DNA of 64,000 nucleotides, from contig CAZTCT010000001.1 of NCBI GenBank assembly GCA_964612415.1, positions 71,955 to 135,954 of the forward strand, in the 5' to 3' direction. This DNA comes from an uncultured Candidatus Saccharibacteria bacterium. Lineage in GTDB: Bacteria > Patescibacteriota > Minisyncoccia > Phycocordibacterales > CAYRGE01. Position numbers and translations under genes: made by a program. The notes beneath the pieces were generated by a model. That model searched no databases. It was not told the origin of the DNA and saw only the letters and a list, made by a program, of their open reading frames with translations. This document shows positions 1-64,000 of the stretch, one piece after another. How positions within the stretch are numbered: the stretch's first letter is position 1; each line of letters begins with the position of its first letter.

Positions 1-452
1 GTGATAGTCACAGGTTCAGGAACAATAAGATCTGTTATGTCTGTATACCAATCAGCGTTTCTCACCCAAGAAAAAACTTCGGGGTCAGTTCTTAATATTT
101 TTTTTGCCTGCTCTAGATAGGTGGCCATATTTTCATCGGCTTCTTTTTGCGACACCTCTGGACGAACCTTGCTCTTCCCTGTAGGGTCGCCAATCCGCGC
201 AGTGAAGTCCCCCATGAGAAAAACCACCTTGCACCCAAGGTCTTGAAGCACTCGGAGTTTCCGTAGCACAACAGCGTGCCCAAGGTGTATGTCTGGACGC
301 GTTGGATCAACCCCAAACTTAATGATTATGTCTTTTTTGTACTCTCCCTTCTCTTTTGCCTCGAGTTTTTTCCCGAAAATGTTCCCGGGGTCTAGATATG
401 CGACCACCCCGCGGGAAAAGAGGTCTTTTCTTTCATTGTTCGCAGATTCCAT
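1..452 (-). CDS. tyrS: tyrosyl-tRNA synthetase, N-terminal part (ORF runs off the window start)
   Basis: Reverse translation from ATG at 452 gives MESANNERKD...KFGVDPTRPDIHLGHAVVLRKL...FLMGDFTARIGDPTGKS. This shows a class I HIGH motif plus the TyrRS-typical GDFTxxIGDPxGKS block. It is absent from the ORF track because it is truncated by the window edge. Confidence 0.75.
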   Translation of the reverse strand, partial: MESANNERKDLFSRGVVAYLDPGNIFGKKLEAKEKGEYKKDIIIKFGVDPTRPDIHLGHAVVLRKLRVLQDLGCKVVFLMGDFTARIGDPTGKSKVRPEVSQKEADENMATYLEQAKKILRTDPEVFSWVRNADWYTDITDLIVPEPVTI

Positions 453-542
453 GTACCACTACTCTAGCACAACGAAAAATCGTTGTCTCCTTGTTTTTTC
501 CTCTATTTTTGGCATATTTCTGGTATTATGATAGGTAAGAAA

Positions 543-3065
543 ATGAAGAAATTGTTCCGTTCTTGGGGAATAAAAAATGTCGTTCTCTCCCTCCTTTTCT
601 TGGGCTTTGCAACAGGGGGGATTGTTTTCGTATGGCTCTCAACAATTACCCTTCCTTCCTTCGAAGACCTAGAAAATCAGAAGCTCATTGAGTCTACAAA
701 AATATACGACAGGACCGGCGAGGTACTCCTCTATGATGTGCACGAGGACATTAAGCGCACCGTCGTGCCCCTAGAAGATATTTCTTTGTATATCCGGAAC
801 GCGACTGTTGCTGCTGAAGACAGTAATTTTTATCAGCATTACGGAATAGAGCCCCTGGCAATATTGCGTGCTGTCCTCATCCAGCCTCTTCGTGGTAAGG
901 GGGTGCAGGGTGGGTCTACTATAACGCAGCAAGTTGTTAAAAATTCACTTCTTACAAAAGAGCGCAGTATCACTCGAAAAATAAAGGAGTGGATACTTGC
1001 CGTTCGCCTTGAGCAGGTTATTTCAAAAGACCAGATATTAAGCCTTTACCTTAATGGCTCTCCATATGGAGGGAATATTTATGGTATTGAAGAAGCAAGT
1101 CTTGGTTTTTTTGGCAAACACGCAAAAGATCTCACCTTGGCTGAATCTGCATATCTTGCGGCACTTCCTCAACTTCCAACTTACTATTCCCCTTACGGCA
1201 GCCATGTAGACGACCTAAAAGCAAGAAAGGATTGGATATTGGGCAGAATGTTGGCTTTAGGGTTTATAGCTGAGGACGAGTATAGTGATGCCTTGTCTGA
1301 GGAGGTAAAATTTATGCCTCAAGAGTCTTTTGGCATCAAAGCGCCTCATTTTGCAATATGGGTTCGTCAGTATCTTGAAAATAAATATGGAAAAGATGTA
1401 GTTGAAAATGGTGGTCTTAAGGTAACCACAACCCTTGATTACGAAATGCAGAAAAAGGCTGAGGAAATTGTTGCACAGTATGGCGACGAAAACGAGGTCA
1501 AGTTCAACGCTGGAAACGCAGGGATGGTCGCTATTGACCCTAAAACAGGGCAGATCCTTTCTATGGTTGGTTCTCGTAATTACTTTGATACTGAAAGAGA
1601 GGGCAATTTCAATATAACCATTGCCCGCAGACAACCTGGGTCAACTTTTAAGCCTTTTGTGTACGCCACAGCTTTTAAGAAAGGCTACACACCAGACACA
1701 ACAGTTTTTGATCTTAAAACACAGTTCCAAACAACTTGTGACGCAGAGGGAAAGCCGCTTTTGCCAAATGGAGATCCCTCCCAGTGCTACACACCAGAAA
1801 ATTATGACTTGGTATATAGAGGCCCCATAACCCTAAAAGAGGCCTTGGCGCAATCAATAAACATTCCTGCGATTAAAACCCTTTACCTTGCTGGCATAAG
1901 GGACTCTATTCAAACAGCGCATGACTTGGGCATTACAGGGCTTTCAGACCCAAATCAATACGGACTTACTCTTGTGCTAGGTGGAGGAGAGGTAAGCTTA
2001 CTTGAACTCACCAGCGCATACGGCGTATTTGCAAATGAGGGGGTAAGAAATCCGTACACAGGAATATTGCGTGTTGAGGACTCAGACGGGAAGGTTCTTG
2101 AGGAATACACACCTTCTCCAAAACAAGCTCTGGACCAAAATATTGCTCGTCAAATAACAGGGATTCTTTCTAGTGAGGAATTGCGTGTTCCTGCCTTTGG
2201 ATCACATTCCCCTCTTTACTTCCCCAATGAGGAGGTTGCGGCAAAAACGGGCACCACAAATGACTACAGAGATGCGTGGGTTGTTGGGTATACCCCAACA
2301 CTCGCGGTCGGCGCATGGGTCGGTAACAATGACAATACGCCTATGGAAAAGAAGGTTGCAGGGTTTGTGGTTGCCCCTATGTGGCACGCCTTCTTTGCAG
2401 ACGCCCTTAATTTGGTCCCCCGCGAGAGCTTTGTGGCCCCTGACCCAACGTATACAGACACCATAAAGCCTGCCTTGCGTGGAGAGTGGCGTGGCGGTGA
2501 TGTATATGTTGTCGACAAAATCTCAGGTGGTCTTGCGACAGAATACACCCCTACTGACCTTAGAGAACAGCGAGTTCTCACGAGTGTTCATAGTATTTTA
2601 TATTGGATTAATAAAAATGACCCCCGTGGCCCAATTCCAGACAACCCAGAAAATGACCCCCAGTTCAACTTATGGGAAATTCCTGTCAGAAAGTGGGCTC
2701 TCGAGCATGGATTAAAGGATCAGAGTCCGGACGATATCCCAAAAAATCTTGATAGTGTTCACGGGCCACAGTTTGTGCCAAAAATAACATCTATATCCCC
2801 GCAAAAAAATCAGGTTGTTTCCTCAACAGAGAGACTTGTAGTTACTGTAAGCGCGCAGGGGACAAATCCATTGAAATCTGCTGATTTGTTTATAAACGAC
2901 CAATATGTAGGCTCAGCAACAACTCAACCATTTCGCTTCTCTTTTATTCCAGAAAGTGTTTTGGGTGGTAATCCGGTTGGTTTAGCTGAATTAAAAGTTG
3001 TTGTGTATGATGCGGTTTTAAACAAAACAACAGAAATTATCCCTATCACAATCGCTTCTCTCTAA
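543..3065 (+). CDS. class A penicillin-binding protein (glycosyltransferase + transpeptidase, PBP1A-like) with ~200-aa C-terminal extension
   Basis: GT51 motifs (EDSNFYQHYGIEP, RKIKEWILA), transpeptidase SxxK (STFKPFVY), SxN and KTGT motifs. Start chosen at internal ATG 543 (MKKLFRSW + TM helix) with AGGTAAGA 8 nt upstream; the track ORF starts at 483. Confidence 0.9.
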   Translation: MKKLFRSWGIKNVVLSLLFLGFATGGIVFVWLSTITLPSFEDLENQKLIESTKIYDRTGEVLLYDVHEDIKRTVVPLEDISLYIRNATVAAEDSNFYQHYGIEPLAILRAVLIQPLRGKGVQGGSTITQQVVKNSLLTKERSITRKIKEWILAVRLEQVISKDQILSLYLNGSPYGGNIYGIEEASLGFFGKHAKDLTLAESAYLAALPQLPTYYSPYGSHVDDLKARKDWILGRMLALGFIAEDEYSDALSEEVKFMPQESFGIKAPHFAIWVRQYLENKYGKDVVENGGLKVTTTLDYEMQKKAEEIVAQYGDENEVKFNAGNAGMVAIDPKTGQILSMVGSRNYFDTEREGNFNITIARRQPGSTFKPFVYATAFKKGYTPDTTVFDLKTQFQTTCDAEGKPLLPNGDPSQCYTPENYDLVYRGPITLKEALAQSINIPAIKTLYLAGIRDSIQTAHDLGITGLSDPNQYGLTLVLGGGEVSLLELTSAYGVFANEGVRNPYTGILRVEDSDGKVLEEYTPSPKQALDQNIARQITGILSSEELRVPAFGSHSPLYFPNEEVAAKTGTTNDYRDAWVVGYTPTLAVGAWVGNNDNTPMEKKVAGFVVAPMWHAFFADALNLVPRESFVAPDPTYTDTIKPALRGEWRGGDVYVVDKISGGLATEYTPTDLREQRVLTSVHSILYWINKNDPRGPIPDNPENDPQFNLWEIPVRKWALEHGLKDQSPDDIPKNLDSVHGPQFVPKITSISPQKNQVVSSTERLVVTVSAQGTNPLKSADLFINDQYVGSATTQPFRFSFIPESVLGGNPVGLAELKVVVYDAVLNKTTEIIPITIASL

Positions 3066-3069
3066 ACAC

Positions 3070-3345
3070 TCACCTTATGTCTTTTGGGGATTTCCCTCCC
3101 AAAGAATCCGCGAGGTTTTTTAAAATATAGACTCTTTTTATAAAAATTTCTGTTTTTATATTTTGAGGAACTTTTAGATAAACAATGCCTCGTATAAAAT
3201 TAATTTCTTCTTTTTTTACCTCTATCCCACAAACATCTTTTATCGTTTTTATAACCTCTTTTTTTAGGCTTTCGTCGGGTAGTGAGAATTTTTTGAGTTT
3301 ATTGTCTAATATTTTTTTAATATGGAAAATATCTTCTGGGGCCAT
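3070..3345 (-). CDS. small DUF721/DciA-like protein immediately downstream of dnaN
   Basis: 91-aa ORF. The C-terminal pattern FIRGIVYLKVPQNIKTEIFIKRVYILKNLADSLG resembles the DUF721 (DciA) fold pattern. The position right after dnaN is typical for this family. Weak motif-level call. Confidence 0.45.
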   Translation of the reverse strand: MAPEDIFHIKKILDNKLKKFSLPDESLKKEVIKTIKDVCGIEVKKEEINFIRGIVYLKVPQNIKTEIFIKRVYILKNLADSLGGKSPKDIR

Positions 3346-3351
3346 AGTGCG

Positions 3352-4461
3352 CTATGTACTTAATGGAGCAATAAGATAAAGAAAGGATGTGTCCCCAACA
3401 CCCTTTATAACAAGGGGTTTACCTTGCCCAGAAAAACCAAGGGTAACACTATCTTGTGGAATAACACCCAAACAATCAATAATGTGTTTTTGATTAAACC
3501 CTATTTCAATCGGTTCCCCCTCTAAAACAGCGTCTAGGATCGTTTCATTTCTCCCCACATCAGGATTTTCTGAGATTAAAGATACTTGCTTTTGTTTTGT
3601 TTGCGCCAAAAATAGCACTTTGTGAAATTTATCAGAAAATGCGTTGGCGATTTTAAGTGCGTTTAAAACATCGTTTTTTAGTGTTGTTACCTCTGTTGTG
3701 TTGGTTTTTGGGATTATTTGACGGTAGTCTGGGAAATTTCCACTTACAAGTCTTGATGAGATATGTGTGTTTTTAAAAATAAAAGATATTTGATTCTCGT
3801 TGTGGTAAACAAGAACATCTCCAGTCTCTTCGTCTGTTTCGCAAACTTTTATTATTTCCATTGCTGTTTTTAGGGGGAGAATTAAGGATGAAAACTCTTG
3901 GTTATTTTTTGTGAGAATTTTCTTCTCAGCAAGACGTACAGAATCTGTTGCCACAAACACCACTGTTTTGCCTTCAGGGTACATATAAACACTAGATATT
4001 TCTGGCTTTATATTTGATATTGCTGCACTAAAAACAACACTTTTAAGTCCGTTTAAAAGATTGTTTTTTTCTATTAAAATCTCGTTTTCTTTTGGTTTTT
4101 GAGGAAGGGTTGGAAAATCATCAACGGGGAAACATTTTATTACCGCTTTATTCCCCCCTCCTGTAAAAAGGATGTTTCCTTTTTCTTCCTCTATTGAGAC
4201 AATTTTTTGATCTTGGATTGTGGTGAGGATATTACTTAATACTTGTGGGAGAACTACAAAAGACCCATTTTTTTGTGTTTTTGTTTGAATTACTGACTCA
4301 AAACCTATTTCAAGATTTGTTGCTCTAATAGTAACTTTATTATTTTCAATTAAAAACAAAACTCCTTGTAGTGTTGGTAGTGTTGAATTTTTACCTCCCA
4401 AAAACCTCTCTGCTAGAGATAAAACTTTTTTTAATTTTTCTGAAAAGAATTCTATTTTCAT
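3352..4461 (-). CDS. dnaN: DNA polymerase III beta sliding clamp
   Basis: 369 aa, MKIEFFSEKLKKVLSLAERFLGGKNSTLPTLQGVLF..., three-domain length, located downstream of dnaA. Confidence 0.9.
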   Translation of the reverse strand: MKIEFFSEKLKKVLSLAERFLGGKNSTLPTLQGVLFLIENNKVTIRATNLEIGFESVIQTKTQKNGSFVVLPQVLSNILTTIQDQKIVSIEEEKGNILFTGGGNKAVIKCFPVDDFPTLPQKPKENEILIEKNNLLNGLKSVVFSAAISNIKPEISSVYMYPEGKTVVFVATDSVRLAEKKILTKNNQEFSSLILPLKTAMEIIKVCETDEETGDVLVYHNENQISFIFKNTHISSRLVSGNFPDYRQIIPKTNTTEVTTLKNDVLNALKIANAFSDKFHKVLFLAQTKQKQVSLISENPDVGRNETILDAVLEGEPIEIGFNQKHIIDCLGVIPQDSVTLGFSGQGKPLVIKGVGDTSFLYLIAPLST

Positions 4462-4709
4462 ATTAATAAATGTTTATATATTTCTATATATAAAATATTT
4501 ATTATTACTATTATATGTGTTAATAAGTTGAAAACTTAAAAAAACCTTTATTTTACTGATTAAAAAACTATTTTTAAAAAGAAGAAGTTGTGAATAATGT
4601 GTGAAATTAAATAAAAGATTGTGGATAAATATCTCTAAAAATATATCAGCAGTTTTTATAAACAAATTTTTCCACAACTTTTTCATAATAAAACACAGCT
4701 TATTAACAT
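4462..4709. other. putative oriC: AT-rich dnaA-dnaN spacer carrying a DnaA-box cluster
   Basis: The 248-bp spacer is very AT-rich. It holds one perfect DnaA box TGTGGATAA (4620..4628), TGTGAATAA (4589..4597, 1 mismatch) and TTTTCCACA (4668..4676, 1 mismatch on the opposite strand), with long A/T tracts typical of a DNA unwinding element (DUE). Confidence 0.6.
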
Positions 4710-6071
4710 TTAAAACATAGATTTAATCTTCTCGATTTCATGCGATAGACCAATGTCTTTTTTAATATCATTTTTTATCTTCTCACAAGAGTGTATTACT
4801 GTTGTGTGATCTCTTCCACCAAGTTTTTGTCCGATGGTAGGAAAAGAAACATTAAACTCCTCACGGAGAAGATACATAGCTATTTGACGGGGCTTTACCA
4901 CCTCCTTTCTTCGAGTTTTTTGGTAAATAGAATCCTCTTCAATATTGTAAAAATTTGCCACCATACGAACAATATCTTTAACAGACACGTTTTTCTGAGG
5001 CTGGACACTGTTCTTAATAAGCGATTTTACTTCAGGAATAGAAAGATCACGGTTTTTAAGTTGGGTTTGGCACATAACCACATTTAAAACACCCTCCAAT
5101 TCTCGTATGCTCCCCTCTACAGATGAAGCCAAAAAATCAACAATCTCGTCAGAAAGTATAAAGCCATTGGTCTGTGTTTTTGCTTTCAAGATAGAGAAAC
5201 GAGACTCGTAATCAGGTTGCGATATGTCAACGATCATTCCTGCGCCAAAACGAGAACGCAGACGGTCTTCTAGTGTGGGGATATAACTAGGGTGCCTATC
5301 AGAAGAAAATATTATTTGGCGGTTATTGTCGTAAAGTGTGTTAAATAAATGAAAAAGCTCTTCTTGAAACTTCTGTTTGTTTGCTAGAAATTGAATGTCA
5401 TCCATAATAAGGACGTCATACTTTCTGTATTTTTCTTTAAACTGGTTTACTTTCTGCGCCTGGAGTGAGTTGATGTAATCAACAGAGAATTTTTCAGACG
5501 TAATGTAGTAAACCTTTTTACCAGGGTATAAAGTCTTTATTTGATTTCCTACCGCCTGGATGAGGTGTGTTTTTCCTAAACCAGTACCACCGTATACAAA
5601 AAGAGGGTTGTATACTACCCCGGGCTTTTTAAGAATTGCTTGCGCAGCGGCATGAGCAAGTTCGTTGAAAGGCCCAATAATAAAAGAATCAAATGTATAT
5701 CGAGGGTTCAGATTATCCTCTTTGTTGATATAAAGGTCGTTTAAAGGGAGCTCGTTAAACTGCTGTATTGCCACACTCCTTCTTTCCTGCTCATGTCCTG
5801 ATGAGCCCGTGTGGTTTTCTTTGCAAACAATATATTCAACCCCCCTTATATACTCAGCTGATTCTCGGAGAGAACGTAAGATCACTTTGTGGTATTTATT
5901 CACCAACCACTCTTTCACAAACTCGTTAGGGACTCCAACATACACACACCCACTCTCTTGTTTAACAATATGTGTGTTTTTAAACCATGTACTGAAATTT
6001 GCTTTAGAAACCTGAGGCTCAATACCCGTTAGAACTGTTCCCCAAAGCTTTTCATTATTCACAAGAGACAT
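4710..6071 (-). CDS. dnaA: chromosomal replication initiator DnaA
   Basis: 453 aa, Walker A GGTGLGKTHL, AAA+ box VLIMDDIQFL, C-terminal DNA-binding helix-turn-helix (KLGGRDHTTVIHSCEKI). Confidence 0.95.
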   Translation of the reverse strand: MSLVNNEKLWGTVLTGIEPQVSKANFSTWFKNTHIVKQESGCVYVGVPNEFVKEWLVNKYHKVILRSLRESAEYIRGVEYIVCKENHTGSSGHEQERRSVAIQQFNELPLNDLYINKEDNLNPRYTFDSFIIGPFNELAHAAAQAILKKPGVVYNPLFVYGGTGLGKTHLIQAVGNQIKTLYPGKKVYYITSEKFSVDYINSLQAQKVNQFKEKYRKYDVLIMDDIQFLANKQKFQEELFHLFNTLYDNNRQIIFSSDRHPSYIPTLEDRLRSRFGAGMIVDISQPDYESRFSILKAKTQTNGFILSDEIVDFLASSVEGSIRELEGVLNVVMCQTQLKNRDLSIPEVKSLIKNSVQPQKNVSVKDIVRMVANFYNIEEDSIYQKTRRKEVVKPRQIAMYLLREEFNVSFPTIGQKLGGRDHTTVIHSCEKIKNDIKKDIGLSHEIEKIKSMF

Positions 6072-6299
6072 GATGGGTGACTGTGTAAGTGGTTACCATT
6101 ATATGCTTTTCTTAAGAAACACACAAAGTAACCTTATTTTTTGCGTAAAAACATTATATATCGTCTTAAAAACCATGGAACTTGTCAAAAAAGACTCATT
6201 GTGTTAATAAAGTGTTTATAACTTGTGGATTTCTGTAACGACCAACAGCCATTTTTACTGTAAGTTGAGGTTGTTTCAAAAACCACATATAATAAAACT

Positions 6300-6437
6300 A
6301 TGTCAACAACATACCAACCAAAAAAGAGGAAGCGAGCAAAGGCGCACGGGTTTCGATCCAGAACTAAAACAACCAACGGGAAAAAGGTTATTAAAGCAAG
6401 GCGTCACAAAGGAAGAAAGCGTCTAAGCACCGTCTAA
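6300..6437 (+). CDS. rpmH: 50S ribosomal protein L34
   Basis: Hand-translated 45 aa: [45 protein letters not shown] (canonical L34). Below the 60-aa cut-off of the ORF track. Confidence 0.85.
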
Positions 6438-6462
6438 GCGGGCTGGGCCGCTGCCCTTCCCT

Positions 6463-6753
6463 ATGCCACAAAAGACCAATTTAGGAGGAAATAAAGAGCT
6501 CTTTTCTTTGAGGTTTATCCCTTCTCGCTCAGCAAAAGAAGAACAAGTTTTTTTTATTGTCTCAAAAAAGGTTGCAAAAAAAGCGACAGAAAGAAATCTT
6601 CTCAAAAGAAGATATAAGCACGCGCTAAGAGATGTCGCCGCAAACCTCCCCAAAAGAAAGAACATCACTTTTTATATAAAGCAGGGCTCTCTAAAGGCTA
6701 CATTCCTCCAAATAAAAGCTGCTCTCAAGCAGAGCCTTGCTTCTATAAAATAA
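6463..6753 (+). CDS. rnpA: RNase P protein component
   Basis: 96 aa, basic, with the RNR-like motif [12 protein letters not shown]. Sits in the rpmH-rnpA-yidD-yidC synteny. Confidence 0.8.
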
Positions 6754-6755
6754 TA

Positions 6756-7004
6756 ATGTCACCACTCTCCTCCACCATTGTTTTTCTTGTAAAGATCTAC
6801 CAAAAAACTCTATCTCTAGAGACAGGGGTCCTCAAAAATTTTATACCAGAATCAAAAAGAGGGGTTTGCATGTATTACCCCTCGTGCTCGAACTACTGCA
6901 TTTTAGCGGTTAAAAAATACGGGGCAATTAAAGGGACTATTCTTGGGGTGAAAAGGATCCTTTCTTGCCGACCAGGGAAAGAACCAAAAGTGGACTTCCC
7001 TTAA
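6756..7004 (+). CDS. yidD: membrane protein insertion efficiency factor YidD
   Basis: 82 aa, [37 protein letters not shown] matches the YidD (DUF37) signature. Confidence 0.85.
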
Positions 7005-7040
7005 AATTGCAAAAAAATACAACTCTAATACAATAAACAA

Positions 7041-7799
7041 ATGGCGCAGCTTTTTTTTACGGCTATTGTGGAGCCCATCTACAATGGCTTTGTTTTTTTC
7101 ATAGATACCCTTCCAGGGGCTAGTGTAGGGTTCTCAATCATAATTGTTACCCTTATTGTAAGGTCTTTACTCCTTCCCTTGTCACACAAAGCGTCTCTTT
7201 CGCAAGTTAAAATGAAGGCCCTTGCCCCTGAGCTTGAGGTCATAAAAAAGAAATATGAGGGCAACAAAGAGGAGCAGGCAAAAAAAACCTTTGAATTGTA
7301 TAAACAGCATAACCTAAACCCTTTCTCAAGCTGCCTCTCAATGGTCGTTCAAATCCCTATCGTTCTAGGGCTTTTCTATGTGTTTTATCGGTATCTTCCA
7401 CAAGGAATAAACCCAGACTTTCTGTATTCATTTGTAACAATGCCCACCGCGCCAAACCTACACTTTCTTGGGGTTTTTGACCTTAGCCAAAAAAGCATAA
7501 TCCTCGCCCTTCTTGCAGCAACAGCGCAATTTTTCCAGCTCAGGTACATGTCGCCAGTTCCACCAAAGCAAGGGGAGAAGAAGGAGAAAAAAGCATTCGC
7601 CGAAGAAATGATGGCAAATATGACAAAACAAATGCGCTATACTCTCCCGGCAATTATCTTCATTGGTGCATATTACACCTCAGCAGCAGTTGCTCTTTAT
7701 TGGACCACAAGCAATATATTCTCATTTGCGCATGAGTGGTATGTAAGAAAAAAGGTTGAGAGAGAAGGAGTTAAAAAAACCGCACACGAGACCCACTAG
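7041..7799 (+). CDS. yidC: membrane protein insertase YidC (short, Gram-positive/CPR type)
   Basis: 252 aa, multi-TM, conserved SLLLPLSHKASLSQVKMKALAPELEVIKKKY...ELYKQHNLNPFSSCL core. Confidence 0.9.
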   Translation: MAQLFFTAIVEPIYNGFVFFIDTLPGASVGFSIIIVTLIVRSLLLPLSHKASLSQVKMKALAPELEVIKKKYEGNKEEQAKKTFELYKQHNLNPFSSCLSMVVQIPIVLGLFYVFYRYLPQGINPDFLYSFVTMPTAPNLHFLGVFDLSQKSIILALLAATAQFFQLRYMSPVPPKQGEKKEKKAFAEEMMANMTKQMRYTLPAIIFIGAYYTSAAVALYWTTSNIFSFAHEWYVRKKVEREGVKKTAHETH

Positions 7800-9073
7800 T
7801 TTTCTGGTTGAGTTGGGTCATTGGAGACTTGAGCAGGATTACCAAACGCCGTTTGGTCTAATAGTACACGCCAGGGGAGCCCGTTTCTTTTATTGACGAA
7901 TGATATTGTAAGGTCATCTGCGTCAAGAGACAGGTTAATTGCGTCCATTGGGTCTCCTTCTTGATCAGAGAGCCCCACAATGCGCGTAGAATCTCCTGTG
8001 TCTGTGTTTATGCGCCACAGAGAGTCTGAAAATGACACCACACCTTGATACCAGTCATCAGGGTATTTTCCTGAAGGGACAGAGTCGGGTATCGCGCAGT
8101 AGATTACACTTGCCTCAACATTGCTCCATGTGCACTTCTCGGGCATGGTAAAGAAGTTAAAAGGAACATCTTGGCTAGATGCAACATCAAAAAGATGCAT
8201 TGTATACCCCGATTCACTTGCAAGGTAAAGTATTTTACTTACGTCCTTGTTCGCGATATCAGTTATACCTGGGACATTTGCGATTTTTCTTGAAAGAGAC
8301 CCAGACGATGCGCTCAAGGTGTACACATGCCCAGTTACCCCACTAGATGGCTTTGTTGAGAGCAAGAGAGTGTTTGTCGATGGCCACGAGACAAGCCATT
8401 CAGTAAACGGAGAAGAGAAAATCTGTCGGCGATTTGTCCCCTCAAAAGAAGAGATATTTCCCACTACACCAGAACTTGTTTTAACGAGATAAAAGAGATT
8501 GTTTCCTTGTGAGGAGAAGCCGACAATATTTTGCGGAAGGAAGACCCCAGATGTTTCTGTACTCGAAGTATCTCCAGCTGCGGGGAGTTTGAGTGCGTAT
8601 GTTTCAATTGTTGCTGTGTCACCATCACCACTTCTGCGGGTTGCCACATATGATGCATCAGACGACCAGACCGCATCTTGTACCCCAGGGATTGTTTCTA
8701 TGGACACCTGGTTCTCCTCTAGTGTAGACATACTTGTCTCGTATACATGACCAAGACCACGCTCTATATAGCGAACATAAGGAGTATCATTGTGAGTATA
8801 TGTTGTAAGGCTGGCTACGGGCACATTGTGTAGCTTGTAGAGAATCGGCTGACGCCCCTGCCCTCCACTGAAAATATCCTCTCCAGAAACCTGCTGATCA
8901 GTGTTTCCTTGCTGATCAGTGTTGGGTTGTTGCCCTTGTCCAAAAAAAGGAAAGAGGCCACTACCCCCTCCTTGCTCGCTTGAGCTTGAAAAAAGCATCC
9001 ATGCGGCTATTGCTCCACCCAAGAGTGCGACCAGAAGTATTATGTATGCCCATTTTTTTGATGATGTATTCAT
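7796..9073 (-). CDS. hypothetical membrane-anchored extracytoplasmic protein (N-terminal TM, Q/G-rich linker, repeat/propeller-like domain)
   Basis: 425 aa. It starts with MNTSSKKWAYIILLVALLGGAIAAWMLF, and a low-complexity GQGQQPNTDQQGNTDQQ linker follows. First gene of the minus-strand T4SS-like block. Confidence 0.6.
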   Translation of the reverse strand: MNTSSKKWAYIILLVALLGGAIAAWMLFSSSSEQGGGSGLFPFFGQGQQPNTDQQGNTDQQVSGEDIFSGGQGRQPILYKLHNVPVASLTTYTHNDTPYVRYIERGLGHVYETSMSTLEENQVSIETIPGVQDAVWSSDASYVATRRSGDGDTATIETYALKLPAAGDTSSTETSGVFLPQNIVGFSSQGNNLFYLVKTSSGVVGNISSFEGTNRRQIFSSPFTEWLVSWPSTNTLLLSTKPSSGVTGHVYTLSASSGSLSRKIANVPGITDIANKDVSKILYLASESGYTMHLFDVASSQDVPFNFFTMPEKCTWSNVEASVIYCAIPDSVPSGKYPDDWYQGVVSFSDSLWRINTDTGDSTRIVGLSDQEGDPMDAINLSLDADDLTISFVNKRNGLPWRVLLDQTAFGNPAQVSNDPTQPEN

Positions 9074-9082
9074 AGTCTGTGT

Positions 9083-9844
9083 CTATGGAGTTACTCGTAA
9101 AGCGCAACCGGTTATAACTTTCTTTGAGGCGTCCTTTGTGTATGTGGCATATGTTGCAGCGCAATTAGCAGGGTCCTCGTGTGAGCAATATGGCAGCACA
9201 TTCTCTGGGGATGTTATTGTCGAATAAGTGAAGCAGTAATCTTTTGATGCAGTATTAGGATGGAAAAAGCTCTCTGGGTGGCATCCAGCAGACAAAGGAC
9301 CACTGGGGAGTTTTTGCCCGCACTCATTGGGACCACCAAAACAAAGAACTGGAGAGCCGCTCGATGCCTGGTAGCAGTAACGTTCTTTGCCGGGGACGTC
9401 CCCGTACTGATTTTGGCCGCTTGCGTTAAGTCCCCCAGGGAGACTGAGCCCCACTGAACCACTCCCCAACTTGCCACCAGCGTCTCCAAACCCCACTAGG
9501 TCTGGGTTGATTGCACTGAGAATGACCCAGGCGCCCAAAGCAAGAATAAGGCCGAACAGCGCGTTCCTGATGCGTTCTTTTGCTGCTCCACGAAGAGACT
9601 CGTTTGCCCCAGAGGCAATGTATTGAAGTCCTGCGACGACAAGCATGACCACAGCGCCAATAGAAGCAATTCCAAGCACAAGAGAGAATATGATACCAAA
9701 GTAGTCAGCGAGGGTCGTTACTTGAGTCGTTCCAAAAATGGGCGCAAGAAGCGTATAAGCAAAGGCACTTTCTGGAAGCAACAATAAGAGTGGTATCCCC
9801 CCCCAACTCAGTACTTTTCCTAAATACTTCCTTCCTTTTTGCAT
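9083..9844 (-). CDS. VirB2/TrbC-like T4SS pilin (CPR-type) with cysteine-rich C-terminal extension
   Basis: It has a signal peptide and then two hydrophobic helices, DYFGIIFSLVLGIASIGAVVMLVVAGLQYIASGANESLRGAAKERIRNALFGLILALGAWVILSAI. This is the pattern of TrbC/VirB2-type pilins. The last ~120 aa contain about 10 Cys. Confidence 0.6.
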   Translation of the reverse strand: MQKGRKYLGKVLSWGGIPLLLLLPESAFAYTLLAPIFGTTQVTTLADYFGIIFSLVLGIASIGAVVMLVVAGLQYIASGANESLRGAAKERIRNALFGLILALGAWVILSAINPDLVGFGDAGGKLGSGSVGLSLPGGLNASGQNQYGDVPGKERYCYQASSGSPVLCFGGPNECGQKLPSGPLSAGCHPESFFHPNTASKDYCFTYSTITSPENVLPYCSHEDPANCAATYATYTKDASKKVITGCALRVTP

Positions 9845-9850
9845 ATATAT

Positions 9851-10993
9851 TTAGAATCCACCAAAAAGTCCTCCTGGGAGCTGAATTTTAAGGCTTGCGG
9901 CAGCAGTCTGCACATTTCTTGAGAGGTTTCCAAAAAGCGCTTGGATATTTCCTGACTCACCTATTGTGATGGTGGTTGATGTAGCGGACGGCAATTGTTT
10001 GCCGTCCATGGACCATTTGAAAGAAAGGTTGTCCATGGAGAAGAAATAAGGCTCCGCCTTCAAAGTAACCTCTGAATCGGGAGCATCAAATGTGCCTGAC
10101 AGCGCCCTTCCATATTCAATTCCAGAAAGCGGACTTGTTTGGTAAAAAAGAACCTTTGGTTGTGTTGGGGGGATGGTAATGGTTCCTTCGGCAACAAGGA
10201 CATTGTCTGTAGAGTAGGCACGAACCTTTATTGGTGCCCCTAAATACAAAGCGGGGCCATCTGCGTAATACACATATTTCCCTAAGCCAGAAGCCTTTTG
10301 GTCAGCGGTATTTCCATGTGACCAGGTATAACCAAGGTTTTCAGGAGCGATCTCCTTTCCATTGCTTGCGGTTAAGTGCGGGATTGCAACAACCCGAATA
10401 ATACTTCCAGGGGAAGCGAGGGCCTTGCCTTTATAAAAGGGAGGAGTATATGTGAGAGCCTCCCACGCAAGTTCTACTGCGGAGGGGTACACTGTCAGTG
10501 TTTTCTCGTATGTTTCACCTGTGGGGGTAGTTACCACAGCTCTAATGGCCGAAATCTCTCCAGAACCACCTGTTTTAAAAGATAGTTCGCGGAGTCCAGG
10601 ACCACGATCAATCAATGTGCCATTTATGTACCAAGAGATATTTGAAATCCCAAGATCGGTACTATAGGAAAAAAGAGAAACCGTTGCATCATTGTTGGGG
10701 CCCGGGTATTCAGGTCTTACATCGATAGTAATTGAATTTTCTGCCGACTGGCGAAGGATTTCTTTCACATTCGGCATTTTTACCGAATTGAGAGCATCAA
10801 GCATTTGCTGTTCTCTTGTGGGGGTATTGTTGAGTATCTCCTGAGGATCTGGGTTTGGGGAGAGAACGGCATCTAGGAAATCAGCATGAGCGACATGAGC
10901 AAGTCCGAAGGAAAAAATAATAACCCAAATAAACCTAAACTTCTTGGCTTGTAAATATGCCATAGTTACTCTCATTATAAAGAAAACCCCCAC
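9851..10993 (-). CDS. secreted hypothetical protein (signal peptide, beta-rich)
   Basis: 380 aa, N-terminal hydrophobic signal FIWVIIFSFGLAHVAHA, no recognisable catalytic motif. Confidence 0.65.
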   Translation of the reverse strand: MGVFFIMRVTMAYLQAKKFRFIWVIIFSFGLAHVAHADFLDAVLSPNPDPQEILNNTPTREQQMLDALNSVKMPNVKEILRQSAENSITIDVRPEYPGPNNDATVSLFSYSTDLGISNISWYINGTLIDRGPGLRELSFKTGGSGEISAIRAVVTTPTGETYEKTLTVYPSAVELAWEALTYTPPFYKGKALASPGSIIRVVAIPHLTASNGKEIAPENLGYTWSHGNTADQKASGLGKYVYYADGPALYLGAPIKVRAYSTDNVLVAEGTITIPPTQPKVLFYQTSPLSGIEYGRALSGTFDAPDSEVTLKAEPYFFSMDNLSFKWSMDGKQLPSATSTTITIGESGNIQALFGNLSRNVQTAAASLKIQLPGGLFGGF

Positions 10994-11016
10994 ATCAAAC
11001 CAGCAAAAAGTGTGAA

Positions 11017-11433
11017 TTATGCACCTGCGAGTGCGGGACTTGTTCCTTGCTTAACACTGCCCTGCCGCTTCTTTTGGGCCTCTCGGACTTCTTTGTTGTG
11101 GAAATGACGTATTACAAAAAGCATAATGGTTTCCATTGGGAGGATGCCCAAAAGAGGAACGAGCTCTATAAATATTGAAAGAGCGACAGTCGCGACGTTC
11201 CGCGTACTGGGGCGTACCCCACCCATAAATAGGTACATTGCTATTATTGAGCCAAAAACAAGATCAGTCCCCCAAGAAAACGCCTCCACAAGAAATCCTG
11301 CCGGGCTAAGCACCGTACTAAAAGTAAGAAGGGCTCCCACGATTTGGCTGAATACATCTGATATATCCAAAACCATCGCCACCAAGACAATAATCCAGAA
11401 GCCAGCGCCTAATTTTTTTTGGTCAGGGGACAT
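11017..11433 (-). CDS. small integral membrane protein, hypothetical
   Basis: 138 aa, 3-4 predicted TM helices, basic C-terminal tail. Confidence 0.55.
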   Translation of the reverse strand: MSPDQKKLGAGFWIIVLVAMVLDISDVFSQIVGALLTFSTVLSPAGFLVEAFSWGTDLVFGSIIAMYLFMGGVRPSTRNVATVALSIFIELVPLLGILPMETIMLFVIRHFHNKEVREAQKKRQGSVKQGTSPALAGA

Positions 11434-11436
11434 ATT

Positions 11437-13263
11437 TTATACTGGACCAGATCCTTCACTTGCAGCCAATTCATCCTTGGCCTTTTTGATCGCCAAGAGT
11501 TGCGACGGGTCTGAGGTGATGATCTGGTCCTCTGTGTACGAGGCGATAACCTTGATTGCTACACGCTTGAGGCCGGCAAAAAAGATGCCCTCCCCCACAT
11601 CAGATTCAAGAAGAAGATATTTTTCTTCCTCTGTAAGGTTGAAAGTTTTTTGCACAAGATCAATGGTCGTCGGCGATTGCTTAAGGAGCATTTGCATTGA
11701 TGAGTTTGTCAAAATAGGTACTCCATAAGGGGAGCGCAAAAAGTCGCCCACATCTTGTGTGATGGTTGAAAGGCCAAGGTAGTATTTTCTTCCTCGCTTC
11801 GCGAGACTGAGGAGGAAAGAGGCAGTGTCTTCAGACTTCATCATCCACCATGCCTCATCTACCACAAGAAGGCGTTTGCGAAGATTTTTTCTAATCGCGC
11901 TCCATATATGGTGTGTGATGATGTACATTGCTACGGGCTTCAACTCATCTTCCATGTCACGGATAGAGAAAACAACGAATTTTTTAGAAATATCAACATT
12001 AGAAGGCTGATTCATAAAGCCTGCCCATGTTCCTTTTGTGTATTTAGAAAGCTTCTGAACCAATGAATCAGCCCCTTCCATTCCAGATAAGACAAGCTCA
12101 AAGTCTGACAAAAGAGGAGCTTCTACTGATGAAAAGTCTGAATCTGCGGTGATATCTTTGAGGGCATATGTTTCTGTAATAGCACGGTCAATAATCGCGT
12201 CTTCTTCTGCAGAGAGTCCGCCAAGCATGATACGAAAGAGACCAACAAGATTAATGATCTGTGATCGTAGTACGTCTGCGGGAGACTCGTCTTCGCGAGG
12301 AGCGGGGAGATCAAATGGGTTGATGTGATTCTCTGAGGTGAGGGAAATATTGAAATATCTTCCTCCAGTGGCTTCCGCGAGATACTCATATTCCCGCTCT
12401 GGGTCAATAACAATAACATCAATATCGAACATGAGACTTCGCAAGATCTCAAGCTTTGTGTTGTATGACTTACCAGAACCAGATCGTGCAAACGTTACCG
12501 AATTGTAGTTTGGGAGAGAGAAGCGGTCAAAAAGGACCAGTGAAGCGTTGTGTCGGTTGATGCCATAGAGAATTCCTTTGTCGGAGGTGAGGTCAAAAGA
12601 CACAAACGGGAAGATGCTTGAAAGAGGAGATGTGTTCAACTTGTTATGTATAGCGAGGTCGTCATTGCAAGCTGGGAGCATACTGCGAAGACCTTCTTCC
12701 TGCTGGAAAATGGCGGGGCGGACATACACAAGGCGAGATTCTAGTAGAGATTGAATCTCGGACTCAAGCTTCTTGAGGTCTTCTTCAGAGTCTCCGTATA
12801 TTGAAATATAAAGACCTACATCAAAGATCTTTTCTTGTGCCTGCATAAGACTATCGCGCAAGTCTTCTAGGTCTTGGTACGCGGTTTCAAGCATTGGGTC
12901 ACGTACGAATCCTTTCCTCTCGCGCTCAGTGATCTGGCTGCTGACCTCGGCTACCTTTTTTTGAAATTTCTTCAATATCTGCTCTGTGTCTATCGGGTGA
13001 ACAAAGATTGATACATCAAATACTTTGTCTAGATTGATAATGGGAGCAAACCAACTTGCGGTAAGAACGCGAGGGTATGAGGTGACAAAAAATGTTCGCA
13101 TTATCTTCTCCCCCATCTGGATATCTTTTGGGGATACCTGAAGAGCGGATGGTGCGATAACATCTTCAAGCTCAATGTCTGCCTCGCCGTAAAGATCTTC
13201 TGGAAGTATCGGCATGACACTTTTTTCGTCGGCCCGCTTTTGCAATTTGTCAGATAAAGCCAT
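11437..13263 (-). CDS. VirB4/TraE-family T4SS ATPase, C-terminal ATPase portion
   Basis: 608 aa, Walker A ARSGSGKSYNTK, Walker B LLVVDEAWWMM. Its N-terminal region (IAPSALQVSPKDIQMGEKIMRTFFVTSYPRVLTASWFAPIINLD) matches the middle of Gram-positive TraE/VirB4 proteins. Confidence 0.8.
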   Translation of the reverse strand: MALSDKLQKRADEKSVMPILPEDLYGEADIELEDVIAPSALQVSPKDIQMGEKIMRTFFVTSYPRVLTASWFAPIINLDKVFDVSIFVHPIDTEQILKKFQKKVAEVSSQITERERKGFVRDPMLETAYQDLEDLRDSLMQAQEKIFDVGLYISIYGDSEEDLKKLESEIQSLLESRLVYVRPAIFQQEEGLRSMLPACNDDLAIHNKLNTSPLSSIFPFVSFDLTSDKGILYGINRHNASLVLFDRFSLPNYNSVTFARSGSGKSYNTKLEILRSLMFDIDVIVIDPEREYEYLAEATGGRYFNISLTSENHINPFDLPAPREDESPADVLRSQIINLVGLFRIMLGGLSAEEDAIIDRAITETYALKDITADSDFSSVEAPLLSDFELVLSGMEGADSLVQKLSKYTKGTWAGFMNQPSNVDISKKFVVFSIRDMEDELKPVAMYIITHHIWSAIRKNLRKRLLVVDEAWWMMKSEDTASFLLSLAKRGRKYYLGLSTITQDVGDFLRSPYGVPILTNSSMQMLLKQSPTTIDLVQKTFNLTEEEKYLLLESDVGEGIFFAGLKRVAIKVIASYTEDQIITSDPSQLLAIKKAKDELAASEGSGPV

Positions 13264-13265
13264 AA

Positions 13266-13976
13266 TTAGTCGAATTTTTTCACAGGGTTAACAACTTCAG
13301 GAGGATTAAGGAATTTATAGAAAAGTTCAACCACCTCCTCTGTTCCAAGAGGGACCACGCGAATGCCTGTGCGGGCAAGACCTTGCTTCACCACATTCGC
13401 TCTTTGCTCAAGCTGTGAGCGGGCTTCTTCAAAGGCCTGTACATCAAGAGAGGATTTCTTTGAGCCCTCTCCCCCTTGCTTCTGTACAGGGAGTTTTTTT
13501 GAGGGGGTGCCCTTTATCCCACCAAGGAGTTGATCAAAGATACCGCTTGCATTTGCGAGAGCTTTCTTCTGTTGAGAGAAGACGGACTTTGGTGTGTAGG
13601 GCACAACAATAAAGAACATTTTTGTCATAATATTTGTTTGCTCTGTCACGCTCCGAACGAAATCAATATATTCTTGGATCTGAATACGCATGAGATCATT
13701 CATCTCTGTTTTGAATCTGGATTCTAGTGTTGCCAAATAGGGCCTAATATCCAATCTTCTGGATTGAACGAGGATTTGAAGTGAGTAATCAAGCGAATTC
13801 AAAAAGTTTTGGAACTGTGCAAGAATGGCCCCTTGTTCCTGTTCCGATTTGAGTGCAAAGTTGAGCGACGAAGCCATCAAAACAAGGCGCATAGACCCGT
13901 CTTTCATAATGAGAACCCCGTCACGAACCTCTTTTACAGGGACGAATTTTTGGGATGATTGTGATTTAACCGGCAT
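13266..13976 (-). CDS. VirB4/TraE N-terminal domain encoded as a separate ORF
   Basis: 236 aa. KEVRDGVLIMKDGSMRLVLMASSLNFALKSEQEQ...MFFIVVPYT and ...GLARTGIRVVPLGTEEVVELFYKFLNP match the N-terminal domain of TraE/VirB4. The stop TAA lies 2 nt before the ATG of the ATPase ORF, which is in another frame. Confidence 0.7.
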   Translation of the reverse strand: MPVKSQSSQKFVPVKEVRDGVLIMKDGSMRLVLMASSLNFALKSEQEQGAILAQFQNFLNSLDYSLQILVQSRRLDIRPYLATLESRFKTEMNDLMRIQIQEYIDFVRSVTEQTNIMTKMFFIVVPYTPKSVFSQQKKALANASGIFDQLLGGIKGTPSKKLPVQKQGGEGSKKSSLDVQAFEEARSQLEQRANVVKQGLARTGIRVVPLGTEEVVELFYKFLNPPEVVNPVKKFD

Positions 13977-14415
13977 GATGTTTTGATTCCTCTGGTGGGT
14001 TATCCGGGTCTATTACTTCGATGTTTGTGGAAAGGCCAGTCAATTTATTTTCCGATACAACCGGAACATTAAATGAAGGGGGTGTTTCTGGGCGAGAGAT
14101 GGTAAGGTCTCTGCCCGTCTCAATTTTCTTCTTCTCCTTCTTCCATGTATAAAGGCGGGAGTGAGAGTAGAATCTAAAAGCTGACTCAAGAATCCCCGCG
14201 AATGACTTTCCAAATCTTTGCTTGGGGTAGAAGACAAGGGCCCACGTAAGTACCCCGATCGGAATAATAAGCAGTACTGCAATAAAGTGCGGCAGGATTC
14301 TCCATAAGAGGAAAATGAGTCCCCCACCACCAGCGAGGAACACAAACTGCACAACAGAAAAAGATCCGAATATTTTATCCTCTACATCTATGTACTGAGG
14401 AACACGGAAGTCCAT
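13966..14415 (-). CDS. VirB3/PrgI-like small membrane protein
   Basis: 149 aa. DVEDKIFGSFSVVQFVFLAGGGGLIFLLW plus a second TM. It is a small two-TM protein immediately upstream of VirB4, as in Gram-positive T4SS operons. Confidence 0.5.
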   Translation of the reverse strand: MDFRVPQYIDVEDKIFGSFSVVQFVFLAGGGGLIFLLWRILPHFIAVLLIIPIGVLTWALVFYPKQRFGKSFAGILESAFRFYSHSRLYTWKKEKKKIETGRDLTISRPETPPSFNVPVVSENKLTGLSTNIEVIDPDNPPEESKHHAG

Positions 14416-14475
14416 TGAAAATATTATACCTCACTCAAGCTGTCTTGATAAAGAACAACCGTAGTTTGTGTGGAT

Positions 14476-15282
14476 TTATTCAAGCGGCTCCCGGTAAGGG
14501 TCTGTTCGCGGAGATGAAGAGGAACCCTTTTCTTGTTGCTGAGACCCTCCGACAGTGCGCTGGAGTTTCTCCTCGAATGCATTTTTGGGGAAACGAATAT
14601 TCTCCGGTGCTGGCTCACTGTCAGACGGCCCAGTCTTTCCGGAAGAGATAATTTGCGGACGAGGAGAGCCTGGAAGATTTTCAGGTGGTCGTGCGGGAGC
14701 CTTGATTGTTGGTTGAGGTATCTCGGGGCGCTCCATTTTTACCGGTGGGGTCATCATTGGAACTGGTGGAAGTCCGGATTTTGCGCGTGCAAGATCTTTT
14801 TGGAAGGTCTTTGAAGGACCCGAAAGAGAAGCTTGAGACGCTGATGGAGCAGCCTGGGGTGGTTGAGGTACTTTTGGTGGAGTAGGAACGGAAGGTTTTG
14901 GCTGCTGTGTTGGCGCAACAGGGGGCTTCCCTTGAGATGCTGCTGGGGCAGACGTCTTTATCGCACTGAGCAAAGGTCCTGACACGTGGTACATCTCTTT
15001 AATAGATGACTCTACACCAGAAACAATATCGCTTATTATTGCACGTGCTAAAGAGGTAGCTTTTTCCGCAGAAATACCAGACGTGGTCAGCGCATCGAGA
15101 AACTTCCCTGGAGGTAGATCTCCAATGAGCAATTTTGTAGTTGCATCCTCAACTTCCAAGGCCTGCAGGTCTGTTATGTGCATCTCATCAGCAAGGGTAA
15201 AGATTGAAACAACGAGATCGTCATTTTTAAGGAGAAGCTTGATATCCGGAGCTAGCCCTTTAATTTTTGCTTTTATGTCCAT
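14476..15282 (-). CDS. hypothetical proline-rich protein
   Basis: 268 aa, folded N-terminal ~110 aa followed by a long P/Q/S-rich low-complexity region, no TM. Confidence 0.55.
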   Translation of the reverse strand: MDIKAKIKGLAPDIKLLLKNDDLVVSIFTLADEMHITDLQALEVEDATTKLLIGDLPPGKFLDALTTSGISAEKATSLARAIISDIVSGVESSIKEMYHVSGPLLSAIKTSAPAASQGKPPVAPTQQPKPSVPTPPKVPQPPQAAPSASQASLSGPSKTFQKDLARAKSGLPPVPMMTPPVKMERPEIPQPTIKAPARPPENLPGSPRPQIISSGKTGPSDSEPAPENIRFPKNAFEEKLQRTVGGSQQQEKGSSSSPRTDPYREPLE

Positions 15283-15284
15283 AT

Positions 15285-17192
15285 TTATACATCCATTGTA
15301 GCGGCAAAGTCAGCAGGGTTTGAAGACTTCGACTTGTCCTCTCCACCGCCAGATTTTTCAGAAGACTTGTCTCCACCACCCTCTTCTTCCTCAATGGCCT
15401 CCTTAACCGTATCGCGGATGGATTTTTCTTTCTTTGCAAGCTTTTGAGCAGCAAGGCGCTTAGCCATCCATCGGCTACGAGGCCAAGTTAGCCCTTGTCC
15501 GTTCTCGCTAAAGAGCTTGTTTCTTGTCCCTGGGATTACAGGAGCCTCCTTCAAGCGGTCAGCAAACACGTCAGTTCCTGTGCGGTACTGATCTTCCATA
15601 ATTCCCCCTTTGCCCTTTTTCTGTACCACGTAACCATCTTTATCCAGAAGGCGAGCCTCTTGCCCCGCAGCGATTGTCTTTGTGGTGATAACTTCTTTGC
15701 CATCTTTGTCATACGTGCGGTATTTATACTCCATCTCCTTGGTGAGAATTTCGTTTCGCGCATTTCCAAATTTATCCTTCCCGAGGCGCTTGCCCTGCTC
15801 TTCATACATCTTCGCATCTTGCTCCCTAGCCTTTACAAAGCCGCCCTGACCACGAGTTTTGCCGTATCCGCCCACACCCTTAACGCCACGGAAATCATAC
15901 GAAGCACTCGACAACCCTTGTGCTTTGCGCTCCGCCCATGCACCAAAGTTTGAACGTTCCCCAAAGCCTTTCATCCAATTGCTGTTTGCAGCTGCGGCAA
16001 AGCCTCGTCCAGCTGTATTTCGCAAAATCATACCTCCAGCCGTTCCGTAAGCGGCGCCCATGCCGATCTTTGCCCACTTCGTAGAGCTTGAGGCAAGGTT
16101 GCCCGCGATGCTTTTTGCCGCAACGATGGCTCCAATAAGCAGGCCAAGGATGAGAATATATGAAAAGATCGGCGCGAGATTGGTGGCTGTTGCCTGCCCA
16201 GTTATAGCTGTCGAAATAGCGCTTCCAATTGAACCACCCAATCCTCCGAGTACGGCACCAATACTGTTGTTGCGCGCGATTTCTGCAACGAGGTATATGA
16301 AGAACATGAATACCGGTGCAAAGAAAGCGTGACTCATCAGAGAACCCCACCATCTTGAGGCATGCCCACGGAGGCCAGGAAGTGCCGCCGCAACGAAAGC
16401 AAGGGGGGATAGAACCATCAGGAATATAATCGCAATAGTTCGCAGAATGAACATGATCGCTCCAGAAAGGAAGACAAATGTTGCCACAAGCATGGCAACG
16501 GCGCCAAAAATGTAGGCAATCGCGCGGTTTGTATTTGATAGGCCAGTGACATCAAAGGTGTTTGCTGACCCTTGTGCAGATGATGTTGTTTGAAGTTGGA
16601 ATGCTTCCATGAAGACCCCGGAGAGGCTATTTACAGTAGCGCCGTTTATCTGTGCTTGCGAGGCTGTGTTCCAGAAGTACACAGTGAATACATTGGCGAC
16701 ATCAACGATGACCTTTGTGAAGAAGAGACTGAAGTTCACGAAGAGCGCTGCAATGATAATCGTTGCGATATAGCGTTTATAGTTACCAGCGTTCAATATC
16801 GTCATAATCGCGATATAAATAAGGCCAAAGAGGAAGAACATGTTTGCGAAATCGCGCACCACATCCCAGACAGTATTGATGGCAGTAATGCTATTGTAGG
16901 TGCTCGAGCTGATGGAAGTTTGTATTGAGATATCAAGCAAATATCCAGCAACGCTCAAAATCCATGCGGTAATGTGAAATACAAACCCAGCGATCCATTC
17001 AAGAATATTCCCAAAAACAAAATCAGCTCCTCCTGCAAGTGTCCCCCAAAAGGCATCCCAAGAGGAAGATCCTTCTGCGGCAAAAGCTTGGATTGGCGCA
17101 GCAAAAAACAGTATGGAGGCAAAAAGAAATCCGAGCAGTCGCTTTGCCTTGGTGAGCGCCCTTGTACTTTTTTGATAAAAAGAAAACATCAT
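15285..17192 (-). CDS. VirB6/TrbL-like polytopic membrane protein with charged C-terminal tail
   Basis: 635 aa, signal peptide plus at least 7 TM helices in the first 400 aa, and a K/E/G-rich cytoplasmic tail. Adjacent to VirB4/VirB3-like genes. Confidence 0.55.
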   Translation of the reverse strand: MMFSFYQKSTRALTKAKRLLGFLFASILFFAAPIQAFAAEGSSSWDAFWGTLAGGADFVFGNILEWIAGFVFHITAWILSVAGYLLDISIQTSISSSTYNSITAINTVWDVVRDFANMFFLFGLIYIAIMTILNAGNYKRYIATIIIAALFVNFSLFFTKVIVDVANVFTVYFWNTASQAQINGATVNSLSGVFMEAFQLQTTSSAQGSANTFDVTGLSNTNRAIAYIFGAVAMLVATFVFLSGAIMFILRTIAIIFLMVLSPLAFVAAALPGLRGHASRWWGSLMSHAFFAPVFMFFIYLVAEIARNNSIGAVLGGLGGSIGSAISTAITGQATATNLAPIFSYILILGLLIGAIVAAKSIAGNLASSSTKWAKIGMGAAYGTAGGMILRNTAGRGFAAAANSNWMKGFGERSNFGAWAERKAQGLSSASYDFRGVKGVGGYGKTRGQGGFVKAREQDAKMYEEQGKRLGKDKFGNARNEILTKEMEYKYRTYDKDGKEVITTKTIAAGQEARLLDKDGYVVQKKGKGGIMEDQYRTGTDVFADRLKEAPVIPGTRNKLFSENGQGLTWPRSRWMAKRLAAQKLAKKEKSIRDTVKEAIEEEEGGGDKSSEKSGGGEDKSKSSNPADFAATMDV

Positions 17193-17195
17193 AAG

Positions 17196-18119
17196 CTAAA
17201 AGAGGTCGTTTATTGAATCAACCACAATGGTAGAAACAAAAGCACCAAGCATTTCGCCAAGCTCGTCAATGTTGGTGATGTTTGTAAGCTTAGAGCCAAT
17301 AGATGCATTTAGCTGGTAGTTGATAACGGCTCCAGGGGTTTTGATATTGCCATTGGCGTCTTTTGTGGACTGCGCTCCATTGCCATTATCAGCATCTTGG
17401 GCAGCATTTCCAATGGCGGCTGCCTGACTTGCGGTATTGGCACGCTGCTGGGTGGAGATTTTCTGAATAGGATTGTCCCCTTGAATCATGGCAACATTCC
17501 ATGCATCCCACCCTCCTACTGCAAATTGTCCGGACAAAAATGCTCCTGGCGCATTGCCGGTCACACCATTAAGCTTACAAGTCTGTGCCTTTGCTGCGGC
17601 GTCTCGATCCGCCTTGCTTGAATTTTCAATACCAATCTTGAGGCTTGTCTTGAAATCCCCAAAAGCACTTGGGTCTCCGGCGTAAAAATCACAAATATCA
17701 AGGTCTAAAATATCCTGTCCGTATGCAAGAGCTTCCTTCTTCGCCTCATCAAGATAGTGTTGTGCGAAGTTGCGAATATATGCTGGGCGGTCGCTGAATT
17801 GTCCCTCGGCAACATTTATCATGTCATCCACCGCCCTATTAAGGAGGTTTGTTTTAAGTGCCCATGCTGCAGGGTCAAGAACGTACTCTTTAATATAGCC
17901 TGCTGTTGAGTTCGCAGAAATAATAGCTTGAATCGCCTGGTCTACCTGCGCGAGGGCTCGCTCAATGAGCTGTGTTACGAGGTTTGAACAGTTGGCGCAA
18001 AACACAGCCCCTCCAGCTTGAGCCTTCTCAGGGAAAACCCCCATCATCACGATAACTGCAAAAACAAGAACAATTCCCTTGCGGAGAAAAGCGAGGATAT
18101 TTTTATTAAGGTGCAGCAT
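17196..18119 (-). CDS. secreted hypothetical protein of the T4SS-like cluster
   Basis: 307 aa, signal peptide IVLVFAVIVMMGVFPEKAQA, Ala/Asn/Gly-rich C-terminus. Confidence 0.6.
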   Translation of the reverse strand: MLHLNKNILAFLRKGIVLVFAVIVMMGVFPEKAQAGGAVFCANCSNLVTQLIERALAQVDQAIQAIISANSTAGYIKEYVLDPAAWALKTNLLNRAVDDMINVAEGQFSDRPAYIRNFAQHYLDEAKKEALAYGQDILDLDICDFYAGDPSAFGDFKTSLKIGIENSSKADRDAAAKAQTCKLNGVTGNAPGAFLSGQFAVGGWDAWNVAMIQGDNPIQKISTQQRANTASQAAAIGNAAQDADNGNGAQSTKDANGNIKTPGAVINYQLNASIGSKLTNITNIDELGEMLGAFVSTIVVDSINDLF

Positions 18120-19056
18120 AATGATTTGTTGCTGTGTTTACAACGGCACCTTTATTGCTAATGTACGTATCTATTGAGGCCATACTAGTGTGGATCTTAT
18201 TTAAAGTAGAAAGATAGGCCTGAAGGGCAGCGATACCTTCAAGAGGGTCTTCGACAATATTCTTTGTAAGGCTAAGGTATCGAGCCGCATTCCAAGATGA
18301 GTTGAGGAGTTCCAGATGATACTGAGCGAGGTTTGATGGCACCTCTAAGGCAAGTCCATCCTTTATTGCCTCAGCATAGAGGCCTATTGTCGAGTCGAGC
18401 TTCGGTAGCGATGAACCATCTTGACTCTCAATAACATTAATAACCAGGGCTACTTCATCAAAAGTGACTTTTTGTCCTTGCTTTACCACAAGATCAATCA
18501 AGTTATTTGTATAAGAAACTAGGCTTGCAAGACTGTTGTCGCTCGTAATATTGATATCATGTGCGGTGTAATGCTCCTGGAATTTAAAGGTGCTTGACAG
18601 CTCATTATTTGCCACAGCCTTCAATGTGTTTGGGTCAAGAGATCCGGTGTCCGTGTAATCCTGGAGAGCTAAATAAGAGAGTATCTCTGTGAGAGAGGGG
18701 TTTGTTTCAAGAGATGTATCTGACGCGGTAGTGGAATCTGCGAGTACCACAGAAGAAGGAAGACCTGTTTTCTTTGCGAGTATATAAGGCTCCTGTCCAT
18801 CTACGATACCATTGCCGTCAGTGTCAGGGCTGTTAGGGTTTGTACCCCAAAGAGACTCTTCCCAGTCTTTGAGCCCATCTCCGTCAGAATCTTCAAGTCC
18901 TGCTTTTGCGCGATCAAGCATCGCAGTCTCTGATGAACGATCAAAGGAGACGGAAGTGTTGCCTGAAGAATACTTCAGCACAACAAGAATTCCTACACTT
19001 GCCATGCTCAATGCAGCAAAAACCCAAAGCGCCCATGTGCGAGATCTGCTCTGCAT
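18106..19056 (-). CDS. membrane-anchored protein with Asp-rich calcium-binding-like repeat
   Basis: 316 aa, N-terminal TM, DSDGDGLKDWEESLWGTNPNSPDTDGNGIVDG resembles thrombospondin-type-3/dockerin-like Ca-binding loops. Confidence 0.6.
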   Translation of the reverse strand: MQSRSRTWALWVFAALSMASVGILVVLKYSSGNTSVSFDRSSETAMLDRAKAGLEDSDGDGLKDWEESLWGTNPNSPDTDGNGIVDGQEPYILAKKTGLPSSVVLADSTTASDTSLETNPSLTEILSYLALQDYTDTGSLDPNTLKAVANNELSSTFKFQEHYTAHDINITSDNSLASLVSYTNNLIDLVVKQGQKVTFDEVALVINVIESQDGSSLPKLDSTIGLYAEAIKDGLALEVPSNLAQYHLELLNSSWNAARYLSLTKNIVEDPLEGIAALQAYLSTLNKIHTSMASIDTYISNKGAVVNTATNHYAAP

Positions 19057-19123
19057 ATCTTGGGCTCATTATATCAAGGGGAAAGAGCTAAAGTTTTATT
19101 TTCTTGTGGATAAGAATGCGGTC

Positions 19124-20776
19124 TCACCCCCTCTTTAACCGCCTGCGGGAAGTAAATTGGGAGAGTACAACAAAAAGCGACAATAAAAGTACCCAGTCGC
19201 CGTACGTTTCATATATGGACATCTTTGAAATGAGCGCTACTTCTGGGTATATCGCCGCGCTTGTCTTCCCCTCCTGTCCGGAATAAAGTATTTTACCTGT
19301 ATTTGATATGACAAAAGACGAGCTATAGTTTGTCGCTCCCACCAAAAAACGATTTGACTCAGCTGCGCGTATTTGTGCGTGGTGGCGCTCAGTTATCTTT
19401 ATAAAATAAATTCCATGGAGGGATGCATGAGATGCTGAGTTAAAGAGCATTGTTGCGCCATCTTTCACAAGGCTTCTAAAGATGACTGGAGAAACTATTT
19501 CTGAACAAAAAGATCCGCCGATTTTTGTACCGTCAGATAGTGTTCCGATCTCGCGCCTTTCTCCTACGCGGTATCCTCGCCCATTCTCATAAGCAGTGAC
19601 CCATTTTGATCCTCCTGACATGCGTGTCAAAAATGAAACCCACGAAGGTATGTATTCTCCAAAAGGCATCAAAAGACTTTTTTCATAGACCGCGCGCGAG
19701 CTCCCTGAGCCATCAAGATAGGTTAATGTTGATTTTGCGATCCCTCCAAGAAGGGGTGTGCGGCCTGATGTTACGAGAGTAGTGCTTGCATTTTGTGTCC
19801 CTAAAATTTCTCCAACGCGTCCTCGCTCTCCAACCATGTTAAGCAAAAGCCCAAAACGATCATCTTCGGGCAAAATGACAAGGCCAGCGGGCGTATCATT
19901 CACTGTTCCTTTGTTTATTGTCAAAAGTAGTGCTGTGAGTGTTTCAAACTGACTAAGGGCGTCATCAAGATTTTCTGTTGCCTTGGCGTCAATGTGTGTT
20001 TGTGTAGTGGCGACGGAGATCGTTTTTTCCGGAACAGAGTTTTTGTAATGGGCGTTGATTAAAGTTCCAAGGAGTACAAAAAGAAAGAATACTCCCAAAA
20101 AAGAGAGCAATGTTCTTTTTAAAGAAGACACACCACCTGCAATAATCCTATATATACCAAGACCCAAAAAGATCGCGATAAAACTCAAAAGATATATACC
20201 ACCTACCGCTGCGAATGAGCGGAGAGTTTCACTTTCAGCAAGCGGATAGCCAATTGAGCCAAGGGTCCAGTGTGGACCTATCGGCGTGTCTCCTCCCCAC
20301 CAGATTAATGATATTGAGAGTGCGCTGACCCATTCTGAGATAACAATCAAAGATGGGAACAAGAAATAATCTTTCCACGTATGAGAGCGGAGCTTGTAAA
20401 AGATAATGCTTGCAATACCGATAATCCCGCCATAGACAAGAGATTCAAATACCCACAAAAGTCCTACAAGTGGATACGCAAGTAATGGGTTGGAAATACC
20501 CATCCAGTCAAGTGGCAACGCTCCCCATCCCCAGGCAAATGCGCCACCCATAACTACTGAGCCAAACGCAACACCTCCCCAAAAAGCATTCCTGCGCGAG
20601 CGTACCTTCGCAAGGAAATGAAAAAAAGGAATAATGCCAAAGAACACACACCACCAAAATATGTAAGTGTTCATCCCTATCGCAACAAGACCACCTCCAA
20701 TTAGTGGCAATGCGAGCGTGGGGTTTTCCCAAGAAAAAATCTCACGTATTTTTTCTGAGATATTATTGAGATTCAT
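19124..20776 (-). CDS. lnt: apolipoprotein N-acyltransferase-like (multi-TM + carbon-nitrogen hydrolase domain)
   Basis: Six to eight TM helices followed by a CN-hydrolase domain with the catalytic Cys in GGSFCSEI and LPE/K upstream. Start placed at the internal ATG (MNLNNISEK); the track ORF extends into rsmA. Confidence 0.7.
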   Translation of the reverse strand: MNLNNISEKIREIFSWENPTLALPLIGGGLVAIGMNTYIFWWCVFFGIIPFFHFLAKVRSRRNAFWGGVAFGSVVMGGAFAWGWGALPLDWMGISNPLLAYPLVGLLWVFESLVYGGIIGIASIIFYKLRSHTWKDYFLFPSLIVISEWVSALSISLIWWGGDTPIGPHWTLGSIGYPLAESETLRSFAAVGGIYLLSFIAIFLGLGIYRIIAGGVSSLKRTLLSFLGVFFLFVLLGTLINAHYKNSVPEKTISVATTQTHIDAKATENLDDALSQFETLTALLLTINKGTVNDTPAGLVILPEDDRFGLLLNMVGERGRVGEILGTQNASTTLVTSGRTPLLGGIAKSTLTYLDGSGSSRAVYEKSLLMPFGEYIPSWVSFLTRMSGGSKWVTAYENGRGYRVGERREIGTLSDGTKIGGSFCSEIVSPVIFRSLVKDGATMLFNSASHASLHGIYFIKITERHHAQIRAAESNRFLVGATNYSSSFVISNTGKILYSGQEGKTSAAIYPEVALISKMSIYETYGDWVLLLSLFVVLSQFTSRRRLKRG

Positions 20777-21551
20777 GGAGTTTTTTAAGGAGACATTTCC
20801 AGTCTGAAAGCGTAATATCTTCCGCGCGCACACTTTCTGGAATATTGCATTCACGCAATGTATCCGTCGACACGGCATAATCTTTTTTCAAATTGCCCAA
20901 CAAAGTTTTTCGTTTATGCGAAAACCCTTTTTTCATAAGAGAGAAAAATTCTTCATGTTCTTTTGCAGAAGAAAAGCCTGATCTTATTCCTTCAATCGCG
21001 ATAATCGCAGAATCTATTTTTGGTTGTGGGGAGAAAAATCGCGCTGGAACTTTCTTTATATACCGCGGAGTGCCATACGCCTTAACGGATATTGATAGAA
21101 TGCTCTCTTTCCCATCTCTTGCAACGATACGGTCCGCCACTTCTTTCTGGACCATGAGAACGAGTGCGCGAGGAGGAGTTTCATTCTCAAGAAAGTGTCG
21201 GAGAAGTGCCCCAGTTATGTAATAAGGAATATTTGCGATTACCACATATTGCAATGCTGAAAGGCCAAGACTTTTTGGATTTATATGGAGCACATCACCA
21301 TGTACCACCTGAAATTTACCCTGAGCAATTTCACCAGAGAACTGCTCTTCAAGTTCTGGAATAAGGCGATCATCTTTTTCGATTGCTATAGTCTGCGCAG
21401 GAAGTGCGAGGAGCTCTTTTGTGAGCATCCCCTTTCCTGGGCCGACCTCAAGGATGCGATCACTTTTTGAAACAGGTACCGCCGTCGCGATTTCCTTTGC
21501 GATCGCGTGCGATTTTAAGAAATTTTGGCCAAGAGATTTTTTTGCGCGCAT
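20763..21551 (-). CDS. rsmA: 16S rRNA (adenine1518/1519-N6)-dimethyltransferase
   Basis: 262 aa, SLGQNFLKSHAIAKEI, SAM motif ILEVGPGKGMLT, NIPY motif. Confidence 0.9.
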   Translation of the reverse strand: MRAKKSLGQNFLKSHAIAKEIATAVPVSKSDRILEVGPGKGMLTKELLALPAQTIAIEKDDRLIPELEEQFSGEIAQGKFQVVHGDVLHINPKSLGLSALQYVVIANIPYYITGALLRHFLENETPPRALVLMVQKEVADRIVARDGKESILSISVKAYGTPRYIKKVPARFFSPQPKIDSAIIAIEGIRSGFSSAKEHEEFFSLMKKGFSHKRKTLLGNLKKDYAVSTDTLRECNIPESVRAEDITLSDWKCLLKKLHESQ

Positions 21552-21556
21552 AGTAA

Positions 21557-23491
21557 TTAATCGAGATATATAGTAGCAAGAAGTCCCCCCTTGTCACTCG
21601 GGTCTTTCTCAATGATGCTCTGGTCAATATCAGAGAGAAATTCTGAAGGGGTAGCAACAAGACGGGCGCCGAATATGGTACGTACTGCTGCATGGGTAAG
21701 GTAGAGCTTTTCTTTTGCGCGGGTTATCGCGACATAGAAAAGCCGGCGCTCCTCTTCTTGCTCGTCCGTTCCCCGCTTTTGTCCCTGCATTTCATAAGGG
21801 AAAAGCCCTTGCTCGAGTCCAGTAATAAAAACATGGCGGAACTCCAAACCCTTGGCTGCGTGCACTGTCATCAAGCGGACTGCCTGAACCTTCTCATTCA
21901 TCTCGTCTTGGTCTGTTGCAAGTGCGATGTCAGCAAGAAAGTCCTCAACGGCACGCTCGGGGGATGAGCCATCGTACTTTGTCGCAAGAGATACAAGCTC
22001 GCGCATGTTCTCCAGTCTCTCGCGGTCGTCTTCCGATCCCGCGCGAAGAGCAGTCTCAAGTCCAGATCTTGAGATGATGAACTTAATAGTTTCTGACAGC
22101 GAATCAGCCGTGGATTTTTTCTGTATTTCGGAGAGGAGGGTGTAGAAATCATCCACCCGCGTCTTTGTGGCGCCGGTAAGTGACGCTCGCCCCCCAGAGA
22201 ATATTTTTGCGATTGTTACTTTACCAATGCCGCGAGGAGGTACGTTGATCACTCTTTTTAAGTCGGCGAGACTGTCAGGATTTTGGGCAGCACGGAGGAA
22301 TGAGACTACATCTTTAATTTCCCTGCGCTCAAAAAATCTTGTTCCAAGTACTTGATAAGGAATTTTTCGTGAGAGAAATGCCTCTTCAAGTGCACGAGAT
22401 TGGAAGTTTGCACGGTAAAGCACCGCAATTTCCCCTGCGGGGACGCCACTTTCAATAAGTCTTGCTGAAGTATTTGCAACATACCGCGCCTCATCACCCT
22501 CATCGTAACTTTCATATGCGGTAATCAGCGCCCCAGGATGATTCTTTGTGAAAAGATTTTTCTCTTTTCGGATAGTATTTTTCTTAATGACGGCATTTGC
22601 CGCGGCAAGGATGTTTTGGGTCGAACGGTAATTCTCTTCTAGAAGGACGACCTTTGCATCTGGATAATCTTTTTCAAAATTTAAAATATTTTTCACATTT
22701 GCCCCGCGCCATCCGTATATTGTCTGGTCAGCGTCTCCCACCACGCATATGTTTTTTTCTGGCCCAGTAAGCATCCGTACAAATTCGTACTGCACGGTAT
22801 TTGTGTCCTGGTACTCATCTATATGTATATATTGGAAGCGCTTTTGGTAGAGCGTGCGGATGTCTTGGTGCTCTTGCAAAAGAATTGTTGGTTTCAAAAG
22901 CAAGTCATCAAAATCAAGCGTCTTGTTCTTTCGCAGGAGCGCCTCGTACTTTCGCCATATTGGTAAGAGCAAAGAGAGAAATTCTCCACGCACCTCGCTT
23001 GGGTTGATGCTGTCTACAGACACAAGCTCTCCCTTGTATCGAGAGATTGCGTTTTGGAATCCTCTTGGCTCATGTTCCTTTGGATCAAGACCTTGCTCGC
23101 GGAGGGCCTCTTTAATAAGGGAGATGCCATCTTGTCTGTCCGCAATAGAGAATCTTCTTGGTACACCAACCGCCTCCCCATGCTCTCGGAGGATATGTAC
23201 ACCAAGGTTGTGGAATGTGCCAATAAAAGGCCATCCATCCTGCCAAGGACGGTCCCCCTCAAGGATTGCGCCTACCCGCTCCTTCATTTCCTGGGCTGCC
23301 TTGTTGGTGAAGGTGACGGCGAGTATCCGCTCTGGCGCCACACCGCTCTCTATAATATGAGCAATGCGGTGAGTAAGAGTCTTAGTTTTCCCTGCCCCCG
23401 CTCCGGCGACGATAAGAAGAGGGCCTTTTATGCAATTTACAGCTTCATTTTGAGCAGGATTGAGTGGAGAAGGAGTTCCCATTGGCAACAA
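21557..23491 (-). CDS. pcrA: UvrD/PcrA-family ATP-dependent DNA helicase
   Basis: 644 aa, Walker A AGAGAGKTKTL, DEYQDTN motif, VGDADQTIY, and the other SF1 motifs are present. Confidence 0.9.
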   Translation of the reverse strand: MLPMGTPSPLNPAQNEAVNCIKGPLLIVAGAGAGKTKTLTHRIAHIIESGVAPERILAVTFTNKAAQEMKERVGAILEGDRPWQDGWPFIGTFHNLGVHILREHGEAVGVPRRFSIADRQDGISLIKEALREQGLDPKEHEPRGFQNAISRYKGELVSVDSINPSEVRGEFLSLLLPIWRKYEALLRKNKTLDFDDLLLKPTILLQEHQDIRTLYQKRFQYIHIDEYQDTNTVQYEFVRMLTGPEKNICVVGDADQTIYGWRGANVKNILNFEKDYPDAKVVLLEENYRSTQNILAAANAVIKKNTIRKEKNLFTKNHPGALITAYESYDEGDEARYVANTSARLIESGVPAGEIAVLYRANFQSRALEEAFLSRKIPYQVLGTRFFERREIKDVVSFLRAAQNPDSLADLKRVINVPPRGIGKVTIAKIFSGGRASLTGATKTRVDDFYTLLSEIQKKSTADSLSETIKFIISRSGLETALRAGSEDDRERLENMRELVSLATKYDGSSPERAVEDFLADIALATDQDEMNEKVQAVRLMTVHAAKGLEFRHVFITGLEQGLFPYEMQGQKRGTDEQEEERRLFYVAITRAKEKLYLTHAAVRTIFGARLVATPSEFLSDIDQSIIEKDPSDKGGLLATIYLD

Positions 23492-23585
23492 CTATACCAC
23501 GACCGCTCAAAAAATCAGGAAAAACCCTTTACAAAATATTCAATTTGTTTCCTTATTTTATATCCACATGAGCGTCTTTGATTCG

Positions 23586-23614
23586 TTGACCAGAGACCCC
23601 TTCCGAGGTATGAT
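23586..23614 (+). promoter_or_regulatory. sigma-70-like promoter (TTGACC-17-TATGAT) ahead of a ~215-nt leader of the M23 peptidase gene
   Basis: TTGACC at 23586..23591, a 17-nt spacer, TATGAT at 23609..23614. Confidence 0.4.
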
Positions 23615-23833
23615 TTCCCCTAGGTGTGCCAACAAAGGCTATCTGTCAGAGGTTGAGCCGAGGCACCCGTAAGTGCGCATGGGCAAATTGTTGTAACGAC
23701 TGGAAATTCTTGATTTTTCGCCCTCTTTTGGCTTATAAGTACCGAAAATAAGGACCCCGGCCTTTTCTCATATTCGTCATCTCGCCGGGCGAAAAAGGGT
23801 GTTTTTTACAGGCTTTTTGCTATAAAGCCGCTT

Positions 23834-24874
23834 TTGTTTTTCGGAACACTTTTCATGCTTGTGCCGGTATCTAGTGCTAATGCTGGCTTTTTTACTTTCC
23901 TTGGGAGCATCTTTTTGGGCAATTCAACCAGCGCAGAGGAGAAGAGGATCAACTCTCAGAACATGGCGCTTCTTCAGGCGGCTGCCAACCCTGACCCCCA
24001 TGCTGCACAAGGGGGTGGTGACATTACTATCGTAAGTGACAGTGCCCTTCTCCCTGTTTCAGGCCCGGAAGGAACCCTTGCTGATATCGGGGATACACAA
24101 GGGGTGAAGGTGAAGAATGACCAGATCAGTGTCTATATTGTTCGCTCAAACGATACACTCTCGGATATTGCTAAGATGTTCGGGGTAACCGTCAATACGA
24201 TCCGTTGGGCAAACGATATAGGGACAAATGATGTCATCCGCGAGGGACAAACCCTAGTTATCCTTCCTGTGTCAGGTATTCGTCATACCGTAAAGTCAGG
24301 AGACACTCTTGCAAGTATTGCTTCTGCGTACAAGGCAGATAAGCAAGATATTATGGAGTTCAATGGGATTGAAGCCGGCGACTCTCTTACTGTAGGACAG
24401 GTTGTTGTTGTTCCCGACGGGCAGATGGCAATAAGCGTAACGCCAAAGTCTACCTCCTCATCAAGCAGCCAGTCATCAAGCACGGTACGCATCACTACTC
24501 CTTCATACGGTGACTATTACGCATACCCACTTCCTTCTGGAGCAGGAGTCGTGTCACAGGGATTGCACGGATATAACGCAGTTGACCTTGCTGCACCTCG
24601 CGGTACACCGGTCACTGCATCAGCGGGAGGAGAAGTGGTGGTTGCCAAATTTGCAGAAGGAGACCCATGGTTTGGCGGATACGGAAACTATATCGTCATC
24701 CAGCATGATAATGGTACGCAGACACTTTATGCTCACCTCTCTGGCGAGATCGTCAGCCGCGGGTGGAGTGTGGTGAAAGGACAGGTTATCGGATATGTAG
24801 GCGCGACAGGGCGTGCCACAGGAAGTCACCTTCACTTTGAAGTTCGTGGGGCCAAAAACCCATTTGGTATATAA
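23834..24874 (+). CDS. LysM-domain M23 family peptidoglycan endopeptidase
   Basis: LysM (YIVRSNDTLSDIAKMFGVTVNTIRWAN and a second LysM), then the M23 motif HDNGTQTLYAHLS...GATGRATGSHLHFEV. The track start at 23834 is a TTG; the first ATG is at 23855, so the start is uncertain. Confidence 0.85.
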   Translation: MFFGTLFMLVPVSSANAGFFTFLGSIFLGNSTSAEEKRINSQNMALLQAAANPDPHAAQGGGDITIVSDSALLPVSGPEGTLADIGDTQGVKVKNDQISVYIVRSNDTLSDIAKMFGVTVNTIRWANDIGTNDVIREGQTLVILPVSGIRHTVKSGDTLASIASAYKADKQDIMEFNGIEAGDSLTVGQVVVVPDGQMAISVTPKSTSSSSSQSSSTVRITTPSYGDYYAYPLPSGAGVVSQGLHGYNAVDLAAPRGTPVTASAGGEVVVAKFAEGDPWFGGYGNYIVIQHDNGTQTLYAHLSGEIVSRGWSVVKGQVIGYVGATGRATGSHLHFEVRGAKNPFGI

Positions 24875-24897
24875 ATCTCAAATGTACGAGGGAGGAA

Positions 24898-24933
24898 GAA
24901 AAACGGCTCAACCGATCGGTTGAGCCGTTTTTT
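24898..24933. terminator. bidirectional intrinsic terminator, 34-nt perfect palindrome AAAAACGGCTCAACCGA|TCGGTTGAGCCGTTTTT
   Basis: Lies between the convergent M23 gene and comM. The identical hairpin recurs at 35778..35811. Confidence 0.7.
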
Positions 24934-26461
24934 AGCTTGAAAAGAGGTGTTGTGGGCGGTACTGGAGAGCTTCTAAAATATGCTCCTGCGCGATTTCCTC
25001 TGAGCCATCAAGGTCTGCAATAGTGCGAGCAACTTTTATAATTCGGTGGTAGGCGCGTGGAGAAAGCCCCATCTTTTCTGCAGAGGATACGAGAATATTC
25101 TTTGCATCTGAAGATAGAGACGCCAAGGCATCTATCTCCCTTGGCTTCATTTGCGCATTTCGCGTTGTGCCATTCGCAAATCTTTTTTCTTGTATTGCTC
25201 GTGCTGACAGAACGCGGTCGCGTACCGCGGCGCTGCCTTCTCCGTCTGGGGCACGAGAAAGTTTTTCGTGTGGAATTGAGGGTACGTGAACCCAGATATC
25301 AATACGGTCCACAATCGGCCCCGAGATTTTACGCTGGTATTTTAATAATGTTCCTTGCGGGCACACACATGTCTTATTTGTTCCATAGTTCCCACATGGG
25401 CAGGGATTGAGTGCGGCGATGAGGGTGAAGCGAGAGGGGAAAATATCCGTTCCTTTTGAACGCGAGATGCTTACGGAGCCATCTTCAAGAGGTTGACGAA
25501 GTGATTCAATGACGCGACGGTCAAACTCTGGAAATTCATCAAGAAACAGGACACCAAAATGAGCCAAGGTAACTTCTCCTGGTTTTGGATGAGTGCCTCC
25601 TCCAATAATTGATACGTACGATGAAGTATGGTGTGGGGCGCGGAAAGGAGGATGCCGCACAATAAACTTTTTTAAAATTCCTGCCTGTGAATGTATGCCA
25701 GTGACTTCAAGTGATTCTTCCATAGAAAGAGGAGGAAGAATCCCAGACAACGCTTTTGCAAGCATTGTCTTACCTGTTCCTGGCGGGCCGTAGAGCGCGA
25801 CGTTGTGCCCTCCTGCAGCTGCAATCTCGAGTGCGCGTTTGGCAGTTTCTTGTCCTCGTATTTCTTTTAAATCAAAATCTGGTGTTTCAAAAGCATCATC
25901 TGTTAATGTTGGCGTAGCTTCTCTTGGAAGAGAAAAAGATGATTGAGAAGAAAGATGATCAATGAGTTCGTTGAGGGTTTTCACTCCGAATACACTCAAC
26001 CCGTCTATGAGCGCTGCTTCTGGCGCGTTTTCTTTTGGCACATATATTTCTTTAAATCCCTTCTCTTTTGCTTTTTGCGCAAACAAAAGAACCCCGAGCG
26101 CAGGGCGCAGTGTCCCATCAAGGGCGAGCTCTCCTAAAAATATTTTGTCATCCAAAGTCGCGGCGAGAATTCCCTGGGCCTTCAGATACCCAAGAGCAAT
26201 CGGGAGGTCAAAGAGTGCGCCTTCCTTTTTAATATTTGCTGGGGCCAAAGACACAACCACTTTTTGGTTACTGTGTTTGGGAGATTTAAATCCAGAATTT
26301 TTTATTGCAGAACCAACGCGATCGCGCGCCTCTTCAACTGCTTTATCTGGGAGCCCCACCACTATAAAAGAATGTAGACCTCCAGAGAGGTCTACTTCAA
26401 CAGAAACTATGTGTGGTGTAAGCCCGCTTACCTGTGCTGAATGGACGCGAGCGAAAGCCAT
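24932..26461 (-). CDS. comM: ComM/YifB-family Mg-chelatase-like AAA+ protein
   Basis: 509 aa, N-terminal Lon-like domain, Walker A GPPGTGKTMLAK, Walker B FLDEFPEF, C-terminal MgChelatase C domain. Confidence 0.85.
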   Translation of the reverse strand: MAFARVHSAQVSGLTPHIVSVEVDLSGGLHSFIVVGLPDKAVEEARDRVGSAIKNSGFKSPKHSNQKVVVSLAPANIKKEGALFDLPIALGYLKAQGILAATLDDKIFLGELALDGTLRPALGVLLFAQKAKEKGFKEIYVPKENAPEAALIDGLSVFGVKTLNELIDHLSSQSSFSLPREATPTLTDDAFETPDFDLKEIRGQETAKRALEIAAAGGHNVALYGPPGTGKTMLAKALSGILPPLSMEESLEVTGIHSQAGILKKFIVRHPPFRAPHHTSSYVSIIGGGTHPKPGEVTLAHFGVLFLDEFPEFDRRVIESLRQPLEDGSVSISRSKGTDIFPSRFTLIAALNPCPCGNYGTNKTCVCPQGTLLKYQRKISGPIVDRIDIWVHVPSIPHEKLSRAPDGEGSAAVRDRVLSARAIQEKRFANGTTRNAQMKPREIDALASLSSDAKNILVSSAEKMGLSPRAYHRIIKVARTIADLDGSEEIAQEHILEALQYRPQHLFSS

Positions 26462-26462
26462 C

Positions 26463-26879
26463 CTACTCGTTGATATGTGCTTTACAAGTATCAGCGGCAG
26501 GGTTTGCTTCTAGACGATCTTCCTCAATCTGACCTCCACATACTTTGCAGGTGCCATAGGTGCCTGCGTCCATGCGTGCGAGTGCCTCTTCGATATCCTT
26601 GTGACGGTTCTCTATCTCTACTTCGACGGCCGAGCGTTCCTCAAAGTCGGTGATAGTGTCTGCTCGTTCATTCTCGTCCGCTTGAAGGACGTTCATGTCT
26701 TCGGGAGTTGGCTCCCAATCAGCAGGGTTTTCAGGATTGACGCGACCAAGCCCTTTGAGCTCTTCCTCAAGGCGGGCCTTTTCTGCAAGAAGCTTATCTT
26801 TAAATTTTTGTGTATCTGTCATGCGGGTATGATAGCAAATACTTTCGTAAATCGGCAAGCTATATCTCAAATACCTCAC
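26463..26879 (-). CDS. DksA/TraR-family C4 zinc-finger protein
   Basis: 138 aa, coiled-coil N-terminus and C-terminal CKVCGGQIEEDRL...CKAH zinc finger. Confidence 0.7.
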   Translation of the reverse strand: MRYLRYSLPIYESICYHTRMTDTQKFKDKLLAEKARLEEELKGLGRVNPENPADWEPTPEDMNVLQADENERADTITDFEERSAVEVEIENRHKDIEEALARMDAGTYGTCKVCGGQIEEDRLEANPAADTCKAHINE

Positions 26880-27810
26880 GGACCTTCTTGAGTGTGCTCT
26901 CGTCTCCGACGATGATGACTTTGCCGTTTATAGGGAATGTATAGAGAAGTCCACCGCTTTGTGCGCGTACACTTATATCACCCACTTTTTTATCAACAAA
27001 AGGAGTAGTGAGTATCGGTGTCCCAGTAAGTGATGAAAAGTCTACAGGAAGCTGTTTCTCCCAAGAAAGCATGCCTGCGATTGCGCTGTCGTTTCGCGAA
27101 ACAGCAAACACGAGAAACGGAGTGTCTCCTGACAATCCGTATGCTCCAAGAGAGAATTCTCCTCCAATTACACGAGAGAGTGTCTGAGGCATGTGCTGTG
27201 CCCACAAAGAGAAGAACTCGGGTGCTTTGATCCGTGAATCACCTGAAACAATCACCACTTCACGCAAGATTCCCGCGGGAGTATCGCCACTTAGGTTTTC
27301 TTTGATAAGAGAGAGTCCATTGCCATCTGCGATATCAATGACGGTCTTGTTTTGATTTGAAATTGGCGATGAGACAAGGAGTGACTCAGGGGTTGTGGTC
27401 GGTGTATCAAAAGACGGTGCAATCTGGCGCTCCTCTAGTCCTACAAGAATGCGTCCTGGTGTTGTCCAAAAAAGAAATCCGCTTATTCCTGCAAGAACAA
27501 GAATCGTGCCAAGTACCACAAGAGTACCTTTTTTTGATTCGGGCTCATCTTTACCTATTGTGAGTCCTTCTTGTGATTGTGCCCGTTCCTGTCGTGCCAG
27601 TGCGATAGACACTGCAGATTGCTTGTTCTCTCGGATGTTTGATGCGATATCGTTTTGCAATGTCTTGAGACTTGGGACCGCAGGTGGCGGTGGCGCCTCT
27701 TTTTTTGGAGCTTCTTGTTTGGGGGCTGCCTTTGCAGGGACGCTGTGTTCCCTTTCCCACTTTGCCCGCTCCCACGCAAGTTCGTCTTGTGTGTTGGAAG
27801 GTTTGTCCAT
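26860..27810 (-). CDS. hypothetical single-pass membrane protein
   Basis: 316 aa, charged N-terminal region, one TM (LVVLGTILVLAGISGFLFW), extracytoplasmic C-terminal domain. Confidence 0.55.
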   Translation of the reverse strand: MDKPSNTQDELAWERAKWEREHSVPAKAAPKQEAPKKEAPPPPAVPSLKTLQNDIASNIRENKQSAVSIALARQERAQSQEGLTIGKDEPESKKGTLVVLGTILVLAGISGFLFWTTPGRILVGLEERQIAPSFDTPTTTPESLLVSSPISNQNKTVIDIADGNGLSLIKENLSGDTPAGILREVVIVSGDSRIKAPEFFSLWAQHMPQTLSRVIGGEFSLGAYGLSGDTPFLVFAVSRNDSAIAGMLSWEKQLPVDFSSLTGTPILTTPFVDKKVGDISVRAQSGGLLYTFPINGKVIIVGDESTLKKVREVFEI

Positions 27811-27820
27811 ATTGGAATTT

Positions 27821-29002
27821 TTAGGAGAGCTCCTCTATACGCGCACGCATCTCCTCCTCTTTCTTAACGGCTTCGTTGTATGAAGGCTCAAGCTTTTCAA
27901 TTGCAGCGTTCAAAGAAGCAAGCTCTTGCTCAACACCCCATCGCTTCTCTTCTATTGCCTTGCGTGCCTTCTCTGCTTCCCAACGTTTCTCTTCAAACTC
28001 TTTTTGCTCGGCTGGTGTCGCAGCACCTTGCTCACTTTGATCAAGTGTCTGCTTCTTTATCTCAAGTTCACGCTCTTCTTTTGTGAGCGGAGAAAGTTCG
28101 TTCTCTGCAGCAGAGCGCTTTGCGTGGAGGTCTTTCCACTCCCCTTCAAGCTGATTCTTTTTCTCTGCGATTTCTACCAGCGCGATCTCAAGGCGCTTTT
28201 TCTCGTGCATTTTCTCAAGGGTGTCCCCGCGCTCATCAAGTTCTTTTTCTTGTTCGGCAAGTTGGGCAATCTCAGCTTCCTTCTCTCGTACGCGGGCGAG
28301 CACATCTTCTGCCTGCTTTTCCACTCCCCATTTCTCTTGCTCGGTCTTTCTGCGAGTCTCTTCTTTGTCCCAACGAGTTTGTTCTATTGCGTGGCGTTCT
28401 TCAGGAGTTTTTGCGCCTTGCTCTTTTGTTTCAATTGCGACAATTTCTTTTTCAATAGTCGCTTCGCGCTCTTTGATAGGAGCAAGTTGAGCCAAAATAG
28501 TTTTCTGCTCTTCTTGGAGCTGTGTGAATGCGTCTACAAGAGGCTTCTTCTTATGGAAAAGAGTTTTACGATCTTCTGCAAGTTTACTCTGCTGACCTTC
28601 TATGGTCGCGAGTTCTTCCTGGAGAAGATCTTTTTTGTGTTGTCCTGCATCTGCTTGAGCCTCCTCGGGGATCATCTCGGTATTAGGAGCAAGCTCTTGT
28701 TCTGTGCCAGTCTTTTTGGCAAGTGAAGGAAGCTCTTCTTTTGGTTGTGGTGCTTCCTGAGGCTCTTCCTGTTCTTCTTCAATCTCAGGCGCTTCAACAG
28801 GAGTCTCTTCCTCTTTCTCTTCCGGCTTGGGTGGCTCTGGAGCCTCTATCTTCTCCTCCTCTTCCACAGCAGCAGGCTCTTTTGGTTTGTCCCCTGACTG
28901 TGCACTTGAGAGATCAGACTGGAATGTTCGGATAACAGGAGAAGGGCCATCTTGCACCTCTTCTTCGTCACCATCTTTCTTTTTGTCTTGATGTGAAACC
29001 AT
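27821..29002 (-). CDS. acidic coiled-coil protein with internal ~70-aa repeats
   Basis: 393 aa, E/K-rich. Repeats seen by eye include ...TPEERHAIEQTRWDKEETRRKTEQEKWGVEKQAED... and ...TPAEQKEFEEKRWEAEKARKAIEEKRWGVEQELAS... Confidence 0.6.
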   Translation of the reverse strand: MVSHQDKKKDGDEEEVQDGPSPVIRTFQSDLSSAQSGDKPKEPAAVEEEEKIEAPEPPKPEEKEEETPVEAPEIEEEQEEPQEAPQPKEELPSLAKKTGTEQELAPNTEMIPEEAQADAGQHKKDLLQEELATIEGQQSKLAEDRKTLFHKKKPLVDAFTQLQEEQKTILAQLAPIKEREATIEKEIVAIETKEQGAKTPEERHAIEQTRWDKEETRRKTEQEKWGVEKQAEDVLARVREKEAEIAQLAEQEKELDERGDTLEKMHEKKRLEIALVEIAEKKNQLEGEWKDLHAKRSAAENELSPLTKEERELEIKKQTLDQSEQGAATPAEQKEFEEKRWEAEKARKAIEEKRWGVEQELASLNAAIEKLEPSYNEAVKKEEEMRARIEELS

Positions 29003-29019
29003 TTAATTTATAGGGTACG

Positions 29020-31125
29020 CTATTTTGGCTGTTTTACAAAATCTGGGTCTGCGTCTTTGATAGAAAGACTGATGCGTCCGCGTTCTTTGTCTACGTCTTT
29101 GACCACCACCGGGACACGGTCCCCTTCTTTCAATACATCAGAAATTTTTTCAATGTGAAATGGCGCGATCTCTGAAATATGCACAAGGCCATCAGCGTTT
29201 GGACTAAGTGATACGATCGCGCCGAAATCAAGGAGTTTCTCGACCACCCCTTCTACTCGCTCCCCTGGCTTGTACTCGTGGGTGAGGGATTCAATGATAG
29301 AAAGTCCTTTTTCAGCAGAACCATCTTTTCCTGTTACAAAAATACGGCCGTCGTCATTGATGTCTACCTGCGCAGAGCTCTCGTCCATTATTTTCTTGAT
29401 GGTCTTTCCACCGCTGCCAATAACGAGACCGATCTTGTCTGTAGGGATGGTCATAGTGAGGATGCGAGGGGCGCTCTTCGCGAGTTCTGAACGTGGAGCA
29501 GGAAGAGTGTTCTCAATGACAGAGAGAATCTCTAGGCGCGCTTCTTTTGCGCGAGCGAATGCTTCTGTCAGTATCGCAAGTGATACACCGGATACTTTGA
29601 CATCCATTTGCACCGCAGTAATACCCGTCCTTGTCCCTGCTACTTTGAAATCCATATCACCATAATGATCTTCTGGTCCTTGGATGTCGGTGAGGACGAC
29701 ATACTCTTTCTCATTTCTGTACATGAGTCCCATTGCGATACCCGCGACAGGCGCTTTGATAGGGACGCCCGCGTCCATGAGTGCGAGCGTGCTTGCGCAT
29801 GTAGACGCCATTGAAGATGAACCGTTTGATGCAAACACCTCAGATACGATACGGATAACATACGGAAATGCATCTTCGCCCGGTATGACATACGAGAGTG
29901 CTTTCTCTGCAAGCGCGCCGTGGCCAATCATGCGGCGGTTTACTCCCATGCGTCCCGTCTCACCTGTTGAGAATGGCGGGAAGTTGTAATGGTGCATGAA
30001 TCGTTTCTCGCTCTGCTCCTCCATGCCATCAATGATTTGTGTGTCTTGCGGTCCGCCGAGTGTGAGTACAGACAACACATGCGTTCCGCCTCTATAGAAA
30101 ATACCCGTGCCGTGCAATATTTCAGAAATTCCTCCAGCTTGCGCGAAGAGCGGACGGATGGTTTTTGCGTCACGTCCGTCTGCGCGCTTGCCCTCATCAA
30201 TCGCCGCGCGATGCACCTCTGCGTCAACGCGTTCTTCCCAAAGGAATAGTGCATGTGATTCTGCGATATCGGGAAGTTTCTCAGCACACAGCGTAAACCA
30301 CTCTTTCTTAAGCGCAGAGAGAGTTTTGTCAGTGTTGTCTGAAAAAATAGCCGCAGAGAGACGTGGCGCTATTTCTTGCGCGAATAATTCTTTAAGGGAA
30401 TCTTCTGGGGCATCATAAGAAATCTCGGCTTTCTCTTTGCCTATCTTTGCAATGATTTCCTTTTGAAAGGCGCATAATTTCTCAATCTCTTTGAGACCCT
30501 GAGTCAGTACAGCAACCGCCGTGTCCTCGGGGATTTCTCCGGCCCCCATTTCAATCATGTTAATCGTCCCCTCTTTCCCACACACGATCGCTTCAAGCGA
30601 GAGTGCACGGTCGGCGCGCTCTTTGTATGTAGGATTTACAATGATCTCTCCATTTTGTGCGATTCCCATGCGCACACCGCCGACGGGACCGTTCCAAGGA
30701 ATATCAGAAACTGAAAGTGCAAGAGAGGCACCCACGAGACCTAAAATATCCGGATCATCGTCTCCCATAGAGAGAACGGTGGCCACCACATGTACCTCAT
30801 TTCTCATGTAGTCAGGGAAAAGTGGGCGGATGGTGCGGTCAATTACGCGGCCAGAGAGTGTTGCTTCTTCTGTCGGCTTTGTTTCGCGACGCACGAATCT
30901 GCTTCCCAAGATTTGTCCTGCTGCATAAAACTTTTCTTCAAAATCTACTGAGAGTGGGAAATAATCAACACCGGACTTTTTGCCTTCAGACATGACTGCG
31001 GTTACTAGTACCACTGTGTTGCCGTAGCGGATGGTCACGGACCCATTGGTTTGATCTGCCAAGTCGGTGAACTCTGCTATCAATGTCTTTCCTCCAAATT
31101 CTGTTTCAAATCGCGTGCTTTTCAT
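29020..31125 (-). CDS. pnp: polyribonucleotide nucleotidyltransferase (PNPase)
   Basis: 701 aa, two RNase PH domains plus C-terminal KH (GGKTIKKIMDESSA) and S1 (GERVEGVVEKLLDFGAIVSL) domains. Confidence 0.95.
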   Translation of the reverse strand: MKSTRFETEFGGKTLIAEFTDLADQTNGSVTIRYGNTVVLVTAVMSEGKKSGVDYFPLSVDFEEKFYAAGQILGSRFVRRETKPTEEATLSGRVIDRTIRPLFPDYMRNEVHVVATVLSMGDDDPDILGLVGASLALSVSDIPWNGPVGGVRMGIAQNGEIIVNPTYKERADRALSLEAIVCGKEGTINMIEMGAGEIPEDTAVAVLTQGLKEIEKLCAFQKEIIAKIGKEKAEISYDAPEDSLKELFAQEIAPRLSAAIFSDNTDKTLSALKKEWFTLCAEKLPDIAESHALFLWEERVDAEVHRAAIDEGKRADGRDAKTIRPLFAQAGGISEILHGTGIFYRGGTHVLSVLTLGGPQDTQIIDGMEEQSEKRFMHHYNFPPFSTGETGRMGVNRRMIGHGALAEKALSYVIPGEDAFPYVIRIVSEVFASNGSSSMASTCASTLALMDAGVPIKAPVAGIAMGLMYRNEKEYVVLTDIQGPEDHYGDMDFKVAGTRTGITAVQMDVKVSGVSLAILTEAFARAKEARLEILSVIENTLPAPRSELAKSAPRILTMTIPTDKIGLVIGSGGKTIKKIMDESSAQVDINDDGRIFVTGKDGSAEKGLSIIESLTHEYKPGERVEGVVEKLLDFGAIVSLSPNADGLVHISEIAPFHIEKISDVLKEGDRVPVVVKDVDKERGRISLSIKDADPDFVKQPK

Positions 31126-31176
31126 ATGAGTCTAATATACAAAACAACCCGTTTATTATTCCGGCTAGTGAGAATG

Positions 31177-31279
31177 CAAAATGAAAACTTGTTTTCATTT
31201 TGTTCGAGCGACGACGGAATATAAGGGTAGGATACCGTGTGCCCCAAACACACGCAAGGAGCGGTTTGTCCGCTCCTTG
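31177..31279. promoter_or_regulatory. pnp 5' leader region with two perfect inverted repeats
   Basis: Palindrome CAAAATGAAAAC-TT-GTTTTCATTTTG at 31177..31202. A 10-bp stem-loop CAAGGAGCGG-TTTGT-CCGCTCCTTG at 31255..31279. No U-tract follows on either strand. Confidence 0.35.
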
Positions 31280-31347
31280 TAAGTAACGCTCTGTAAGACA
31301 CCGCTTTTATACGGGTTGTTTGTGTTCATCACCAGTGATGCGCGTAT

Positions 31348-31893
31348 TTATTTTTTGCGAGAAGTGGTACTGCGTCCTCCCCCATTGCCAAGCATGAGAT
31401 ACTTCTTGGGCTCTTCACAGAGATCCACGAAGTCGTCTACTGCTTCCTTGAGCTTCGCAGATGCTGATTTACCGAATGCGATAACCTCTACTTGTACGCC
31501 CATTGCGTACTGGAGATGCTCTACAAGCGGAACGAAGTCTCCGTCTCCAGAGACAATGACCACCGCATCAAGTTTGGGAGCGAAGCGGATCGCGTCTACC
31601 GCAAGTCCTACGTCCCAGTCGGCCTTCTTTGCTCCGCCGTAAAAGATCTGGAGATCCTTTACGCGTGTTTCAATGCCGAATTTCTCAAGTGCCTCAAAAA
31701 AACCGCGCTCTTCCCCACTTTCTGTGGAGATGACATACGCAATAGCGCGTACGAGTTGGCGATTCTGGACTGCTTCCTTGAGTACTGCTCCGAAATTGAC
31801 TCGGGCTTTATAAAGGTGCTTTGCACTGTGATAAAGATTCTGTGTGTCAATAAAAATGCCGACACGCTGTTCCTTATGTTTAATAACTGCCAT
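31348..31893 (-). CDS. NYN/LabA-like (PIN-fold) domain protein
   Basis: 181 aa, VGIFIDTQNLYHSAK...VIVSGDGDFVPLVEHLQ is typical of the NYN (DUF88) domain. Confidence 0.75.
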   Translation of the reverse strand: MAVIKHKEQRVGIFIDTQNLYHSAKHLYKARVNFGAVLKEAVQNRQLVRAIAYVISTESGEERGFFEALEKFGIETRVKDLQIFYGGAKKADWDVGLAVDAIRFAPKLDAVVIVSGDGDFVPLVEHLQYAMGVQVEVIAFGKSASAKLKEAVDDFVDLCEEPKKYLMLGNGGGRSTTSRKK

Positions 31894-31996
31894 AAATAAA
31901 AATTAAAAATCTTTTAAAAACTCATCACGCAAAAATGCGCATGAGCAGCTCACACGAAACGAAGAGAAAATATAGGAAAAAATTGCTTAAATAAAA

Positions 31997-32275
31997 TTAT
32001 TTAAGCCCAAGCTTCTTTATGATTTTGTTGTAGCGCGCTTCGTCCTTGCGCTTGAGATAGCGCATATGCTTCTGACGATCAGCAACCATCTGCAAAAGGC
32101 CCCTTCGGGAATGATGGTCTTTGTTGTGCTTTTTGAGGTGTAGCGCAAGCTCGCCGATACGTTCGGTCAAAATAGCGATCTGGACCTCAGGAGAACCTGT
32201 GTCCTTATCGTGCTTCTTTGCTTCATTTACAACCTTTACTTTCTTCTGTTTTGTAAGCATATCACTATTATACAA
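31997..32275 (-). CDS. rpsO: 30S ribosomal protein S15
   Basis: 92 aa, [49 protein letters not shown]. Canonical rpsO-(gene)-pnp order. Confidence 0.9.
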
Positions 32276-32441
32276 TGAAAAATAAAAAACGCAAGTCCCT
32301 TTATAGAAACGCCCCTAAAATGGGGCTTTCGATGAGGTTTTCTCTTGTTTCTTGGGGTGTATCTTATCACACCATAGGCATTTTGCAACCTCCCCTATGC
32401 TATACTTTTCATATTGTGCGACATAAGAAAAAGATCTCCCC

Positions 32442-33356
32442 ATGACACTTTCCGAGCTCAAAAAGCAATTTCTTGAATATCTTGAGATTGAACGCGGGCG
32501 AAGCATGAAGACGGTAGAAAATTATGATCGCTATGTCTCGCGGTTCCTTGAGCAGACGGGTGCTGCTTCCCCATCGGATATCACCGACGATACGGTGCGT
32601 ACATTTCGTCTCTGGCTCAATCGTCAGAAGACGATAGATTCAACGCTCAAAAAGCGCACACAAAATTATTATCTTATTGCCCTACGGGCGTTTCTCAAGT
32701 ACATGGCGTATAGAAACATCCCTTCCCTTCCTGCGTCACGCATTGAACTTGCAAAGACTCCTGGGCGTGAACTTGACCTTATCTCTGCAGATGAACTTGA
32801 GCGGTTGCTCGCTGCGCCCTCGGGCGATTCGCTCCAAGAGTTACGTGATCGCGCCCTCCTTGAGATGCTCTTCTCTACCGGGTTGCGCGTATCAGAGCTC
32901 TGTGGTCTTCCTCGCGACCTAGACCTCTCAAAAGACGAATTCTCTGTGCGTGGTAAGGGTGAAAAAGTGCGCGTAGTATTTCTCTCTGATACAGCAAAAG
33001 GGGCTCTCAAAAAATATCTTGCAGCTCGCAAGGATATAGACGATGCCATGTTTATTCGCCTAGGAAGAAAAGCAAGTACTGGGACGAAAAAGGGAGAAAA
33101 TTTGCGCATCACTCCCCGCTCGGTAGAGCGGCTTGTGGCGCACTATGCGATCAAAGCCGGTATTTCAAAAAAAGTAACTCCGCACGTTATACGGCATAGC
33201 TTCGCGACAGACCTTCTTTCAAATGGCGCAGATCTTCGCTCTGTACAAGCACTCCTTGGTCATTCAAATATCACTACCACACAGGTATATACGCACGTGA
33301 CAGACAAACAGCTACGCGAGATTCATAAAAATTTTCACGGCAAGAGGAGGAAATAA
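32442..33356 (+). CDS. tyrosine site-specific recombinase, XerC/XerD-like
   Basis: 304 aa, catalytic region HVIRHSFATDLLSNGADLRSVQALLGHSNITTTQVYTHV (R..H..R..Y). Confidence 0.85.
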   Translation: MTLSELKKQFLEYLEIERGRSMKTVENYDRYVSRFLEQTGAASPSDITDDTVRTFRLWLNRQKTIDSTLKKRTQNYYLIALRAFLKYMAYRNIPSLPASRIELAKTPGRELDLISADELERLLAAPSGDSLQELRDRALLEMLFSTGLRVSELCGLPRDLDLSKDEFSVRGKGEKVRVVFLSDTAKGALKKYLAARKDIDDAMFIRLGRKASTGTKKGENLRITPRSVERLVAHYAIKAGISKKVTPHVIRHSFATDLLSNGADLRSVQALLGHSNITTTQVYTHVTDKQLREIHKNFHGKRRK

Positions 33357-33360
33357 AAAA

Positions 33361-33385
33361 GCCGCGCTCGATGTTCGAGCGCGGC
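33361..33385. terminator. bidirectional hairpin GCCGCGCTCGA-TGT-TCGAGCGCGGC flanked by A-run and T-run
   Basis: Perfect 11-bp stem between the convergent recombinase gene and the small-ORF island. Confidence 0.6.
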
Positions 33386-33392
33386 CACTCTT

Positions 33393-33668
33393 TTAGTGCT
33401 CCGTCCCCTTTCCTTCCAGGGTCTTGAGTATGTCCGTGAGTCCGCCAATGATATTGGCATCATGGAGTTTTTTCCGCTGAATGGTTTCTTGCATCTCGTA
33501 TTCTTGTTGCTGCAAGTTACCAATCTCGGCATCAGGAACAACAAATATTCCATGTGCTTCAAGGAGAATCCGTCCACGGCTCAGCGCTTTATCCAAAGGA
33601 ATATTTTCCTTCTGGGAAATCATGGCGCACTGCTGCCGGAATATCTTTTCAGACATGAACTGTGTCAT
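33393..33668 (-). CDS. small hypothetical protein, paralog B of a tandem pair
   Basis: MTQFMSEKIFRQQCAMISQKENIPLDKALSRGRILLEAHGIFVVPDAEIGNL... aligns with paralog A (MSEESFEEWCQDIAKKHDKPIEDVRIAARITLQEHGIQIGLPMEERIRRA). Start set at an internal Met. Confidence 0.45.
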   Translation of the reverse strand: MTQFMSEKIFRQQCAMISQKENIPLDKALSRGRILLEAHGIFVVPDAEIGNLQQQEYEMQETIQRKKLHDANIIGGLTDILKTLEGKGTEH

Positions 33669-33915
33669 TCTCTCCCCCGTCAAAGAGCAGGGTCTCTTTG
33701 TCAGGTCCCAAAAGACCCTTTTCATACAGGCCTTCAATGACTACCATCTCTGCCGCTCGTATCTGGGCGCGGCGTATTCTCTCTTCCATGGGCAATCCAA
33801 TCTGGATGCCGTGTTCCTGAAGTGTTATGCGTGCTGCTATCCGGACATCCTCAATTGGCTTGTCATGTTTTTTTGCAATGTCCTGGCACCATTCTTCGAA
33901 GCTCTCTTCACTCAT
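33649..33915 (-). CDS. small hypothetical protein, paralog A of a tandem pair
   Basis: Approximately 88 aa (start at 33915 within track ORF 33649..33927). Shares the MSEx-F..-C..I.-K...P.......I.L.EHGI pattern with paralog B; overlaps it by a few nt. Confidence 0.45.
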   Translation of the reverse strand: MSEESFEEWCQDIAKKHDKPIEDVRIAARITLQEHGIQIGLPMEERIRRAQIRAAEMVVIEGLYEKGLLGPDKETLLFDGGENDTVHV

Positions 33916-34053
33916 ATATCCGCTCACGATACCCCCTCCTTCCGTTTCAAAGACGCATCATACCCGAGCAAAACTAAGGCGATTCTAGCATAAATAATGT
34001 TATTCTTCATCCTTAAAAAAATCGCACCTATGGTAGGTGCGATCAACAAATAT

Positions 34054-34311
34054 TTAATTGCCGTACAAATCCTGGCGTATGTAATCTCTCGCCTCGCGCA
34101 TACTTATAATGCGCTCACGCAATCTTTTCTCGAGCTTATCCAGTTCACCCAAATTCATCTGACGAGGTTCGCCAAGGCTTACCCCATTGCATTGCAAAAT
34201 AGAGCGTAATTCTGAAGCCTGATGGTCCAAAGGAAGATCGCCAGCGTCGTTTTGCATGCATCTGAGCATGTGGTCAAACATATCTTGCGTGATAAAGAGC
34301 ATCGCCTGCAT
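34054..34311 (-). CDS. small hypothetical protein
   Basis: 85 aa ORF in the same minus-strand island. No similarity seen to its neighbours. Confidence 0.35.
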   Translation of the reverse strand: MQAMLFITQDMFDHMLRCMQNDAGDLPLDHQASELRSILQCNGVSLGEPRQMNLGELDKLEKRLRERIISMREARDYIRQDLYGN

Positions 34312-34328
34312 GACACCTCTCCTTTGTG

Positions 34329-34682
34329 CTATATGGATTCAAGCCATTTCCGGACACTTTCGTCTGTGTGAGGAGATAAAAGCACCTCCCCTTCCCCGAG
34401 CTCTTCCTTCGAATGAAAGTCCAGCAAACACATGAGCTCTCTTATTTTGTCATCTGGAACAATGAGCCACCCTACTTCGGCAAAATAATCGCGAGCAATA
34501 GCCTCTGCATGAAGATAAGAGTGCTCCGTTTTTGTCTTTCTGAGTAAGTGGGAGCACACTCCGTAGCAGATGCTAACGAATTCACTTTCTGAGAAAATGC
34601 ACAAATTTTCACCCGTTGGACATTCAATCGTAAGGTGGGAAACAAACATCTTCTCATCTCTCGGCGCAGTGAAGTTAGACAC
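34329..34682 (-). CDS. small Cys-containing hypothetical protein, possibly a distant paralog of 33393-33915 pair
   Basis: 117 aa. FAEVGWLIVPDDKIRELMCLL resembles HGIFVVPDAEIGNLQQQ of paralog B. Confidence 0.4.
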   Translation of the reverse strand: MSNFTAPRDEKMFVSHLTIECPTGENLCIFSESEFVSICYGVCSHLLRKTKTEHSYLHAEAIARDYFAEVGWLIVPDDKIRELMCLLDFHSKEELGEGEVLLSPHTDESVRKWLESI

Positions 34683-34783
34683 GGCATGTTCTCCCTGGGA
34701 AGTGGTTTGCGTGCAGCAACTACCCGCACACTAGCACAGCCCTCCGTTTTTTCAATGGGAGATGTGGGTGCTACAATACGCAC

Positions 34784-35572
34784 ATGAAAATCGTTTCATG
34801 GAACGTAAATGGCCTTCGTGCAGTACATAAACGCGGGGATTTCATGAAATTCATCAAGAAGACGAAGCCAGACATCTTCTGTCTGCAAGAGATTAAAGCA
34901 GAAGACCACCAACTCCCTGATGAAATACGTGCTTTGTCCGGATACCACGCCTACTTCTCCTCCTCGCAAGGTAAAAAAGGATACAGTGGGGTAGCGCTCT
35001 ACACGAAAACAGAACCCGATGAAGTAATAAAGGGCATTGGCATTCCCCGCTTTGATCAGGAGGGGCGCATTGTGGGAGCTGTATTCGGGAATGTGGTGGT
35101 GCTCAATATCTACTTCCCCAATGGCGGAGGTGGTCCAGAGAGGCTCGCGTACAAGCTTGATTTCTACGATGCCTTTTTGGAATACATAGAGGACTTGCGC
35201 TCCAAAAACAAAAAAATCATCTTCTGCGGTGATGTCAATACAGCCCATGAGGCGATAGATCTTGCCCGTCCTAAAGAGAACGAAGAGAACACGGGGTTTC
35301 TCCCAGAGGAGCGCGCGTGGATAGATGAGGTTGTTTCACGGGGGTATATAGACATATTCAGGAAGCTTTATCCTAGCAAGGAGGGGGCCTATACGTATTG
35401 GGATATCAAGACGGCTGCCCGAGAGAGAAATGTAGGGTGGAGGATTGATTACTTTTTCATAGACCCCCGGGTGGCCCCCGCTGTGCAGAAAACAGGCATT
35501 CTATCGGACATATACGGCTCAGACCACTGTCCTATAGAGCTTGTCCTTGACGAGCAAAAGTTGCACATGTAA
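34784..35572 (+). CDS. xth: exodeoxyribonuclease III (AP endonuclease, Xth family)
   Basis: 262 aa, MKIVSWNVNGLRA...DIFCLQEIKA...GDVNTAHEAIDL...YTYWD...SDHCPI. Confidence 0.9.
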   Translation: MKIVSWNVNGLRAVHKRGDFMKFIKKTKPDIFCLQEIKAEDHQLPDEIRALSGYHAYFSSSQGKKGYSGVALYTKTEPDEVIKGIGIPRFDQEGRIVGAVFGNVVVLNIYFPNGGGGPERLAYKLDFYDAFLEYIEDLRSKNKKIIFCGDVNTAHEAIDLARPKENEENTGFLPEERAWIDEVVSRGYIDIFRKLYPSKEGAYTYWDIKTAARERNVGWRIDYFFIDPRVAPAVQKTGILSDIYGSDHCPIELVLDEQKLHM

Positions 35573-35685
35573 CACAAAATAGCTCGTCAAGACCTTGTAC
35601 CCCCCCTAAGGGAGTATTTTGGCACAAATGTTACATGTGTAACGATTACTCTAGTGCCCCGAGGCATGTCTTTATCGGGGGTAAT

Positions 35686-35822
35686 TGTTCCACGTGAAAC
35701 GTTTCACTCCTAGGCAGGACGCCAAAAAACCCTTATTTCTAGGCATTTCATAAATTCGAAATGTATGAGGTAGTAAGAAAAACGGCTCAACCGATCGGTT
35801 GAGCCGTTTTTGTGGTCCATGC
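35686..35822. repeat. intergenic module copy 1: CACGTG/GTGAAAC-GTTTCAC box, conserved 40-nt AGGCATTTCATAAATTYGAAATGTAYGAGG block, 34-nt palindromic terminator
   Basis: Box at 35691..35707, conserved block at 35740..35775, micro-ORF MYEVVRKTAQPIG at 35761..35802, palindrome at 35778..35811 (identical to 24898..24933). Confidence 0.7.
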
Positions 35823-36112
35823 CCCCAATCCTCGTGTTGTAGGGTTTTGTAGGTCGCCAAAACGAGGCTCGGCTACTGCTACTTAAAAAGTTTTCACGTG
35901 AAACGTTTTTGAGGCAGATTACGTAAAATTTTTTGATTGGTAGATTGGCATGAAGTGCCACACCCCCTGGGGACCCATCCTTTTGCACCGTTTCTTGAAT
36001 TTTGGAAATCCTGTCAAACAGACAGTACCCCTAGGGGGAGGCAAAATGTTAGTTTCCAATAAACGAGGGGGTATAGTCATTTTGTGGGCTTTCTACCGAG
36101 CGGACCTCTCCG

Positions 36113-36262
36113 CGAAACTGTTTCACATGTAACTTTTTATGGGGGTGGTCCCTTGATCTGGCATATACGCCCAAAAACCTATATTTTTCAGGCATTTCAT
36201 AAATTTGAAATGTACGAGGTGGTTAAAAAAGCGGGTCAATCATATGATTGACCCGCTTTTAT
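36113..36262. repeat. intergenic module copy 2, diverged paralog of 35686..35822
   Basis: GTTTCACATGTAAC box at 36120..36133, block AGGCATTTCATAAATTTGAAATGTACGAGG at 36190..36219, micro-ORF MYEVVKKAGQSYD at 36210..36251. The 36-nt perfect palindrome at 36225..36260 differs from copy 1 only by paired (compensatory) substitutions. Confidence 0.7.
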
Positions 36263-36345
36263 GCCACACCCCCTTATACTCTTGGCCTACTCCCATGGTA
36301 GTGTCTAGAGGTGAAACAGGATAAAATGTTTCACGTGAAAGGTTT

Positions 36346-45491: not shown

Positions 45492-46469
45492 TTATGCAGG
45501 TATTGAACGGTATGCGTGACGGATCTCTTGCTCTGCAAGACCAGTCTCTTTCTCTGTAAGTATCGCGTTTACTAGCTGAACATTGTGCTTCTTTGTATTG
45601 AAATATGAAAAGAGGGGAGCAGGGGAGAAAAATTCAAGTACCGAGCGATCTCGCCAAAACGAAGCCGCTATCTCGTCGGACACGCGCTCAATGAGTGTGT
45701 GGTCGTGCGTTGTCTCGTATGCGCGAAGTGCGTCTTGCCAGCGAGCATTGCCTCCTATGCGAGCGAAGCATTCTACGATCTGTCCCTTTTCTGCCAACTC
45801 ATCTTCGCGGAAACGCCCACCCGATATGTAGAGACGAGGCACCTCTCGCTCTTTGAGGGTGATGTGGCGGAGTGCCGATTTTAGATTAAAGAGATCAACG
45901 AGAAGCGAGACGTATTCTGATACAGTCTTGTCTTTCTTTGTTTCGGCAAGTGCGCGGATGGTGGCAAAGTATGCTTTGTTCATGACTACATCAATCTCGA
46001 ACACCTCCTTTTGTTGCTCTGCTTGTGCTACAGCTCCTGCAAGCGCTATGTTGAGGTTGCGCAAAGTGTGTTCGGTGATGGAACGATAGAGTGCGTCCGG
46101 AGTGTATTTGCCGGAATTGAAGCACGCACGCTTTATCTCCTCCTCGGAGAGTTCTGCGCGCAGCCCTTTTACGATGGTGCTTGCGTTGTAGAAATCGTAT
46201 TTGAGCCAGAGGATATCAAAAAGTTCTGGATCTGGTGCGACTGATGTGATGAGATGCTTCGCATCGTCCACTACGCGTTCAAATGTTTCCGCAAGCGTAG
46301 CGCGGTCTTGTGAGGCGAGATAGGGAGAAAGAAATGTATCTTGCAATACTTTGTATGCTTCAGGCGCGTCTTTGGCAGCGAGCAATCGTTCCACTTGTGC
46401 CTGCGAGAGGAATGTTCTCTCAAGCGCCTTTATTCTTCCGCTTGCATATCCATACTCAGTCTTTCCCAT
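45492..46469 (-). CDS. ntpC: V/A-type ATPase subunit C (d-type)
   Basis: 325 aa, alpha-helical, in the conserved E-C-F-A-B-D order. Confidence 0.75.
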   Translation of the reverse strand: MGKTEYGYASGRIKALERTFLSQAQVERLLAAKDAPEAYKVLQDTFLSPYLASQDRATLAETFERVVDDAKHLITSVAPDPELFDILWLKYDFYNASTIVKGLRAELSEEEIKRACFNSGKYTPDALYRSITEHTLRNLNIALAGAVAQAEQQKEVFEIDVVMNKAYFATIRALAETKKDKTVSEYVSLLVDLFNLKSALRHITLKEREVPRLYISGGRFREDELAEKGQIVECFARIGGNARWQDALRAYETTHDHTLIERVSDEIAASFWRDRSVLEFFSPAPLFSYFNTKKHNVQLVNAILTEKETGLAEQEIRHAYRSIPA

Positions 46470-46470
46470 A

Positions 46471-47028
46471 TTATGAAAAAAGTATCTCTGCGATCTCCGG
46501 CTCCATCTTGTCTTTCGCGCGGGCGATGAGCGCAGGGAGTGTCGCGTCGTACTCGGTCTCTTTGCCTACAAAAAGAAATCCTCCAGAGATTTTCTTGTCA
46601 GCTTCCACAGAAAATCCCGCCTCAAACTTCTTAGCAATTTTCTTTACGAGCTTCTCGTGTGCGGGAGCGGTATGCGCAACACCCTCTTCTTTCTTGAGCG
46701 CCTTGATATGAGGAGAGAGGATCTTCTCAAGCGTGTCTTCATCGCCGGAAATATTCTCAAGCGCTTTCTGGTAAATCTCGTTTAAGATCGCGCGCTTCTC
46801 TGTATCGCGATACGACTGTACTTCTTGTTCTGCCTCAGCAAGAACACGCTCTTTGTTGAACGCGAGCATACGAGAAAGTTTTTCCTCGTGAGAAGCAGAG
46901 AGTGTACGAAGTTCTTCGTCGGTAGCTTTCTTGAGTTTTGCTACTTCATCGTTCGTTGACGAAGTGATGTTTCGTGCCTGCACCTCCGCCTCATCAATGA
47001 TCTTTTTTGTGAGGTCTTGAAGCGACAT
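46471..47028 (-). CDS. ntpE: V/A-type ATPase subunit E
   Basis: 185 aa, N-terminal coiled coil (MSLQDLTKKIIDEAEVQARNITSS...). Confidence 0.75.
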   Translation of the reverse strand: MSLQDLTKKIIDEAEVQARNITSSTNDEVAKLKKATDEELRTLSASHEEKLSRMLAFNKERVLAEAEQEVQSYRDTEKRAILNEIYQKALENISGDEDTLEKILSPHIKALKKEEGVAHTAPAHEKLVKKIAKKFEAGFSVEADKKISGGFLFVGKETEYDATLPALIARAKDKMEPEIAEILFS

Positions 47029-47036
47029 ATTCTAAG

Positions 47037-47513
47037 CTAAATGAGCGTAAGCAGAATAAAGGTAACGAGAAGCCCGAAGATGGCCCATGTTTCTACGAGC
47101 GCTGCGAGGATCATTCCGCGAGCCAAGAGAGAATCGTCTTTTGCGATCATGCCGACACCACTTGCGGCGACATTGCCGAGATAGATTCCCGCGAAGAGAC
47201 ATGAGAGTGCAAGAGGAAGAGAAGCGAGAAGATATGCAACACCAGTACCTGTGGTGATGATCTCACCACCCTCACCACCCAAGATGCCTGCGAAGTTTAA
47301 GATAAGAAACATTCCTACGAGTCCGTAGATACCCATTGATCCTGGAAGTGCCTGCATGAGGAGAAGTTTACCGAAAAGCTCTGGTCGCTCTGCTGTTGCG
47401 CCAGCGGCTGCACGACCTACGCGTTCCATGCCGATGGTTGATCCTATAAAGCTCAAAAGCGCCGCAATTCCGGCGCCGCCTACTACCAAAAGTGTCCCAA
47501 GTGTGAATTCCAT
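47037..47513 (-). CDS. ntpK: V/A-type ATPase proteolipid subunit K (c-ring)
   Basis: 158 aa, two hairpins of TM helices, conserved acidic residue in LVETWAIFGLLVTFILL. Confidence 0.85.
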   Translation of the reverse strand: MEFTLGTLLVVGGAGIAALLSFIGSTIGMERVGRAAAGATAERPELFGKLLLMQALPGSMGIYGLVGMFLILNFAGILGGEGGEIITTGTGVAYLLASLPLALSCLFAGIYLGNVAASGVGMIAKDDSLLARGMILAALVETWAIFGLLVTFILLTLI

Positions 47514-47549
47514 TGTCGCGGTATAAAAATAATTATAAATTACAAGGCT

Positions 47550-49487
47550 TTATTCGATCGCAATATAGCGTTCTTTGCGCTCAAATGGAGAGAATTTCCG
47601 CCCTGTTCCTGCGATAAACTTACCGAAAAATTCCACGAATTGCAAGCGAGCACTATGGATGAATCCGATAAGCGCTCCGATGACCAATGCAAATATGTGG
47701 CCCACCAAAAGGATGATTGCCATAAGGATGAATCCGACGTATGGGACGAGGTCATTTACAAGAAGTGCAATAAGGTTTACCGCAAAGGCGAGCGCTCCAG
47801 CGGCAAGTCCGAGTGCAAAGAGACGTGAGTACGAGAGAAGATCAGAAAGATACCCTACGCCGTGGTAGAGACCAGAGAGACCGTGTGAGAGCTTTTTGAA
47901 AATACCATGTTCATGACGGCCTTCAGTGACGACAATTGACGCAAGGGATGTGTAGAGCCACCATGTGTACCATTTTGCCTCACCGCCGACATAGCCTGCT
48001 TTGAAAAGCACGAATGCGATCAGGGCAGAGAAGAGGGAGAGCCATGGCACTTGCTTGAAGAGTCCATCAACAAGCTCGCCTTGCTTTGCCTTAGCGACAA
48101 TTTTCAAGAATACACCGAACATGATTTGGATGATACCGAGGGCAAGGGTGAAGAGAAGCACTACGATAGGACTTGTGATTGGGTTGAAGACGCGGATTGC
48201 CTCAAGTGTGTGGGATACGTGCTCTGCTTCTACGCCAAAGTATGCGCCGAAGAGAAATCCACCGATGATGGAGCTTGCTCCACAGAGCGCGAGAAGGGAG
48301 ATGAGCATGCGCATGCCTTGTGGGAGGCGCAAGAAGAAAAGTGCAGCAAGAGAAAGGACGAGAATCACTGTGCCGTGTCCTACGTCAGGAAGTGTCAGTC
48401 CAAAAAATACAAAAAAGAAAATTGCGAGGTAGACAGTCGGGTCCAAGTCGTGACCACTTGGAAGTCCATAAAGACGGGTGATTGTTTCAAATGGGCGGAG
48501 GAATGGATGATTTTTGATCTCAACTGGTGGCACCTCTCCTTCTTCAAGGGCGAGCTCTTCAACAGCAAACTCATTGGTGATATTGCCTATCTTCTCCTCT
48601 ATATCCTTGAGAGCGTTCTTGGGGCACCAGCCATCAAAGGCACGCACGGAGTCTGTACGAGACGCCGCCTGGATAAGTTCATGCTTTGTCTTGTTCCAGA
48701 ACATGTAATCGCTCATCACTTTGAGCTTAGGGAGGAATGGCAAAAATTGCTTAATCTCTGTTTCGTATTGCGTGCGGCGCTCGGTGAGTTCTTGCTCAGC
48801 CATTGTAAGTCGATCAAGTTCTTCTTGCGGTGTGCCGGATGCTCGGGGGAGTTCAACAGACTCAAGATCGTATTCTCTGCTCAGGCGAGCTACTGCATCT
48901 GCTGATTCCTTAAGAGAAGTAATGGAGAGATGTCCATTATTATCAGCAAGCTTTTCATAAGCGATGCCGTCCTCCTCTGTCTTTGCGAGGAATGCAGCGA
49001 TCTTCTCTTCTTTGCCCGAGAGAAGAAATGTTTTTGTGTGTGCCGTTTGGAAACCGTCGTGCAGTGATGCGTCAATGAATGCCCATGTAGAAAGAAGGAT
49101 TCGTTCTTCGCGCAGAGCATTTTGTTTTGCGAGGGTATCATTGAGGGACTCCTCAAGGTCTTGGAGGGAGTCAATGATGTCGTTGTAATGAAAATCTTTT
49201 GTGATACTCGCAAACTCTTGCTCGGATACAATAGTTTTGTCTCCTTCCTTGAGCGCGCGAACAAAACCTTTCTTTGGTTCAAACTGGGAGAGGAACTTCA
49301 CTGCAAAATCTAGGCGCCCACTTGCGTGGTGGATGACAGATGCCTCCTTCTCGTCCTCTTTAGACTTGGAGATGTTTGTGAGGGGGGTGAACTCTACCGC
49401 GCCCATTTTCTGGATCGCTGCGAGTACATCAGATGCCGCATTGCGGTGGACGTACAATCTGATTTTTTGCATTGCGACAGTCGCCAT
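47550..49487 (-). CDS. ntpI: V/A-type ATPase subunit I (a-type stator)
   Basis: 645 aa, soluble N-terminal half plus a C-terminal polytopic membrane domain. Confidence 0.85.
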   Translation of the reverse strand: MATVAMQKIRLYVHRNAASDVLAAIQKMGAVEFTPLTNISKSKEDEKEASVIHHASGRLDFAVKFLSQFEPKKGFVRALKEGDKTIVSEQEFASITKDFHYNDIIDSLQDLEESLNDTLAKQNALREERILLSTWAFIDASLHDGFQTAHTKTFLLSGKEEKIAAFLAKTEEDGIAYEKLADNNGHLSITSLKESADAVARLSREYDLESVELPRASGTPQEELDRLTMAEQELTERRTQYETEIKQFLPFLPKLKVMSDYMFWNKTKHELIQAASRTDSVRAFDGWCPKNALKDIEEKIGNITNEFAVEELALEEGEVPPVEIKNHPFLRPFETITRLYGLPSGHDLDPTVYLAIFFFVFFGLTLPDVGHGTVILVLSLAALFFLRLPQGMRMLISLLALCGASSIIGGFLFGAYFGVEAEHVSHTLEAIRVFNPITSPIVVLLFTLALGIIQIMFGVFLKIVAKAKQGELVDGLFKQVPWLSLFSALIAFVLFKAGYVGGEAKWYTWWLYTSLASIVVTEGRHEHGIFKKLSHGLSGLYHGVGYLSDLLSYSRLFALGLAAGALAFAVNLIALLVNDLVPYVGFILMAIILLVGHIFALVIGALIGFIHSARLQFVEFFGKFIAGTGRKFSPFERKERYIAIE

Positions 49488-49488
49488 A

Positions 49489-49797
49489 CTACGAAGAGGA
49501 AAGGGAAGAGATTACTTTTTTAATCGCACGATCACGCTTACCGATAGAGGCGGTCTTGAGAGCTTGTGCCTCCTTGCGCCCCTCCTCCACTGACGCCTTG
49601 TAGAGTTTGGCGAGATTTGCCTTCTGGGCGGCGAGCTCCTTGGCAACCTTATCTTTCAATTCGGTCTCTGTGTCAACAAGGCGAGTTTTCTCCGTTTTCT
49701 GGGTTTTCTCAAGAGTATTTGTCGCGTCGGCCTTGGCTTTCTCGATGATAGAGCGGGCTTTTTCCTCTGTTTTTGTGATTTCGTTTAGGTAACTCAT
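49489..49797 (-). CDS. V/A-type ATPase small coiled-coil subunit (G/H-like)
   Basis: Approximately 102 aa from the internal ATG (MSYLNEITKTEEKARSIIEKAKADA...), K/E-rich helix. First gene of the operon. Confidence 0.65.
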   Translation of the reverse strand: MSYLNEITKTEEKARSIIEKAKADATNTLEKTQKTEKTRLVDTETELKDKVAKELAAQKANLAKLYKASVEEGRKEAQALKTASIGKRDRAIKKVISSLSSS

Positions 49798-49877
49798 AGT
49801 GATGTAAGCCAAACTATAGCATTGAGGATGCTTTTCTTCAATTATTGGCGCGTAGGGGGGGGGAGGGGTTGATTTGG

Positions 49878-49905
49878 TTGACAATCATATCTCACCCGCT
49901 ATACT
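49878..49905 (+). promoter_or_regulatory. sigma-70-like promoter TTGACA-16-TATACT in the divergent region upstream of the V-ATPase operon
   Basis: TTGACA at 49878..49883, TATACT at 49900..49905. Confidence 0.4.
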
Positions 49906-50003
49906 TTCTTTGAGACTTGGTATGTGCCAAGTTTTTTCAATTACTAGTGTCTCTGGCCATTCTGTTTCAGTTGTGCTTTGGCTAGGGATGTAACTATCCA
50001 ACT

Positions 50004-50102
50004 ATGGACCAAGACGATACACAGAAGGATGAAGGGATGACCACTGAAGAGGAGACCACTTCTTCAGAGGAAACTTCCACCGAAGGAGAGGCTGCGATGT
50101 AA
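50004..50102 (+). CDS. 32-aa highly acidic micro-protein (MDQDDTQKDEGMTTEEETTSSEETSTEGEAAM)
   Basis: ATG with AGGGA 15 nt upstream. It has its own upstream promoter and a terminator at 50134..50168. Confidence 0.3.
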   Translation: MDQDDTQKDEGMTTEEETTSSEETSTEGEAAM

Positions 50103-50133
50103 ATCAAAGCTCTCTAGTTATAAAAGAGACACC

Positions 50134-50168
50134 AACACCCGCGCCTAGGCGCGGGTGTTGTTTTTTTG
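50134..50168 (+). terminator. intrinsic terminator AACACCCGCGCC-TAG-GGCGCGGGTGTT + T7
   Basis: 12-bp GC-rich stem followed by TTTTTTT. Confidence 0.7.
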
Positions 50169-50276
50169 GCAAATTTCTCGTATGCTACGAAATACTTGCG
50201 GGCATAAGCAGAGCTTGTCCCCGCGGCGTTCGTAAAAAATGAGAGCACACGAGTGCTCCCATTTTGTTCCTCACTT

Positions 50277-50350
50277 GCGGGCATAGTTTAGTGGTAGAAT
50301 GACTGCCTTCCAAGCAGTAGATGAGAGTTCGATTCTCTCTGCCCGCACCA
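50277..50350 (+). tRNA. tRNA-Gly (anticodon TCC), CCA encoded
   Basis: GCGGGCATAGTTTAGTGGTAGAATGACTGCCTTCCAAGCAGTAGATGAGAGTTCGATTCTCTCTGCCCGCACCA, anticodon loop CTTCCAA. Confidence 0.9.
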
Positions 50351-50352
50351 GG

Positions 50353-50388
50353 ATAAAATTGCCGGCTTCATGCTGGCAATTTTATTTT
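50353..50388 (+). terminator. hairpin ATAAAATTGCCGGC-TTCAT-GCTGGCAATTTTAT + U-tract directly after tRNA-Gly(TCC)
   Basis: 14-bp stem with one G-U pair. Confidence 0.6.
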
Positions 50389-50528
50389 CTGTTGAGTAGG
50401 GAGAATCGAACAGGGAAGGGGCCGGGAAACGGAAGTTTCCGTGAAGGAAGGCAGGACGAAGTCCATCGGAAAACCGTGGGTTTCCGAGGAGTGAGATAGC
50501 GAAACGTCTCTCTGCCCGCACCATAAAC

Positions 50529-50557
50529 AAAAACACCCCGCGATGCGGGGTGTTTTT
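50529..50557. terminator. bidirectional terminator AAAAACACCCCGC-GAT-GCGGGGTGTTTTT
   Basis: Perfect palindrome between the tRNA locus (+) and hup (-). Confidence 0.7.
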
Positions 50558-50574
50558 GTGAAGTGAGATGAAAC

Positions 50575-50847
50575 TTACTTAACTGCGTCCTTGAGCGCCT
50601 TAGCGGCTCGGAACTTGGGTACGCGCATAGAGGGAACCTGGATAGATTCGCCTGTCTTTGGGTTGCGTGCGGTGCGAGCTGCGCGGGTCTTCACCGAGAA
50701 GATGCCGAGTCCTGCAATAGAAACCTCGTCACCCTTCTTGAGAGTGTCGGTGATAATACCAATGATACGATCAACAATGCGCTCTGCTTGCGCCTTGGTG
50801 CCGCCCAGTTCCTGGTGCACCGCTTCTACGATTCCATTTTTGTTCAT
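50575..50847 (-). CDS. hup: HU-family DNA-binding protein
   Basis: 90 aa, MNKNGIVEAVHQ...GDEVSIAGLGIFSVKTRAARTARNPKTGESIQVPSMRVPKFRAAKALKDAV. Confidence 0.9.
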   Translation of the reverse strand: MNKNGIVEAVHQELGGTKAQAERIVDRIIGIITDTLKKGDEVSIAGLGIFSVKTRAARTARNPKTGESIQVPSMRVPKFRAAKALKDAVK

Positions 50848-51005
50848 AAGAGCTGAATGATTTATCTATATTATCCTTGCTCGACCAAAGTTTATGTGCC
50901 GAATGGGTTTTGCGGCACCAAAAAGTGAGCAAAAAAGCTCGGATTTATTATACTCTGGGGTCAAACTTGCGCAATAGAGGCTCAAAATAAGAGATTTTGG
51001 CGCTT

Positions 51006-52025
51006 TCAGCGGACTTCTCCCGAAGAGGCATCAATAATAACAGAGCCACCTTTCTCTAAAATTTGTAAATATTCGCTTCTCTCAACCAATGATTTTGGTG
51101 CAGCAAGGACATTTTCGTAAGATTTCTCTAAATTAAAAGCGGATGCTCGCACCTCTACAAGTGTTGGCTCTACTAGGCGAGTTGATATGCCCAAAAACAT
51201 ATAATCTGAAGGGAAGAGAGTGCGCAGGTCGTGGATTTTTTTGCCTGACGCTTTCCCAATATCTGGGCGCCACTCGAAGATAACTGCTGGCTTGGCGGTA
51301 AATCCCTTTTGGAATCCCTGGAGAGCCTCATATTCTTTACCTTCAATATCAATTTTCAGAGCAGAGACATGCTTTATGCCATGAGAATCTAAAATTGCAT
51401 CAAGCGTTGAGAGGGGAACTGTGTAAGAATCCGACGGTACTCGCGAATCATTCCAGTGTTTGTTGACCGATGAAGCGCCAACATTTCCATTCGGAGAAAA
51501 GATAGACGTTGTATTGCCTCGGGAAACCTCATCGGGGGAGCCTACCGCGCATTCAACCACGGTGTATCGCATCGGAAAATTTTGCGCGATATTTCGCTTA
51601 AGATCTGAAGCAATACGAGGGTTTGCCTCAATGCCAAGAACCTCAATTTTATTTTTTGCTAGAGGTAGTGATGTTGAGCCAATGTTTGCTCCCACATCAA
51701 CATATGTACCAGGAGCCCATGACTGAGCAAGAATACCTAGGGCTGGTGGAGTTGTGTCAAAGTATCCATGTACGTAAAGCTTCCACCCTATGTGGTCATT
51801 AATATCTACAAAGTATTTTTCACCCCAAATTCCCCGGACTTCTTTGTGAAGTGGCTTAAAGCCCACCTGGATCCTCTTGCGGATTTCATTTGGGTCAAAT
51901 CGTCTATCCAAAAATTTTGATATAAATTTTACCCGCAGGATTATCATTCTTGCGGTAGCAAGTGCGAGCTTATTTCTAAGAATTGACGCAAGCAAATAGG
52001 TGGAATTCTCTAAAGAGTGAAGCAT
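51006..52025 (-). CDS. FkbM-family methyltransferase-like protein
   Basis: 339 aa, YVDVGANIGSTSLPLA...GIEANP and KIDIEGKEYEAL motifs typical of FkbM-type SAM methyltransferases. Confidence 0.55.
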   Translation of the reverse strand: MLHSLENSTYLLASILRNKLALATARMIILRVKFISKFLDRRFDPNEIRKRIQVGFKPLHKEVRGIWGEKYFVDINDHIGWKLYVHGYFDTTPPALGILAQSWAPGTYVDVGANIGSTSLPLAKNKIEVLGIEANPRIASDLKRNIAQNFPMRYTVVECAVGSPDEVSRGNTTSIFSPNGNVGASSVNKHWNDSRVPSDSYTVPLSTLDAILDSHGIKHVSALKIDIEGKEYEALQGFQKGFTAKPAVIFEWRPDIGKASGKKIHDLRTLFPSDYMFLGISTRLVEPTLVEVRASAFNLEKSYENVLAAPKSLVERSEYLQILEKGGSVIIDASSGEVR

Positions 52026-52071
52026 GGATCATTTTAAATACTTTGCCAGCGGGCAACTCTTTTCTTGTGGG

Positions 52072-53598
52072 TTATCTTGCGTACTCAATAGTGCGGGCCT
52101 CGCGGATGACCACTACCTTAATTTCACCGGGGTATTTAAGGTCTTTTTCTACACGAATAGCGATTTCCCGCGCCATTTTGCGAGCATCAATATCAGAAAC
52201 CTCTTCGGGGGAAACAAAGATACGGATCTCGCGCCCTGCTTGGATAGCAAAACTTTTTTCTACTCCCTTGAAATCGTTTGCGATTGCCTCAAGGTCCTGA
52301 AGACGTTTGAGATAGTTCTCTGCGCTGTCTCGGCGAGCACCTGGGCGTCCTGCTGATATTGCGTCAGCTGTTTGGACTATCACCGATTCAACCGTCTCAT
52401 AAGGGTATTCCTCGTGGTGTGATTGCATCGCTTTGATAACACGCTCGTCAATACCAAACTTTTGCAAAATGCGTCTCCCGATCTCAACATGCGTCCCTTG
52501 GACTTCATGGTCAACTGCCTTGCCGATGTCATGGAGAAGGGCTCCTGCGCGAGCGACGGCAGGGTCTGCGCCGAGTTCTTCGGCAAGCATGCCGGCGATG
52601 TGCGCCATCTCTATTGAGTGTTGAAGGACATTTTGTCCGTAGCTTGTGCGGAAGTGGAGGCGACCCAATATACCAACAACGCGCGGATCAAGATTGAATA
52701 CACCACATTCATACGCAGCTTGCTCGCCCTTCTCTCGGACGATTTTGTTAACCTCATCGCGCGCTTTTTCAACTGCCTCCTCTATTTTTGCAGGCTGGAT
52801 GCGCCCATCGGAGATGAGCTGCTCAAGGGCAACGCGAGCAATCTGGCGACGAAGGGGATCAAAGGATGAGATAACAATAGCTCCTGGAGTATCGTCTATA
52901 ATGACGTCTACACCTGCGGCCCTTTCAAACGCTTTGATGTTGCGGCCTTCTTTGCCGATAACCTTTCCTTTTATCTCGTCTGATGCAATAGGTACCGCTG
53001 TTGTCATGATCTCTGTTGCCGTTGATGCGGCGAGGCGCTGAACGCATGTTGCAAGGATGTCTTTTGCTTTCCGGTCGAGCTGTTCGCGCGACTCTGTCTC
53101 TAGTTTATGCATCCGCAGAACAAGGTCGTCTCGATGATCACTCTCAACACGCTTGAGGAGCTCTTTCTTTGCGTCTTCTTTGCTCAATCCTGAAATATGT
53201 TCAAGCTCGTTTTTGAGAGACAACGCTTCTTTCTCAAGGCGAGCCTTTTCTTCCGAGAGGGTGGTGGTGATGTCTTGTACACGGGCCGCTTCAGCGTCTA
53301 TATCAATTTGTCTTTTATCCAAAAGCTCCTCCTTTTTGATAAGGCGGTCTTCAGTCTTTTTATATTCAGCTTCTTTCTCCTTTTCTTCGCGACGCAGCTC
53401 CTCAAGTCGCTCGGCGGATCGCTTCTCAGCTCCTTCAATGGTCTTTTGCGCTTCTTCCTTGGCGGCAAGAAGCATCTTCTTCACTTCAAGTTCCATTGAG
53501 CCTCTCTGGCCCAAAGAAACAATAAAGCGGAGGAAGTATCCGAACGCGACACCGGCAAACGCTGCGGCTGCAACGATAATCAGTGCTTCCAGGCTCAT
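52072..53598 (-). CDS. rny: ribonuclease Y
   Basis: 508 aa, N-terminal TM, long coiled coil, KH domain (GKVIGKEGRNIKAFERAAGVDVIIDD) and HD domain (LLHDIGKAVDHE). Confidence 0.9.
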   Translation of the reverse strand: MSLEALIIVAAAAFAGVAFGYFLRFIVSLGQRGSMELEVKKMLLAAKEEAQKTIEGAEKRSAERLEELRREEKEKEAEYKKTEDRLIKKEELLDKRQIDIDAEAARVQDITTTLSEEKARLEKEALSLKNELEHISGLSKEDAKKELLKRVESDHRDDLVLRMHKLETESREQLDRKAKDILATCVQRLAASTATEIMTTAVPIASDEIKGKVIGKEGRNIKAFERAAGVDVIIDDTPGAIVISSFDPLRRQIARVALEQLISDGRIQPAKIEEAVEKARDEVNKIVREKGEQAAYECGVFNLDPRVVGILGRLHFRTSYGQNVLQHSIEMAHIAGMLAEELGADPAVARAGALLHDIGKAVDHEVQGTHVEIGRRILQKFGIDERVIKAMQSHHEEYPYETVESVIVQTADAISAGRPGARRDSAENYLKRLQDLEAIANDFKGVEKSFAIQAGREIRIFVSPEEVSDIDARKMAREIAIRVEKDLKYPGEIKVVVIREARTIEYAR

Positions 53599-53901
53599 AA
53601 ATACTGGAGCCCTATTCTACATTTGTGTGGCAAAGGAAACTGTGCTCTTCCGTTTTGCGCCCACACAGGGCATTGACTCAGACGTGGCTCACTTGGGCGC
53701 TTTTTGTATCTACACAGGAAGTGCGTGTTCAAATATCGTGGTTTCTCTCGGTTCGTGGCGGCATTTCTATCGTGAAAGGTGTTCAGTCCTACGGAGATTT
53801 CTATACTTGTAACCCCTACCAGAAACAACAGAACGGGGCAATTATTTTGACAATGTTACACCCACATAATACCAGACACTTTCCGCTACGTCTAGGATAA
53901 C

Positions 53902-53927
53902 AAAAACGCCCCAGAAGGGGCGTTTTT
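53902..53927. terminator. bidirectional terminator AAAAACGCCCC-AGAA-GGGGCGTTTTT
   Basis: Perfect stem immediately downstream of the clpP stop. Confidence 0.7.
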
Positions 53928-53928
53928 G

Positions 53929-54525
53929 TTATCTTGAATTGCCTTTTGGCTTGTATATTTCATCAACAATCCCGTAGCTTTTTGCCTCGCTTGCGGTCAT
54001 GTAGTAGTCACGGTCGGAATCTTTTTCTACTTGGCTCACAGCCTTACCTGTGTTTTTTGCAAGGATTTTGTTCAAATTCTCTTTAACCTTGAGTATATGC
54101 TGAGCGGTGATCGCGATATCTGACGCCTGCCCCTCAACTCCGCCAAGGACTTGATGGATCATTACTTCTGCATTAGGGAGAGCAAAACGCTTGCCCTTTG
54201 TACCAGAAGCAAGAAGTACTGCAGCGGCAGAGGCTGCAATGCCAATACAAATAGTAGCCACATCCGGTTTGATGTGATTCATCGTATCGTAAATCGCCAT
54301 TGCTGCTGTTACTGAACCACCAGGAGAGTTGATGTAGAGCTTGATGTCTTTCTTCGGGTCCTCTGACTCTAGAAAGAGCAACTGTGCGATTACCAGGTTT
54401 GCCACGTGATCATCAATAGGACCACCCAAAAAAACAATTCTCTCACGCAAAAGGCGCGAATAGATATCGTACGCGCGTTCCCCCATTGAAGACTTTTCTA
54501 TAACAGTAGGAATAAGTATAGACAT
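53929..54525 (-). CDS. clpP: ATP-dependent Clp protease proteolytic subunit
   Basis: 198 aa, catalytic Ser in [11 protein letters not shown], His in MIHQ. Confidence 0.9.
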
Positions 54526-54572
54526 AGATGTTGAAATTACGCCGTTATACTAACACAGGATAATCAAAAGCG

Positions 54573-55634
54573 CTACGCTTTTTCTTGCGGTGCCTGGCTT
54601 TCAAGAAATGAGAACACCGCATCATTGCCCATGAGCATCTCTACATATCCACGCAAGCGGATTGGATCTGCGTTTTTATAATGCTCTGACATGGTTTTTA
54701 CCTCCCTCTCCACGAGTTCTTCTGGGGGCGCTATCTTTTCTATTCTTGCGATTTCGGTAAGAACTAGTTGCCCCTTCACTCTTTTCTCTGCATCTTTCTC
54801 CCATGAAGAGCGTAATTTTTCTCGCGTAGTTTTTGTTTGTTCGAGGTAGTTGTCCAGTGTTGCTCCTGTTCGAGAAAGAGTGTGCTCAAACTCCCCCAAC
54901 ATTCTGTCCAGCTCTCCTTCAATCAAAACGCGAGGAAGATCAACGGTCATGTCTTTAATGATATCTTCAAGTACTTGCATGCGTGCCTTGTCGCGCGCAC
55001 GACTTTTTTTCTCCGCAGCGATCTCTCCTTTGATATGCGTGCGCAATCCATCAAGGTTTTCAAATCCCCCTAATTCTTTTGCGAATGCATCATCAAGGGT
55101 AGGGATGTCCTCATCCTTAACTTCAGTTTTTTTGTGTTTCATCTGAGCATAGCGCTTCCTAAGTTCAGTAAGGGCATTGTTTATTTCTTCCTCACTCACT
55201 TCATCAGGGCCCTTCTCATGAGTAAAGGCTTTTTTTGCGGCTGCTTTATAGTCAGAGAGTTTGACCTCCGGCATCACTGCGACTTTTATACGGAAAGAAA
55301 ATTCATTTCCTGGCGCGATCTTCGTTATGGTGACACTCGGAGTTCCTATAGGATCAAGTTTTTTCTCGGCAATTATTGCTATATAAGCATCTTGTATCAC
55401 GGCGTCAGCCATTTCAGACAGGATACGATCCTCCCCTATATTTTGTACAAGGATTTTTTCAGGAATATGCCCTTTTCTGAATCCAGGGATGCTGAGATCG
55501 TGCCCAAGCTCTTTTATGGCTTGAGATTTATAAACCGCAAAAATTTCTGCGGGGCAAATAATCTCTGCTTCAATCTCAGAACCTTCCTTTGGCGTGACCG
55601 TGACTGAGAGATCCTTAAATACGAGTCTTTTCAT
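54573..55634 (-). CDS. tig: trigger factor (short form lacking part of the C-terminal domain)
   Basis: 353 aa, ribosome-binding signature GFRKGHIP in the N-terminal domain. Confidence 0.8.
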   Translation of the reverse strand: MKRLVFKDLSVTVTPKEGSEIEAEIICPAEIFAVYKSQAIKELGHDLSIPGFRKGHIPEKILVQNIGEDRILSEMADAVIQDAYIAIIAEKKLDPIGTPSVTITKIAPGNEFSFRIKVAVMPEVKLSDYKAAAKKAFTHEKGPDEVSEEEINNALTELRKRYAQMKHKKTEVKDEDIPTLDDAFAKELGGFENLDGLRTHIKGEIAAEKKSRARDKARMQVLEDIIKDMTVDLPRVLIEGELDRMLGEFEHTLSRTGATLDNYLEQTKTTREKLRSSWEKDAEKRVKGQLVLTEIARIEKIAPPEELVEREVKTMSEHYKNADPIRLRGYVEMLMGNDAVFSFLESQAPQEKA

Positions 55635-55720
55635 AGAGACTTGCAGTGTACATCAGTAATAAAAAAAGTAAACCCGCCAATATTGGCGGGTTTACTGTGA
55701 GGTAAGGCTTGAGAATATTT

Positions 55721-56059
55721 CTATTGTGCCTGGTTCACTTCGTTTAGAATCCCATCTAATTCCGCGTCAAGATTTCCTAGATCGGTGTTATTGAGGTCGC
55801 TCTCAATTGCGCTTACAGCATCGGATGTTCCCTGTGTGCGTAATTCTTCCGGTGCTGCTGGGCTTGTTTCGTCCTGCATCATTGTGTCTGTTGGCTGAGG
55901 TGCGGGCGTTGGACGATTGGCAAATAGATATGCGCCTGCCACAATTAAAATAACCACAATAATGACGATTCCGATGATTCCCCCGACGCCCTTTTCTTCT
56001 TTAGGTGCCTCCTGTTGAGGTGGCGTCATTGGAGGCTGGTTTGGTGTTTGTTCGTCCAT
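55721..56059 (-). CDS. small single-pass membrane protein, hypothetical
   Basis: 112 aa, Pro/Gln-rich N-terminus, TM GIIGIVIIVVILIVAGAYLF, acidic C-terminus. Confidence 0.5.
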   Translation of the reverse strand: MDEQTPNQPPMTPPQQEAPKEEKGVGGIIGIVIIVVILIVAGAYLFANRPTPAPQPTDTMMQDETSPAAPEELRTQGTSDAVSAIESDLNNTDLGNLDAELDGILNEVNQAQ

Positions 56060-56083
56060 GTTGATTGTCTATTAATGAATAAT

Positions 56084-56890
56084 TTATTCTGCGGTGGTTG
56101 TAGTAGCCGTGGTTGTAGCTGTGCCATCGCTATCATCTGCCTGGGCTGCTTTCATTGCTTCGATAACATCAACGAGTGCCTGATGAGCCGCTTTCAATGC
56201 CTCAACAACTTCTTTTGTGAATCCGCGACACTTCTCGAAAGAAGACTTTGGGTCATCGGATACCACGATTTCATCTACAGAAGTTTCCGCTGCTGCTTGG
56301 GCTTGTATAGCTAGATCAATCTTTGTACGTGCCTCATCCAGCAAGGTTTTGTATGTACTTACATCTTGGCCAAGTTCCTCAAGTTTATTGATGCGAGACT
56401 CTATACGATCAGCAAGTGTGTTAAGGCGGTCAATTGCCGCATCAAATCGATCAAACATCTGATTTGCAAAACGTTTGATGTTTTCCTGACGGCGCTCATC
56501 AAGGTGCTGTTTCATGTCTGCTCGTTTTTCCTCGGCTGCTTTTTGCAATTCCTCTTTGCGCGCCTCAATATTTTTCTTCGTTTCCTCTATTTGTTTCTGG
56601 AGCTCTTCCTTACGCGCCTCAACTTTTTCTCGCTCAGCTTCCATGCGAGCCTTGAGTTCTGTGCGAGTAGAGCTTGCAATAGTTGTACTTGCTTTGATAC
56701 GCGCAGTAGTAGATGGCTTTACTCCTTCAAATGCTTTTGGTGGCACAGGGAGGGAAGGAGGTACATCAAGCTGGAGCATTTCTCGCTTAAGTTCAGGACG
56801 TGCGTCTGTTTCAGTTTCAGCTGCTACTACGGATGGGAGCAGAGCAAAGACTGCACACACTACCGGTATTAATAATTTTTTATGTTTCAT
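56084..56890 (-). CDS. secreted coiled-coil protein, hypothetical
   Basis: 268 aa, signal peptide LLIPVVCAVFALLPSVVAAE, repeated EARKEELQK heptad-type segments, Thr-rich C-terminus. Confidence 0.6.
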   Translation of the reverse strand: MKHKKLLIPVVCAVFALLPSVVAAETETDARPELKREMLQLDVPPSLPVPPKAFEGVKPSTTARIKASTTIASSTRTELKARMEAEREKVEARKEELQKQIEETKKNIEARKEELQKAAEEKRADMKQHLDERRQENIKRFANQMFDRFDAAIDRLNTLADRIESRINKLEELGQDVSTYKTLLDEARTKIDLAIQAQAAAETSVDEIVVSDDPKSSFEKCRGFTKEVVEALKAAHQALVDVIEAMKAAQADDSDGTATTTATTTTAE

Positions 56891-56999
56891 ACATTAAAAA
56901 TGTTACTAAGGTGTCAAAATGTTACACATATGGAGTCGAGTACTCCTTTTTTGATTATACTCCATATAAACCCAAGAGGTATTTCTTTGAGGGGAAAAC

Positions 57000-57025
57000 A
57001 AAAAAACGGCCTAGGCCGTTTTTTT
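57000..57025. terminator. palindromic terminator AAAAAAACGGCC-TAG-GCCGTTTTTTT overlapping the ppa stop codon
   Basis: Perfect palindrome with A-run and T-run arms. Confidence 0.6.
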
Positions 57026-57553
57026 GTTACCGTATGAGTCTTGGTAAAGTTTAATCCCTCTTTTTACTGCTTCGTGCGCCGCTTTCTTTCCTTCAAATCC
57101 ATTTACTTCAACCTCTTTGTTCTGCAGTTTCTTGTATGTTGAGTAGAAATGTTCAATTTCCTTAAGCGTATGCTTGTTTATATCGGCAAGGTCTTTCACA
57201 TCACTCCATCTAGGATCATCTTTTGGAACAGCTATAACTTTGTCGTCTGCATCCCCGCCATCAATCATTCTCATGATTGCAACAGGGCGGGCATGTACCA
57301 AAATACCAGGGGCAAGTGGGTATGTGGTGAGGAGTACTACATCGATCGGGTCTTTGTCATCCCAGAGTGTCTGGGGGATAAATCCATAATCAAAAGGGAA
57401 GTCTTGTGCCGTGTGCGCGACGCGGTCAAGAGCGATAAGGCCCGTCTCTTTGTCTATCTCGTACTTATTTTTGGATCCCTTGGGGATTTCGATGATTGTA
57501 TTTACCACGTCTGGGAGCTCGTCTCCCGGGGTGATTTCATGCCACAAGTTCAT
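57011..57553 (-). CDS. ppa: inorganic pyrophosphatase (family I)
   Basis: 180 aa, DPIDVVLL...DGGDADDKVIAV signature. Confidence 0.9.
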   Translation of the reverse strand: MNLWHEITPGDELPDVVNTIIEIPKGSKNKYEIDKETGLIALDRVAHTAQDFPFDYGFIPQTLWDDKDPIDVVLLTTYPLAPGILVHARPVAIMRMIDGGDADDKVIAVPKDDPRWSDVKDLADINKHTLKEIEHFYSTYKKLQNKEVEVNGFEGKKAAHEAVKRGIKLYQDSYGNKKTA

Positions 57554-57587
57554 ATTTTAGTAGTGAATTAAATAAATAATGCTCCTA

Positions 57588-58967
57588 TTATGCCTTGTCT
57601 TCCTCTTGTTCTGCAATCGCACTTTCGGTTTGTTCGGGGGTTGTTTCTTGGTCATCATCAGATTCTGTCGCTTCCTGGGATTCTGATTCTGCCTGTGGCT
57701 CAGTCATTTCTACTACAACTTCCTCGGTTTCACTCCTAACCTCGCTTGTTTCAGGGACTTCTTTTTCTGAGAATGCGTCATTTTCTGTGCGCGTTTCCTC
57801 AAGAACTGCGCCAGCTCCTTCTTCGCCAACAACGGGTTCACCCTCAGTGCCGCGAATATCAATCTTCCATCCAGTAAGCTTTGCCGCAAGGCGGACATTT
57901 TGGCCTTCCTTGCCGATGGCGAGAGAGAGTTGGTCTTCTGCTACCTTCACTGTTGCGCGGCGCTCTGTCTCATTGATTTCAATTTCGAGCGTACGAGCAG
58001 GGGAAAGAGCGTCTTCTACAAAGCGTGCCGGATCTGCTTCCCATTCGATGATGTCTATTTTTTCTCCCCCGAGTTCACTCATGACGGTAGAGACGCGGAC
58101 ACCGCGCTGTCCGACACATGAACCCACTGGATCAATATGGTCATCGTTAGACATAACAGCAATCTTGGAGCGAGAGCCTGGCTCGCGAGCGACACTCTTA
58201 ATTTCAACTACGCCGCTTGCTACTTCTGGCACCTCGCGCTCAAAGAGTTTCTCGAGGAACTTAGGGTGAGATCGAGACAAACGAAGGCGTATACCACGAG
58301 GGGATTCTTCCACTGAATAGAGATAGGCGTTGATACGCTCTCCTTGGCGATATCGCTCGCTGGGGATCTGCTCTTCGTAGGGGATGATGCCTGTTGCCTT
58401 GCCCAAATCGACAAAAATGGTGCCGCGTTCAATACGCTGGACTGTTCCCGTTACTATATCTCCAGACTTTTTGCCATATTCATCAAGCACAGAGAATTTC
58501 TCTGCTTCCCGAATACGCTGAATGATGACTTGTTTAGCGGTTTGTGCGGCAATGCGACCGTAGTCATCTTTTGCCTCGAGAGGGAAGGTAATCTCTTCTC
58601 CTGCGATAGCGTCGCGCTTGATCATCTTGGCGTCTTCAAGGAGGATATGGTGTTCTGGGTTGAATCGAACAAGTTCGTCTCCCTCCTCTCCCTCAATATG
58701 TTGTGGAGCTTCTGTTTCTGTACCCGCGTCTTCTTCGTCCTCCATCTTCACCTCTGATTTATCAACAACAATTTTTACTTGTACGAATTCTGTTTTACCG
58801 CTATTTAAATCAAAGTGAGCACGAACAATTTGCCCACGCTTTCCGTAGTCTTTTTTGTATGCGGCGGCGAGGGCTTGTTCAATCGCCTCAATAATCTTTT
58901 CTTTTGGGATTCCGCGCTCTTCTTCAAGTTGAGCCAGTGCGGCATTCATTACTTTTAGATCCATCAT
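57588..58967 (-). CDS. nusA: transcription termination/antitermination factor NusA with acidic C-terminal extension
   Basis: N-terminal domain, S1 domain and two KH domains (PGSRSKIAVMSNDDHIDPVGSCVGQRGVRV; AIGKEGQNVRLAAKLTGWKIDI), then a D/E-rich tail. Start set at the internal MMDLK. Confidence 0.9.
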   Translation of the reverse strand: MMDLKVMNAALAQLEEERGIPKEKIIEAIEQALAAAYKKDYGKRGQIVRAHFDLNSGKTEFVQVKIVVDKSEVKMEDEEDAGTETEAPQHIEGEEGDELVRFNPEHHILLEDAKMIKRDAIAGEEITFPLEAKDDYGRIAAQTAKQVIIQRIREAEKFSVLDEYGKKSGDIVTGTVQRIERGTIFVDLGKATGIIPYEEQIPSERYRQGERINAYLYSVEESPRGIRLRLSRSHPKFLEKLFEREVPEVASGVVEIKSVAREPGSRSKIAVMSNDDHIDPVGSCVGQRGVRVSTVMSELGGEKIDIIEWEADPARFVEDALSPARTLEIEINETERRATVKVAEDQLSLAIGKEGQNVRLAAKLTGWKIDIRGTEGEPVVGEEGAGAVLEETRTENDAFSEKEVPETSEVRSETEEVVVEMTEPQAESESQEATESDDDQETTPEQTESAIAEQEEDKA

Positions 58968-59170
58968 GGTTGCTGATTTTGTTTTTATTAGCCCGCCTAT
59001 GTGGGCAAATTTTGGGTAAAAAATAATGCCCGCGGGTACGGACATTGATGCGATTATGATAGCATTTTCATCTTTTCTGTCAAGGTAGGGTTTAAATGTG
59101 GAGAACTTGTCCTCCGGAAGGGTGTACTTACTGCTATAATATTGAGTACTTACTACACTGCTCTTTCCTT

Positions 59171-60922
59171 ATGACAGTAGATAACAAACAGCTCAAAGAG
59201 TTTCTCATTGACGCGGCACTTGTCTCAAGAACTGATATTGAGACAGTTGAGAAAAAAATGGGAAAAGGGGAGCACCTTGGCGACGCGCTTTTAAAAAGTG
59301 GCAAATTGGCTGAGGATGATTTGCGGCGAACGGAGGCATATATTCTAGGAATACCTTTCGTAAGTTTAAAAGGGCAAAAAATTGACTTTAGCGTTCTGTC
59401 CTTGGTCCCTGAGCCAATCGCCAGAAAGCACAATATTGTCGCTTTTAAAAAAAGCACCTCTGGACTTGAGGTTGCCATGTTAGACACAGATGATCTGACC
59501 GCTATTGAATTCGTAAAGAAAAGCGTCGGGCTACGCATTTTACCAAGACTTACCGACAAAGATTCTATTAAGTCTGCCCTAGTTCAGTACAAAAAGAGCC
59601 TTGAGGCAGAGTTTGACGATATCATTCAAAAGGAGGCAGTTTCCCTAAAAGAGGTGGCAGACTCTTCTGACGATAAAGACGTTTCCGAAAAAGAACTCAA
59701 GAAGCTCGCCGAAGATCTCCCTGTTGTAAAAATCGTTGACACTCTTCTCAACCACGCGATTATTCAGAATGCCTCGGATATTCATATTGAGCCGATGGAA
59801 ACACAGGTAATGATCAGGTATCGCATTGATGGTATCTTGCATGATGCCATGGTCTTGCCCAAGAGTGCTGCTGCAGGCATCACTGCTCGTATTAAAGTTC
59901 TCGCTAACCTAAAGCTTGACGAAAAGCGCAAGCCACAAGACGGGCGCTTTAAAGTTGAGACAGCAGACCAGAAAGTTTCTTTTCGTGTCTCTCTATTGCC
60001 AATATATTTTGGAGAAAAGACAGTCATGCGTCTTTTGCGAGATTCCTCCGGGAGCTTACCTCTTGAGGCGCTTGGTTTTCACGGGCTTGGGCTTGAACAA
60101 GTCCATGATGCCACGCGACAGAAGACGGGCATGATTCTCACTACAGGACCTACTGGTTCAGGAAAAACCACCACGCTCTATAGTGTGCTCGATATTCTCA
60201 ATACTCCAGAAGTAAACATCTCGACGATTGAAGACCCAATTGAGTATCAAATGCAGCGGGTTAATCAAACACAAGTAAGGCCCGAGATTGGCTTCACTTT
60301 TGCAAGTGGCCTGAGAGCGCTTGTGCGCCAAGACCCGGATATCATTATGGTCGGTGAAATTCGCGACGGGGAAACAGCGTCTTTGGCTGTGAACGCGGCG
60401 CTTACCGGACACCTGGTTCTTTCTACTCTGCACACCAATTCTGCTGCTGGAGCCATGTCCCGCCTTGTCGATATGGGGGTGGAGCCCTTTCTAATTGTTT
60501 CTACGGTGAATGTAGTAATTGCTCAGCGTCTTGTGCGTCGACTTTGTCCGGCAAAAGAGAAATATCAACTTACAAAAGCCGAGATCGCTGATCTTGGCAA
60601 GAATGCAAACCTTGATCGGATCCGAGAGGCGCTCATTGAGGAAAAAATTATTTCTGGAAAAGAGAAATGGGAAGATATTCCATTCTTCCGCGCGCAAAAG
60701 TCAGCTGAGTGCGTAGACGGGTATTCAGGCCGAGCGGTTATTTATGAAGTGATGAAGGTCACCCCTACTATTCGTGAACTTGTTATGAAGAGCACGACCG
60801 CGTCGCAGATCGAAGAGCAGGCGAGGAAGGAGGGAATGATGAGCATGTTAGAGGATGGAATTTTTAAAGCAGCGCAGGGAGTAACCACCATTGAAGAAGT
60901 ATTTCGAGTTGTTTCAGAATAA
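59171..60922 (+). CDS. pilB: type IV pilus assembly ATPase PilB (GspE family)
   Basis: Walker A TGPTGSGKTTTL, Asp box, Walker B IIMVGEIRD, His box, tetracysteine-less C-terminal domain. Start at the internal ATG (MTVDNKQLKEF). Confidence 0.9.
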   Translation: MTVDNKQLKEFLIDAALVSRTDIETVEKKMGKGEHLGDALLKSGKLAEDDLRRTEAYILGIPFVSLKGQKIDFSVLSLVPEPIARKHNIVAFKKSTSGLEVAMLDTDDLTAIEFVKKSVGLRILPRLTDKDSIKSALVQYKKSLEAEFDDIIQKEAVSLKEVADSSDDKDVSEKELKKLAEDLPVVKIVDTLLNHAIIQNASDIHIEPMETQVMIRYRIDGILHDAMVLPKSAAAGITARIKVLANLKLDEKRKPQDGRFKVETADQKVSFRVSLLPIYFGEKTVMRLLRDSSGSLPLEALGFHGLGLEQVHDATRQKTGMILTTGPTGSGKTTTLYSVLDILNTPEVNISTIEDPIEYQMQRVNQTQVRPEIGFTFASGLRALVRQDPDIIMVGEIRDGETASLAVNAALTGHLVLSTLHTNSAAGAMSRLVDMGVEPFLIVSTVNVVIAQRLVRRLCPAKEKYQLTKAEIADLGKNANLDRIREALIEEKIISGKEKWEDIPFFRAQKSAECVDGYSGRAVIYEVMKVTPTIRELVMKSTTASQIEEQARKEGMMSMLEDGIFKAAQGVTTIEEVFRVVSE

Positions 60923-60925
60923 AAT

Positions 60926-62143
60926 ATGCCTAAATTTCAATACAAAATTCATACATCAGAAGGTGATCTGCAGGAAGGAGTGGTAGAAGGAACTGATCGT
61001 TATGAAGTCGCGCGCAAGTTTACTTCGGAAGGTAGCTCAGTAGTTTCTGTTGAAGAAATAGAGAATAAAAGTTTTCTTGACATGGAGCGGATCAATGCAG
61101 CGCTCAGTCGAGTAAAAATACAAGACCTCATTGTTTTTGCGCGCAATCTTGCTGCGATGATTGACGCGGGCCTCGCACTCTCACGGGCGCTTGCTGTTCT
61201 TGAGAAGCAAACAAAAAATGCAAAGTTTAAGCGCATTATTAGTGAGCTAAGAGATGACATCGCTAAAGGTACCAACATGAGCGATGCGATGAAGAAACAC
61301 CCCAAAGAATTTGGCGCACTTTTTACCTCAATGGTACGTGCAGGAGAAGAGGCGGGGAATCTTTCTGAATCATTGCGCGTTGTCGCCGAGCACCTTGATA
61401 AAAGCTACCAGCTGCGCAAAAAGATCAAGGGGGCGATGATATATCCTTCCATTGTTATTTCTGCAATGGCAATTATCGGCGTGCTTATGTTCATATATGT
61501 GGTACCTGTGTTGGTAGACACTTTTAGGAGCCTTGACGCGGAACTCCCATCGAGCACGAAATTTGTCATCCTTTTGAGTGACCTTCTCTCTGGGCACCCA
61601 CTATTGTTCTTTGGTACGATACTGATCCTCGGCGTTGTACTTGTGGTAGCAGGACGCACAAAACAAGGGAGACGAGTTCGCGAGAAGATCGTTTTGCATC
61701 TGCCAGTGGTCAAAGATATTGCAAAAGAGGCAAATGCTGCACGTACCACACGTACACTCTCTTCACTGCTCTCTTCTGGGGTAAGTTTGATCGTTGCTCT
61801 TGGGATTACCAAAGATGTTATGCAGAATTCTCATTACAAAGAGGTCATTGATGCTGCTGTTGCTGATGTAGAAAAAGGTGTTCCGCTTTCAAACGCGTTT
61901 GTTCAGCGAGCCGACCTCTACCCCATATTAGTTGGAGAAATGATGGAAGTAGGTGAGGAGACAGGGAAACTTTCTGACATGCTTCTTAATACCGCAAAAT
62001 TTTATGAAGGAGAGGTTGATGAAGCTACAAAAAATCTTTCGACGATAATTGAACCAGTGCTTATGGTCATTATCGGCTCTGCAGTTGGATTTTTTGCCGT
62101 TTCAATGTTGACGCCAATGTATAGCGTGATGACAAATCTCTAA
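60926..62143 (+). CDS. pilC: type IV pilus inner-membrane platform protein PilC (GspF family)
   Basis: 405 aa, two GspF repeats each followed by TM helices. Confidence 0.9.
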   Translation: MPKFQYKIHTSEGDLQEGVVEGTDRYEVARKFTSEGSSVVSVEEIENKSFLDMERINAALSRVKIQDLIVFARNLAAMIDAGLALSRALAVLEKQTKNAKFKRIISELRDDIAKGTNMSDAMKKHPKEFGALFTSMVRAGEEAGNLSESLRVVAEHLDKSYQLRKKIKGAMIYPSIVISAMAIIGVLMFIYVVPVLVDTFRSLDAELPSSTKFVILLSDLLSGHPLLFFGTILILGVVLVVAGRTKQGRRVREKIVLHLPVVKDIAKEANAARTTRTLSSLLSSGVSLIVALGITKDVMQNSHYKEVIDAAVADVEKGVPLSNAFVQRADLYPILVGEMMEVGEETGKLSDMLLNTAKFYEGEVDEATKNLSTIIEPVLMVIIGSAVGFFAVSMLTPMYSVMTNL

Positions 62144-62145
62144 AC

Positions 62146-62619
62146 ATGACGAGATTCTTAGTAAAAAAAGGTTTTACACTAGTCGAAATGCTTGTTGCAG
62201 CGTCTATCCTTGCTGTGATCGCAGGAATTGCCATCTCAACCTTCTCATCTTTTCAGCAGCACATGATACGTGATGCTGCTGTGGAGAATATTGTTTCAAT
62301 CTTCAATGAAGCGCGCGCGTACACTTTGTCTTCCAAAGGGGGTACTGCATATGGGGTGCATCTCTCTTCCAATGAAGCCGTTCTGTTTGCTGGGACTACC
62401 TATAACGCCTCAGACCCAGATAATAGAAGAATTGTCTTTGAGCCAGGGATCGAAGTGACAAACATATCTCTTTCTGGCGGAGTATATGACGTAGTTTTTG
62501 AAAAGAAAACCGGAGACACAGACGCTACGGGCACTTTCACTGTACACGTTTCAAGTAACCCCATTGGTGATGTTGTTGTTACAATAGAGAAAACGGGCGT
62601 TCTTACCTATTCAATCTAG
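62146..62619 (+). CDS. type IV pilin / pseudopilin with prepilin N-terminal methylation motif
   Basis: KKGFTLVEMLVAASILAVIAGIA class III signal. Confidence 0.8.
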   Translation: MTRFLVKKGFTLVEMLVAASILAVIAGIAISTFSSFQQHMIRDAAVENIVSIFNEARAYTLSSKGGTAYGVHLSSNEAVLFAGTTYNASDPDNRRIVFEPGIEVTNISLSGGVYDVVFEKKTGDTDATGTFTVHVSSNPIGDVVVTIEKTGVLTYSI

Positions 62620-62621
62620 AT

Positions 62622-63143
62622 ATGATTCTAGGTGTAATTAAAAAAAATATTTATCACAATAAAGTCCGGGCTACTAATAAGGGTTTTGGAATCCTTGAGA
62701 TTATTCTCGGCGCAGCAATTTTAGGAACTGTCTTTGGTGCCGCCTCTCTTTTTTATCAAGAAGGAATTCAGATCAATCGGGCGGCCCTCAACAGAACCCA
62801 GGCAGCTTTTCTTGAAGGGGAAGGGCTAGAGGCCGCTCGCTTTATGCGGGATAAGGGCTGGGAGAATGTCTCTGCGCCTCCCGATGGGACACAGTATTAT
62901 CTTTCTTGGACCGGGAGTGTGTGGGCGACATCCACGACCTCTTCTTTGGTGAATGACATTTTTGAATGGTCCATCGAATATGGGGACGTGTATCGTGATG
63001 CGGCGACAAACGATATTGTGGAAACCGGGGGTGTTTTTGATGCGCATACCAAGAAAATTACATCATATGTATCTTGGCCCGAAGGCGAGAGTACTACTAC
63101 TCGGTCTGTGTCGGCTTACCTGACTGATATTTTTGCCCCATAA
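62622..63143 (+). CDS. pilin-like protein with degenerate prepilin signal
   Basis: NKGFGILEIILGAAILGTVFGAA, which is G-F-x-x-x-E-like but atypical. Confidence 0.55.
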   Translation: MILGVIKKNIYHNKVRATNKGFGILEIILGAAILGTVFGAASLFYQEGIQINRAALNRTQAAFLEGEGLEAARFMRDKGWENVSAPPDGTQYYLSWTGSVWATSTTSSLVNDIFEWSIEYGDVYRDAATNDIVETGGVFDAHTKKITSYVSWPEGESTTTRSVSAYLTDIFAP

Positions 63144-63145
63144 AT

Positions 63146-63679
63146 ATGATGAAGTTTTTAAACAAAAGAACATATGGAAAGAAAGGGTTCACTATTGTGG
63201 AGGCACTTATTTATGTTGTAATTCTTGGGCTTCTCTTTGCGCTTACCACGCAAGCCACACTGACAATGTTCCAAGCTTTTTCGGGGATGCAACGATTACG
63301 TGACCTCACACAATCTGGGGGCGTGTCTGCTGAACGGATTGTTCGTGAAATACGCTCAGCAACAAGTATTGATTTTACGGATAGTTCATTTGGGGTAAAC
63401 CCAGGGGTTTTAAAATTAAATACACACGATTCTTTAGGAGATGATGCAGTTGTTGAGTTCTTTGTTTCAAGGGGGAAACTGCATGTAAGCGAAGATGATG
63501 TTGATCAAGGCCCCCTTGTGCTTTCGCATGTAACGGTCGATCGGTTAGTCTTTTTTAATGTTACAGAAAGTGGAGTACCTGCAATTCGTTTTGAGCTTGA
63601 AATGACAAGTTCACGAGGGGGGCGTACCGAAACAAGATTTTTTAGCGGAGCTGCCGTTCTCCGGAATACTTATGAATAA
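63146..63679 (+). CDS. type IV pilin-like protein
   Basis: KKGFTIVEALIYVVILGLLFAL prepilin motif. Confidence 0.75.
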   Translation: MMKFLNKRTYGKKGFTIVEALIYVVILGLLFALTTQATLTMFQAFSGMQRLRDLTQSGGVSAERIVREIRSATSIDFTDSSFGVNPGVLKLNTHDSLGDDAVVEFFVSRGKLHVSEDDVDQGPLVLSHVTVDRLVFFNVTESGVPAIRFELEMTSSRGGRTETRFFSGAAVLRNTYE

Positions 63680-64000
63680 GATTTTCTCGACAAAAGCACG
63701 GGAGTCTTCGCGGAAAGGAGTGGCTCTTATTGTTGCCGTAGTGTTTCTCCTTGCAATTGTTACGGTTGTTGTACTTGGTGTATCAGGAGCACTCGTGCGG
63801 GACTTGCATGTTGCTAACGCACTGACTTCATCGATGAGCAGTTATTACTTAGCAGAAAGCGGAGTTGAGGATGCATATTATCGGTTGGTACATGATATTT
63901 CAATGTCGTCATCCTATACGGTACCCTTGGATGGGACCACGGTGGGCGTTTCTGTTATTACACCTGGGTTAAATCAAAGAGAGATTGTCGGGACGGCGAG
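63677..64000 (+). CDS. PilX-like minor pilin, 5' part (runs off window end)
   Basis: Hand-translated MNKIFSTKARESSRKGVALIVAVVFLLAIVTVVVLGVSGALVRD... Not in the ORF track because it is truncated. Confidence 0.5.

What the first reader, a model, noticed from the sequence alone, without database searches (positions are those of the whole stretch)
7796..19056. Origin-proximal T4SS-like cluster (pilin, split VirB4/TraE, VirB3-like, VirB6-like, five secreted or membrane proteins) with no relaxase, coupling protein or VirB11
Twelve co-directional minus-strand genes start 1 kb from yidC/oriC. Three have recognisable T4SS cores: a Gram-positive-type VirB4/TraE, a PrgI/VirB3-like gene and a TrbL/VirB6-like gene. 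One is a VirB2/TrbC-type pilin of the kind seen in CPR genomes. The rest are signal-peptide or TM proteins without recognisable motifs (a Ca-binding-repeat protein, a proline-rich protein, a beta-rich protein). No DNA-processing genes (relaxase, VirD4) occur in the 64 kb. The machine therefore looks like a non-conjugative secretion or uptake apparatus whose substrates and function are unknown. This is the best candidate in the window for an uncharacterised system.
Basis: partly seen in the sequence, partly recalled or inferred. Interest (0 to 1): 0.7.

Follow-up and report, generated by a model that had tools for sequence, protein, structure and literature searches.

The report
Origin-linked Patescibacteria type IV secretion locus
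This is a real, intact copy of the relaxase-less, pilin-bearing type IV secretion system that nearly all ultrasmall Patescibacteria (CPR) carry next to their replication origin; it was described in 2023-2025, and what it transports is still unknown.

Summary
Window 7796-19056 carries 11 (not 12) tightly packed minus-strand genes. They include a Gram-positive-type VirB4 ATPase split into a TrsD-like N-domain gene and an ATPase gene, a PrgI/VirB3 gene, a VirB2-type pilin and a polytopic VirB6-like protein. The VirB6-like protein fails Pfam on its own sequence, but 5 of 41 orthologues hit TrbL. Pfam found no relaxase, coupling protein or VirB11 in any of the 58 ORFs scanned (all of 91 aa or more). 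The locus is not a mobile element: the same gene order recurs in most of 80 Paceibacteria genomes, and VirB4 is more conserved than DnaA.

This is the published Patescibacteria-clade T4SS. Wang 2023 showed it is essential in a Saccharibacterium. Quinonero-Coronel 2025 surveyed about 2,400 genomes and reported the missing relaxase, the TrsD, VirB3, VirB6 and VirB2 parts, and the position near dnaA, rnpA and ksgA.

Small additions from this work:
- A DnaA box sits in the operon promoter and recurs in 14 of 40 related loci.
- The pilin carries a hypervariable C-terminal extension.
- Six accessory families are conserved by position or by sequence: Ig-like, TolB-like, Ca-binding and three of unknown type.

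The most likely mechanism is a VirB4-driven platform that builds a pilin filament or conduit to the host cell. The direction of transport and the cargo are unresolved.

The parts
19057..19123 (-). Operon promoter region. It holds an exact DnaA box TTATCCACA (19105-19113) 31 nt upstream of an extended -10 element TGATATAAT (19068-19076), and lies about 50 nt upstream of the first gene's ATG.
   Evidence: Sequence read directly and box search. DnaA-like boxes occur upstream of the orthologous first gene in 14 of 40 related loci: 15 hits against 2.5+-1.7 in shuffles.
18106..19056 (-). g11, the first gene. An N-terminally anchored or secreted protein with a TSP3-type Ca-binding repeat (residues 56-77) followed by a helical domain.
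   Evidence: TSP3_bac E=3.8e-5, 23.9 bits, below the cutoff of 25. Family profile against PDB hits the Bap Ca-binding surface protein 7c7u at E=7.9e-5. Detected in the same position by tblastn in 36 of 80 loci.
17196..18119 (-). g10, a secreted, mostly helical protein of unknown fold with conserved Cys, Trp and Gly positions. This is a short form (307 aa) of a family that is usually about 530 aa.
   Evidence: The family alignment has invariant residues. No robust family hit. AF2 gave pLDDT 43. Typical members add a confident C-terminal beta-sandwich that is absent here.
15285..17192 (-). g9, a VirB6/TrbL/PrgH-like polytopic membrane protein with a long charged C-terminal tail.
   Evidence: At least 6 hydrophobic segments. 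5 of 41 orthologues hit PF04610 TrbL, best E=6.5e-7. hhalign best pairs are PrgH (E=7.6e-4, 163 columns) and TrwI. The window sequence itself gets no Pfam hit.
14476..15282 (-). g8, a soluble protein with a conserved N-terminal helical domain, a Pro-rich linker and a C-terminal DPYRE motif. It is probably a cytoplasmic partner of PrgI/VirB4.
   Evidence: No TM segment; 25% Pro over residues 100-230. An iterative HMM unites 61 of the 64 sequences in this slot (63 ORFs from related loci plus the window's g8). One locus (L006) has it fused to PrgI in a single ORF.
13966..14415 (-). PrgI/VirB3-like protein, a two-TM membrane anchor for VirB4.
   Evidence: PF12666 E=9.2e-8, 33 bits against a cutoff of 27. 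Present in 77 of 80 loci.
13266..13976 (-). TrsD-like protein, the detached N-terminal domain of VirB4.
   Evidence: NCBIfam TrsD E=1.3e-7; matches VirB4 models at their residues 4-137. Aligns to residues 21-128 of an unsplit C. perfringens VirB4. Present in 80 of 80 loci.
11437..13263 (-). VirB4 ATPase core of the monoderm CD1110/MPF_FATA type. Walker A (ARSGSGKS) and Walker B (LLVVDE) motifs are intact.
   Evidence: NF045971 E=2.6e-110, above cutoff. 75-98% identical to thousands of Patescibacteria proteins. 28-35% identical to Firmicutes and Actinobacteria plasmid VirB4. Motifs checked.
11017..11433 (-). g4, a small 3-TM membrane protein of unknown role. A gene in this slot is present in about half of related loci.
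   Evidence: Hydropathy. An iterative HMM unites 37 of the 39 sequences in this slot (38 ORFs from related loci plus the window's g4). Absent in the closest long relative, L089.
9851..10993 (-). g3, an N-terminally anchored or secreted protein built of tandem Ig-like beta-sandwich domains. It is a candidate wall-spanning or surface part.
   Evidence: 9 of 41 orthologues hit BiPBP_C; others hit Ig_3 and PKD_3. PDB profile hits include Hoc, R28 and decoration proteins. Present in 75 of 80 loci.
9083..9844 (-). VirB2-type pilin. Signal peptide plus two-TM pilin domain (about residues 30-119), followed by a lineage-specific C-terminal extension of about 135 aa containing 8 Cys.
   Evidence: PF18895 E=4.1e-10 over residues 43-112. 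Only residues 30-119 align to the 60 orthologues, whose lengths range from 124 to 615 aa.
7796..9073 (-). g1, the last gene. An N-terminally anchored protein with a probable TolB-like beta-propeller and a conserved C-terminal Cys/Trp motif region.
   Evidence: Family profile against PDB: the two top hits are TolB, at E=0.035 and 0.29. Invariant residues K313, C314, W316, C326, W341, Y342. Present in 64 of 80 loci.
23834..24874 (+). LysM-LysM-M23 peptidoglycan peptidase. A possible stand-in for the missing VirB1 wall hydrolase; membership in the system is uncertain.
   Evidence: Pfam LysM plus Peptidase_M23. Found next to uvrD in 9 loci and in L089. PMC12102498 reports M23/LysM-containing VirB1-like proteins associated with virB4 in Paceibacteria.
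4589..4676 (.). Context: a cluster of three DnaA boxes in the dnaA-dnaN spacer, the probable oriC, about 3.1 kb from the end of the T4SS operon.
   Evidence: The same spacer carries DnaA boxes in 43 of 50 related loci.

Best explanation
This is the Paceibacteria version of the chromosomal, vertically inherited Patescibacteria-clade type IV secretion system. That system derives from monoderm (MPF_FATA) conjugation machinery but is no longer conjugative.

**Shown by sequence.** One operon encodes:
- a VirB4 ATPase split into a TrsD-like N-domain and a catalytic core;
- its PrgI/VirB3 membrane anchor;
- a VirB6-like polytopic channel protein;
- a VirB2-type pilin;
- six further envelope or accessory proteins whose positions are conserved across the class.

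**Inferred from established T4SS knowledge** (VirB4, VirB3 and VirB6 form the inner-membrane platform that extracts VirB2 pilin from the membrane and polymerises it). The ATPase platform assembles a pilin filament or short conduit through the wall. The variable C-terminal domain of the pilin is displayed on the filament's outside. The Ig-like, TolB-like and Ca-binding secreted proteins form or decorate the wall-spanning and host-contact part. The machine works at the contact between the ultrasmall epibiont and its host cell, and moves cargo without a coupling protein.

**Unresolved.** Whether the cargo is exported (effectors) or imported (host macromolecules) is not known.

**Expression (inferred).** The operon appears to start at its own promoter upstream of g11. 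A DnaA box there suggests control by DnaA, in addition to the origin-proximal gene dosage.
For: **Component assignments:**

**Not mobile, but core chromosomal:**
- The order uvrD-ksgA-g11-g10-VirB6-g8-PrgI-TrsD-VirB4-(g4)-g3-pilin-g1 | yidC-dnaA-dnaN recurs in most of 80 species-level genomes of Yonath-, Kaiser-, Taylor-, Nomura-, Campbell-, Wolfe- and Zambryskibacteria and in L089.
- GC content equals that of the flanks.
- No tRNA or integrase lies at the borders.

**No relaxase, T4CP or VirB11 in 64 kb:**

**Conservation gradient against the closest long relative:** VirB4 83% > DnaA 72% > TrsD 61% > UvrD 59% > PrgI 55%, then a large drop to g1 42%, pilin 37%, g3 33%, g8 30%, VirB6 29%, g11 28% and g10 27%. 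The motor is highly constrained and the exposed parts evolve fast.

**Pilin:** only the N-terminal pilin domain is conserved.

**Promoter:** DnaA box.

**Literature:**
- The homologous locus SEML1_0006-0019 is essential for epibiotic growth, has pilins and lacks a coupling protein and relaxase (PMC10633639).
- A phylum-wide survey found the same parts list and the same dnaA/rnpA/ksgA neighbourhood (PMC12102498).
- T4SS pilins are among the most highly expressed unknown genes of Paceibacterales growing on methanogens (PMC10936435).
Against: - No filament has been seen for any Patescibacteria T4SS.
- A VirB5-type pilus nucleator and a VirB8 homologue were sought and not found.
- The VirB6 call is indirect for this sequence.
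- A T4CP homologue may exist elsewhere in the genome. PMC12102498 finds VirD4-like genes in most Patescibacteria, usually far from virB4. Only 64 kb of a contig of at least 205 kb was visible.
- The DnaA-box link is statistical only: 35% of loci, with one mismatch allowed.
- Both structure predictions were of low confidence for the parts that matter.
Confidence: 0.8

Rival explanations
1. Import machine. The T4SS works like H. pylori ComB or the archaeal Ced system and takes up host DNA or other macromolecules as a source of nucleotides and building blocks for a cell that cannot make them.
For: - The parts list (VirB2, VirB3, VirB4 and VirB6 without VirD4, VirB11 or relaxase) resembles the reduced ComB-type set.
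- The VirB4 gives a weak partial hit to the CedB DNA-import ATPase, E=6e-9.
- The neighbours are DNA-metabolism genes: uvrD adjacent and comM 6 kb away.
- The DnaA box at the promoter would fit coupling to replication.
- PMC11665869 names the T4SS as a candidate nucleotide-acquisition route because ComEC is dispensable but the T4SS is essential. PMC12102498 notes comF, recG and radA next to the T4SS in class ABY1.
Against: - There is no direct evidence for import by any monoderm T4SS.
- The uvrD, ksgA and dnaA neighbours are ordinary origin-proximal housekeeping genes.
- The CedB hit covers only the shared P-loop region.
- This is a sub-hypothesis about direction and is compatible with the main explanation.
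Confidence: 0.2
2. Export machine. The T4SS injects effector proteins, or releases Sec-exported proteins as the pertussis Ptl system does, into or onto the host cell to make it leak or supply nutrients.
For: - T4CP-less protein-secreting T4SSs exist, namely Ptl and Brucella VirB (PMC12857230).
- Several operon products are signal-peptide proteins with adhesion-type folds.
- Wang 2023 and McLean 2020 favour effector delivery (PMC10633639, PMC11665869).
- The exposed components evolve fast, as expected for a host interface.
Against: - No effector candidates or secretion signals were identified.
- No T4CP is available to recruit cytoplasmic substrates.
- The secreted operon proteins are conserved by position like structural parts rather than like variable effectors.
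Confidence: 0.25
3. An ordinary integrated conjugative element, or a decaying remnant of one, whose relaxase and coupling protein lie just outside the window or have been lost.
For: - The VirB4, PrgI and TrsD genes are homologous to those of Firmicutes conjugative plasmids. PrgI directly precedes VirB4 there (pSXP-169_2 and pCF10), whereas in the window PrgI and the VirB4 ATPase gene are separated only by the detached VirB4 N-domain gene.
- Only 7.8 kb of sequence to the left of the cluster was visible, and the rest of the genome was not.
Against: - The same housekeeping flanks recur in dozens of species-level genomes.
- GC content is uniform.
- No integrase, tRNA or repeat borders were found.
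- All ORFs are intact, with tight operon spacing.
- VirB4 is more conserved than DnaA, which is the opposite of decay.
- Relaxases occur in only 103 of 3,035 Patescibacteria genomes (PMC12102498).
Confidence: 0.03
4. Adhesion only. The machine merely builds a VirB2 filament that attaches the cell to its host, and nothing is transported.
For: - The pilin has a hypervariable outward-facing C-terminal domain.
- The accessory proteins have Ig-like and Ca-binding adhesin-type features.
- Pilins are highly expressed in co-culture (PMC10936435).
Against: - The same window already encodes type IV pili for attachment.
- The very strong constraint on VirB4 and the retention of a VirB6 channel protein suggest more than filament assembly.
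- This cannot be separated from the main explanation with sequence data.
Confidence: 0.15

Closest known systems
Patescibacteria-clade T4SS (Quinonero-Coronel et al. 2025, PMC12102498; Southlakia epibionticum SEML1_0006-0019, Wang et al. 2023, PMC10633639)
   Same: - MPF_FATA-type VirB4.
- A separate TrsD-like gene.
- PrgI/VirB3, VirB6-like protein and VirB2-like pilin beside virB4.
- No relaxase or T4CP nearby.
- Chromosomal, next to dnaA, dnaN, rnpA and ksgA, which is the context reported for Paceibacteria.
- VirB4 is 75-98% identical to thousands of Patescibacteria proteins.
   Different: - There is a single pilin gene with a long variable C-terminal extension, not the 6-gene pilin array of S. 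epibionticum.
- No lysozyme or peptidase gene lies directly downstream of virB4; an M23/LysM gene sits 4.8 kb upstream.
- The Paceibacteria-specific accessory families (g1, g3, g8, g10, g11, g4) are not named in the text of the survey read here (sections 12-14).
- An Lnt-like gene is inserted between ksgA and the operon, which is rare (1 of 80 loci).
Conjugative MPF_FATA T4SS of monoderms (pCF10 Prg/Pcf; C. perfringens pSXP-169_2; CD1110-family VirB4)
   Same: - The VirB4 belongs to the CD1110 family and is 28-35% identical.
- In the window the order is PrgI, then the VirB4 N-domain gene, then the ATPase gene. In the plasmids PrgI directly precedes an unsplit VirB4.
- A VirB6 (PrgH)-like protein lies upstream of PrgI.
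- There are no outer-membrane core proteins.
   Different: - No relaxase, MobC, T4CP (PcfC/CD1115), PrgK-type hydrolase, PrgL/VirB8-like protein or LPXTG adhesin.
- VirB4 is split.
- A VirB2 pilin is present, which monoderm systems lack.
- Chromosomal and vertically inherited rather than on a plasmid or ICE.
Gram-negative pilus-forming T4SS (VirB/Trw of R388, MPF_T)
   Same: It has VirB2-type pilin, VirB3, VirB4 and VirB6 homologues, the core needed to extract and polymerise pilin.
   Different: - No VirB5 (hhalign of the g10 family against TrwJ gave probability 0.4%).
- No VirB7/9/10 core, VirB8, VirB11 or VirD4.
- The pilin is about twice the normal size, with an extra C-terminal domain.
DNA-uptake T4SS-like systems (H. 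pylori ComB; archaeal Ced), as discussed in PMC11665869 and PMC12102498
   Same: A relaxase-less, T4CP-less reduced T4SS in an organism that relies on external DNA or nucleotides. The ATPase core gives a weak CedB similarity.
   Different: No ComB7/9/10 or CedA homologues. The direction of transport is untested. In the cultured relative, competence depends on ComEC and T4P, not on the T4SS (PMC10633639).

Membership tests
Patescibacteria-clade T4SS | VirB4 of the monoderm MPF_FATA/CD1110 type that groups with Patescibacteria VirB4 | tested here: met
   NF045971 at 369.9 bits against a cutoff of 325. The top 120 hits are 75-98% identical, and every one that carries an organism name, like the 80 related genome loci, comes from a Patescibacteria/Parcubacteria MAG. 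Identity to monoderm plasmid VirB4 is 28-35%. No formal tree was built.
Patescibacteria-clade T4SS | Separate TrsD-like gene (VirB4 N-domain) adjacent to virB4 | tested here: met
   Present in 80 of 80 related loci.
Patescibacteria-clade T4SS | VirB3/PrgI homologue next to virB4 | tested here: met
   PF12666, 33 bits against a cutoff of 27.
Patescibacteria-clade T4SS | VirB6-like polytopic protein near virB4 | tested here: inconclusive
   The window protein has no TrbL hit at E<=5. 5 of 41 orthologues hit TrbL, best E=6.5e-7. hhalign against PrgH gave E=7.6e-4 at probability 25%, the best of 144 pairs and better than the PrgI positive control.
Patescibacteria-clade T4SS | VirB2-like pilin gene near virB4 | tested here: met
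   PF18895, 40 bits against a cutoff of 26.6.
Patescibacteria-clade T4SS | No relaxase or coupling protein associated with the locus | tested here: met
   None among the ORFs of 91 aa or more scanned in the 64 kb window. The rest of the genome was not visible.
Patescibacteria-clade T4SS | Chromosomal, near dnaA/dnaN/rnpA/ksgA (Paceibacteria context) | tested here: met
   Synteny shown.
Patescibacteria-clade T4SS | Required for growth on the host | not testable with these tools
   Known only for S. epibionticum by Tn-seq (PMC10633639).
Conjugative MPF_FATA T4SS / ICE | Relaxase (with oriT) and VirD4/TcpA-type coupling protein | tested here: not met
   Absent from the window. Present beside PrgI-VirB4 in the comparison plasmids.
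Conjugative MPF_FATA T4SS / ICE | Mobile-element borders and patchy distribution | tested here: not met
   Housekeeping flanks are fixed across about 60 genomes. GC content is uniform. No flanking tRNA or integrase.
Conjugative MPF_FATA T4SS / ICE | VirB1-type hydrolase and VirB8-like (PrgL/TcpC) proteins in the operon | tested here: not met
   No SLT, CHAP or NlpC hit in the operon. hhalign of g3 against PrgL gave probability 1.8%. An M23/LysM peptidase lies outside the operon.
Gram-negative pilus-forming T4SS (MPF_T) | VirB5 pilus-tip or nucleator protein | tested here: not met
   The only hits were weak TrbJ matches (E=0.003 and 0.017; the first is in the window's g10) and a DUF4141 hit in one orthologue. 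hhalign against TrwJ gave probability 0.4%. Power is low because the template was a single sequence.
Gram-negative pilus-forming T4SS (MPF_T) | VirB7/9/10 outer-membrane core and VirB11 | tested here: not met
   No Pfam or NCBIfam hits. The only T2SSE ATPase is PilB of the type IV pilus.
ComB/Ced-type DNA import systems | Demonstrated DNA uptake; ComB7-10 or CedA partners | not testable with these tools
   Only a partial CedB P-loop similarity, E=6e-9 against a cutoff of 700 bits. No partner homologues were detected.

The most novel reading that the evidence does not exclude
The operon is a DnaA-gated, origin-linked host-tapping machine. DnaA binding at the promoter box ties T4SS production to replication initiation. 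The VirB4/VirB6 channel imports host DNA or nucleotides needed for replication. The hypervariable C-terminal domain displayed on the VirB2 pilin sets which host can be tapped.

None of this is excluded by the data. The DnaA-box recurrence and the pilin hypervariability are not mentioned in the parts of the papers read here.
Probability: 0.1. Interest if true: 0.8.

Novelty: already known. Interest (0 to 1): 0.3.

Why it matters
Patescibacteria make up a large share of bacterial diversity and live attached to other microbes. This T4SS is one of the few machines known to be essential for that lifestyle, and its role is described as "completely unknown" (PMC11665869).

The window adds no new kind of system. 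It is a clean, complete Paceibacteria example. The comparative results give concrete handles for experiments in the few cultured Paceibacteria:
- The motor is more conserved than DnaA.
- The exposed parts evolve fast.
- The pilin has a variable C-terminal domain.
- A DnaA box recurs at the operon promoter.
- Six accessory families are defined.

Tried and rejected
1. **g10 as a VirB5/TrbJ-like pilus-tip protein.** Prompted by a weak TrbJ hit and a DUF4141 hit in one orthologue. TrbJ-type hits were confined to single members, at E=0.003 and 0.017. hhalign against R388 TrwJ gave probability 0.4%. Dropped.
2. **g3 as the missing VirB8, and g4 as PrgF.** hhalign against pCF10 PrgL and PrgF gave nothing. 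g3 is Ig-like instead.
3. **Structure prediction.** The window g10 with a 16-sequence alignment gave pLDDT 43. A typical family member gave pLDDT 53, and only the C-terminal beta-sandwich was confident, a domain the window copy lacks. No fold search was run because the relevant domain was unreliable.
4. **Homologue search with g10.** A single-sequence search found only itself. The profile search found 16 proteins, too few for a good model.
5. **Apparent 99.5% hhalign match between the g8 family and the PrgI family.** This was traced to one fused g8-PrgI ORF in L006 and is not homology.
6. **Extending beyond the window to look for a relaxase or T4CP.** The PBP gene product is not on record. The dnaA look-up returned only a 2.6-kb contig.
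7. **Naming the organism.** An exact-match look-up returned no source names. The taxon is inferred from relatives.
8. **RNA elements and tRNA borders.** None near the cluster.
9. **Promoter and terminator scans inside the operon.** The promoter-like count is close to what shuffles give (29 vs 23.1±4.9). Terminator-like sites are about twice the shuffle expectation (37 vs 18.9±4.3), but most lie inside coding sequence and none was taken as an operon boundary.

Full report
**What is in the sequence.**
Between 7796 and 19056 the minus strand carries 11 ORFs of 138-635 aa. Spacings run from a 14-nt overlap to a 60-nt gap, so they look like one operon. I label them g11 (18106-19056, first) to g1 (7796-9073, last).

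The co-directional run continues upstream through an Lnt-like gene (19124-20878), ksgA and uvrD/pcrA. Downstream, g1 overlaps the 3' end of yidC by 4 nt. Beyond that lie yidD, rnpA, dnaA (4710-6071) and dnaN. Three DnaA boxes cluster in the dnaA-dnaN spacer at 4589-4676. The same spacer carries such boxes in 43 of 50 related loci. The probable oriC is therefore about 3 kb from the end of the operon.

**Checking the component calls.**
- g5 (11437-13263) is a VirB4 ATPase of the monoderm type. NCBIfam NF045971 'VirB4-like conjugal transfer ATPase, CD1110 family' scores E=2.6e-110 and 369.9 bits against a cutoff of 325. Pfam P-loop_TraG, AAA_10 and DUF87 also hit. The Walker A and B motifs are intact.
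- g6 (13266-13976) matches only the first 120-140 positions of VirB4 models and the TrsD family.
- g6 and g5 tile residues 21-128 and 213-754 of an unsplit 783-aa Clostridium perfringens VirB4. The 'split VirB4' description is correct.
- g7 is a PrgI/VirB3 protein (PF12666, above cutoff).
- g2 is a T4SS_pilin (PF18895, above cutoff).
- g9, the putative VirB6, is the weak point. The window protein gets no TrbL hit even at E<=5. However, 5 of its 41 orthologues hit PF04610 (best E=6.5e-7). In a 9 x 16 hhalign screen against pCF10 and R388 proteins, its family gave the top pair (PrgH, E=7.6e-4) and the third pair (TrwI). It beat the known-true PrgI control.

**The unassigned genes.**
- g11 has a TSP3-type Ca-binding repeat, just below the Pfam cutoff. 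Its family profile hits the Ca-binding Bap protein in PDB at E=7.9e-5.
- g3 is built of Ig-like domains.
- g1 weakly resembles the TolB beta-propeller.
- g8 is soluble and Pro-rich with a conserved C-terminal DPYRE motif.
- g4 is a small 3-TM protein.
- g10 is a secreted, mostly helical protein of unknown fold.

**Absence of DNA-processing genes.**
The 58 ORFs scanned against Pfam cover every ORF of 91 aa or more except the two cut by the window ends. None is a relaxase, a VirD4/TcpA coupling protein or a VirB11. The only T2SSE-family ATPase is PilB (MshEN + T2SSE). It lies next to PilC and N-methylated pilins at 59-64 kb, which is a type IV pilus locus.

**It is core chromosome, not a mobile element.**
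A scan of one genome per species found 561 relatives of the VirB4. I examined the best 80 loci. They come from Yonath-, Kaiser-, Taylor-, Nomura-, Campbell-, Wolfe- and Zambryskibacteria, that is, class Paceibacteria.

The order uvrD-ksgA-g11-g10-g9-[g8 slot]-PrgI-TrsD-VirB4-[g4 slot]-g3-pilin-g1 | yidC-dnaA-dnaN recurs in the great majority, limited mainly by contig ends. The fast-evolving g8 and g4 slots are filled by true family members. Iterative HMMs unite 61 of the 64 sequences in the g8 slot and 37 of the 39 in the g4 slot, counting the window's own proteins.

GC content matches the flanks. There is no tRNA or integrase at the borders.

Identity to the closest relative with a long contig (L089):

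| Protein | Identity |
|---|---|
| VirB4 | 83% |
| DnaA | 72% |
| TrsD | 61% |
| UvrD | 59% |
| PrgI | 55% |
| g1 | 42% |
| pilin | 37% (N-terminal domain only) |
| g3 | 33% |
| g8 | 30% |
| g9 | 29% |
| g11 | 28% |
| g10 | 27% |

The motor is under stronger constraint than the replication initiator. The exposed parts evolve faster than any housekeeping neighbour.

**Comparison with what is known.**
The literature search shows that this system has been described.
- Wang et al. 2023 (PMC10633639) found by Tn-seq that the homologous locus SEML1_0006-0019 is essential for epibiotic growth of Southlakia epibionticum. They noted its Gram-positive-like composition, its pilins and its lack of a coupling protein and relaxase.
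- Quinonero-Coronel et al. 2025 (PMC12102498) surveyed 3,035 Patescibacteria genomes. They found 2,425 VirB4s forming a monophyletic clade nested within MPF_FATA.
- The same survey found TrsD as the most abundant partner, VirB3/PrgI, VirB6 and VirB2-like pilins near virB4, and relaxases in only 103 genomes.
- For Paceibacteria it found virB4 next to dnaA, dnaN, rnpA and ksgA, and proposed a gene-dosage effect.
- A 2025 T4SS review (PMC12857230) and a 2024 perspective (PMC11665869) state that the role is unknown. Effector export or uptake from the host are the speculations they offer.
- In Paceibacterales growing on methanogens, T4SS pilins are among the most highly expressed unknown genes (PMC10936435).

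The window's locus meets every testable defining feature of this family, with the VirB6 call indirect. It fails the defining features of conjugative MPF_FATA systems. The closest plasmid VirB4s (28-35% identity) sit beside MobC, a relaxase and VirD4.

**What this analysis adds.**
1. The operon has its own promoter-like region at 19057-19123. An exact DnaA box (19105-19113) lies 31 nt upstream of an extended -10 element.
2. DnaA-like boxes (one mismatch or fewer) occur within 200 nt upstream of the g11 orthologue in 14 of 40 loci. That is 15 hits against 2.5+-1.7 in shuffles, with a maximum of 7 in 200 shuffles. The density is 1.7 per kb, against 0-0.6 per kb upstream of every other cluster gene.
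3. This suggests DnaA-dependent control in addition to gene dosage. It remains a statistical lead, not a demonstrated site.
4. Only residues 30-119 of the 253-aa pilin are conserved. The C-terminal part (about 135 aa with 8 Cys here) aligns to none of 60 orthologues, whose total lengths range from 124 to 615 aa. In known VirB2/TraA filaments the termini face outward (own knowledge), so this domain would decorate the filament surface. That is an inference.
5. The accessory families g1, g3, g8, g10, g11 and g4 are defined and given tentative fold classes.
6. One genome fuses g8 to PrgI, which links g8 to the membrane platform.

**Mechanism.**
*Shown:* the parts list, operon structure, conservation pattern and lack of DNA-processing genes.

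*Inferred from general T4SS biology:* VirB4 (here TrsD plus the ATPase core) is anchored by PrgI/VirB3 and works with VirB6. Together they extract the VirB2-type pilin from the membrane and polymerise it into a filament or short conduit through the wall. The secreted Ig-like, propeller-like and Ca-binding proteins form or decorate the wall-spanning and host-contact part. Cargo moves without a coupling protein.

*Not resolved:* the direction of transport and the cargo. I give roughly 0.25 to effector export and 0.2 to import of host macromolecules. Pure adhesion and ICE-remnant readings are less likely.

**Dead ends.**
- The VirB5 idea for g10, the VirB8 idea for g3 and the PrgF idea for g4 found no support.
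- Both AlphaFold runs were of low confidence where it mattered.
- Attempts to see beyond the window failed, so a distant T4CP cannot be excluded. The survey finds such genes in most Patescibacteria, usually far from virB4.

**Verdict.**
The system is already known. Interest is modest (0.3). The biology is important and unsolved, but this locus is a typical member, and the new details are leads rather than discoveries.

Noticed in passing
window 19105-19113 (also L022, L061 and 12 other loci upstream of the g11 orthologue): An exact DnaA box sits at the promoter of the T4SS operon. DnaA-like boxes are about 6-fold over shuffle expectation upstream of the first T4SS gene across related genomes, but not upstream of the other cluster genes.
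   Followed up: partly
window 19124-20878: An Lnt-like gene (LNT_N + CN_hydrolase, apolipoprotein N-acyltransferase type) is inserted between ksgA and the T4SS operon. It is found at this position in only 1 of 80 related loci and is absent in the closest relative, L089. An N-acyltransferase for lipoproteins is unexpected in a monoderm CPR cell.
   Followed up: partly
window 9083-9844 (residues ~120-253): The VirB2-type pilin carries a C-terminal extension of about 135 aa with 8 Cys that has no alignable counterpart in 60 orthologues. Pilin lengths range from 124 to 615 aa across Paceibacteria.
   Followed up: partly
window 11437-13263 versus 4710-6071: The VirB4 ATPase is more conserved than DnaA between this genome and its relatives: 83% against 72% to L089, and a median of 76% against 60% across the 80 loci. 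Those loci were chosen by VirB4 similarity, so the second figure is biased upward.
   Followed up: yes
window 41258-49884: A complete V/A-type ATPase operon (subunits I, K/c, E, C, F, A, B, D) rather than an F-type ATP synthase.
   Followed up: no
window 59096-64000: A type IV pilus locus: PilB (MshEN + T2SSE), PilC (T2SSF) and at least two N-methylated pilin-like ORFs. The same 64 kb therefore encodes both surface-filament systems implicated in the epibiotic lifestyle.
   Followed up: no
L006:950-2230: In one related genome the g8-like N-terminal domain and PrgI/VirB3 are a single 426-aa ORF. This is either a gene fusion linking the two proteins or an assembly frameshift.
   Followed up: partly
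window 14476-15282 (residues 261-265) and orthologues: The Pro-rich g8 family ends in a conserved DPYRE motif at the extreme C-terminus. It looks like a docking peptide; its partner is unknown.
   Followed up: no
window 17196-18119; P0122; L089:5589-6440: The g10 family is usually about 530 aa, with a confidently predicted C-terminal beta-sandwich (pLDDT 80-90). The window copy (307 aa) and its closest relative (283 aa) are short forms that lack it.
   Followed up: partly
window 23834-24874: A LysM-LysM-M23 peptidase lies divergent from uvrD and recurs at this position in related loci. It is a candidate functional substitute for the missing VirB1 hydrolase.
   Followed up: no
window 26860-29002: Two adjacent minus-strand ORFs (316 and 393 aa) between a DksA/TraR-type zinc-finger gene and pnp have no Pfam hit at all.
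   Followed up: no
window 38555-38583: A second pair of DnaA-box-like 9-mers, one of them exact, lies 20 nt apart about 360-390 nt downstream of the tRNA-Gly gene (38127-38200), far from dnaA.
   Followed up: no

Follow-up and report, generated by a model that had tools for sequence, protein, structure and literature searches.

A TrsD-like gene precedes a short VirB4-type ATPase gene in a chromosomal type IV secretion cluster of Patescibacteria, a conserved two-gene arrangement

In a 64,000-nucleotide stretch of DNA from an uncultured Candidatus Saccharibacteria bacterium (hereafter, the window), the coding region of a VirB4-like protein is divided between two adjacent open reading frames on the minus strand, ORF1 (13266..13976) and ORF2 (11437..13263). 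We found that these are very probably two separate functional genes of a chromosomal type IV secretion system (T4SS) of Patescibacteria, of the Paceibacteria type, giving rise to two polypeptides. The pair is an already known, ordinary gene pair, to which this locus adds one more instance. The two-gene state is old, conserved and common to monoderm conjugation systems, and does not reflect a local event.

ORF1 encodes a TrsD-like protein of 236 aa that matches the N-terminal ~200 residues of a fused VirB4, and ORF2 encodes a short VirB4-type ATPase of 608 aa without the TrsD-equivalent N-terminal module. At the junction (13261..13268, minus strand), the TAA stop codon of ORF1 (13268-13266) is followed by the spacer tt (13265-13264) and the ATG start codon of ORF2 (13263-13261), and the frame of ORF2 relative to ORF1 is -1 (= +2). 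A run of six A residues (A6 run, GTG AAA AAA TTC; 13275..13280, minus strand) lies 6 nt, namely the codons TTC GAC, before the ORF1 stop; formally it is a -1 slip site, but it is unconserved and is therefore not considered functional. An earlier sequence-only reading had described two ORFs in different frames separated by 2 nt, and the coordinates, the TAA, the tt spacer and the ATG were all confirmed; the peptides that it quoted were all found in the translations. Its sum of 844 aa, the normal VirB4 size, is likewise borne out by the lengths of the two products (236 + 608), and the pair is colinear with full-length VirB4.

The genes around the pair belong to a T4SS cluster. A gene for a PrgI-family (VirB3-like) small membrane protein (13966..14415, minus strand, 149 aa; Pfam PF12666 PrgI, E 9.2e-08, 33 bits against a cut-off of 27 bits) shares 11 nt with the 5' end of ORF1, and a PrgI gene is also present 5' of the ORF1 homolog in the related loci L085-L087. 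Located 3 nt 3' of ORF2 is a conserved operon partner encoding a hydrophobic protein of 138 aa (11017..11433, minus strand), for which no family match was found in Pfam; a gene of 136-138 aa occupies the same place, 3' of the ORF2 homolog, in L085-L087 and in a JGI contig. The same gene cluster contains a T4SS pilin-like (VirB2-like) protein of 253 aa (9083..9844, minus strand; Pfam PF18895 T4SS_pilin, E 4.1e-10, 40 bits against a cut-off of 26.6 bits). The presence of dnaA (4710-6071, minus strand; Pfam Bac_DnaA, 1.8e-68) and dnaN (3352-4461, minus strand; DNA_pol3_beta domains) at 3352..6071 places the T4SS cluster in an origin-proximal setting. In a survey by Quiñonero-Coronel et al. 2025 (Microb Genom, PMC12102498), T4SS genes were reported close to dnaA, dnaN and ksgA in Paceibacteria/Patescibacteria, and the neighbours of the cluster in the window match the dnaA-proximal setting described there.

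ORF2 matched the NCBIfam model NF045971 (CD1110-family VirB4-like ATPase) with 369.9 bits against a cut-off of 325 (E 2.6e-110), over positions 184-734 of 752. A Walker A motif, ARSGSGKS, was located at ORF2 residues 259-266 (window 12489-12466) and a Walker B motif, LLVVDE, at residues 465-470 (window 11871-11854). ORF2 also matched the VirB4 C-terminal domain in PDB 4ag5 (E 4e-39) and residues 446-734 of TrwK. By family model, Walker motifs and motor-domain homology, ORF2 is thus a predicted VirB4-type T4SS ATPase. The complete VirB4 N-terminal domain is absent from ORF2, since its match begins only at position 184/752 of the CD1110 model, 292/894 of the Mbov_0397 model and 269/792 of the TIGR00929 model. 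In addition, no second copy of the ORF1-type module was found when ORF2 was searched with the ORF1 profile.

The part of VirB4 that precedes the ORF2 match corresponds to ORF1. The two ORFs cover positions 4-119 (ORF1) and 184-734 (ORF2) of the 752 positions of the CD1110 model, 100-236 and 292-893 of the Mbov_0397 model, and 4-137 and 269-725 of the TIGR00929 model. On a fused 858-aa VirB4 of Myxococcus, ORF1 residues 12-225 correspond to residues 16-205 and ORF2 residues 125-529 to residues 333-750; the hhalign comparison of ORF1 with residues 16-209 of this protein gave 96.7% and E 4.6e-10. A search of the PDB chains with the ORF1 profile returned no sequence match even at E 10, and the connection to the TrwK/VirB4 chains there emerged only from a fold search. 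With the AF2 model of ORF1 (pLDDT 78.5), the best 14 Foldseek matches in the PDB were all TrwK/VirB4 chains, with modest scores (E 4e-3 to 0.15, TM 0.3-0.5). Profile, hhalign and fold matches therefore agree with the earlier assignment of 13266..13976 to the N-terminal part of VirB4/TraE, and the profile coordinates and the motifs located in ORF2 agree with the claim that 11437..13263 continues VirB4 and carries its Walker A and B motifs. Judged from these comparisons, it is right to regard ORF1 as the N-terminal part of VirB4 and ORF2 as the remainder with the ATPase motifs.

The relationship of ORF1 to TrsD is more distant. ORF1 fell under the cut-off of the NCBIfam TrsD/TraD model NF041427, scoring 31.6 bits against 200 (E 1.3e-07, positions 19-144 of 201), and this score places it outside the curated subfamily, as a remote homolog. 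Its similarity to the prototype TrsD of pSK41 is weak (BLASTP E 0.25; hhalign probability 2.9%, E 0.015 over 45 columns). Precomputed annotation gives Pfam PF26593 'TraC-like' for ORF1 and all its relatives; our Pfam profile search of ORF1 did not return PF26593 and gave only a sub-threshold match to TraC_F_IV. We use TrsD-like in a broad sense, that of Pfam PF26593 'TraC-like' and of the CONJScan TrsD as it appears in PMC12102498, and ORF1 agrees with this broad definition as a standalone protein of the ~200-240 aa class whose gene is flanked by a VirB3-like gene and one for a short VirB4. The link between ORF1 and TrsD is drawn from the NCBIfam match below cut-off, from synteny and the break point, and from the HMM survey published in that paper.

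Conservation of the arrangement was analysed in 80 loci from GTDB species-representative genomes of Patescibacteria. The homologs of ORF1 and ORF2 were separate, adjacent genes in all 80. The ORF1 homologs end in TAA (60), TAG (12) or TGA (8), and every ORF2 homolog has its own start codon, ATG in 78 loci and TTG in two. The relative frames 0, +1 and +2 occur in 17, 31 and 32 loci. The median spacer is 5 nt, the extremes being -4 (an overlap of 4 nt) and 481 nt. In four loci, a complete and unrelated 23S_rRNA_IVP gene lies between the two genes. Nearly all ORF2 homologs are 599-640 aa long; every one of the 120 best among at least 8000 ORF1 relatives in the database is a standalone protein of 202-237 aa. 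No fused form was found among the 80 related species or among these best 120 of the at least 8000 database relatives. Across species, the identity is 53-58% for ORF1 and 72-78% for ORF2. Junctions in close relatives read TAGttATG (gap of 2) and TAAcactATG (gap of 4). Very few loci have a Shine-Dalgarno-like motif ahead of either gene (1/80 and 3/79), and in this clade such motifs are therefore uninformative on the independent initiation of ORF2. The sequence-only reading had proposed alignment with orthologous loci, which shows the split form in 80/80 and the fused form in none; it had also reasoned that relatives with the same two genes and intact start and stop signals would indicate a normal split gene, and this is the arrangement seen in every one of the 80 loci.

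These data bear on three explanations in which the junction would be a local peculiarity. The window sequence G AAA AAA T (13281-13274) might direct a programmed -1 frameshift, by which some ribosomes would make a fused VirB4 of 840 aa besides the two products. Between the A6 run and the ATG, the -1 frame is indeed free of stop codons (..K K I R L I M A..), and L087, the closest relative, has an A7 run together with a 2-nt spacer. However, only 2/80 orthologous loci have an A run of six or more near the ORF1 end, and in L088 (76% aa identity) the run is broken (AAGAAAA) and the spacer is 4 nt; the slip heptamer is also non-canonical, its first base being G. The frame relation varies among orthologs, with 17 loci in which both genes share one frame with a stop between them, and another gene separates the pair in four loci. 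The variation of frames (17/31/32), the rarity of the A run and the presence of an own ORF2 start in 80/80 loci led us to reject the programmed frameshift, which we regard as highly improbable.

Adjacent ORFs in different frames whose summed length is that of VirB4 are also what a frameshift mutation typically leaves, as would be expected of a pseudogene or of a recent, lineage-specific break of a once-fused virB4. This explanation is scarcely credible and was rejected, because the same two intact genes are carried by all 80 related species; moreover, neither these nor the best 120 database relatives include the fused form from which such a break would have started, both halves are strongly conserved, and the break point is that of TrsD/TrsE of pSK41 and of other monoderm plasmids. 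The probability that 13264-13265 holds an indel error from assembly or sequencing is similarly close to nil. MAG assemblies may carry indels and an A run is nearby, but the two-gene state is universal in relatives, and L085 and L086, two independent SRA-run assemblies, carry exactly the same junction; the contig from SRR12009705 is 99.9% identical over 4.9 kb and that from SRR15237813 100% identical over 4.7 kb, and the error was rejected on the basis of this identical junction. Among the four explanations offered by the sequence-only reading, genuine gene fission is thus the closest, though not as a local event, while pseudogene, programmed frameshift and assembly or indel error did not hold.

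With two separate functional genes as the preferred reading, the genes for VirB3-like PrgI, the TrsD-like protein and VirB4 would be transcribed in that order as a single compact operon, and the 2-nt spacer may permit termination-reinitiation coupling. ORF1 would supply the TrsD-like protein, and ORF2 the rest of the N-terminal half together with the RecA-like motor. We infer that the two polypeptides associate physically and reassemble non-covalently into a VirB4-like unit, in which the TrsD-like module would contact VirB3, to which ORF1 would dock, and the membrane complex, and ORF2 would form the ATPase ring. Alternatively, ORF1 could be an independent accessory protein that only resembles the VirB4 N-terminus and does not complement ORF2 structurally, acting at its own stoichiometry, for example as a regulator or adaptor. 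Consistent with such independence, the module is separable from VirB4: on the Embleya plasmid NZ_CP108778, PrgI (residues 14-101) is fused to a TrsD-like module (residues 135-249, hhalign 97.6%), and another gene lies between this fusion and VirB4. In Gracilibacteria, too, TrsD was described as not adjacent to virB4 (PMC12102498). We nevertheless consider an accessory role unlikely, given that ORF1 and ORF2 are strictly colinear with fused VirB4 without overlap or gap, that ORF2 is without the ORF1 module and that the two genes are adjacent in 80/80 loci. The PrgI-TrsD fusion of Embleya itself points to a functional link of the TrsD-like module to VirB3.

The colinearity with fused VirB4, the break point shared with pSK41 and the PrgI-TrsD fusion together suggest a concrete and testable role for TrsD, that of a VirB4 N-terminal module which has become detached and docks on VirB3. 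According to the survey, TrsD outnumbers every other T4SS component in Patescibacteria (2,272 homologs, 1,664 of them adjoining virB4); it shows remote homology to the VirB4 N-terminus, is essential in Ca. Southlakia epibionticum and is without an assigned function (PMC12102498). The exact colinearity of TrsD and short VirB4 with full-length VirB4 is not spelled out in the available portion of that text, and the proposed role is a small interpretive step beyond the description published there. The TrsD-like module is free in Patescibacteria, in pSK41 and in plasmids of Bacillota and Actinomycetota; in Embleya it is joined to PrgI, and in Proteobacteria and the Tn916 class it is part of VirB4. 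One might speculate, as a tentative and rather doubtful scenario, that the split VirB3 / TrsD-like / VirB4 core is the ancestral monoderm-type T4SS and that full-length VirB4 arose later by fusion of the TrsD-like (VirB3-docking) part with the ATPase core, the module being a separable subunit whose boundaries moved repeatedly. If so, a separable module could let Patescibacteria regulate the assembly or stoichiometry of their essential T4SS. For annotation, a gene of ~220 aa followed by a ~600-aa VirB4 in Patescibacteria or in monoderm T4SS of the pGO1/pSK41 type should not be taken for a frameshifted pseudogene, and the two should not be merged or "corrected".

Among known systems, the pair in the window most directly resembles the TrsD and VirB4 pair of Patescibacteria as presented in PMC12102498: in both, PrgI/VirB3 is followed by a standalone TrsD-like gene and then directly by virB4, the cluster includes VirB2-like pilin genes, and the locus is chromosomal, near dnaA/dnaN/ksgA. 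No substantive difference was found. Weak matches were also seen to haloarchaeal plasmid genes of 425 aa and 879 aa (A2 profile, E 0.022).

The trsD-trsE genes of the staphylococcal conjugative plasmids pSK41/pGO1 (traD-traE; MPF_FATA, pGO1 subclass) share the series of a small VirB3-like protein, a TrsD of ~227 aa and a VirB4-type ATPase of ~670 aa; in S. aureus pSK41 the order is TrsC-like, trsD (227 aa) and TrsE (672 aa). ORF2 residues 34-572 align with TrsE residues 36-617 (E 3e-35), which pairs ORF2 residue 34 with TrsE residue 36; the two systems thus share their break point. The same order and break point are found in plasmids of Pontibacillus, C. perfringens and Miltoncostaea. In contrast to this likeness in layout, the sequences are very divergent, the match of ORF1 to pSK41 TrsD by itself is not significant, and ORF1 scores below the NCBIfam cut-off. 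Furthermore, the system of pSK41 is a conjugative one, carried on a plasmid and equipped with a relaxase and a T4CP, whereas the Patescibacteria system is chromosomal and, according to PMC12102498, usually without a relaxase. Canonical fused VirB4 proteins, such as TrwK of R388, the CD1110-family of Tn916-like elements and the 858-aa protein of Myxococcus pYRE, agree with the pair in domain content and order, and in the folds of the N-terminal module and of the ATPase core; they are one polypeptide, whereas in the window a gene of its own encodes the first ~200 residues. Finally, VirB3-VirB4 fusions, which are cited in PMC12102498, and the PrgI-TrsD fusion of Embleya have the same module order, VirB3, TrsD-like and VirB4 core; their gene boundaries lie elsewhere, and the window has three separate genes.

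ORF1 (13976..13266, minus strand, 236 aa) ended with a TAA stop codon at 13268-13266 and was followed, after a 2-nt spacer (tt), by ORF2 (608 aa, minus strand), which started with ATG at 13263, ended at 11437 and was in frame -1 with respect to ORF1. The two ORFs had been described correctly by a sequence-only reading, which saw a VirB4/TraE gene split in two and offered gene fission, a pseudogene, a programmed frameshift or an assembly/indel error as the cause. The junction was the same to the base in contigs from two other sequencing runs, assembled independently. In the nearest relatives it read TAGttATG (87% aa identity) and TAAcactATG (76% aa identity, with a different frame relation). 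The ortholog comparison proposed in that reading was carried out on 80 loci taken from species-representative GTDB genomes, among them Yonath-, Zambryski-, Kaiser-, Adler-, Nomura- and Taylorbacteria and 'Paceibacterota', and every junction was dissected. Two separate genes with intact signals were present in 80/80 loci: the ORF1 homolog always ended with a stop codon (TAA 60, TAG 12, TGA 8), and the ORF2 homolog always began with a start codon of its own at the conserved N-terminus (ATG 78, TTG 2). The spacer ranged from -4 nt (an ATGA overlap) to 481 nt (median 5 nt), and the second gene lay in frame 0, +1 or +2 relative to the first in 17, 31 and 32 loci, respectively. In four loci, each from a different Patescibacteria species, an intact, unrelated 23S_rRNA_IVP/four-helix-bundle gene (PF05635, E 6e-33 to 4e-40) was inserted precisely between the two genes, trsD-like and virB4, on the same strand (L030:4314-4756, L050:5639-6060, L054:5630-6094 and L065:1497-1978). 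Complete ORF2 homologs were nearly all 599-640 aa, and among the database relatives of ORF1 (at least 8000), the best 120 were without exception standalone Patescibacteria proteins, 202-237 aa in length. Three orthologous VirB4s were outliers in length: one of 1264 aa (L033:5652-9446), possibly fused to a downstream gene, one of 709 aa (L016:5657-7786), and one of 292 aa (L011:3012-3890), possibly truncated or disrupted.

The survey and the identical independent junctions therefore exclude three of the four proposed causes. An assembly error was rejected by the independent assemblies together with the universal two-gene state, and a pseudogene by the stop and start that each locus retains. As for programmed frameshifting, a G AAA AAA T run lies ahead of the stop, separated from it by 6 nt (two codons), and ribosomes slipping by -1 on it would continue directly into ORF2. 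A comparable A-run was found in just 2 of the 80 loci, however, and orthologs do not share one frame relation. Such a slip is thus highly improbable in the window, and a conserved programmed frameshift was rejected. ORF1 and ORF2 are two adjacent genes that are conserved together.

The domain reading of the earlier analysis, in which ORF1 is the N-terminal part of VirB4 and ORF2 the remainder, held up. Profile matches identify ORF2 as a VirB4-type ATPase: it scored 369.9 bits against NCBIfam NF045971 (cut-off 325 bits), matched the Pfam domains P-loop_TraG, AAA_10 and DUF87 and the solved VirB4 C-terminal domain 4ag5 (E 4e-39), and contained, as claimed, Walker A (ARSGSGKS) and Walker B (LLVVDE) motifs. 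By profile and predicted fold, ORF1 is the detached VirB4 N-terminal module named TrsD in the literature. A profile of 119 ORF1 relatives aligned with residues 16-209 of a fused Myxococcus VirB4 at 96.7% probability, and the NCBIfam TrsD/TraD model matched at E 1.3e-7, but well under its curated cut-off. The AF2 model of ORF1 (mean pLDDT 78.5) had a well-predicted alpha/beta core, with a disordered loop (140-173) and C-terminal tail. Its best 14 PDB fold matches were in every case TrwK/VirB4 chains from the R388 T4SS (probability 0.87-1.0, with modest E-values of 4e-3 to 0.15), and all lower-ranked matches had probabilities of at most 0.20. ORF1 matched VirB4 models at their N-terminal ends only (CD1110 4-119, Mbov_0397 100-236, TIGR00929 4-137), and the ORF2 matches began at positions 184, 292 and 269, respectively. 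In the fused 858-aa Myxococcus plasmid protein, ORF1 covered residues 16-205 and ORF2 residues 333-750, placing the break by extrapolation at about residue 210. Because these coordinates run in sequence, the alignments indicate that ORF1 and ORF2 form one colinear VirB4 equivalent, with no part absent and none duplicated. ORF1 residues 228-236, beside the break, were disordered in the model; by inspection, ORF2 has an acidic start and the fused Myxococcus protein a proline-rich stretch at the equivalent place, as would be expected for a module boundary.

A PrgI/VirB3-like gene overlapped ORF1 by 11 nt on its upstream side, and a T4SS pilin-like gene (9083-9844) lay downstream of ORF2. Five conserved genes of the cluster had no Pfam match, two downstream of ORF2, encoding a 138-aa hydrophobic protein (11017-11433) and a 380-aa protein (9851-10993), and three others encoding proteins of 268 aa (14476-15282), 635 aa (15285-17192, directly upstream) and 307 aa (17196-18119). 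The 635-aa protein could be a candidate VirB6-like channel component. Spacings were 2-23 nt or overlaps, save one 60-nt gap, and therefore the cluster is one tightly packed operon. It lies ~3-5 kb from dnaA (4710-6071) and dnaN (3352-4461) and near ksgA (20763-21551), thus adjoining the presumed replication origin, in agreement with a report for Paceibacteria.

Since stop and start signals are present, two polypeptides are presumably made, and the spacer of just 2 nt suggests that ORF2 translation may be coupled to ORF1 termination. SD-like motifs were near-absent before both genes across the survey loci. In the R388 inner-membrane complex, VirB3 binds the VirB4 N-terminal domain. Given this contact and the PrgI-TrsD fusion described below, the TrsD-like protein may bind PrgI/VirB3 and dock, without a covalent link, on the N-terminal region of ORF2, which would rebuild a VirB4-like protomer as the T4SS ATPase.

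S. aureus pSK41 has the same gene order, with a small TrsC-like gene, trsD (227 aa) and VirB4-type TrsE (672 aa); in the alignment, TrsE residue 36 is the counterpart of ORF2 residue 34, and therefore the break point is common to both. The same split was found in plasmids of Pontibacillus (274 and 621 aa, overlapping by 11 nt), C. perfringens (pJFP838A; 312 and 641 aa, preceded by PrgI) and Miltoncostaea (337 and 661 aa, likewise preceded by PrgI). In the Embleya sp. plasmid NZ_CP108778 (L090:3114-4163), one 349-aa protein combined PrgI/VirB3 (14-101) with a TrsD-like module (135-249; hhalign 97.6%), and next to it came a 165-aa gene (assigned to the XF1762 family, with a weak sub-threshold Pfam Mom match) and then a 643-aa VirB4. 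By domain assignment, this fusion links VirB3 to TrsD in the Rosetta-stone manner. The comparison of pSK41, the other monoderm plasmids and Embleya indicates that the order VirB3, TrsD-like, VirB4 core is constant and that gene boundaries shift. In haloarchaeal plasmids, ORF1 had matches that were full-length but weak (tblastn E 3e-4; E 0.022 with the ORF1-family profile); in a Natronomonas marina plasmid (L084:3455-7592) the match lay within a 425-aa protein followed by an 879-aa protein, a pair that may be an archaeal form of this two-gene arrangement, although the similarity is too weak for a firm assignment.

In their survey of Patescibacteria T4SS, Quiñonero-Coronel et al. 2025 (PMC12102498) describe PrgI and VirB2-like partners and a site near dnaA, dnaN and ksgA, place TrsD, outside Patescibacteria, only in the pGO1 subclass of MPF_FATA, and report it as essential in Ca. 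Southlakia epibionticum, and a 2025 FEMS review (PMC12857230) describes these systems as monoderm-type and essential. The gene pair is therefore already known from these descriptions: ORF1-ORF2 is an ordinary, conserved, published pair, and the window is a textbook instance of this TrsD-VirB4 T4SS. Only a small increment is added here, namely explicit evidence for the exact colinearity of TrsD plus short VirB4 with fused VirB4, the break point common with pSK41 and the alternative fusion of the module to PrgI. Together, these sequence comparisons point to a role for TrsD, a protein listed in the survey without an assigned function.

Follow-up and report, generated by a model that had tools for sequence, protein, structure and literature searches.

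A locally duplicated family of predicted bidirectional terminators with a conserved leader block in an uncultured Patescibacteria genome

The stretch of DNA analysed here, called the window throughout (64 kb; all coordinates refer to it), carries a short palindromic repeat at the ends of several genes. To judge by its encoded proteins, the host genome is that of a small candidate-phyla-radiation bacterium of the Paceibacterota (Patescibacteria). The best matches of its exodeoxyribonuclease III (ExoIII), CCA-adding enzyme and LysM/M23 peptidase are Patescibacteria/Paceibacterota MAGs, and proteins identical to these three are found on a 205,701-nt NCBI contig. The organism is plentiful in samples such as ERR15459717, SRR15237813 and SRR33902050. 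The repeat copies, named w1 to w4, are bordered by the following genes:

23834-24874, plus strand: LysM/M23 peptidase gene, the 3' end of which runs into w1
24932-26461, minus strand: gene of a comM-type Mg-chelatase-like ATPase, convergent on w1
34784-35572, plus strand: exodeoxyribonuclease III gene (exoIII), upstream of w2
36346-37818, minus strand: CCA-adding enzyme gene (cca), convergent on w3

The M23 peptidase (plus) and comM (minus) genes converge on a 57-nt gap that w1 occupies, w2 and w3 share a 773-nt non-coding gap between the convergent exoIII (plus) and cca (minus) genes, and w4 lies in a 560-nt gap between a tRNA-Gly gene and a UPF0102 gene. The C-terminus of the M23 peptidase, ...HLHFEVRGAKNPF, is native to its family. 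Several genes of the window have a -10-like box 6-9 nt before the ATG and no Shine-Dalgarno (SD) sequence, which suggests that leaderless mRNAs may be frequent in this genome:

34765-34786: exoIII start, TACAAT, 6 nt, ATG, no SD
38741-38763: UPF0102 gene start, TAGAAT, 9 nt, ATG, no SD
31126-31150: pnp start, TATATT, 8 nt, ATG, no SD

The repeat is built around a perfect palindrome of 34 nt, AAAAACGGCTCAACCGATCGGTTGAGCCGTTTTT, which occurs identically in w1 and w2 and has no match in 100 shuffles. A preliminary description had reported this identity, and it holds, with the first copy at 24899-24932 rather than 24898..24933. The same description had noticed a variant with compensated changes in both arms and a fourth motif in reverse orientation, both of which are present. 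The variant, w3, carries the perfect 34-nt palindrome AAAAGCGGGTCAATCATATGATTGACCCGCTTTT, which departs from that of w2 at three positions in the arm, with a compensating change opposite each. The motif AATGTAYGARG precedes the hairpin in all four copies and occurs exactly four times in the window, on the plus strand at 24881, 35760 and 36209 and on the minus strand at 38603-38613; with one mismatch allowed, there are nine matches against 3.6 expected. The view that these are not random terminators but a duplicated, terminator-embedded element is borne out, and the repeat, at 93 nt (24843-24935, 35722-35814 and 36171-36263), is longer than had been stated. The individual copies are laid out as follows:

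24864-24934, plus strand: w1; last M23 codons and stop, motif AAATGTACGAGG (24880-24891), 11-nt spacer, palindrome at 24899-24932
35722-35814, plus strand: w2; block CGCCAAAAAACCCTTATTTCT, AU-rich hairpin GCATTTCA-N-GAAATGT, spacer, palindrome at 35778-35811
36171-36263, plus strand: w3; the same block and motif (36209-36219), palindrome at 36227-36260
38582-38633 (about), minus strand: w4; degenerate, inverted copy with motif AAATGTACGAAG (38603-38613)

In w1 the T-tract overlaps the comM stop codon (24932-24934), and in w2 the motif (35760-35770) lies inside the AU-rich hairpin. The motif of w4 is the 3' arm of a 12-bp AU-rich hairpin, and downstream of it stands only a weak AAAAGAC-CT-GTCTTTT hairpin. 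Folding energies and covariance-model scores are -30.2 kcal/mol (z -6.2) and 84 bits for w1, -28.9 kcal/mol (z -5.6) and 94 bits for w2, -31.5 kcal/mol (z -7.5) and 92 bits for w3, and -9.3 kcal/mol (z -3.6) and 18.7 bits (E 0.04) for w4. Run over the 64-kb window with filters off, the covariance model of the unit returns these four copies, one weak generic terminator and no further copy; none is present either in the flanking sequence covered by Logan contigs of the same organism, 6.6 kb on the left side and 8 kb on the right. Of the ~79 kb inspected, a single 13.7-kb stretch contains the whole family, three copies in full and a decayed fourth, and by the preliminary description's own yardstick the lack of more distant copies in these ~79 kb makes it a local duplication. 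The Logan short-read contigs L001, L002, L099, L100 and L101 end at palindromes (window 24915, 35803, 36231 and 56999). Such contigs stop at every perfect palindrome, also at a unique one at 56997-57028, and we rejected their ends as evidence of repeat number because they fall at unique palindromes too. Two relatives provide orthologous copies: contig L003 (85% ExoIII protein identity) carries a w2 orthologue, ...TGTAAATTTGAAATGTATGATACGACCGAATAAACGGCTCAACCGTGCGATTGAGCCGTTT, and contig L098 (M23 identity of 96% in protein and 85.6% in nucleotides) a w1 orthologue, ...AAATCTCAAATGTACGAGGAAGGAAGGGAAAAAGGGTCAACCGTACGGTTGACCCTT.

Both large gaps, between exoIII and cca and between tRNA-Gly and the UPF0102 gene, are filled with GTTTCACGTGAAAC boxes. 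The chromosomal parS consensus is TGTTNCACGTGAAACA (PMC7022226), and 11 of the 14 matches to it in the window fall within 35560-38711, the best with 15 of 16 positions; four weaker boxes lie inside the cca gene. The cluster is ~30 kb from dnaA, and these predicted sites resemble chromosomal parS both in their match to TGTTNCACGTGAAACA and in their clustering near the origin. The proteins scanned included no ParB. The strongest boxes and the modules that they bound are:

35686-35701, 35890-35905, 36327-36342 and 38697-38712: best parS boxes
35683-35908, plus strand: module copy 1; parS, w2 unit, parS
36116-36345, plus strand: module copy 2; parS-like box, w3 unit, parS, ending at the cca stop codon

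Because rpmH, dnaA and dnaN are found at 3.3-6.4 kb, the copies can be placed in origin-proximal, parS-rich DNA. The genes rpmH (plus), dnaA (4710-6071, minus) and dnaN (3352-4461, minus) form a classical origin locus at window 3352-6440, with TGTGGATAA-like DnaA boxes in the spacer 4462-4709 (33% GC). The cumulative GC-skew minimum of the window falls near 34-38 kb despite this origin locus, and a perfect DnaA box, TGTGGATAA, is found at 38556-38564 in the non-coding gap beside w4, far from dnaA. C-rich palindromes, CCCCCTNNAGGGGG, are interleaved with the parS boxes at 35601, 35972, 36029, 38405 and 38518, one of them conserved in L003 at about 1140. A G+C-rich repeat of ~120 nt that contains the hairpin CGCGAGCCGGGGTCGCG flanks tRNA-Gly(GCC), at 38012-38041 versus 38281-38310, with a wider extent of about 37985-38125 versus 38255-38400.

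Copies w2 and w3 are a tandem duplication of a module of ~226 nt bounded by parS-consensus sites; the two modules align locally with a score of 128, whereas 300 shuffles gave at most 39. Copy w1 is a dispersed copy and w4 a decayed, inverted one. In the closest relative (JGI 3300056388; identities of 77% for exoIII, 84% for cca and 78% for M23) the spacer between exoIII and cca is 341 nt, which leaves room for only one module, and that between M23 and comM measures 69 nt. Copies w1 and w2 differ at 0 of 34 positions within the palindrome and at 6 of 28 before it (hypergeometric p ~0.006). L098, the w1 orthologue, carries a different hairpin, and L003, the w2 orthologue, keeps the w2 arms. From the identical palindromes behind divergent leaders, together with the different hairpin of L098, we infer gene conversion of w1 by w2 or an equivalent form of concerted evolution. 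At its left end, GCCAAAAACCCATTT, w1 codes for AKNPF, the C-terminus native to the M23 family, and the resemblance of this end to the same place in w2 and w3 reaches the M23 coding end (p ~0.01), which hints that the module and the M23 3' end may share ancestry. As this resemblance is only modestly significant, copying between w1 and w2/w3 may have gone in either direction.

What might the copies do? The element is probably a small local family of paralogous non-coding modules, the active part of which would be a palindromic, bidirectional Rho-independent terminator. In w1, w2 and w3 the hairpin consists of an A5 tract, a G+C-rich arm of 10-11 bp, a 4-nt centre and a T-tract, with 4-6 T after the stem on the plus strand and 5-6 on the minus strand. 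Such a stable G+C-rich stem-loop (-28.9 to -31.5 kcal/mol, z -5.6 to -7.5) with a U-tract directly after it, placed just past a stop codon where a transcription unit ends, is what an intrinsic terminator looks like: w1 stands 24 nt past the M23 stop codon, w2, 205 nt beyond the exoIII stop codon, is the first strong terminator to follow this gene, and w3 is the first terminator that minus-strand cca transcripts meet (85 nt past the cca stop codon). The stem has also been kept in evolution. Across w1, w2, w3, L003 and L098, 98% of the cells are paired and 4 of the 15 stem pairs have changed on both sides yet still pair, a level of pairing reached by only 3 of 500 shuffles. The design is not peculiar to the repeat, as gene ends in the window carry 13 perfect hairpins of 10 bp or more; because 6 of these 13 are palindromic through the centre, an A-tract, a palindrome and a T-tract appear to be the normal terminator design of this genome. 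The six start at 24899, 35778, 36227, 50133, 55667 and 56997, and their centres resemble restriction sites (GATC, GATC, CATATG, CTAG, AATATT and CCTAGG). They suggest either a genome-wide habit of symmetric terminators or correction of palindromes by template switching.

RNA made from either strand would fold the same 15-bp hairpin followed by a U-tract, so that one element could stop both convergent transcription units. We infer termination at the T-tracts of w1, w2 and w3: w1 would serve the M23 peptidase gene on the plus strand and comM on the minus strand, w2 would stop exoIII transcripts on the plus strand and w3 those of cca on the minus strand, and w2 and w3 together would shield the ~415-nt stretch with the central parS-type sites. 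Bidirectional intrinsic terminators between convergent genes have been described in E. coli and B. subtilis. The present predicted terminators are like them in being symmetric and G+C-rich, in having an A-tract and a T-tract, in lying between or after convergent genes and in reading as terminators on both strands. They are unlike them in that there are three paralogous copies with a common upstream block of ~50 nt, in that the palindromes are perfect through the loop and in that two copies bracket parS-type sites.

The preliminary description had read a different function into the same hairpins, namely a conserved 13-aa MYE micro-ORF that the palindrome always encloses and that might be a micro-peptide or part of an attenuator. 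The three 13-codon translations are as it gave them (MYEGGRKTAQPIG, MYEVVRKTAQPIG and MYEVVKKAGQSYD in w1, w2 and w3), each frame ends at the hairpin TGA, and the distance from ATG to palindrome centre is 34 nt in all three; the enclosure holds for these window copies and fails in both orthologues available for comparison, so that the frame is kept in 0 of 2. L003 retains the 34 nt from ATG to centre as well as the ATG-to-TTGA length, but an in-frame TAA at codon 7 reduces the product to MYDTTE*. L098 has the identical motif, but one extra nucleotide in its spacer makes TTGA read as TTG-ACC, which puts the hairpin TGA out of frame and leaves the frame open to the contig end. The ATG of w4 opens a spurious frame of 182 codons antisense to tRNA-Gly. 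The ATG-to-TGA distance is fixed only within the host genome and one relative. The final six or seven residues of the peptide are a translation of the hairpin arm, the TGA itself belongs to the TTGA of a conserved TCAA/TTGA arm pair, and conservation within the unit is lowest in codons 3-7. The window copies do offer a weak hint of coding: w2 and w3 differ at three third codon positions within MYEVV, and the variable sites in the first four codons of w2, w3 and w4 are three, all at third positions (~1 in 27 by chance). This bias vanishes once w1, L098 and L003 are added. No SD sequence is present in the 20 nt upstream of the ATG. A leaderless start might be considered in a genome where many genes look leaderless, and TAAATT is found 4 nt before the ATG, compared with 6-9 nt in the apparent leaderless genes. 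The GAGG inside the motif, proposed as an alternative Shine-Dalgarno element, is lost in L003 and is followed by no start codon at a usable distance. Upstream small ORFs ending at the TAA of CATAAAT were also considered and rejected, as they have no start codon and are not conserved. Like leader-peptide attenuators of the trpL, hisL and pheL type, the unit has a very short ORF that ends in or next to a terminator hairpin; unlike them, it has no alternative antiterminator, no regulatory codon run and an ORF that its orthologues do not conserve. Downstream of both w1, itself confined to its 57-nt gap between convergent genes, and w3, the next gene is on the opposite strand, and w2 is followed by non-coding DNA and then w3. 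Because no copy has a co-oriented gene downstream, an attenuator is excluded, and a 13-aa peptide or leader, perhaps begun at a leaderless ATG and translated into the hairpin so as to modulate termination, strikes us as extremely improbable. From these comparisons, the 13-codon MYE frame is best regarded as incidental, its ATG supplied by the conserved non-coding motif AAATGTAYGA and its TGA by the hairpin arm.

The preliminary description had also called the element mobile or duplicated. Duplication is evident from the 93-nt family and the ~226-nt module, and mobility is not supported. Identical 34-nt palindromes 10.9 kb apart with different right flanks would be accounted for by a mobile palindrome of REP/BIME or MITE type that moves through the genome and inserts at gene ends. 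Homology between copies, however, extends well past the palindrome and takes in parS sites, fading gradually on the left and ending at the T-tract on the right, and the flanks of w1, w2 and w3 show neither terminal inverted repeats nor target-site duplications of the MITE kind. REP sequences are imperfect palindromes with a conserved GTAG-type head, present in hundreds of copies and linked to a RAYT transposase, in enterobacteria and pseudomonads. The present element is like REP/BIME as a reused extragenic palindrome at gene 3' ends that could act on 3'-UTR stability or termination, and unlike it in having perfect palindromes, A/T-tract flanks and only three to four copies in the ~79 kb covered, confined to 13.7 kb. 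No transposase or RAYT (IS200/IS605-like) gene was found among 20 window proteins scanned or among the Pfam labels of the flanking loci, and a Xer-type recombinase was the only such gene nearby. In Neisseria and Haemophilus, inverted pairs of DNA uptake sequences act as terminators. As there, one short sequence forms both arms of gene-end hairpins, and comM and competence-type genes are present in the host genome. Single arms are not over-represented here, in contrast to uptake sequences: the arm GGCTCAACCG with at most one mismatch has 6 matches against 3.1 expected, the four exact ones being the hairpin arms themselves, and on this ground the uptake-sequence idea was rejected.

Searches in other collections bear on the same question. 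The exact palindrome core has 0 matches in 185,579 species genomes, and the module has none in phage and plasmid collections. In JGI metagenomes, four contigs of 33-38% GC from one sample (Ga0209211) reuse AAACGGCTCAACCGTACGGTTGAGCCGTTT at gene ends, each with its own extra palindromic flanks, which could be taken to favour mobility:

L025, 1821-1844: AAACGGCTCAACCGTACGGTTGAGCCGTTT in Ga0209211
L026, 3782-3805: AAACGGCTCAACCGTACGGTTGAGCCGTTT in Ga0209211
L028, 1204-1227: AAACGGCTCAACCGTACGGTTGAGCCGTTT in Ga0209211
L029, 52-75: AAACGGCTCAACCGTACGGTTGAGCCGTTT in Ga0209211

This is an unrelated organism with an identical 30-nt palindrome at four gene ends, and in 3 of the 4 copies the palindrome continues into the flanks for a further 3-9 bp that differ from copy to copy, as though the core had come to lie within hairpins that already existed. 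The copies lack the motif, and the same 24-nt pattern also occurs in two unrelated JGI contigs of 68-69% GC, which are chance matches; we therefore do not count AAACGGCTCAACCGTACGGTTGAGCCGTTT of Ga0209211 as a sign of homology. Because the palindrome has only ~11 free positions, the common core is possibly coincidental. With so few copies in the ~79 kb inspected, all of them local, we give the mobile reading hardly any credence. The 19-nt motif has 66 single matches in the 185,579 species genomes, many of them in Bacteroidota and none in genomes listed as Patescibacteria. Among 20 motif matches in viral contigs, none has the hairpin or the upstream block, and most look like AT-rich coding sequence. 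Rfam returned only tRNAs and noise at gathering and at permissive thresholds. In relatives at ~70% identity the element is absent though synteny is kept. One of these, L004 (70% ExoIII identity), has a G+C-rich, structured non-coding stretch with its own terminator in the exoIII-cca gap (5860-6160) and an extra gene of 261 aa with no Pfam match in the same gap (L004:6163-6948).

What, then, preserves the sequence in front of the hairpin? A plain terminator would not explain the invariance of AAATGTAYGA in six copies and orthologues or the conservation of the ~50-nt block upstream. Between the window and L003 the 49-nt block CGCYAAAAAASCCTTATTTCT...TAAATTYGAAATGTATGA is 82% identical, against 52% for exoIII third codon positions, and the 11-nt spacer between motif and hairpin is scrambled; by this comparison the block is under constraint above the neutral level. 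The invariant AAATGTAYGA is the 3' arm of an AU-rich hairpin (hairpin 1) that folds stably in w2, w3 and w4 (z -3.3 to -3.6). In L003 the 5' arm of this hairpin carries four transitions that keep pairing only as G-U on the plus strand. Our preferred guess is that the block acts at the RNA level as a 3'-end module, with an AU-rich hairpin whose 3' arm is AAAUGUAY followed by the terminator. Its conservation, hairpin 1 and the promoter-like boxes described below allow a small RNA or a 3'-UTR module.

The fuller version of the RNA reading makes the unit a small-RNA gene of ~65-70 nt or a 3'-UTR-derived RNA, composed of a weak promoter, an AU-rich 5' hairpin, a single-stranded spacer and the terminator, which would be the 3' end both of the small RNA and of the neighbouring mRNAs. 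We regard this as unlikely. A weak promoter-like element, YWGGMA-N16/17-TWTATT, does lie at the same place just upstream in four copies (TAGGCA..TTATTT in w2, CTGGCA-16-TATATT in w3, CTGGAA..TTATTT in L003 and CAGGTA-17-TATAAA in w4), and the block conservation, the stability of hairpin 1 and the G-U-only changes of L003 fit an RNA. On the other side, TTATTT, the -10 candidate of w2 and L003, is without the key A at position 2, w1 contains nothing promoter-like, hairpin 1 is supported in 3 of 6 copies but misses significance in w1, L098 and L003, no Rfam family matches, and the copies are paralogous, so that their common layout may simply be inherited. The unit resembles terminator-sharing or 3'-UTR-derived small RNAs in its order of 5' hairpin, spacer and intrinsic terminator, and in having one copy in a 3' UTR and others free-standing in intergenic DNA. 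It differs in its weak promoter-like boxes and in its spacer, the place of the would-be single-stranded seed, which is its least conserved segment. A site acting at the DNA level, where the motif or block would be bound by a parS/ParB-linked protein or would form a minus-strand promoter (TTGAsC-19 nt-TACATT), appears very unlikely. A parS-consensus box is found 60-90 nt from each of w2, w3, w4 and L003, TACATT (the reverse complement of AATGTA) is invariant, TTGA is conserved in the arm, and the 19-nt gap, constant in four copies, would also explain the constant ATG-to-TGA distance. But w1 has no parS nearby, a spacer of 19-20 nt (20 in L098) is poor for sigma-70-type promoters, a promoter there would drive only antisense or non-coding transcripts at w1, w2 and w3, and the G-U-only changes in L003 favour RNA on the plus strand. 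Two further candidates were discarded: a dif/Xer site (7-bp inverted arms, 6-nt centre), which is at odds with several copies in either orientation and with the missing left arm of L003, and a plus-strand sigma-70 promoter directly at the motif, for which there is no acceptable -35.

A more far-reaching proposal is that the ~95-nt unit is a lineage-specific family of small-RNA genes, with a weak promoter, an AAAUGUAYGA hairpin and the palindrome as terminator, coupled to origin-proximal parS. We consider this quite unlikely. If it were true, 'parS - sRNA/terminator - parS' would work as a unit, perhaps to insulate a ParB loading region or to tune it, and the M23 peptidase mRNA would have taken over one copy as its 3' UTR.

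In conclusion, the repeat is real and, as far as its sequence tells, of an ordinary kind: a bidirectional intrinsic terminator that has been duplicated locally and partly homogenised, together with a co-duplicated leader block. This removes a false candidate for a micro-peptide or attenuator and provides an example of how a conserved-looking short ORF can arise when a start codon in a non-coding motif and a TGA in a hairpin arm are held at fixed spacing. In this uncultured Patescibacteria genome, intrinsic terminators are predicted to be typically perfect, bidirectional palindromes, and such perfect-palindrome terminators can be locally duplicated and homogenised; beside the parS sites they leave a short conserved non-coding block.

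Follow-up and report, generated by a model that had tools for sequence, protein, structure and literature searches.

A candidate parS cluster interleaved with predicted terminator cassettes between the convergent xth and cca genes of an uncultured Patescibacteria

The xth-cca spacer and its repeated modules

The window, the whole 64-kb stretch of DNA analysed here, carries an xth-like gene on the plus strand and a cca gene on the minus strand, as assigned by their Exo_endo_phos and PolyA_pol/HD domains. The two genes are thus convergent, as the first-pass annotation had proposed, and are separated by a spacer of 773 bp (Table 1). The two paralogous modules placed in this spacer by the same annotation are borne out by alignment and have their features where these had been located. 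The top local alignment (35718-35826 versus 36166-36273) scores 93, far above the 19 +/- 2.6 obtained with shuffled sequences; an ungapped repeat of 75% identity links 35722-35814 with 36171-36263, and the 34-mer AGGCATTTCATAAATTYGAAATGTAYGAGGTRGT occurs exactly twice in the 64 kb (expected, 0). Tandem duplication of the whole spacer together with the gene 3' ends was considered and rejected, no significant similarity having been found outside the parS boxes and the cassettes described below.

Independent Logan assemblies match the outer parts of the spacer, and their contigs stop within the 34-nt palindromes, L001 and L002 in that of copy 1 and L010 in that of copy 2; the middle of the spacer (about 35806-36230) is supported solely by the window's own assembly. 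A look-up of the 60-aa ORF as independent support for this middle part found no record.

Table 1. Coordinates of features in the window (c1 to c4, cassette copies; R1, covariance model)
Feature	Position	Strand	Remarks
dnaN	3352-4461		
DnaA boxes	4589-4676		
dnaA	4710-6071		
c4, founder cassette	24850-24935	+	R1 90.7 bits
c4, stop codon within TATAAA	24870-24875		follows last M23 codons (…GAKNPFGI)
c4, ATG	24882-24884		6 nt after TATAAA; 13-codon ORF
c4, palindrome	24899-24932		
Exo_endo_phos (xth-like)	34784-35572	+	
Degenerate parS-like box AGTTGCACATGTAACA	35559-35574	.	4 mismatches to TGTTTCACGTGAAACA
parS-like box TGTTACATGTGTAACG	35629-35644	.	ortholog in L003 is TGTTACACGTGAAATG
parS box TGTTCCACGTGAAACG	35686-35701	.	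2 mismatches; palindromic box of copy 1
c1, cassette copy 1	35718-35826	+	R1 90.9 bits; purine-rich linker
c1, M23 3'-codon relic	35720-35740		
c1, -10-like CATAAA	35749-35754		
c1, ATG	35761-35763		6 nt after CATAAA
c1, TGA of 13-codon ORF	35800-35802		
Perfect 34-nt palindrome, copy 1	35778-35811	.	17+17 nt; A-tract and T-tract; first hairpin downstream of xth
parS box GTTTTCACGTGAAACG	35890-35905	.	between the two cassettes
parS-like box TGTTTCACATGTAACT	36119-36134	.	palindromic box of copy 2
c2, cassette copy 2	36166-36273	+	R1 88.3 bits
c2, relic block	36168-36188		
c2, CATAAA	36198-36203		
c2, ATG	36210-36212		6 nt after CATAAA
c2, TGA of 13-codon ORF	36249-36251		
Perfect 34-nt palindrome, copy 2	36227-36260	.	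17+17 nt; first hairpin downstream of cca, 85 nt past stop
parS box TGTTTCACGTGAAAGG	36327-36342	.	directly past cca stop codon; also in Logan contig L010
PolyA_pol/HD (cca)	36346-37818	-	
Four parS-like boxes in cca coding sequence	36565-36580, 36880-36895, 36995-37010, 37573-37588	.	also in L010
c3, diverged cassette copy 3	38579-38664	-	to 38712 with adjoining parS; R1 21.5 bits
c3, weak hairpin	38582-38597		
c3, ATG	38612-38610		6 nt after TGTATT
c3, inverted repeat	38632-38664		imperfect (one mismatch, one bulge)
parS beside c3	38697-38712	.	

A candidate centromere

The ParB site parS has a 16-bp palindromic consensus, TGTTNCACGTGAAACA (review PMC7022226). Matches to it with at most three mismatches number 10 in the 64 kb against 0.33 expected, and nine of these fall within 3.3 kb (35.7-38.7 kb; P about 2e-11), the three at 35686, 36327 and 38697 having two mismatches each. 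About 11 parS-like boxes lie in 3.2 kb, six of them in the xth-cca spacer. The annotation had counted two palindromic boxes and described those with CACGTG as promoter-like; the count rises to about 11, all of them parS-like, and their match to the consensus of the ParB loading site displaces the promoter reading and makes protein-binding sites, which the annotation had also suggested, the best one. CACATG replaces CACGTG in three of the spacer boxes, which may bind ParB weakly. The degenerate box that overlaps the xth stop codon is located inside the loop of an inverted repeat (35548-35593) and has a counterpart at the equivalent place in the relative L003.

The cluster lies about 30 kb from dnaA, and its origin-proximal placement is judged by this distance on a 205,701-bp contig. 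An oriC within the spacer was rejected, since no enrichment of DnaA boxes was found there and these cluster between dnaN and dnaA. GC skew over the window was too noisy for use.

In L003, three parS boxes occupy the same spacer, after xth, and in the more distant, syntenic L011, L012 and L013 one to three boxes are found next to cca and UPF0102 or within them. Clusters of chromosomal parS sites belonging to the ParABS system are known from Bacillus subtilis, Caulobacter crescentus, Corynebacterium glutamicum and Myxococcus xanthus. Like these, the present cluster has a 16-bp palindromic consensus and multiple origin-proximal copies, in genes as well as in spacers. Unlike them, it is unusually dense, with about 11 boxes in 3.2 kb and six in a single 773-bp spacer, its neighbours are the convergent xth and cca genes and not parAB, and several of its putative sites carry CACATG. 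No parA or parB gene was seen within the 64-kb window, and no ParBc domain among the window ORFs scanned. We found no published parS analysis for this uncultured Patescibacteria lineage, of whose chromosome the cluster is most likely the centromere, expanded in this lineage.

Perfect palindromes at convergent gene ends

Each module contains a perfect 34-nt palindrome with arms of 17 bp, 7-8 GC pairs and tails of 4-6 T on each strand. The palindromes fold on both strands at -28 to -33 kcal/mol (z, -6.8 to -9.2; for copy 1, -6.8 on the plus and -9.2 on the minus strand). The differences between the two copies are all mirrored, as had been noted, although they amount to five pair changes (10 positions) and not to six positions. 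Over five copies, pairing extends to 98.7% of cells; six pairs are double-changed and none is single-changed, and none of 500 shuffles attained this maintenance of pairing, in a test that covers just five related sequences and in which templated mutation would yield the same pattern. The A and T tracts, together with this covariation, agree with the initial description of the hairpins as terminator-like with pairing kept through double changes.

The mirrored changes, in which the annotation saw a sign of selection for the structure, do keep the pairing, but selection on a one-strand RNA is not shown by the changes alone, because the changes are Watson-Crick only, the palindromy continues through the loop centre, and loop-less perfect palindromes also occur in unrelated terminators of the window (50133, 55667, 56997). 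The changes fit a bidirectional terminator, palindrome-templated mutation, or both. Placement at convergent gene 3' ends holds for xth/cca and for a second pair, an M23-peptidase gene and comM, and the hairpins are, from their sequence and position, predicted bidirectional intrinsic terminators.

One type of intrinsic bidirectional terminator consists of an A-tract, a stem and a T-tract. The present elements share with it the symmetric GC-containing stem, the convergent placement and equal folding on both strands; they differ from the usual examples in that their stems are perfect palindromes without a distinct loop, and in that they form a repeated family with a conserved upstream box attached, whose copies evolve in concert. 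Bidirectional terminators are reported to be prevalent between convergent genes (Ju et al. 2019, as cited in bioRxiv 10.1101/2022.10.23.513370), and the elements described in that preprint do not resemble intrinsic terminators.

A dispersed cassette family with an M23 founder

The first-pass annotation viewed the modules as an old tandem duplication. Their paralogy is upheld; they are not an isolated pair, however, but members of a dispersed cassette family evolving in concert, with at least four members in the window (three strong and one to two weak copies in 64 kb; Table 1). The diverged c3, on the minus strand, aligns locally with c2 at z 10.6. The fourth, c4, takes up the entire 57-nt gap that separates the M23-peptidase gene from the convergent comM (24870-24935), with a palindrome that matches the c1 palindrome at 100% identity. 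The copy 1 terminator is not confined to the spacer, an identical 30-mer recurring at 24901-24930, which the annotation had not noticed.

M23 homologs across Paceibacteria end in …RGAKNPF, and the stretch encoding this end can be aligned to the upstream block in c1, c2 and the L003 copy. By this alignment, the cassette retains in its upstream block a relic of the C-terminal codons that are conserved in M23 (…AKNPF), and on this basis we regard c4 as the founder. In the strain L014, whose M23 is 96% identical, the hairpin of the c4 ortholog differs at three pairs and by one indel; the identity of the c1 and c4 hairpins despite this divergence shows gene conversion, which could keep copies alike without a function in each copy. 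Between the window and L003, four-fold sites of xth are 51% identical, and the cassette blocks are identical at 17/18, 19/21 and 27/30 positions, which we count toward selection.

No cassette homology was found in the xth-cca spacers of relatives with about 70% identity. A scan for TATTTNT-N8-13-TAAATTNGAAATGTANGA gave three matches in 185,579 species genomes, all judged by their record titles to be chance, and three in JGI metagenomes, all chance matches in AT-rich DNA. The species-genome matches came from a Draconibacterium, a Flavobacteriaceae and an Oscillospiraceae genome.

REP/BIME palindromes (bioRxiv 10.64898/2026.03.23.713779) are similar in being short and dispersed, in lying in 3' UTRs and convergent gaps, in having a conserved flanking motif and in exchanging sequence between copies. 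The present family differs in its low number (3-4 copies in 64 kb), in its perfect stems with terminator-type T-tracts and in an upstream part that comes from a gene 3' end. No RAYT-type or other transposase was seen in the window, an Xer-type recombinase at 32442-33356 aside, and no flanking duplications were found. A dif-like Xer site (CATTTCA-N6-TGAAATG) was considered and rejected: its arms are lost in L003, c3 and c4, the spacer is origin-proximal, the DNA between two direct copies at a distance of 449 bp would be deleted, and the motif was not found near xer in relatives.

A conserved box with a leaderless-type start

Between the M23 relic and the hairpin, all copies retain a conserved box in which a -10 box is followed, after 6 nt, by an ATG that is invariant in six of six copies (c1, c2, c3, c4, L003 and L014). 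In a genome where only 1 of 32 genes has a Shine-Dalgarno-like core, the ATG of xth, yidC, nusA and pnp is preceded at 6-8 nt by a -10 box, and because the conserved box shares the layout of such leaderless-type gene starts, a micro-transcript of about 55 nt is possible. The hexamer variants CATAAA, TGTAAA and TGTATT lack, in most cases, the usual final T and have no -35 element, and a scan with a promoter consensus returned a single weak site, near c2. In c1, c2, c3 and L003, a parS lies 67-92 bp upstream of the putative start. A minus-strand promoter, TTGAGC-19-TACATT, was rejected on account of its overlong spacing and of a downstream ATG that is not conserved.

Leaderless short ORFs of mycobacteria have a -10 box a few nucleotides ahead of an AUG that is itself the transcript 5' end. 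The proximity of -10 box and AUG and the very short ORF are common to both systems; here, by contrast, the putative ORF lies inside its own terminator, and its frame and length are not conserved in relatives.

The variation in codons 2-4 is mostly at third positions. Further downstream, the frame is closed in L003 by a TAA at codon 7, after six codons, and in L014 a 1-nt insertion shifts it after codon 6. Neither the plus-strand ORF (MYEVV…) nor a minus-strand ORF (MKCL…) is therefore a conserved gene, each having lost its frame or start in L003 or L014, and for an ORF that would stop at the box's TAA, c2 offers no start codon. The small transcription unit or micro-ORF suggested by the annotation is still tenable as an account of the conserved box. 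The box is most likely a promoter with a leaderless AUG, as judged from its resemblance to the gene starts above, and this is the weakest step of our interpretation; the functional product is probably something other than the peptide.

Alternative readings of the modules

Each module might instead be an independent plus-strand gene of about 70 nt, encoding one of a set of sibling sRNAs that act in trans by base pairing through a 5' hairpin (GCAUUUC…GAAAUGU), a single-stranded GAGGURGU seed and the terminator. Both c1 and c2 do fold as two hairpins (z, -6.8 and -7.8), a weak sigma-70-like CTGGCA-16-TATATT lies just upstream of c2, and the three changes of L003 in the 5' arm are all transitions that would keep plus-strand G·U pairs. 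However, the 5' hairpin (CATTTC/GAAATG) is missing from c4 and c3, which have the conserved box, and appears in neither the minimum-free-energy fold nor the centroid of L003, where the seed is not conserved either. In c1 and L003 the promoter found upstream is a poor one (TATTTC), and the pattern is absent from the species genomes and metagenomes scanned. Rfam returned only tRNAs at gathering thresholds, and at E up to 10 only chance-level matches far below gathering scores. The sRNA genes proposed in the annotation therefore show no conserved structure beyond the terminator and belong to no Rfam family, and we regard them as unlikely.

Similarly unlikely is the combined proposal that c1, c2 and c3 are non-functional duplicates of the M23 3' end and its terminator, of which only the hairpin is used, and that the similarity of their boxes is upheld by gene conversion from a selected founder, c4. 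The shared c1/c4 hairpin, set against its diverged L014 ortholog, is what such copying would give, and the homology of the upstream block is to coding sequence, from which no function in a spacer would be expected. Against this, c2 differs from c1 and c4 at five hairpin pairs and still retains 31/34 of the box region; simple overwriting would not have left a diverged hairpin beside a retained box region. In L014, moreover, the box past the M23 stop has no changes in 25 nt and the adjacent coding DNA about 10 in 70 nt, so that the box is constrained at the founder itself, a constraint that still calls for a function.

The 13-codon leaderless ORF (MYEVVRKTAQPIG, MYEVVKKAGQSYD, MYEGGRKTAQPIG) could also be translated, either into an active peptide or by a ribosome that melts the terminator in an attenuation-like control of read-through; taken together, we hold these variants to be quite improbable. 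The ATG is invariant and in a leaderless-type context, c1, c2 and c4 each have 13 codons, the TGA falling within the 3' arm, the changes TAT/TAC, GAG/GAA and GTA/GTG/GTT leave the amino acid unaltered, and the genome dispenses with Shine-Dalgarno sequences and has bona fide leaderless-looking genes. On the other side stand the early TAA of L003 and the frameshift of L014, two Val-to-Gly changes in c4, and the frame of c3, which continues as a 182-codon ORF overlapping tRNA-Gly and without a Pfam match. Nor is there a same-strand gene downstream to control, cca and comM being antisense, and a 13-codon frame stays open by chance with a probability of about 0.56.

It is decidedly doubtful that the cassettes are ParB-adjacent mini transcription units, each with a -10 promoter, a leaderless AUG and a bidirectional terminator, that function in the centromere; were this so, their firing or occupancy would bound ParB sliding, or ParB would silence the units. 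Finally, it is highly improbable that the palindromes are sites of a dimeric DNA-binding protein (TCAAYC-N4-GRTTGA) or centromere-organising cruciforms and not terminators: the loop centre is palindromic in four variants (GATC, ATAT, GTAC; each 1/16 by chance), and TCAA/TTGA is invariant across copies with Watson-Crick-only changes, but loop-less palindromes are a genome-wide habit, as in the unrelated terminators above, each stem is flanked by A and T tracts, c4 lies in a convergent gap without parS, and the L003 copy has a mismatch and a non-palindromic centre.

A model for the spacer

The reading that we favour, and hold to be reasonably probable from the arrangement of these elements, is that the xth-cca spacer is a partition-site core interleaved with M23-derived terminator cassettes and a leaderless promoter box. 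ParB would load at the clustered parS boxes, the spacer forming the core of the partition site of a Paceibacteria-like genome. The two cassettes, of about 100 nt each and interleaved with the parS boxes, would trace back to a founder at the M23 peptidase gene's 3' end, and each would comprise the M23-codon relic, the -10 hexamer, 6 nt and ATG, a purine-rich linker and the palindrome with its A and T tracts.

In this model, the copy 1 palindrome would end xth transcripts and the copy 2 palindrome cca transcripts, each terminator also halting transcription from the opposite side. Because terminators on both sides would stop transcription, the inner parS sites (35890 and 36119) would be shielded from read-through. 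Such shielding covers these two sites only, since three parS boxes precede terminator 1 and a further one falls within the cca 3' UTR. The conserved box would fire a leaderless transcript of about 55 nt that ends at its own terminator.

The spacer, 773 bp here and 341, about 200 and 12 bp in relatives, would have grown in this lineage by local duplication and cassette copying, after which nothing but the parS boxes, the hairpins and the conserved box would still have been recognisable. In the closest relative (JGI 3300056388), the 341-bp xth-cca gap is carried by a contig of 3,412 nt, and M23 and comM are separated by 69 nt on one of 17,340 nt.

Implications

The elements described here are of known kinds in a new setting and do not overturn current understanding. 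If the parS reading is true, the centromere of an uncultured Patescibacteria chromosome has been located, and its growth is illustrated by the contrast between one to three boxes in relatives (about 70% protein identity) and about 11 here; on the same condition, the increase came about through local duplication and through parS-like words arising inside the cca coding sequence. The locus would offer a target for work on chromosome segregation in CPR bacteria, which is essentially unstudied. The mini-unit reading, should it prove true, would reveal an undescribed coupling of partition-complex architecture to micro-transcription in these ultra-small organisms.

The annotation of such genomes should heed two genome-wide habits, namely the near absence of Shine-Dalgarno sequences, coupled with leaderless-type starts, and perfect-palindrome terminators. 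The cassette family itself provides a small, clean case in which a gene 3' end and its terminator appear to have been copied, co-opted and homogenised by gene conversion within a very small genome.

A probable parS cluster at the xth-cca locus

The palindromic box at 35686 that opens the first of the modules described in the first-pass annotation, TGTTCCACGTGAAACG, and its related boxes fit the chromosomal parS consensus TGTTNCACGTGAAACA, a ParB target highly conserved in most bacteria (PMC7022226). Ten sites with at most three mismatches to the parS 16-mer were found in the 64 kb, compared with 0.33 in Markov simulations, and nine of them lie inside 3.3 kb (P about 2e-11), strongly supporting the presence of a parS cluster. 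Three boxes are kept after xth in L003, a relative whose Xth is 85% identical, while syntenic relatives at ~70% identity (pnp-NYN-rpsO-xer-xth><cca-UPF0102) have just one to three near cca. Their xth-cca gap is 12 or ~200 bp, and that of a JGI relative (Cca 84%) is 341 bp. Because the consensus matches cluster here and boxes persist in these genomes, the locus appears to be the parS region of this clade, at which the window's lineage has gained boxes. A domain scan of the window's ORFs showed neither parA nor parB, and no literature joining parS or ParB to Patescibacteria was found; among named sequences, Xth, Cca and the M23 peptidase have their closest homologs in Patescibacteria MAGs (Paceibacterota, Parcubacteria, Yonathbacteria, Lloydbacteria). 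Given the positions of dnaN, dnaA and the DnaA boxes, the locus lies ~30 kb from the likely origin.

Features of the locus and its surroundings
Feature	Position	Strand	Remark
dnaN	3352-4461
Three DnaA boxes	4589-4676
dnaA	4710-6071
yidC	7041-7799
c4 (M23-comM cassette copy)	24870-24935		TATAAAtctcaaATGTACGAGGGAGGAAGAAAAACGGCTCAACCGATCGGTTGAGCCGTTTTTT
xth-like Exo_endo_phos nuclease	34784-35572	+	convergent with cca
parS-like boxes, xth-cca spacer	35559, 35629, 35686, 35890, 36119, 36327		counting two weaker CACATG variants in the full site list
Perfect palindrome, end of c1	35778-35811		17+17 nt
Perfect palindrome, end of c2	36227-36260		17+17 nt
parS-like boxes inside cca	36565, 36880, 36995, 37573
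cca, PolyA_pol/HD CCA-adding enzyme	likely start ATG at 37818	-	490 aa; convergent with xth
c3 (diverged cassette copy)	38579-38664	-	preceded by parS at 38697
parS box upstream of UPF0102 gene	38697

The 36565 box is seemingly orthologous to a weaker word, TGTTACACAAGAAACA, in the relative L011, which suggests that parS sites evolve within coding DNA. A 10-bp inverted repeat (CTTGACGAGC / GCTCGTCAAG, 35548-35593), whose inner 6 bp are retained in L003, encloses the stop codon of xth together with the first of the parS-like boxes. A 28-codon ORF, MLVSNKRGGIVILWAFYRADLSAKLFHM (36047-36132), ends in the 36119 box, as xth ends in a box of its own (…KLHM*); it is preceded by GGGGGAGG, but since this genome hardly uses SD sequences the ORF is of doubtful significance. 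The spacer sequence TACGTAAAATTTTTTGATTGG (35917-35940) is similar to TACGTAATTTTTTGATTTT (37843-37862) in the divergent promoter region of cca and tRNA-Arg, but lacks a -10 box to match. Farther off lie a T4SS-pilin-like gene and a TraG-type P-loop ATPase among ORFs without Pfam match (9083-13263), a few kb from dnaA, and T2SS E/F-type genes (59096-62143). A ~55-65-nt element (GGGCGCAGCGATGT…CCGCGAGCCGGGGTCGCG) occurs twice with 80-88% identity, downstream of tRNA-Arg (38012-38065) and of tRNA-Gly (38281-38346).

A cassette family ending in palindromes

The proposal that the spacer holds two paralogous modules, here called cassette copies c1 and c2, was borne out by alignment: 35718-35826 and 36166-36273 match with a local score of 93 (shuffles 19 +/- 2.6), an ungapped 93 nt common to both is 75% identical, and a 34-mer core occurs exactly twice in the window, with 0 expected. 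Differences between their terminators had been described as six positions, all mirrored; all are indeed mirrored, though they amount to five pairs, and the accompanying 5' hairpin is present in c1 and c2 but only there. Independent Logan assemblies reach the first palindrome from xth and the second from cca, in each case breaking inside the 34-nt element; the ~420 nt between the palindromes are sequence from the window's own assembly alone. Five short-read contigs from four samples (ends of L001, L002, L010, L003 and L014) all end within a 34-nt palindrome; these palindromes fragment assemblies of this lineage.

Searching with a conserved 18-mer, mismatches allowed, revealed two more sites in the window, c3 and c4. 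The latter, a third full copy of conserved box and terminator, takes up the entire 57-nt gap between the convergent M23 peptidase gene and comM, with the M23 stop codon within its TATAAA and the comM stop codon within its T-tract, and its 30-nt palindrome core is 100% identical to that of c1 (35780-35809). The diverged c3 aligns with c2 at z 10.6. A covariance model made from five cassette copies gave 88-91 bits for c1, c4 and c2 and 21.5 for c3, with one additional weak match (56965-57028) and none in the ~70% relatives. The cassette matches no Rfam family and was not found by an exact-pattern scan, a narrow test, of 185,579 species genomes and JGI metagenomes. Copy c3 heads a 182-codon ORF (38064-38612), probably spurious since it overlaps tRNA-Gly of the other strand and lacks a Pfam match; two DnaA-box-like 9-mers (38555-38563, 38575-38583) lie directly beside c3.

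Across the five copies, 98.7% of hairpin cells are Watson-Crick paired, six pairs having changed on both sides and none on one side only, and palindromy runs through the centre (GATC in c1 and c4, ATAT in c2, GTAC in L014, a strain with the c4 ortholog). This pattern is consistent with an element used in both directions, since G·U pairing on one strand corresponds to a C·A mismatch on its complement; we infer that it may also be compatible with palindrome-templated mutation. That these hairpins, lying where convergent genes end, carry every sequence mark of bidirectional intrinsic terminators is strongly supported. Unrelated terminator-like hairpins at 50133-50160, 55667-55696 and 56997-57028 (centres CTAG, ATAT and CTAG) likewise form perfect palindromes that lack a distinct loop. 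Of the ~10 strong hairpins in the window, six are of this type, far above chance expectation; loop-less perfect palindromy is a habit of this genome and not a peculiarity of the cassette family.

Origin and constraint

The peptide …HFEVRGAKNPF is the C-terminal end of M23 homologs throughout Paceibacteria. Its terminal-codon DNA (GGGGCCAAAAACCCATTT in the window, GGCGCCAAAAACCCTTTCTAAGG in L015, a ~57% relative) aligns with the upstream block CGCCAAAAAACCCTTATTTCTAGG of c1, c2 and L003, which makes c4 the founder; the spacer copies bear a relic of M23's last codons, and derivation of the family from the M23 3' end is strongly supported. In L015/L016 (4158-6954), the comM beside the M23 gene is truncated, and after it come genes for a serine recombinase and a Prim-Pol/AAA_25 protein, an arrangement that looks like a mobile element integrated in comM.

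At four-fold degenerate xth sites the window and L003 are 51% identical, while three cassette blocks retain 19/21, 17/18 and 27/30 positions, arguing that the cassette is constrained. In L014 (M23 96% identical), the c4 ortholog differs at three palindrome pairs and by a 1-nt insertion; against this, the identity of the c1 and c4 palindromes indicates recent gene conversion among copies. The spacer copies might then be passive, their similarity maintained by conversion from c4. However, the conserved box of the cassette is identical in the window and L014 where neighbouring coding DNA differs by ~14%, so the founder's box would still need a function.

A conserved box with the layout of a gene start

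In c1, c2, c4, L003 and L014 this box reads (C/T)(A/G)TAAA, 6 nt, ATG TAY GAR, and in c3 TGTATT, 6 nt, ATG. Only one of 32 window genes has an SD-like core upstream, and a -10 box stands 6-8 nt before the ATG in several, including xth TACAATacgcacATG, yidC TACAATaaacaaATG, nusA CATAATcgcatcaATG and pnp TATATTagactcatATG (example starts: 34766-34786, 7023-7043, 59046-59070), suggesting widespread leaderless or very short-leader mRNAs. The box thus has the leaderless gene-start layout of this genome. Its ORF runs for 13 codons in c1, c2 and c4, with TGA in the hairpin 3' arm; a TAA at codon 7 in L003 and a frameshift in L014 make a functional peptide unlikely.

Proposed mechanism

We propose that ParB would load at the parS cluster, while c1 would end xth transcripts 205 nt past the xth stop and c2 would end cca transcripts 85 nt past the cca stop. 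Each terminator would also block the opposite direction, so that read-through would not reach the inner parS boxes at 35890 and 36119. The conserved box could serve as a weak -10-only promoter giving a ~55-nt leaderless transcript, a guess that we regard as possible and rather doubtful.

Both clusters of parS (PMC7022226) and terminators that act in both directions between convergent genes (Ju et al. 2019, as cited in bioRxiv 10.1101/2022.10.23.513370) are known kinds of element.

Follow-up and report, generated by a model that had tools for sequence, protein, structure and literature searches.

The DNA analysed here is a stretch of 64,000 nucleotides (hereafter the window) in which ARAGORN finds four tRNA genes and none besides. 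One of them, tRNA-Gly(TCC), occupies 50277..50350 on the plus strand; the gene is intact, encodes its own CCA and scores 75.2 bits against the Rfam tRNA model. Facing it is a convergent HU gene (minus strand, 50575-50847), and the boundary between the two is marked by a bidirectional terminator with an A-tract/hairpin/T-tract layout (50527..50559; predicted fold −25.3 kcal/mol, z −7.8), which we refer to as the native terminator. A second terminator, a hairpin followed by a T-tract, lies directly behind the tRNA gene on the plus strand (50352..50386; −20.7 kcal/mol, z −6.5). A preliminary description of this locus had placed terminators on either side of the intervening segment, and both are indeed strong hairpins.

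The last 17 nt of the tRNA gene, TCTCTCTGCCCGCACCA, comprise the last T-loop base, the 3' strand of the T-stem, the 3' strand of the acceptor stem and ACCA (50334..50350, plus strand), and they recur on the same strand, letter for letter, at 50507..50523. These are the only two perfect copies of the 17-mer in the 64 kb, in agreement with the exact, CCA-containing match reported in the preliminary description; when up to three mismatches are allowed, the sole extra match in the 64-kb window is the 3' end of tRNA-Gly(GCC), against a shuffle mean of 0.17. The downstream copy had also been described as a 31-nt degenerate duplicate of the tRNA end. Its last 17-18 nt are tRNA-derived, but its first 14 nt (50493..50506, plus strand, GAGATAGCGAAACG) form a separate motif, which recurs at 38389-38402 by tRNA-Gly(GCC) and adjoins a tRNA-end copy at both Gly loci. 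Nor does the suggestion that the duplicate keeps its T-stem pairing hold up: the GAGAU/GUCUC helix is worth −4.3 kcal/mol, 61 of 200 shuffles fold equally well, and the sister copy, GAGAT...GTCCC, does not preserve the pairing. Repeat comparison did bear out that duplicates of this kind accompany the Gly tRNAs and are missing from tRNA-Arg and tRNA-Pro; the spacer between tRNA-Arg and tRNA-Gly(GCC) nonetheless holds one copy of a related repeat module.

A tandem duplicate of the tRNA gene that had decayed to a pseudogene remnant would explain a second 3' end that is identical and in the same orientation, and a repeat could also arise by chance. We find both origins scarcely credible. Nothing similar to the 5' two-thirds of the tRNA was found in 50351-50506, and the 14 nt 5' of the downstream copy are shared with the other Gly locus and are not T-arm sequence; as for chance, the expectation for a second copy of a 17-mer is negligible. 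On those grounds both are excluded for practical purposes.

The locus in related genomes

For comparison we used contigs fetched around homologues of the HU gene, which by their source names place the window in Paceibacteria/Parcubacteria (CPR). One of these, L016 (HU 78% identical), has the gene order of the window: V-ATPase operon, acidic ORF, tRNA-Gly(TCC) and convergent HU. The acidic peptide ORF upstream of tRNA-Gly(TCC) is 31-32 aa long in the window and L016. In L016 the tRNA is followed by one bidirectional terminator and then by AAGTGAGATG and the HU stop, and in L032 by a single terminator and HU; both contigs lack 173 bp that the window contains. The tRNA-to-HU spacer measures 224 nt in the window, 61 nt in L016 and 111 nt in L032. 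The window's terminator at 50527..50559 has the position of L016's single terminator, just 5' of AAGTGAGATG and the HU stop, and the flank 3' of the downstream repeat copy aligns with the L016 tRNA-to-HU spacer. Because the second terminator of the window occupies the place of the only one in L016, the segment 50351-50523 is the extra DNA, with a direct repeat of the tRNA end on its two sides. Owing to the repeat, any 173-bp frame within 50334-50523 describes the insert equally well. The downstream repeat copy, which has the native terminator next to it, most probably represents the tRNA's original 3' end after displacement.

The distribution of such inserts is sporadic. Nothing similar follows either Gly tRNA in L009 or L032, and L016 lacks the insert; a related element stands 3' of the resident tRNA-Gly(TCC) in L003-L006 and L028; and in L013 a decayed tRNA 3'-end copy, CGATTCcCCtTGCCCGCA, lies some 95 nt beyond tRNA-Gly(TCC). 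When all tRNAs of the fetched loci are compared, such repeats are limited to the Gly tRNAs of some lineages. A locus identical and free of indels in all relatives, which the preliminary description had named as evidence against its own proposal, is therefore not what we observe: L016 and L032 lack the 173 bp, and L009 lacks both of the elements found in the window. The integrase-bounded islands that the same description had suggested looking for at tRNA-Gly in relatives were not found at these sites, and Pfam returned no mobile-element domains for the ORFs located between tRNA and HU in L014, L009 and L013.

Structure of the insert

Read 5' to 3', the locus consists of the tRNA, the first terminator, an inverted arm, an 81-nt middle, the motif GAGATAGCGAAACG, the second repeat copy and the native terminator. 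The first terminator is carried by the insert and is missing in L016 and L032; by alignment, its loop CTTCATG and A/T-rich stem are common to the terminator that follows tRNA-Gly(GCC) at 38201-38237. The middle (50412..50492, plus strand) is purine-rich and is predicted to fold into two hairpins, and neither BLAST nor nhmmer matched it to anything in the window, the fetched loci or phages. A 16-mer at the right end, GAGATAGYGAAACGTC, has two perfect matches in the window and four when up to three mismatches are allowed, against a shuffle mean of 0.61. No ORF is contained in the insert; the ORFs listed across it reach into the tRNA gene.

The arm, GAGTAGGGAGAATCGAAC (18 nt, 50394..50411, plus strand), is an inverted copy of a tRNA-Gly 3' end, overlooked in the preliminary description. 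Its reverse complement corresponds to a 3' end of the CTCCC/TAC type and not to that of the resident gene: the arm agrees with the reverse complement of tRNA-Gly(TCC) from L003-L006 at 18 of 18 positions and with that of the window's tRNA-Gly(GCC) at 16 of 16, and has in common with the resident tRNA-Gly(TCC) only an 11-nt T-loop/T-stem stretch, GAGAATCGAAC. Because its match is to another tRNA-Gly type, the arm was not copied from the adjacent gene, an argument that it came in from a different tRNA-Gly site. The arm can also pair with the second repeat copy. Between 50394-50404 and 50507-50517, 10 of 11 positions pair when G.U is counted (in the sister elements described below the arms form 17-18 bp), and the two differences are both transitions, which turn a G-C pair and an A-U pair into G.U.

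Together, the tRNA end, the first terminator and the arm make up one long imperfect palindrome (50385-50326, E 1.4e-4) that is centred on the terminator loop, and the GCC locus is built likewise. Such an arrangement could in principle have arisen without any mobile element, by template switching at the terminator hairpin and the palindromic T-arm. The product would be a direct-inverted-direct triplication (a tandem inversion duplication) whose junctions were later remodelled, and the order of direct copy, terminator, inverted copy and direct copy is in keeping with it; so is the observation that, with its module left out, the GCC locus reads GAATCGAA/CGATTC, a near-perfect palindrome on the self-complementary T-loop TCGA. 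However, the two terminators are unrelated, the third copy fails to repeat the downstream flank of the first, and the arm matches the tRNA-Gly type that is not resident. Purely local rearrangement is therefore highly improbable in our estimation, and the sequences shared with other loci, to which we now turn, also speak against it.

Sister elements at other tRNA-Gly genes

A sister element lies 3' of tRNA-Gly(GCC) (gene 38127-38200) at 38201..38409 on the plus strand, recognised by its fold, by its homology to L003 and by a 15-nt direct repeat of the tRNA end. It starts with a terminator (38201-38237), followed by a 5' arm that is split by a side hairpin (GTGGGGTAG, then AGCAAGC..TTTGCG, then GGGGAATCGAA). 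Next come a two-hairpin module of 90 nt (38281-38370) and, at 38371-38388, a direct copy of the tRNA 3' end that begins with C56 of the T-loop (CGATTCTCCCTACCCCGC); the element closes with the motif GAGATAGTGAAACG and a decayed tRNA-end copy, TCCCCCTA. The left ends at the two Gly loci of the window are alike in the loop CTTCATG and the sequence TGAGTRGGG, and the right ends in GAGATAGYGAAACG followed by a tRNA-end copy; the element at the GCC locus has no ACCA. The module also occurs free-standing in the spacer between tRNA-Arg and tRNA-Gly(GCC) (38011..38108, plus strand; identified by nhmmer, fold z −3.3), and this spacer is about 100 nt longer in the window than in the relatives L009 and L032.

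The element in L003-L006 and L028, five samples of one species (HU 82% identical), is collinear with 38201-38409 of the window over about 170 nt, at a different tRNA-Gly gene and in a different species. An nhmmer search of the window with the L003 element gave this single hit (E 1e-6; reciprocal 5e-7). The alignable arm, side hairpin and module span 38241-38392 in the window and 8519-8690 in L003. The L003 element ends in CTTACTCGCACCA, which matches that species' own acceptor strand, and a terminator resembling the native one of the window (about 83% identity) is placed between its tRNA and the element. The three family members have no common middle. Two copies of the module are present in the window and a partial third in the strain contig L001 described below; nhmmer found no further copies of module or arm in the fetched loci.

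Because different loci and different species have non-tRNA sequences in common (terminator loop, side hairpin, module and GAGATAGYGAAACG), independent local events are ruled out. The elements form a small family that has settled at tRNA-Gly genes of Paceibacteria time and again, with members at both Gly isoacceptor genes of the window and at tRNA-Gly(TCC) of the L003 species, and with a decayed trace in L013.

A strain difference at the T-loop

The Logan contig L001 (ERR15459717) follows the window for 6518 nt at 99.88% identity and then leaves it exactly between 50329 and 50330, which correspond to T-loop positions 55/56. At the break, module-like DNA (...TTGTGAC) abuts CGATTCTCTCTGCCCGCACCA, and the same junction, TGTGAC/CGATTC, is found in the window at 38370/38371. 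The last 27 nt of the contig, GCGACAAAAGACTTAGTAACTTGTGAC, are the third copy of the module and differ from 38082-38108 at 2 of 27 positions. Because the stretch shared across the junction is 21 nt, shorter than the assembler k-mer, the join should exist in the reads; the contigs from the other side of the break stop inside the tRNA.

These data suggest a recent rearrangement at this point of the T-loop. Possibly a further element, one that bears the module, has inserted upstream of the 173-bp one by tandem accretion; possibly the T-loop of the tRNA in that strain contains the module. If the former, the GCC locus of the window looks like the same two-element array after an internal deletion, and this would explain why GAGATAGYGAAACG and a tRNA-end copy close both loci. 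The group I introns of Patescibacteria tRNAs, which we considered as a parallel, are inserted at position 35/36 and are not relevant here. Taken with the relatives, the L001 junction supports the earlier proposal that tRNA-Gly 3' ends are recurrently used as integration or recombination sites.

Secondary structure and strand bias

In all three elements the strand in the sense of the tRNA is predicted to fold better than its complement, by 10-19 kcal/mol and also by z-score. The element at the GCC locus reaches −77.8 kcal/mol (z −5.5) on the plus strand versus −58.7 kcal/mol (z −3.3) on the minus strand, and the other two give −41.9 versus −32.2 and −65.6 versus −51.8 kcal/mol. In the minimum free energy fold of the element at tRNA-Gly(TCC), G50391 pairs with C50519, and in this fold as in the centroid the closing helix of arm and downstream repeat leaves ACCA single-stranded. 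The L003 element folds as a cloverleaf-like four-way junction that ends in ACCA, although the tRNA gene beside it encodes no CCA.

The arms of the sister elements match their own local acceptor: at the GCC locus GTGGGGTAG and CUACCCCGC have a compensating extra G and C, and in L003 the arms read GAGAGUA/UACUCGC. All three copies of the module build hairpin 1 to one plan (an outer stem of 3 bp, an internal loop, a middle stem of 3-4 bp and a hairpin at the apex) from different base pairs, and two G.U pairs at the base of hairpin 2 are kept in both window copies. The comparison was made on single-sequence folds, since MAFFT/RNAalifold on two or three sequences gave no usable consensus. Within two independent lineages, these patterns speak for a constraint on a single strand, either RNA or single-stranded DNA.

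One source of such a constraint would be a small RNA gene linked to the tRNA, with a transcript of about 133 nt (50391-50523) whose 5' end pairs with its tRNA-like 3' end. The resulting 12-13-bp helix would mimic a minihelix of stacked acceptor and T stems whose ACCA tail stays unpaired; the RNA would be cut out of a read-through or a separate transcript by RNase P and 3' trimming, and it might serve as a substrate or decoy for the CCA-adding enzyme, GlyRS or other tRNA-binding proteins. The repeat would then exist because the RNA must resemble the neighbouring tRNA. The free ACCA, the cloverleaf-like fold in L003, the arms that track the local acceptor, the strand bias, the upkeep of the module hairpins and a terminator after the 3' end all fit this reading. 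However, the fold of the element at tRNA-Gly(TCC) itself is no better than that of shuffles (z −1.14; 21 of 200), the element has neither a T-loop nor a convincing promoter, and a strong terminator separates it from the tRNA. Further, it is missing in close relatives, the three members have no middle in common, the copy at the GCC locus lacks ACCA, and the covariation is backed by only two independent lineages. We therefore regard a small RNA gene as possible and rather doubtful.

Database searches and recombinase genes

Rfam returned only tRNAs, both for the whole window at the gathering score and for the two Gly loci at E up to 10; the best non-tRNA hit, asX2, reached 28.7 bits against a gathering score of 70 and was driven by a terminator. 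Resemblances noticed by eye to a hammerhead (GAAAC/GUC) and to SRP RNA (GAAGGAAG) had no model support and were dropped, as was a resemblance to a CRISPR repeat (...GAAAC with a tRNA-matching 'spacer'), which lacked model support as well as any cas or RT context.

An exact-pattern scan of species-representative genomes with GAGATAGNGAAACGTCYCYC gave 11 hits in unrelated phyla, roughly the number expected by chance; the window's own species is not among them. The pattern of 5' arm and side hairpin recovered only the L004 contig from the JGI metagenomes, and nothing was found in viral contigs (exact patterns) or phage genomes (BLAST). Across the viral contigs, phages, species-representative genomes and JGI metagenomes there was no full-length relative with the same ends, and exact patterns revealed no autonomous element that uses the same att site. 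Because these searches and Rfam yielded no further relatives, the family is either narrow or too divergent for exact patterns.

The ORF listing for 46-54 kb contains no integrase in or beside the insert. The only recombinase noticed among the ORFs at 33-41.5 kb and 46-54 kb is an Xer-like gene (32442-33356), which has a recombinase counterpart at the syntenic position in L014 and was rejected as evidence for an island.

Discussion

We favour, with moderate confidence, the interpretation that the downstream copy of the tRNA end forms the distal edge of an insertion, 173 bp long and devoid of genes, at the 3' end of tRNA-Gly(TCC), and that this insertion is a miniature or decayed non-autonomous integrative element. 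Site-specific integration with a crossover in the T-loop/T-stem region would leave exactly such a pair, a tRNA gene and a displaced 3' fragment. The insert could be a non-autonomous mini-element that depends on a recombinase acting in trans, or what decay has left of a larger element; newer copies would probably pile up upstream of older ones. If the insert still moves, an empty site would join ...GCACCA to TAAACAAAAAC, and a circle or excision junction would read GAAACG-TCTCTCTGCCCGCACCA-GGATAAAA.

Several observations sit uneasily with integration in its simplest form. At 173 bp the insert is far below the size of known integrative elements and probably too small for duplex circularisation. 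Even lineage-specific acceptor positions do not differ between the two repeat copies, so that for an element arriving from elsewhere the attP would have to match, the crossover to fall close to the 3' end, or gene conversion to follow. In L003, the terminator between tRNA and element misfits a simple attL/attR picture. Finally, the arms change in step with the local acceptor stem, and the hairpins of the module are kept through compensatory changes and G.U pairs, a pattern that plain decaying scars would not produce.

A more speculative idea, which we regard as a long shot, is that the units may represent a new kind of mobile element in CPR, gene-less and about 170-190 nt long, that homes to the T-loop and 3' end of tRNA-Gly and carries a sense-strand hairpin imitating the acceptor/T minihelix of its target. 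By analogy, that hairpin could be a folded single-strand recombination substrate of the attC or CTX-phage attP kind, or else a processed tRNA-like RNA. In the extreme form, a module abutting position 55/56 would be an intervening sequence in the T-loop of a bacterial tRNA.

tRNA genes are classic landing sites for integrases, and the lineage studied here has very small genomes with few recognisable mobile elements. Should they be mobilised in trans, these units would rank as the smallest site-specific integrative elements on record and would flag mobile DNA that otherwise goes unseen in Paceibacteria; should they be RNAs, they would constitute a new class of tRNA-mimicking RNA. In practical terms, metagenome assemblies break at tRNA-Gly on such repeats, and units of this type are passed over by island finders, which ask for an integrase and for at least 2 kb of length.

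For integrative islands, a signature of tDNA plus fragment, crossovers in the T-loop or at the T/acceptor junction, and tandem arrays are established (PMC4383910), and the Islander criteria call for a tyrosine integrase gene inside an interval of 2-200 kb (PMC4383910). The locus resembles such islands in having an intact tRNA and, downstream and in the same orientation, a displaced 3' fragment (PMC4383910). The block of identity runs from the T-loop/T-stem to the tRNA 3' end, the insert is absent from the same site in L016 and L032, and there are hints of tandem accretion. Unlike an island, the insert contains no integrase or other gene, is 173 bp long instead of the usual 2-200 kb and includes an inverted copy of the tRNA end, and its family keeps a secondary structure. 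It is best classed as working like an element that integrates into tDNA and yet as falling outside the island class, because it has no integrase and is shorter than the 2-kb minimum.

Cis-mobilisable elements (CIMEs) are integrase-less, att-flanked derivatives of ICEs, kilobases long, that can in principle be moved by a recombinase acting in trans. The elements at the Gly tRNAs are similarly short, integrase-less DNA between repeats that resemble attL and attR, at a site where integrative elements insert; they are about 10 times smaller, however, are structurally conserved and have no known parent element. With MITEs and REP-like repeats they share a gene-less length of 100-200 bp, putative terminal inverted arms, hairpins with compensatory changes and several copies per genome. 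They differ in that the arms copy the end of the target tRNA where MITEs have TIRs for transposase binding, the repeat on either side consists of a 17-nt tRNA end and not of a short target-site duplication, the association with tRNA genes is strict, no cognate transposase was seen, and the window and the fetched loci hold no further copies where MITEs would be dispersed in large numbers.

The attC sites of integrons and the attP hairpin of CTX phage (XerCD) are recombination sites formed by folded single strands. No integron integrase, dif-like site or single-stranded replicon was identified alongside the elements described here. The likeness would lie in an imperfect hairpin stem that imitates a duplex target, here the segment from T-loop to acceptor imitated by arm and 3' copy, and in a predicted fold that is strand-specific. 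Compared with tRNA-like RNAs such as the tmRNA domain and viral TLS, the elements lack a T-loop, the interaction motifs of D- and T-loop and any Rfam match, and their closing helix contains mismatches, as far as sequence and predicted folds describe it. They have in common with these RNAs a predicted fold with a closing helix of about 12 bp and an ACCA end, and they adjoin tRNA genes in the same sense.

A two-hairpin module and the tRNA-Gly(TCC) junction

Two copies of a two-hairpin module of ~95 nt, with the layout GGGCGCAGCGATG-hairpin-CCGCGAGCCGGGGTCGCG-hairpin-TGTGACC, are present in the window: the first lies in the spacer between tRNA-Arg and tRNA-Gly(GCC) (38011-38108), and the second falls within the element 3' of tRNA-Gly(GCC) (38281-38370). 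A diverged homologue is found on the minus strand in a different species (L003, 8553-8644), and compensatory changes preserve the hairpins. The module is absent from Rfam.

Module-like DNA also marks a strain difference at tRNA-Gly(TCC). In a strain with 99.88% identity to the window (L001), such DNA (6519-6545, corresponding to window 50329/50330) abuts the 3' end of this tRNA exactly at T-loop position 55/56. The interior of tRNA-Gly(TCC) is an end point of contigs in three samples, and L002, a further contig of the window species, starts at window position 50474, midway through the 173-bp element.

The native tRNA/HU terminator of the window (50527-50559) shares ~83% identity with a terminator in L003 (8693-8735) that directly follows tRNA-Gly(TCC), with the L003 element downstream of it. 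This arrangement at the L003 locus is at odds with a simple attL/attR reading.

Genomic neighborhood in relatives

In the window, a V-type ATPase operon (~39300-49900) separates tRNA-Pro from tRNA-Gly(TCC), and the operon adjoins tRNA-Gly(TCC) in the syntenic relative L016 as well. In three other relatives (L009, L014 and L032), tRNA-Arg, tRNA-Gly(GCC), tRNA-Pro and tRNA-Gly(TCC) all lie within ~3 kb, adjoining HU. At the tRNA cluster, this looks like an insertion or rearrangement of ~10 kb. A short distance 5' of tRNA-Gly(TCC), the window carries a very acidic ORF of 32 codons (MDQDDTQKDEGMTTEEETTSSEETSTEGEAAM; 50005-50103) with its own terminator; a comparable ORF of 31 aa is called at the equivalent position in L016.

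On the HU side, an FkbM-family methyltransferase gene (window 51006-52025, minus strand) lies between RNase Y and HU. This gene occupies that position only in the window species (the window, L001 and L002); in every other relative fetched, RNase Y is followed directly by HU with no gene between. The gap from tRNA-Gly(TCC) to HU in L014 is filled by 1.3 kb (8274-9595) with two ORFs of 170 and 174 aa, neither of which matched anything in a Pfam search, and no tRNA-end repeat is detectable in this segment.

A site 5' of the UPF0102 gene is conserved in L009 and L032, where the rest of the spacer cannot be aligned. This site, AAAACTGTGGATAAGTGGGTGGATATGTGTATAAAAGACAGG (window 38553-38597), has no match in Rfam and includes a DnaA-box-like TGTGGATAA; it may be a regulatory or an origin-related site, or else a small RNA.
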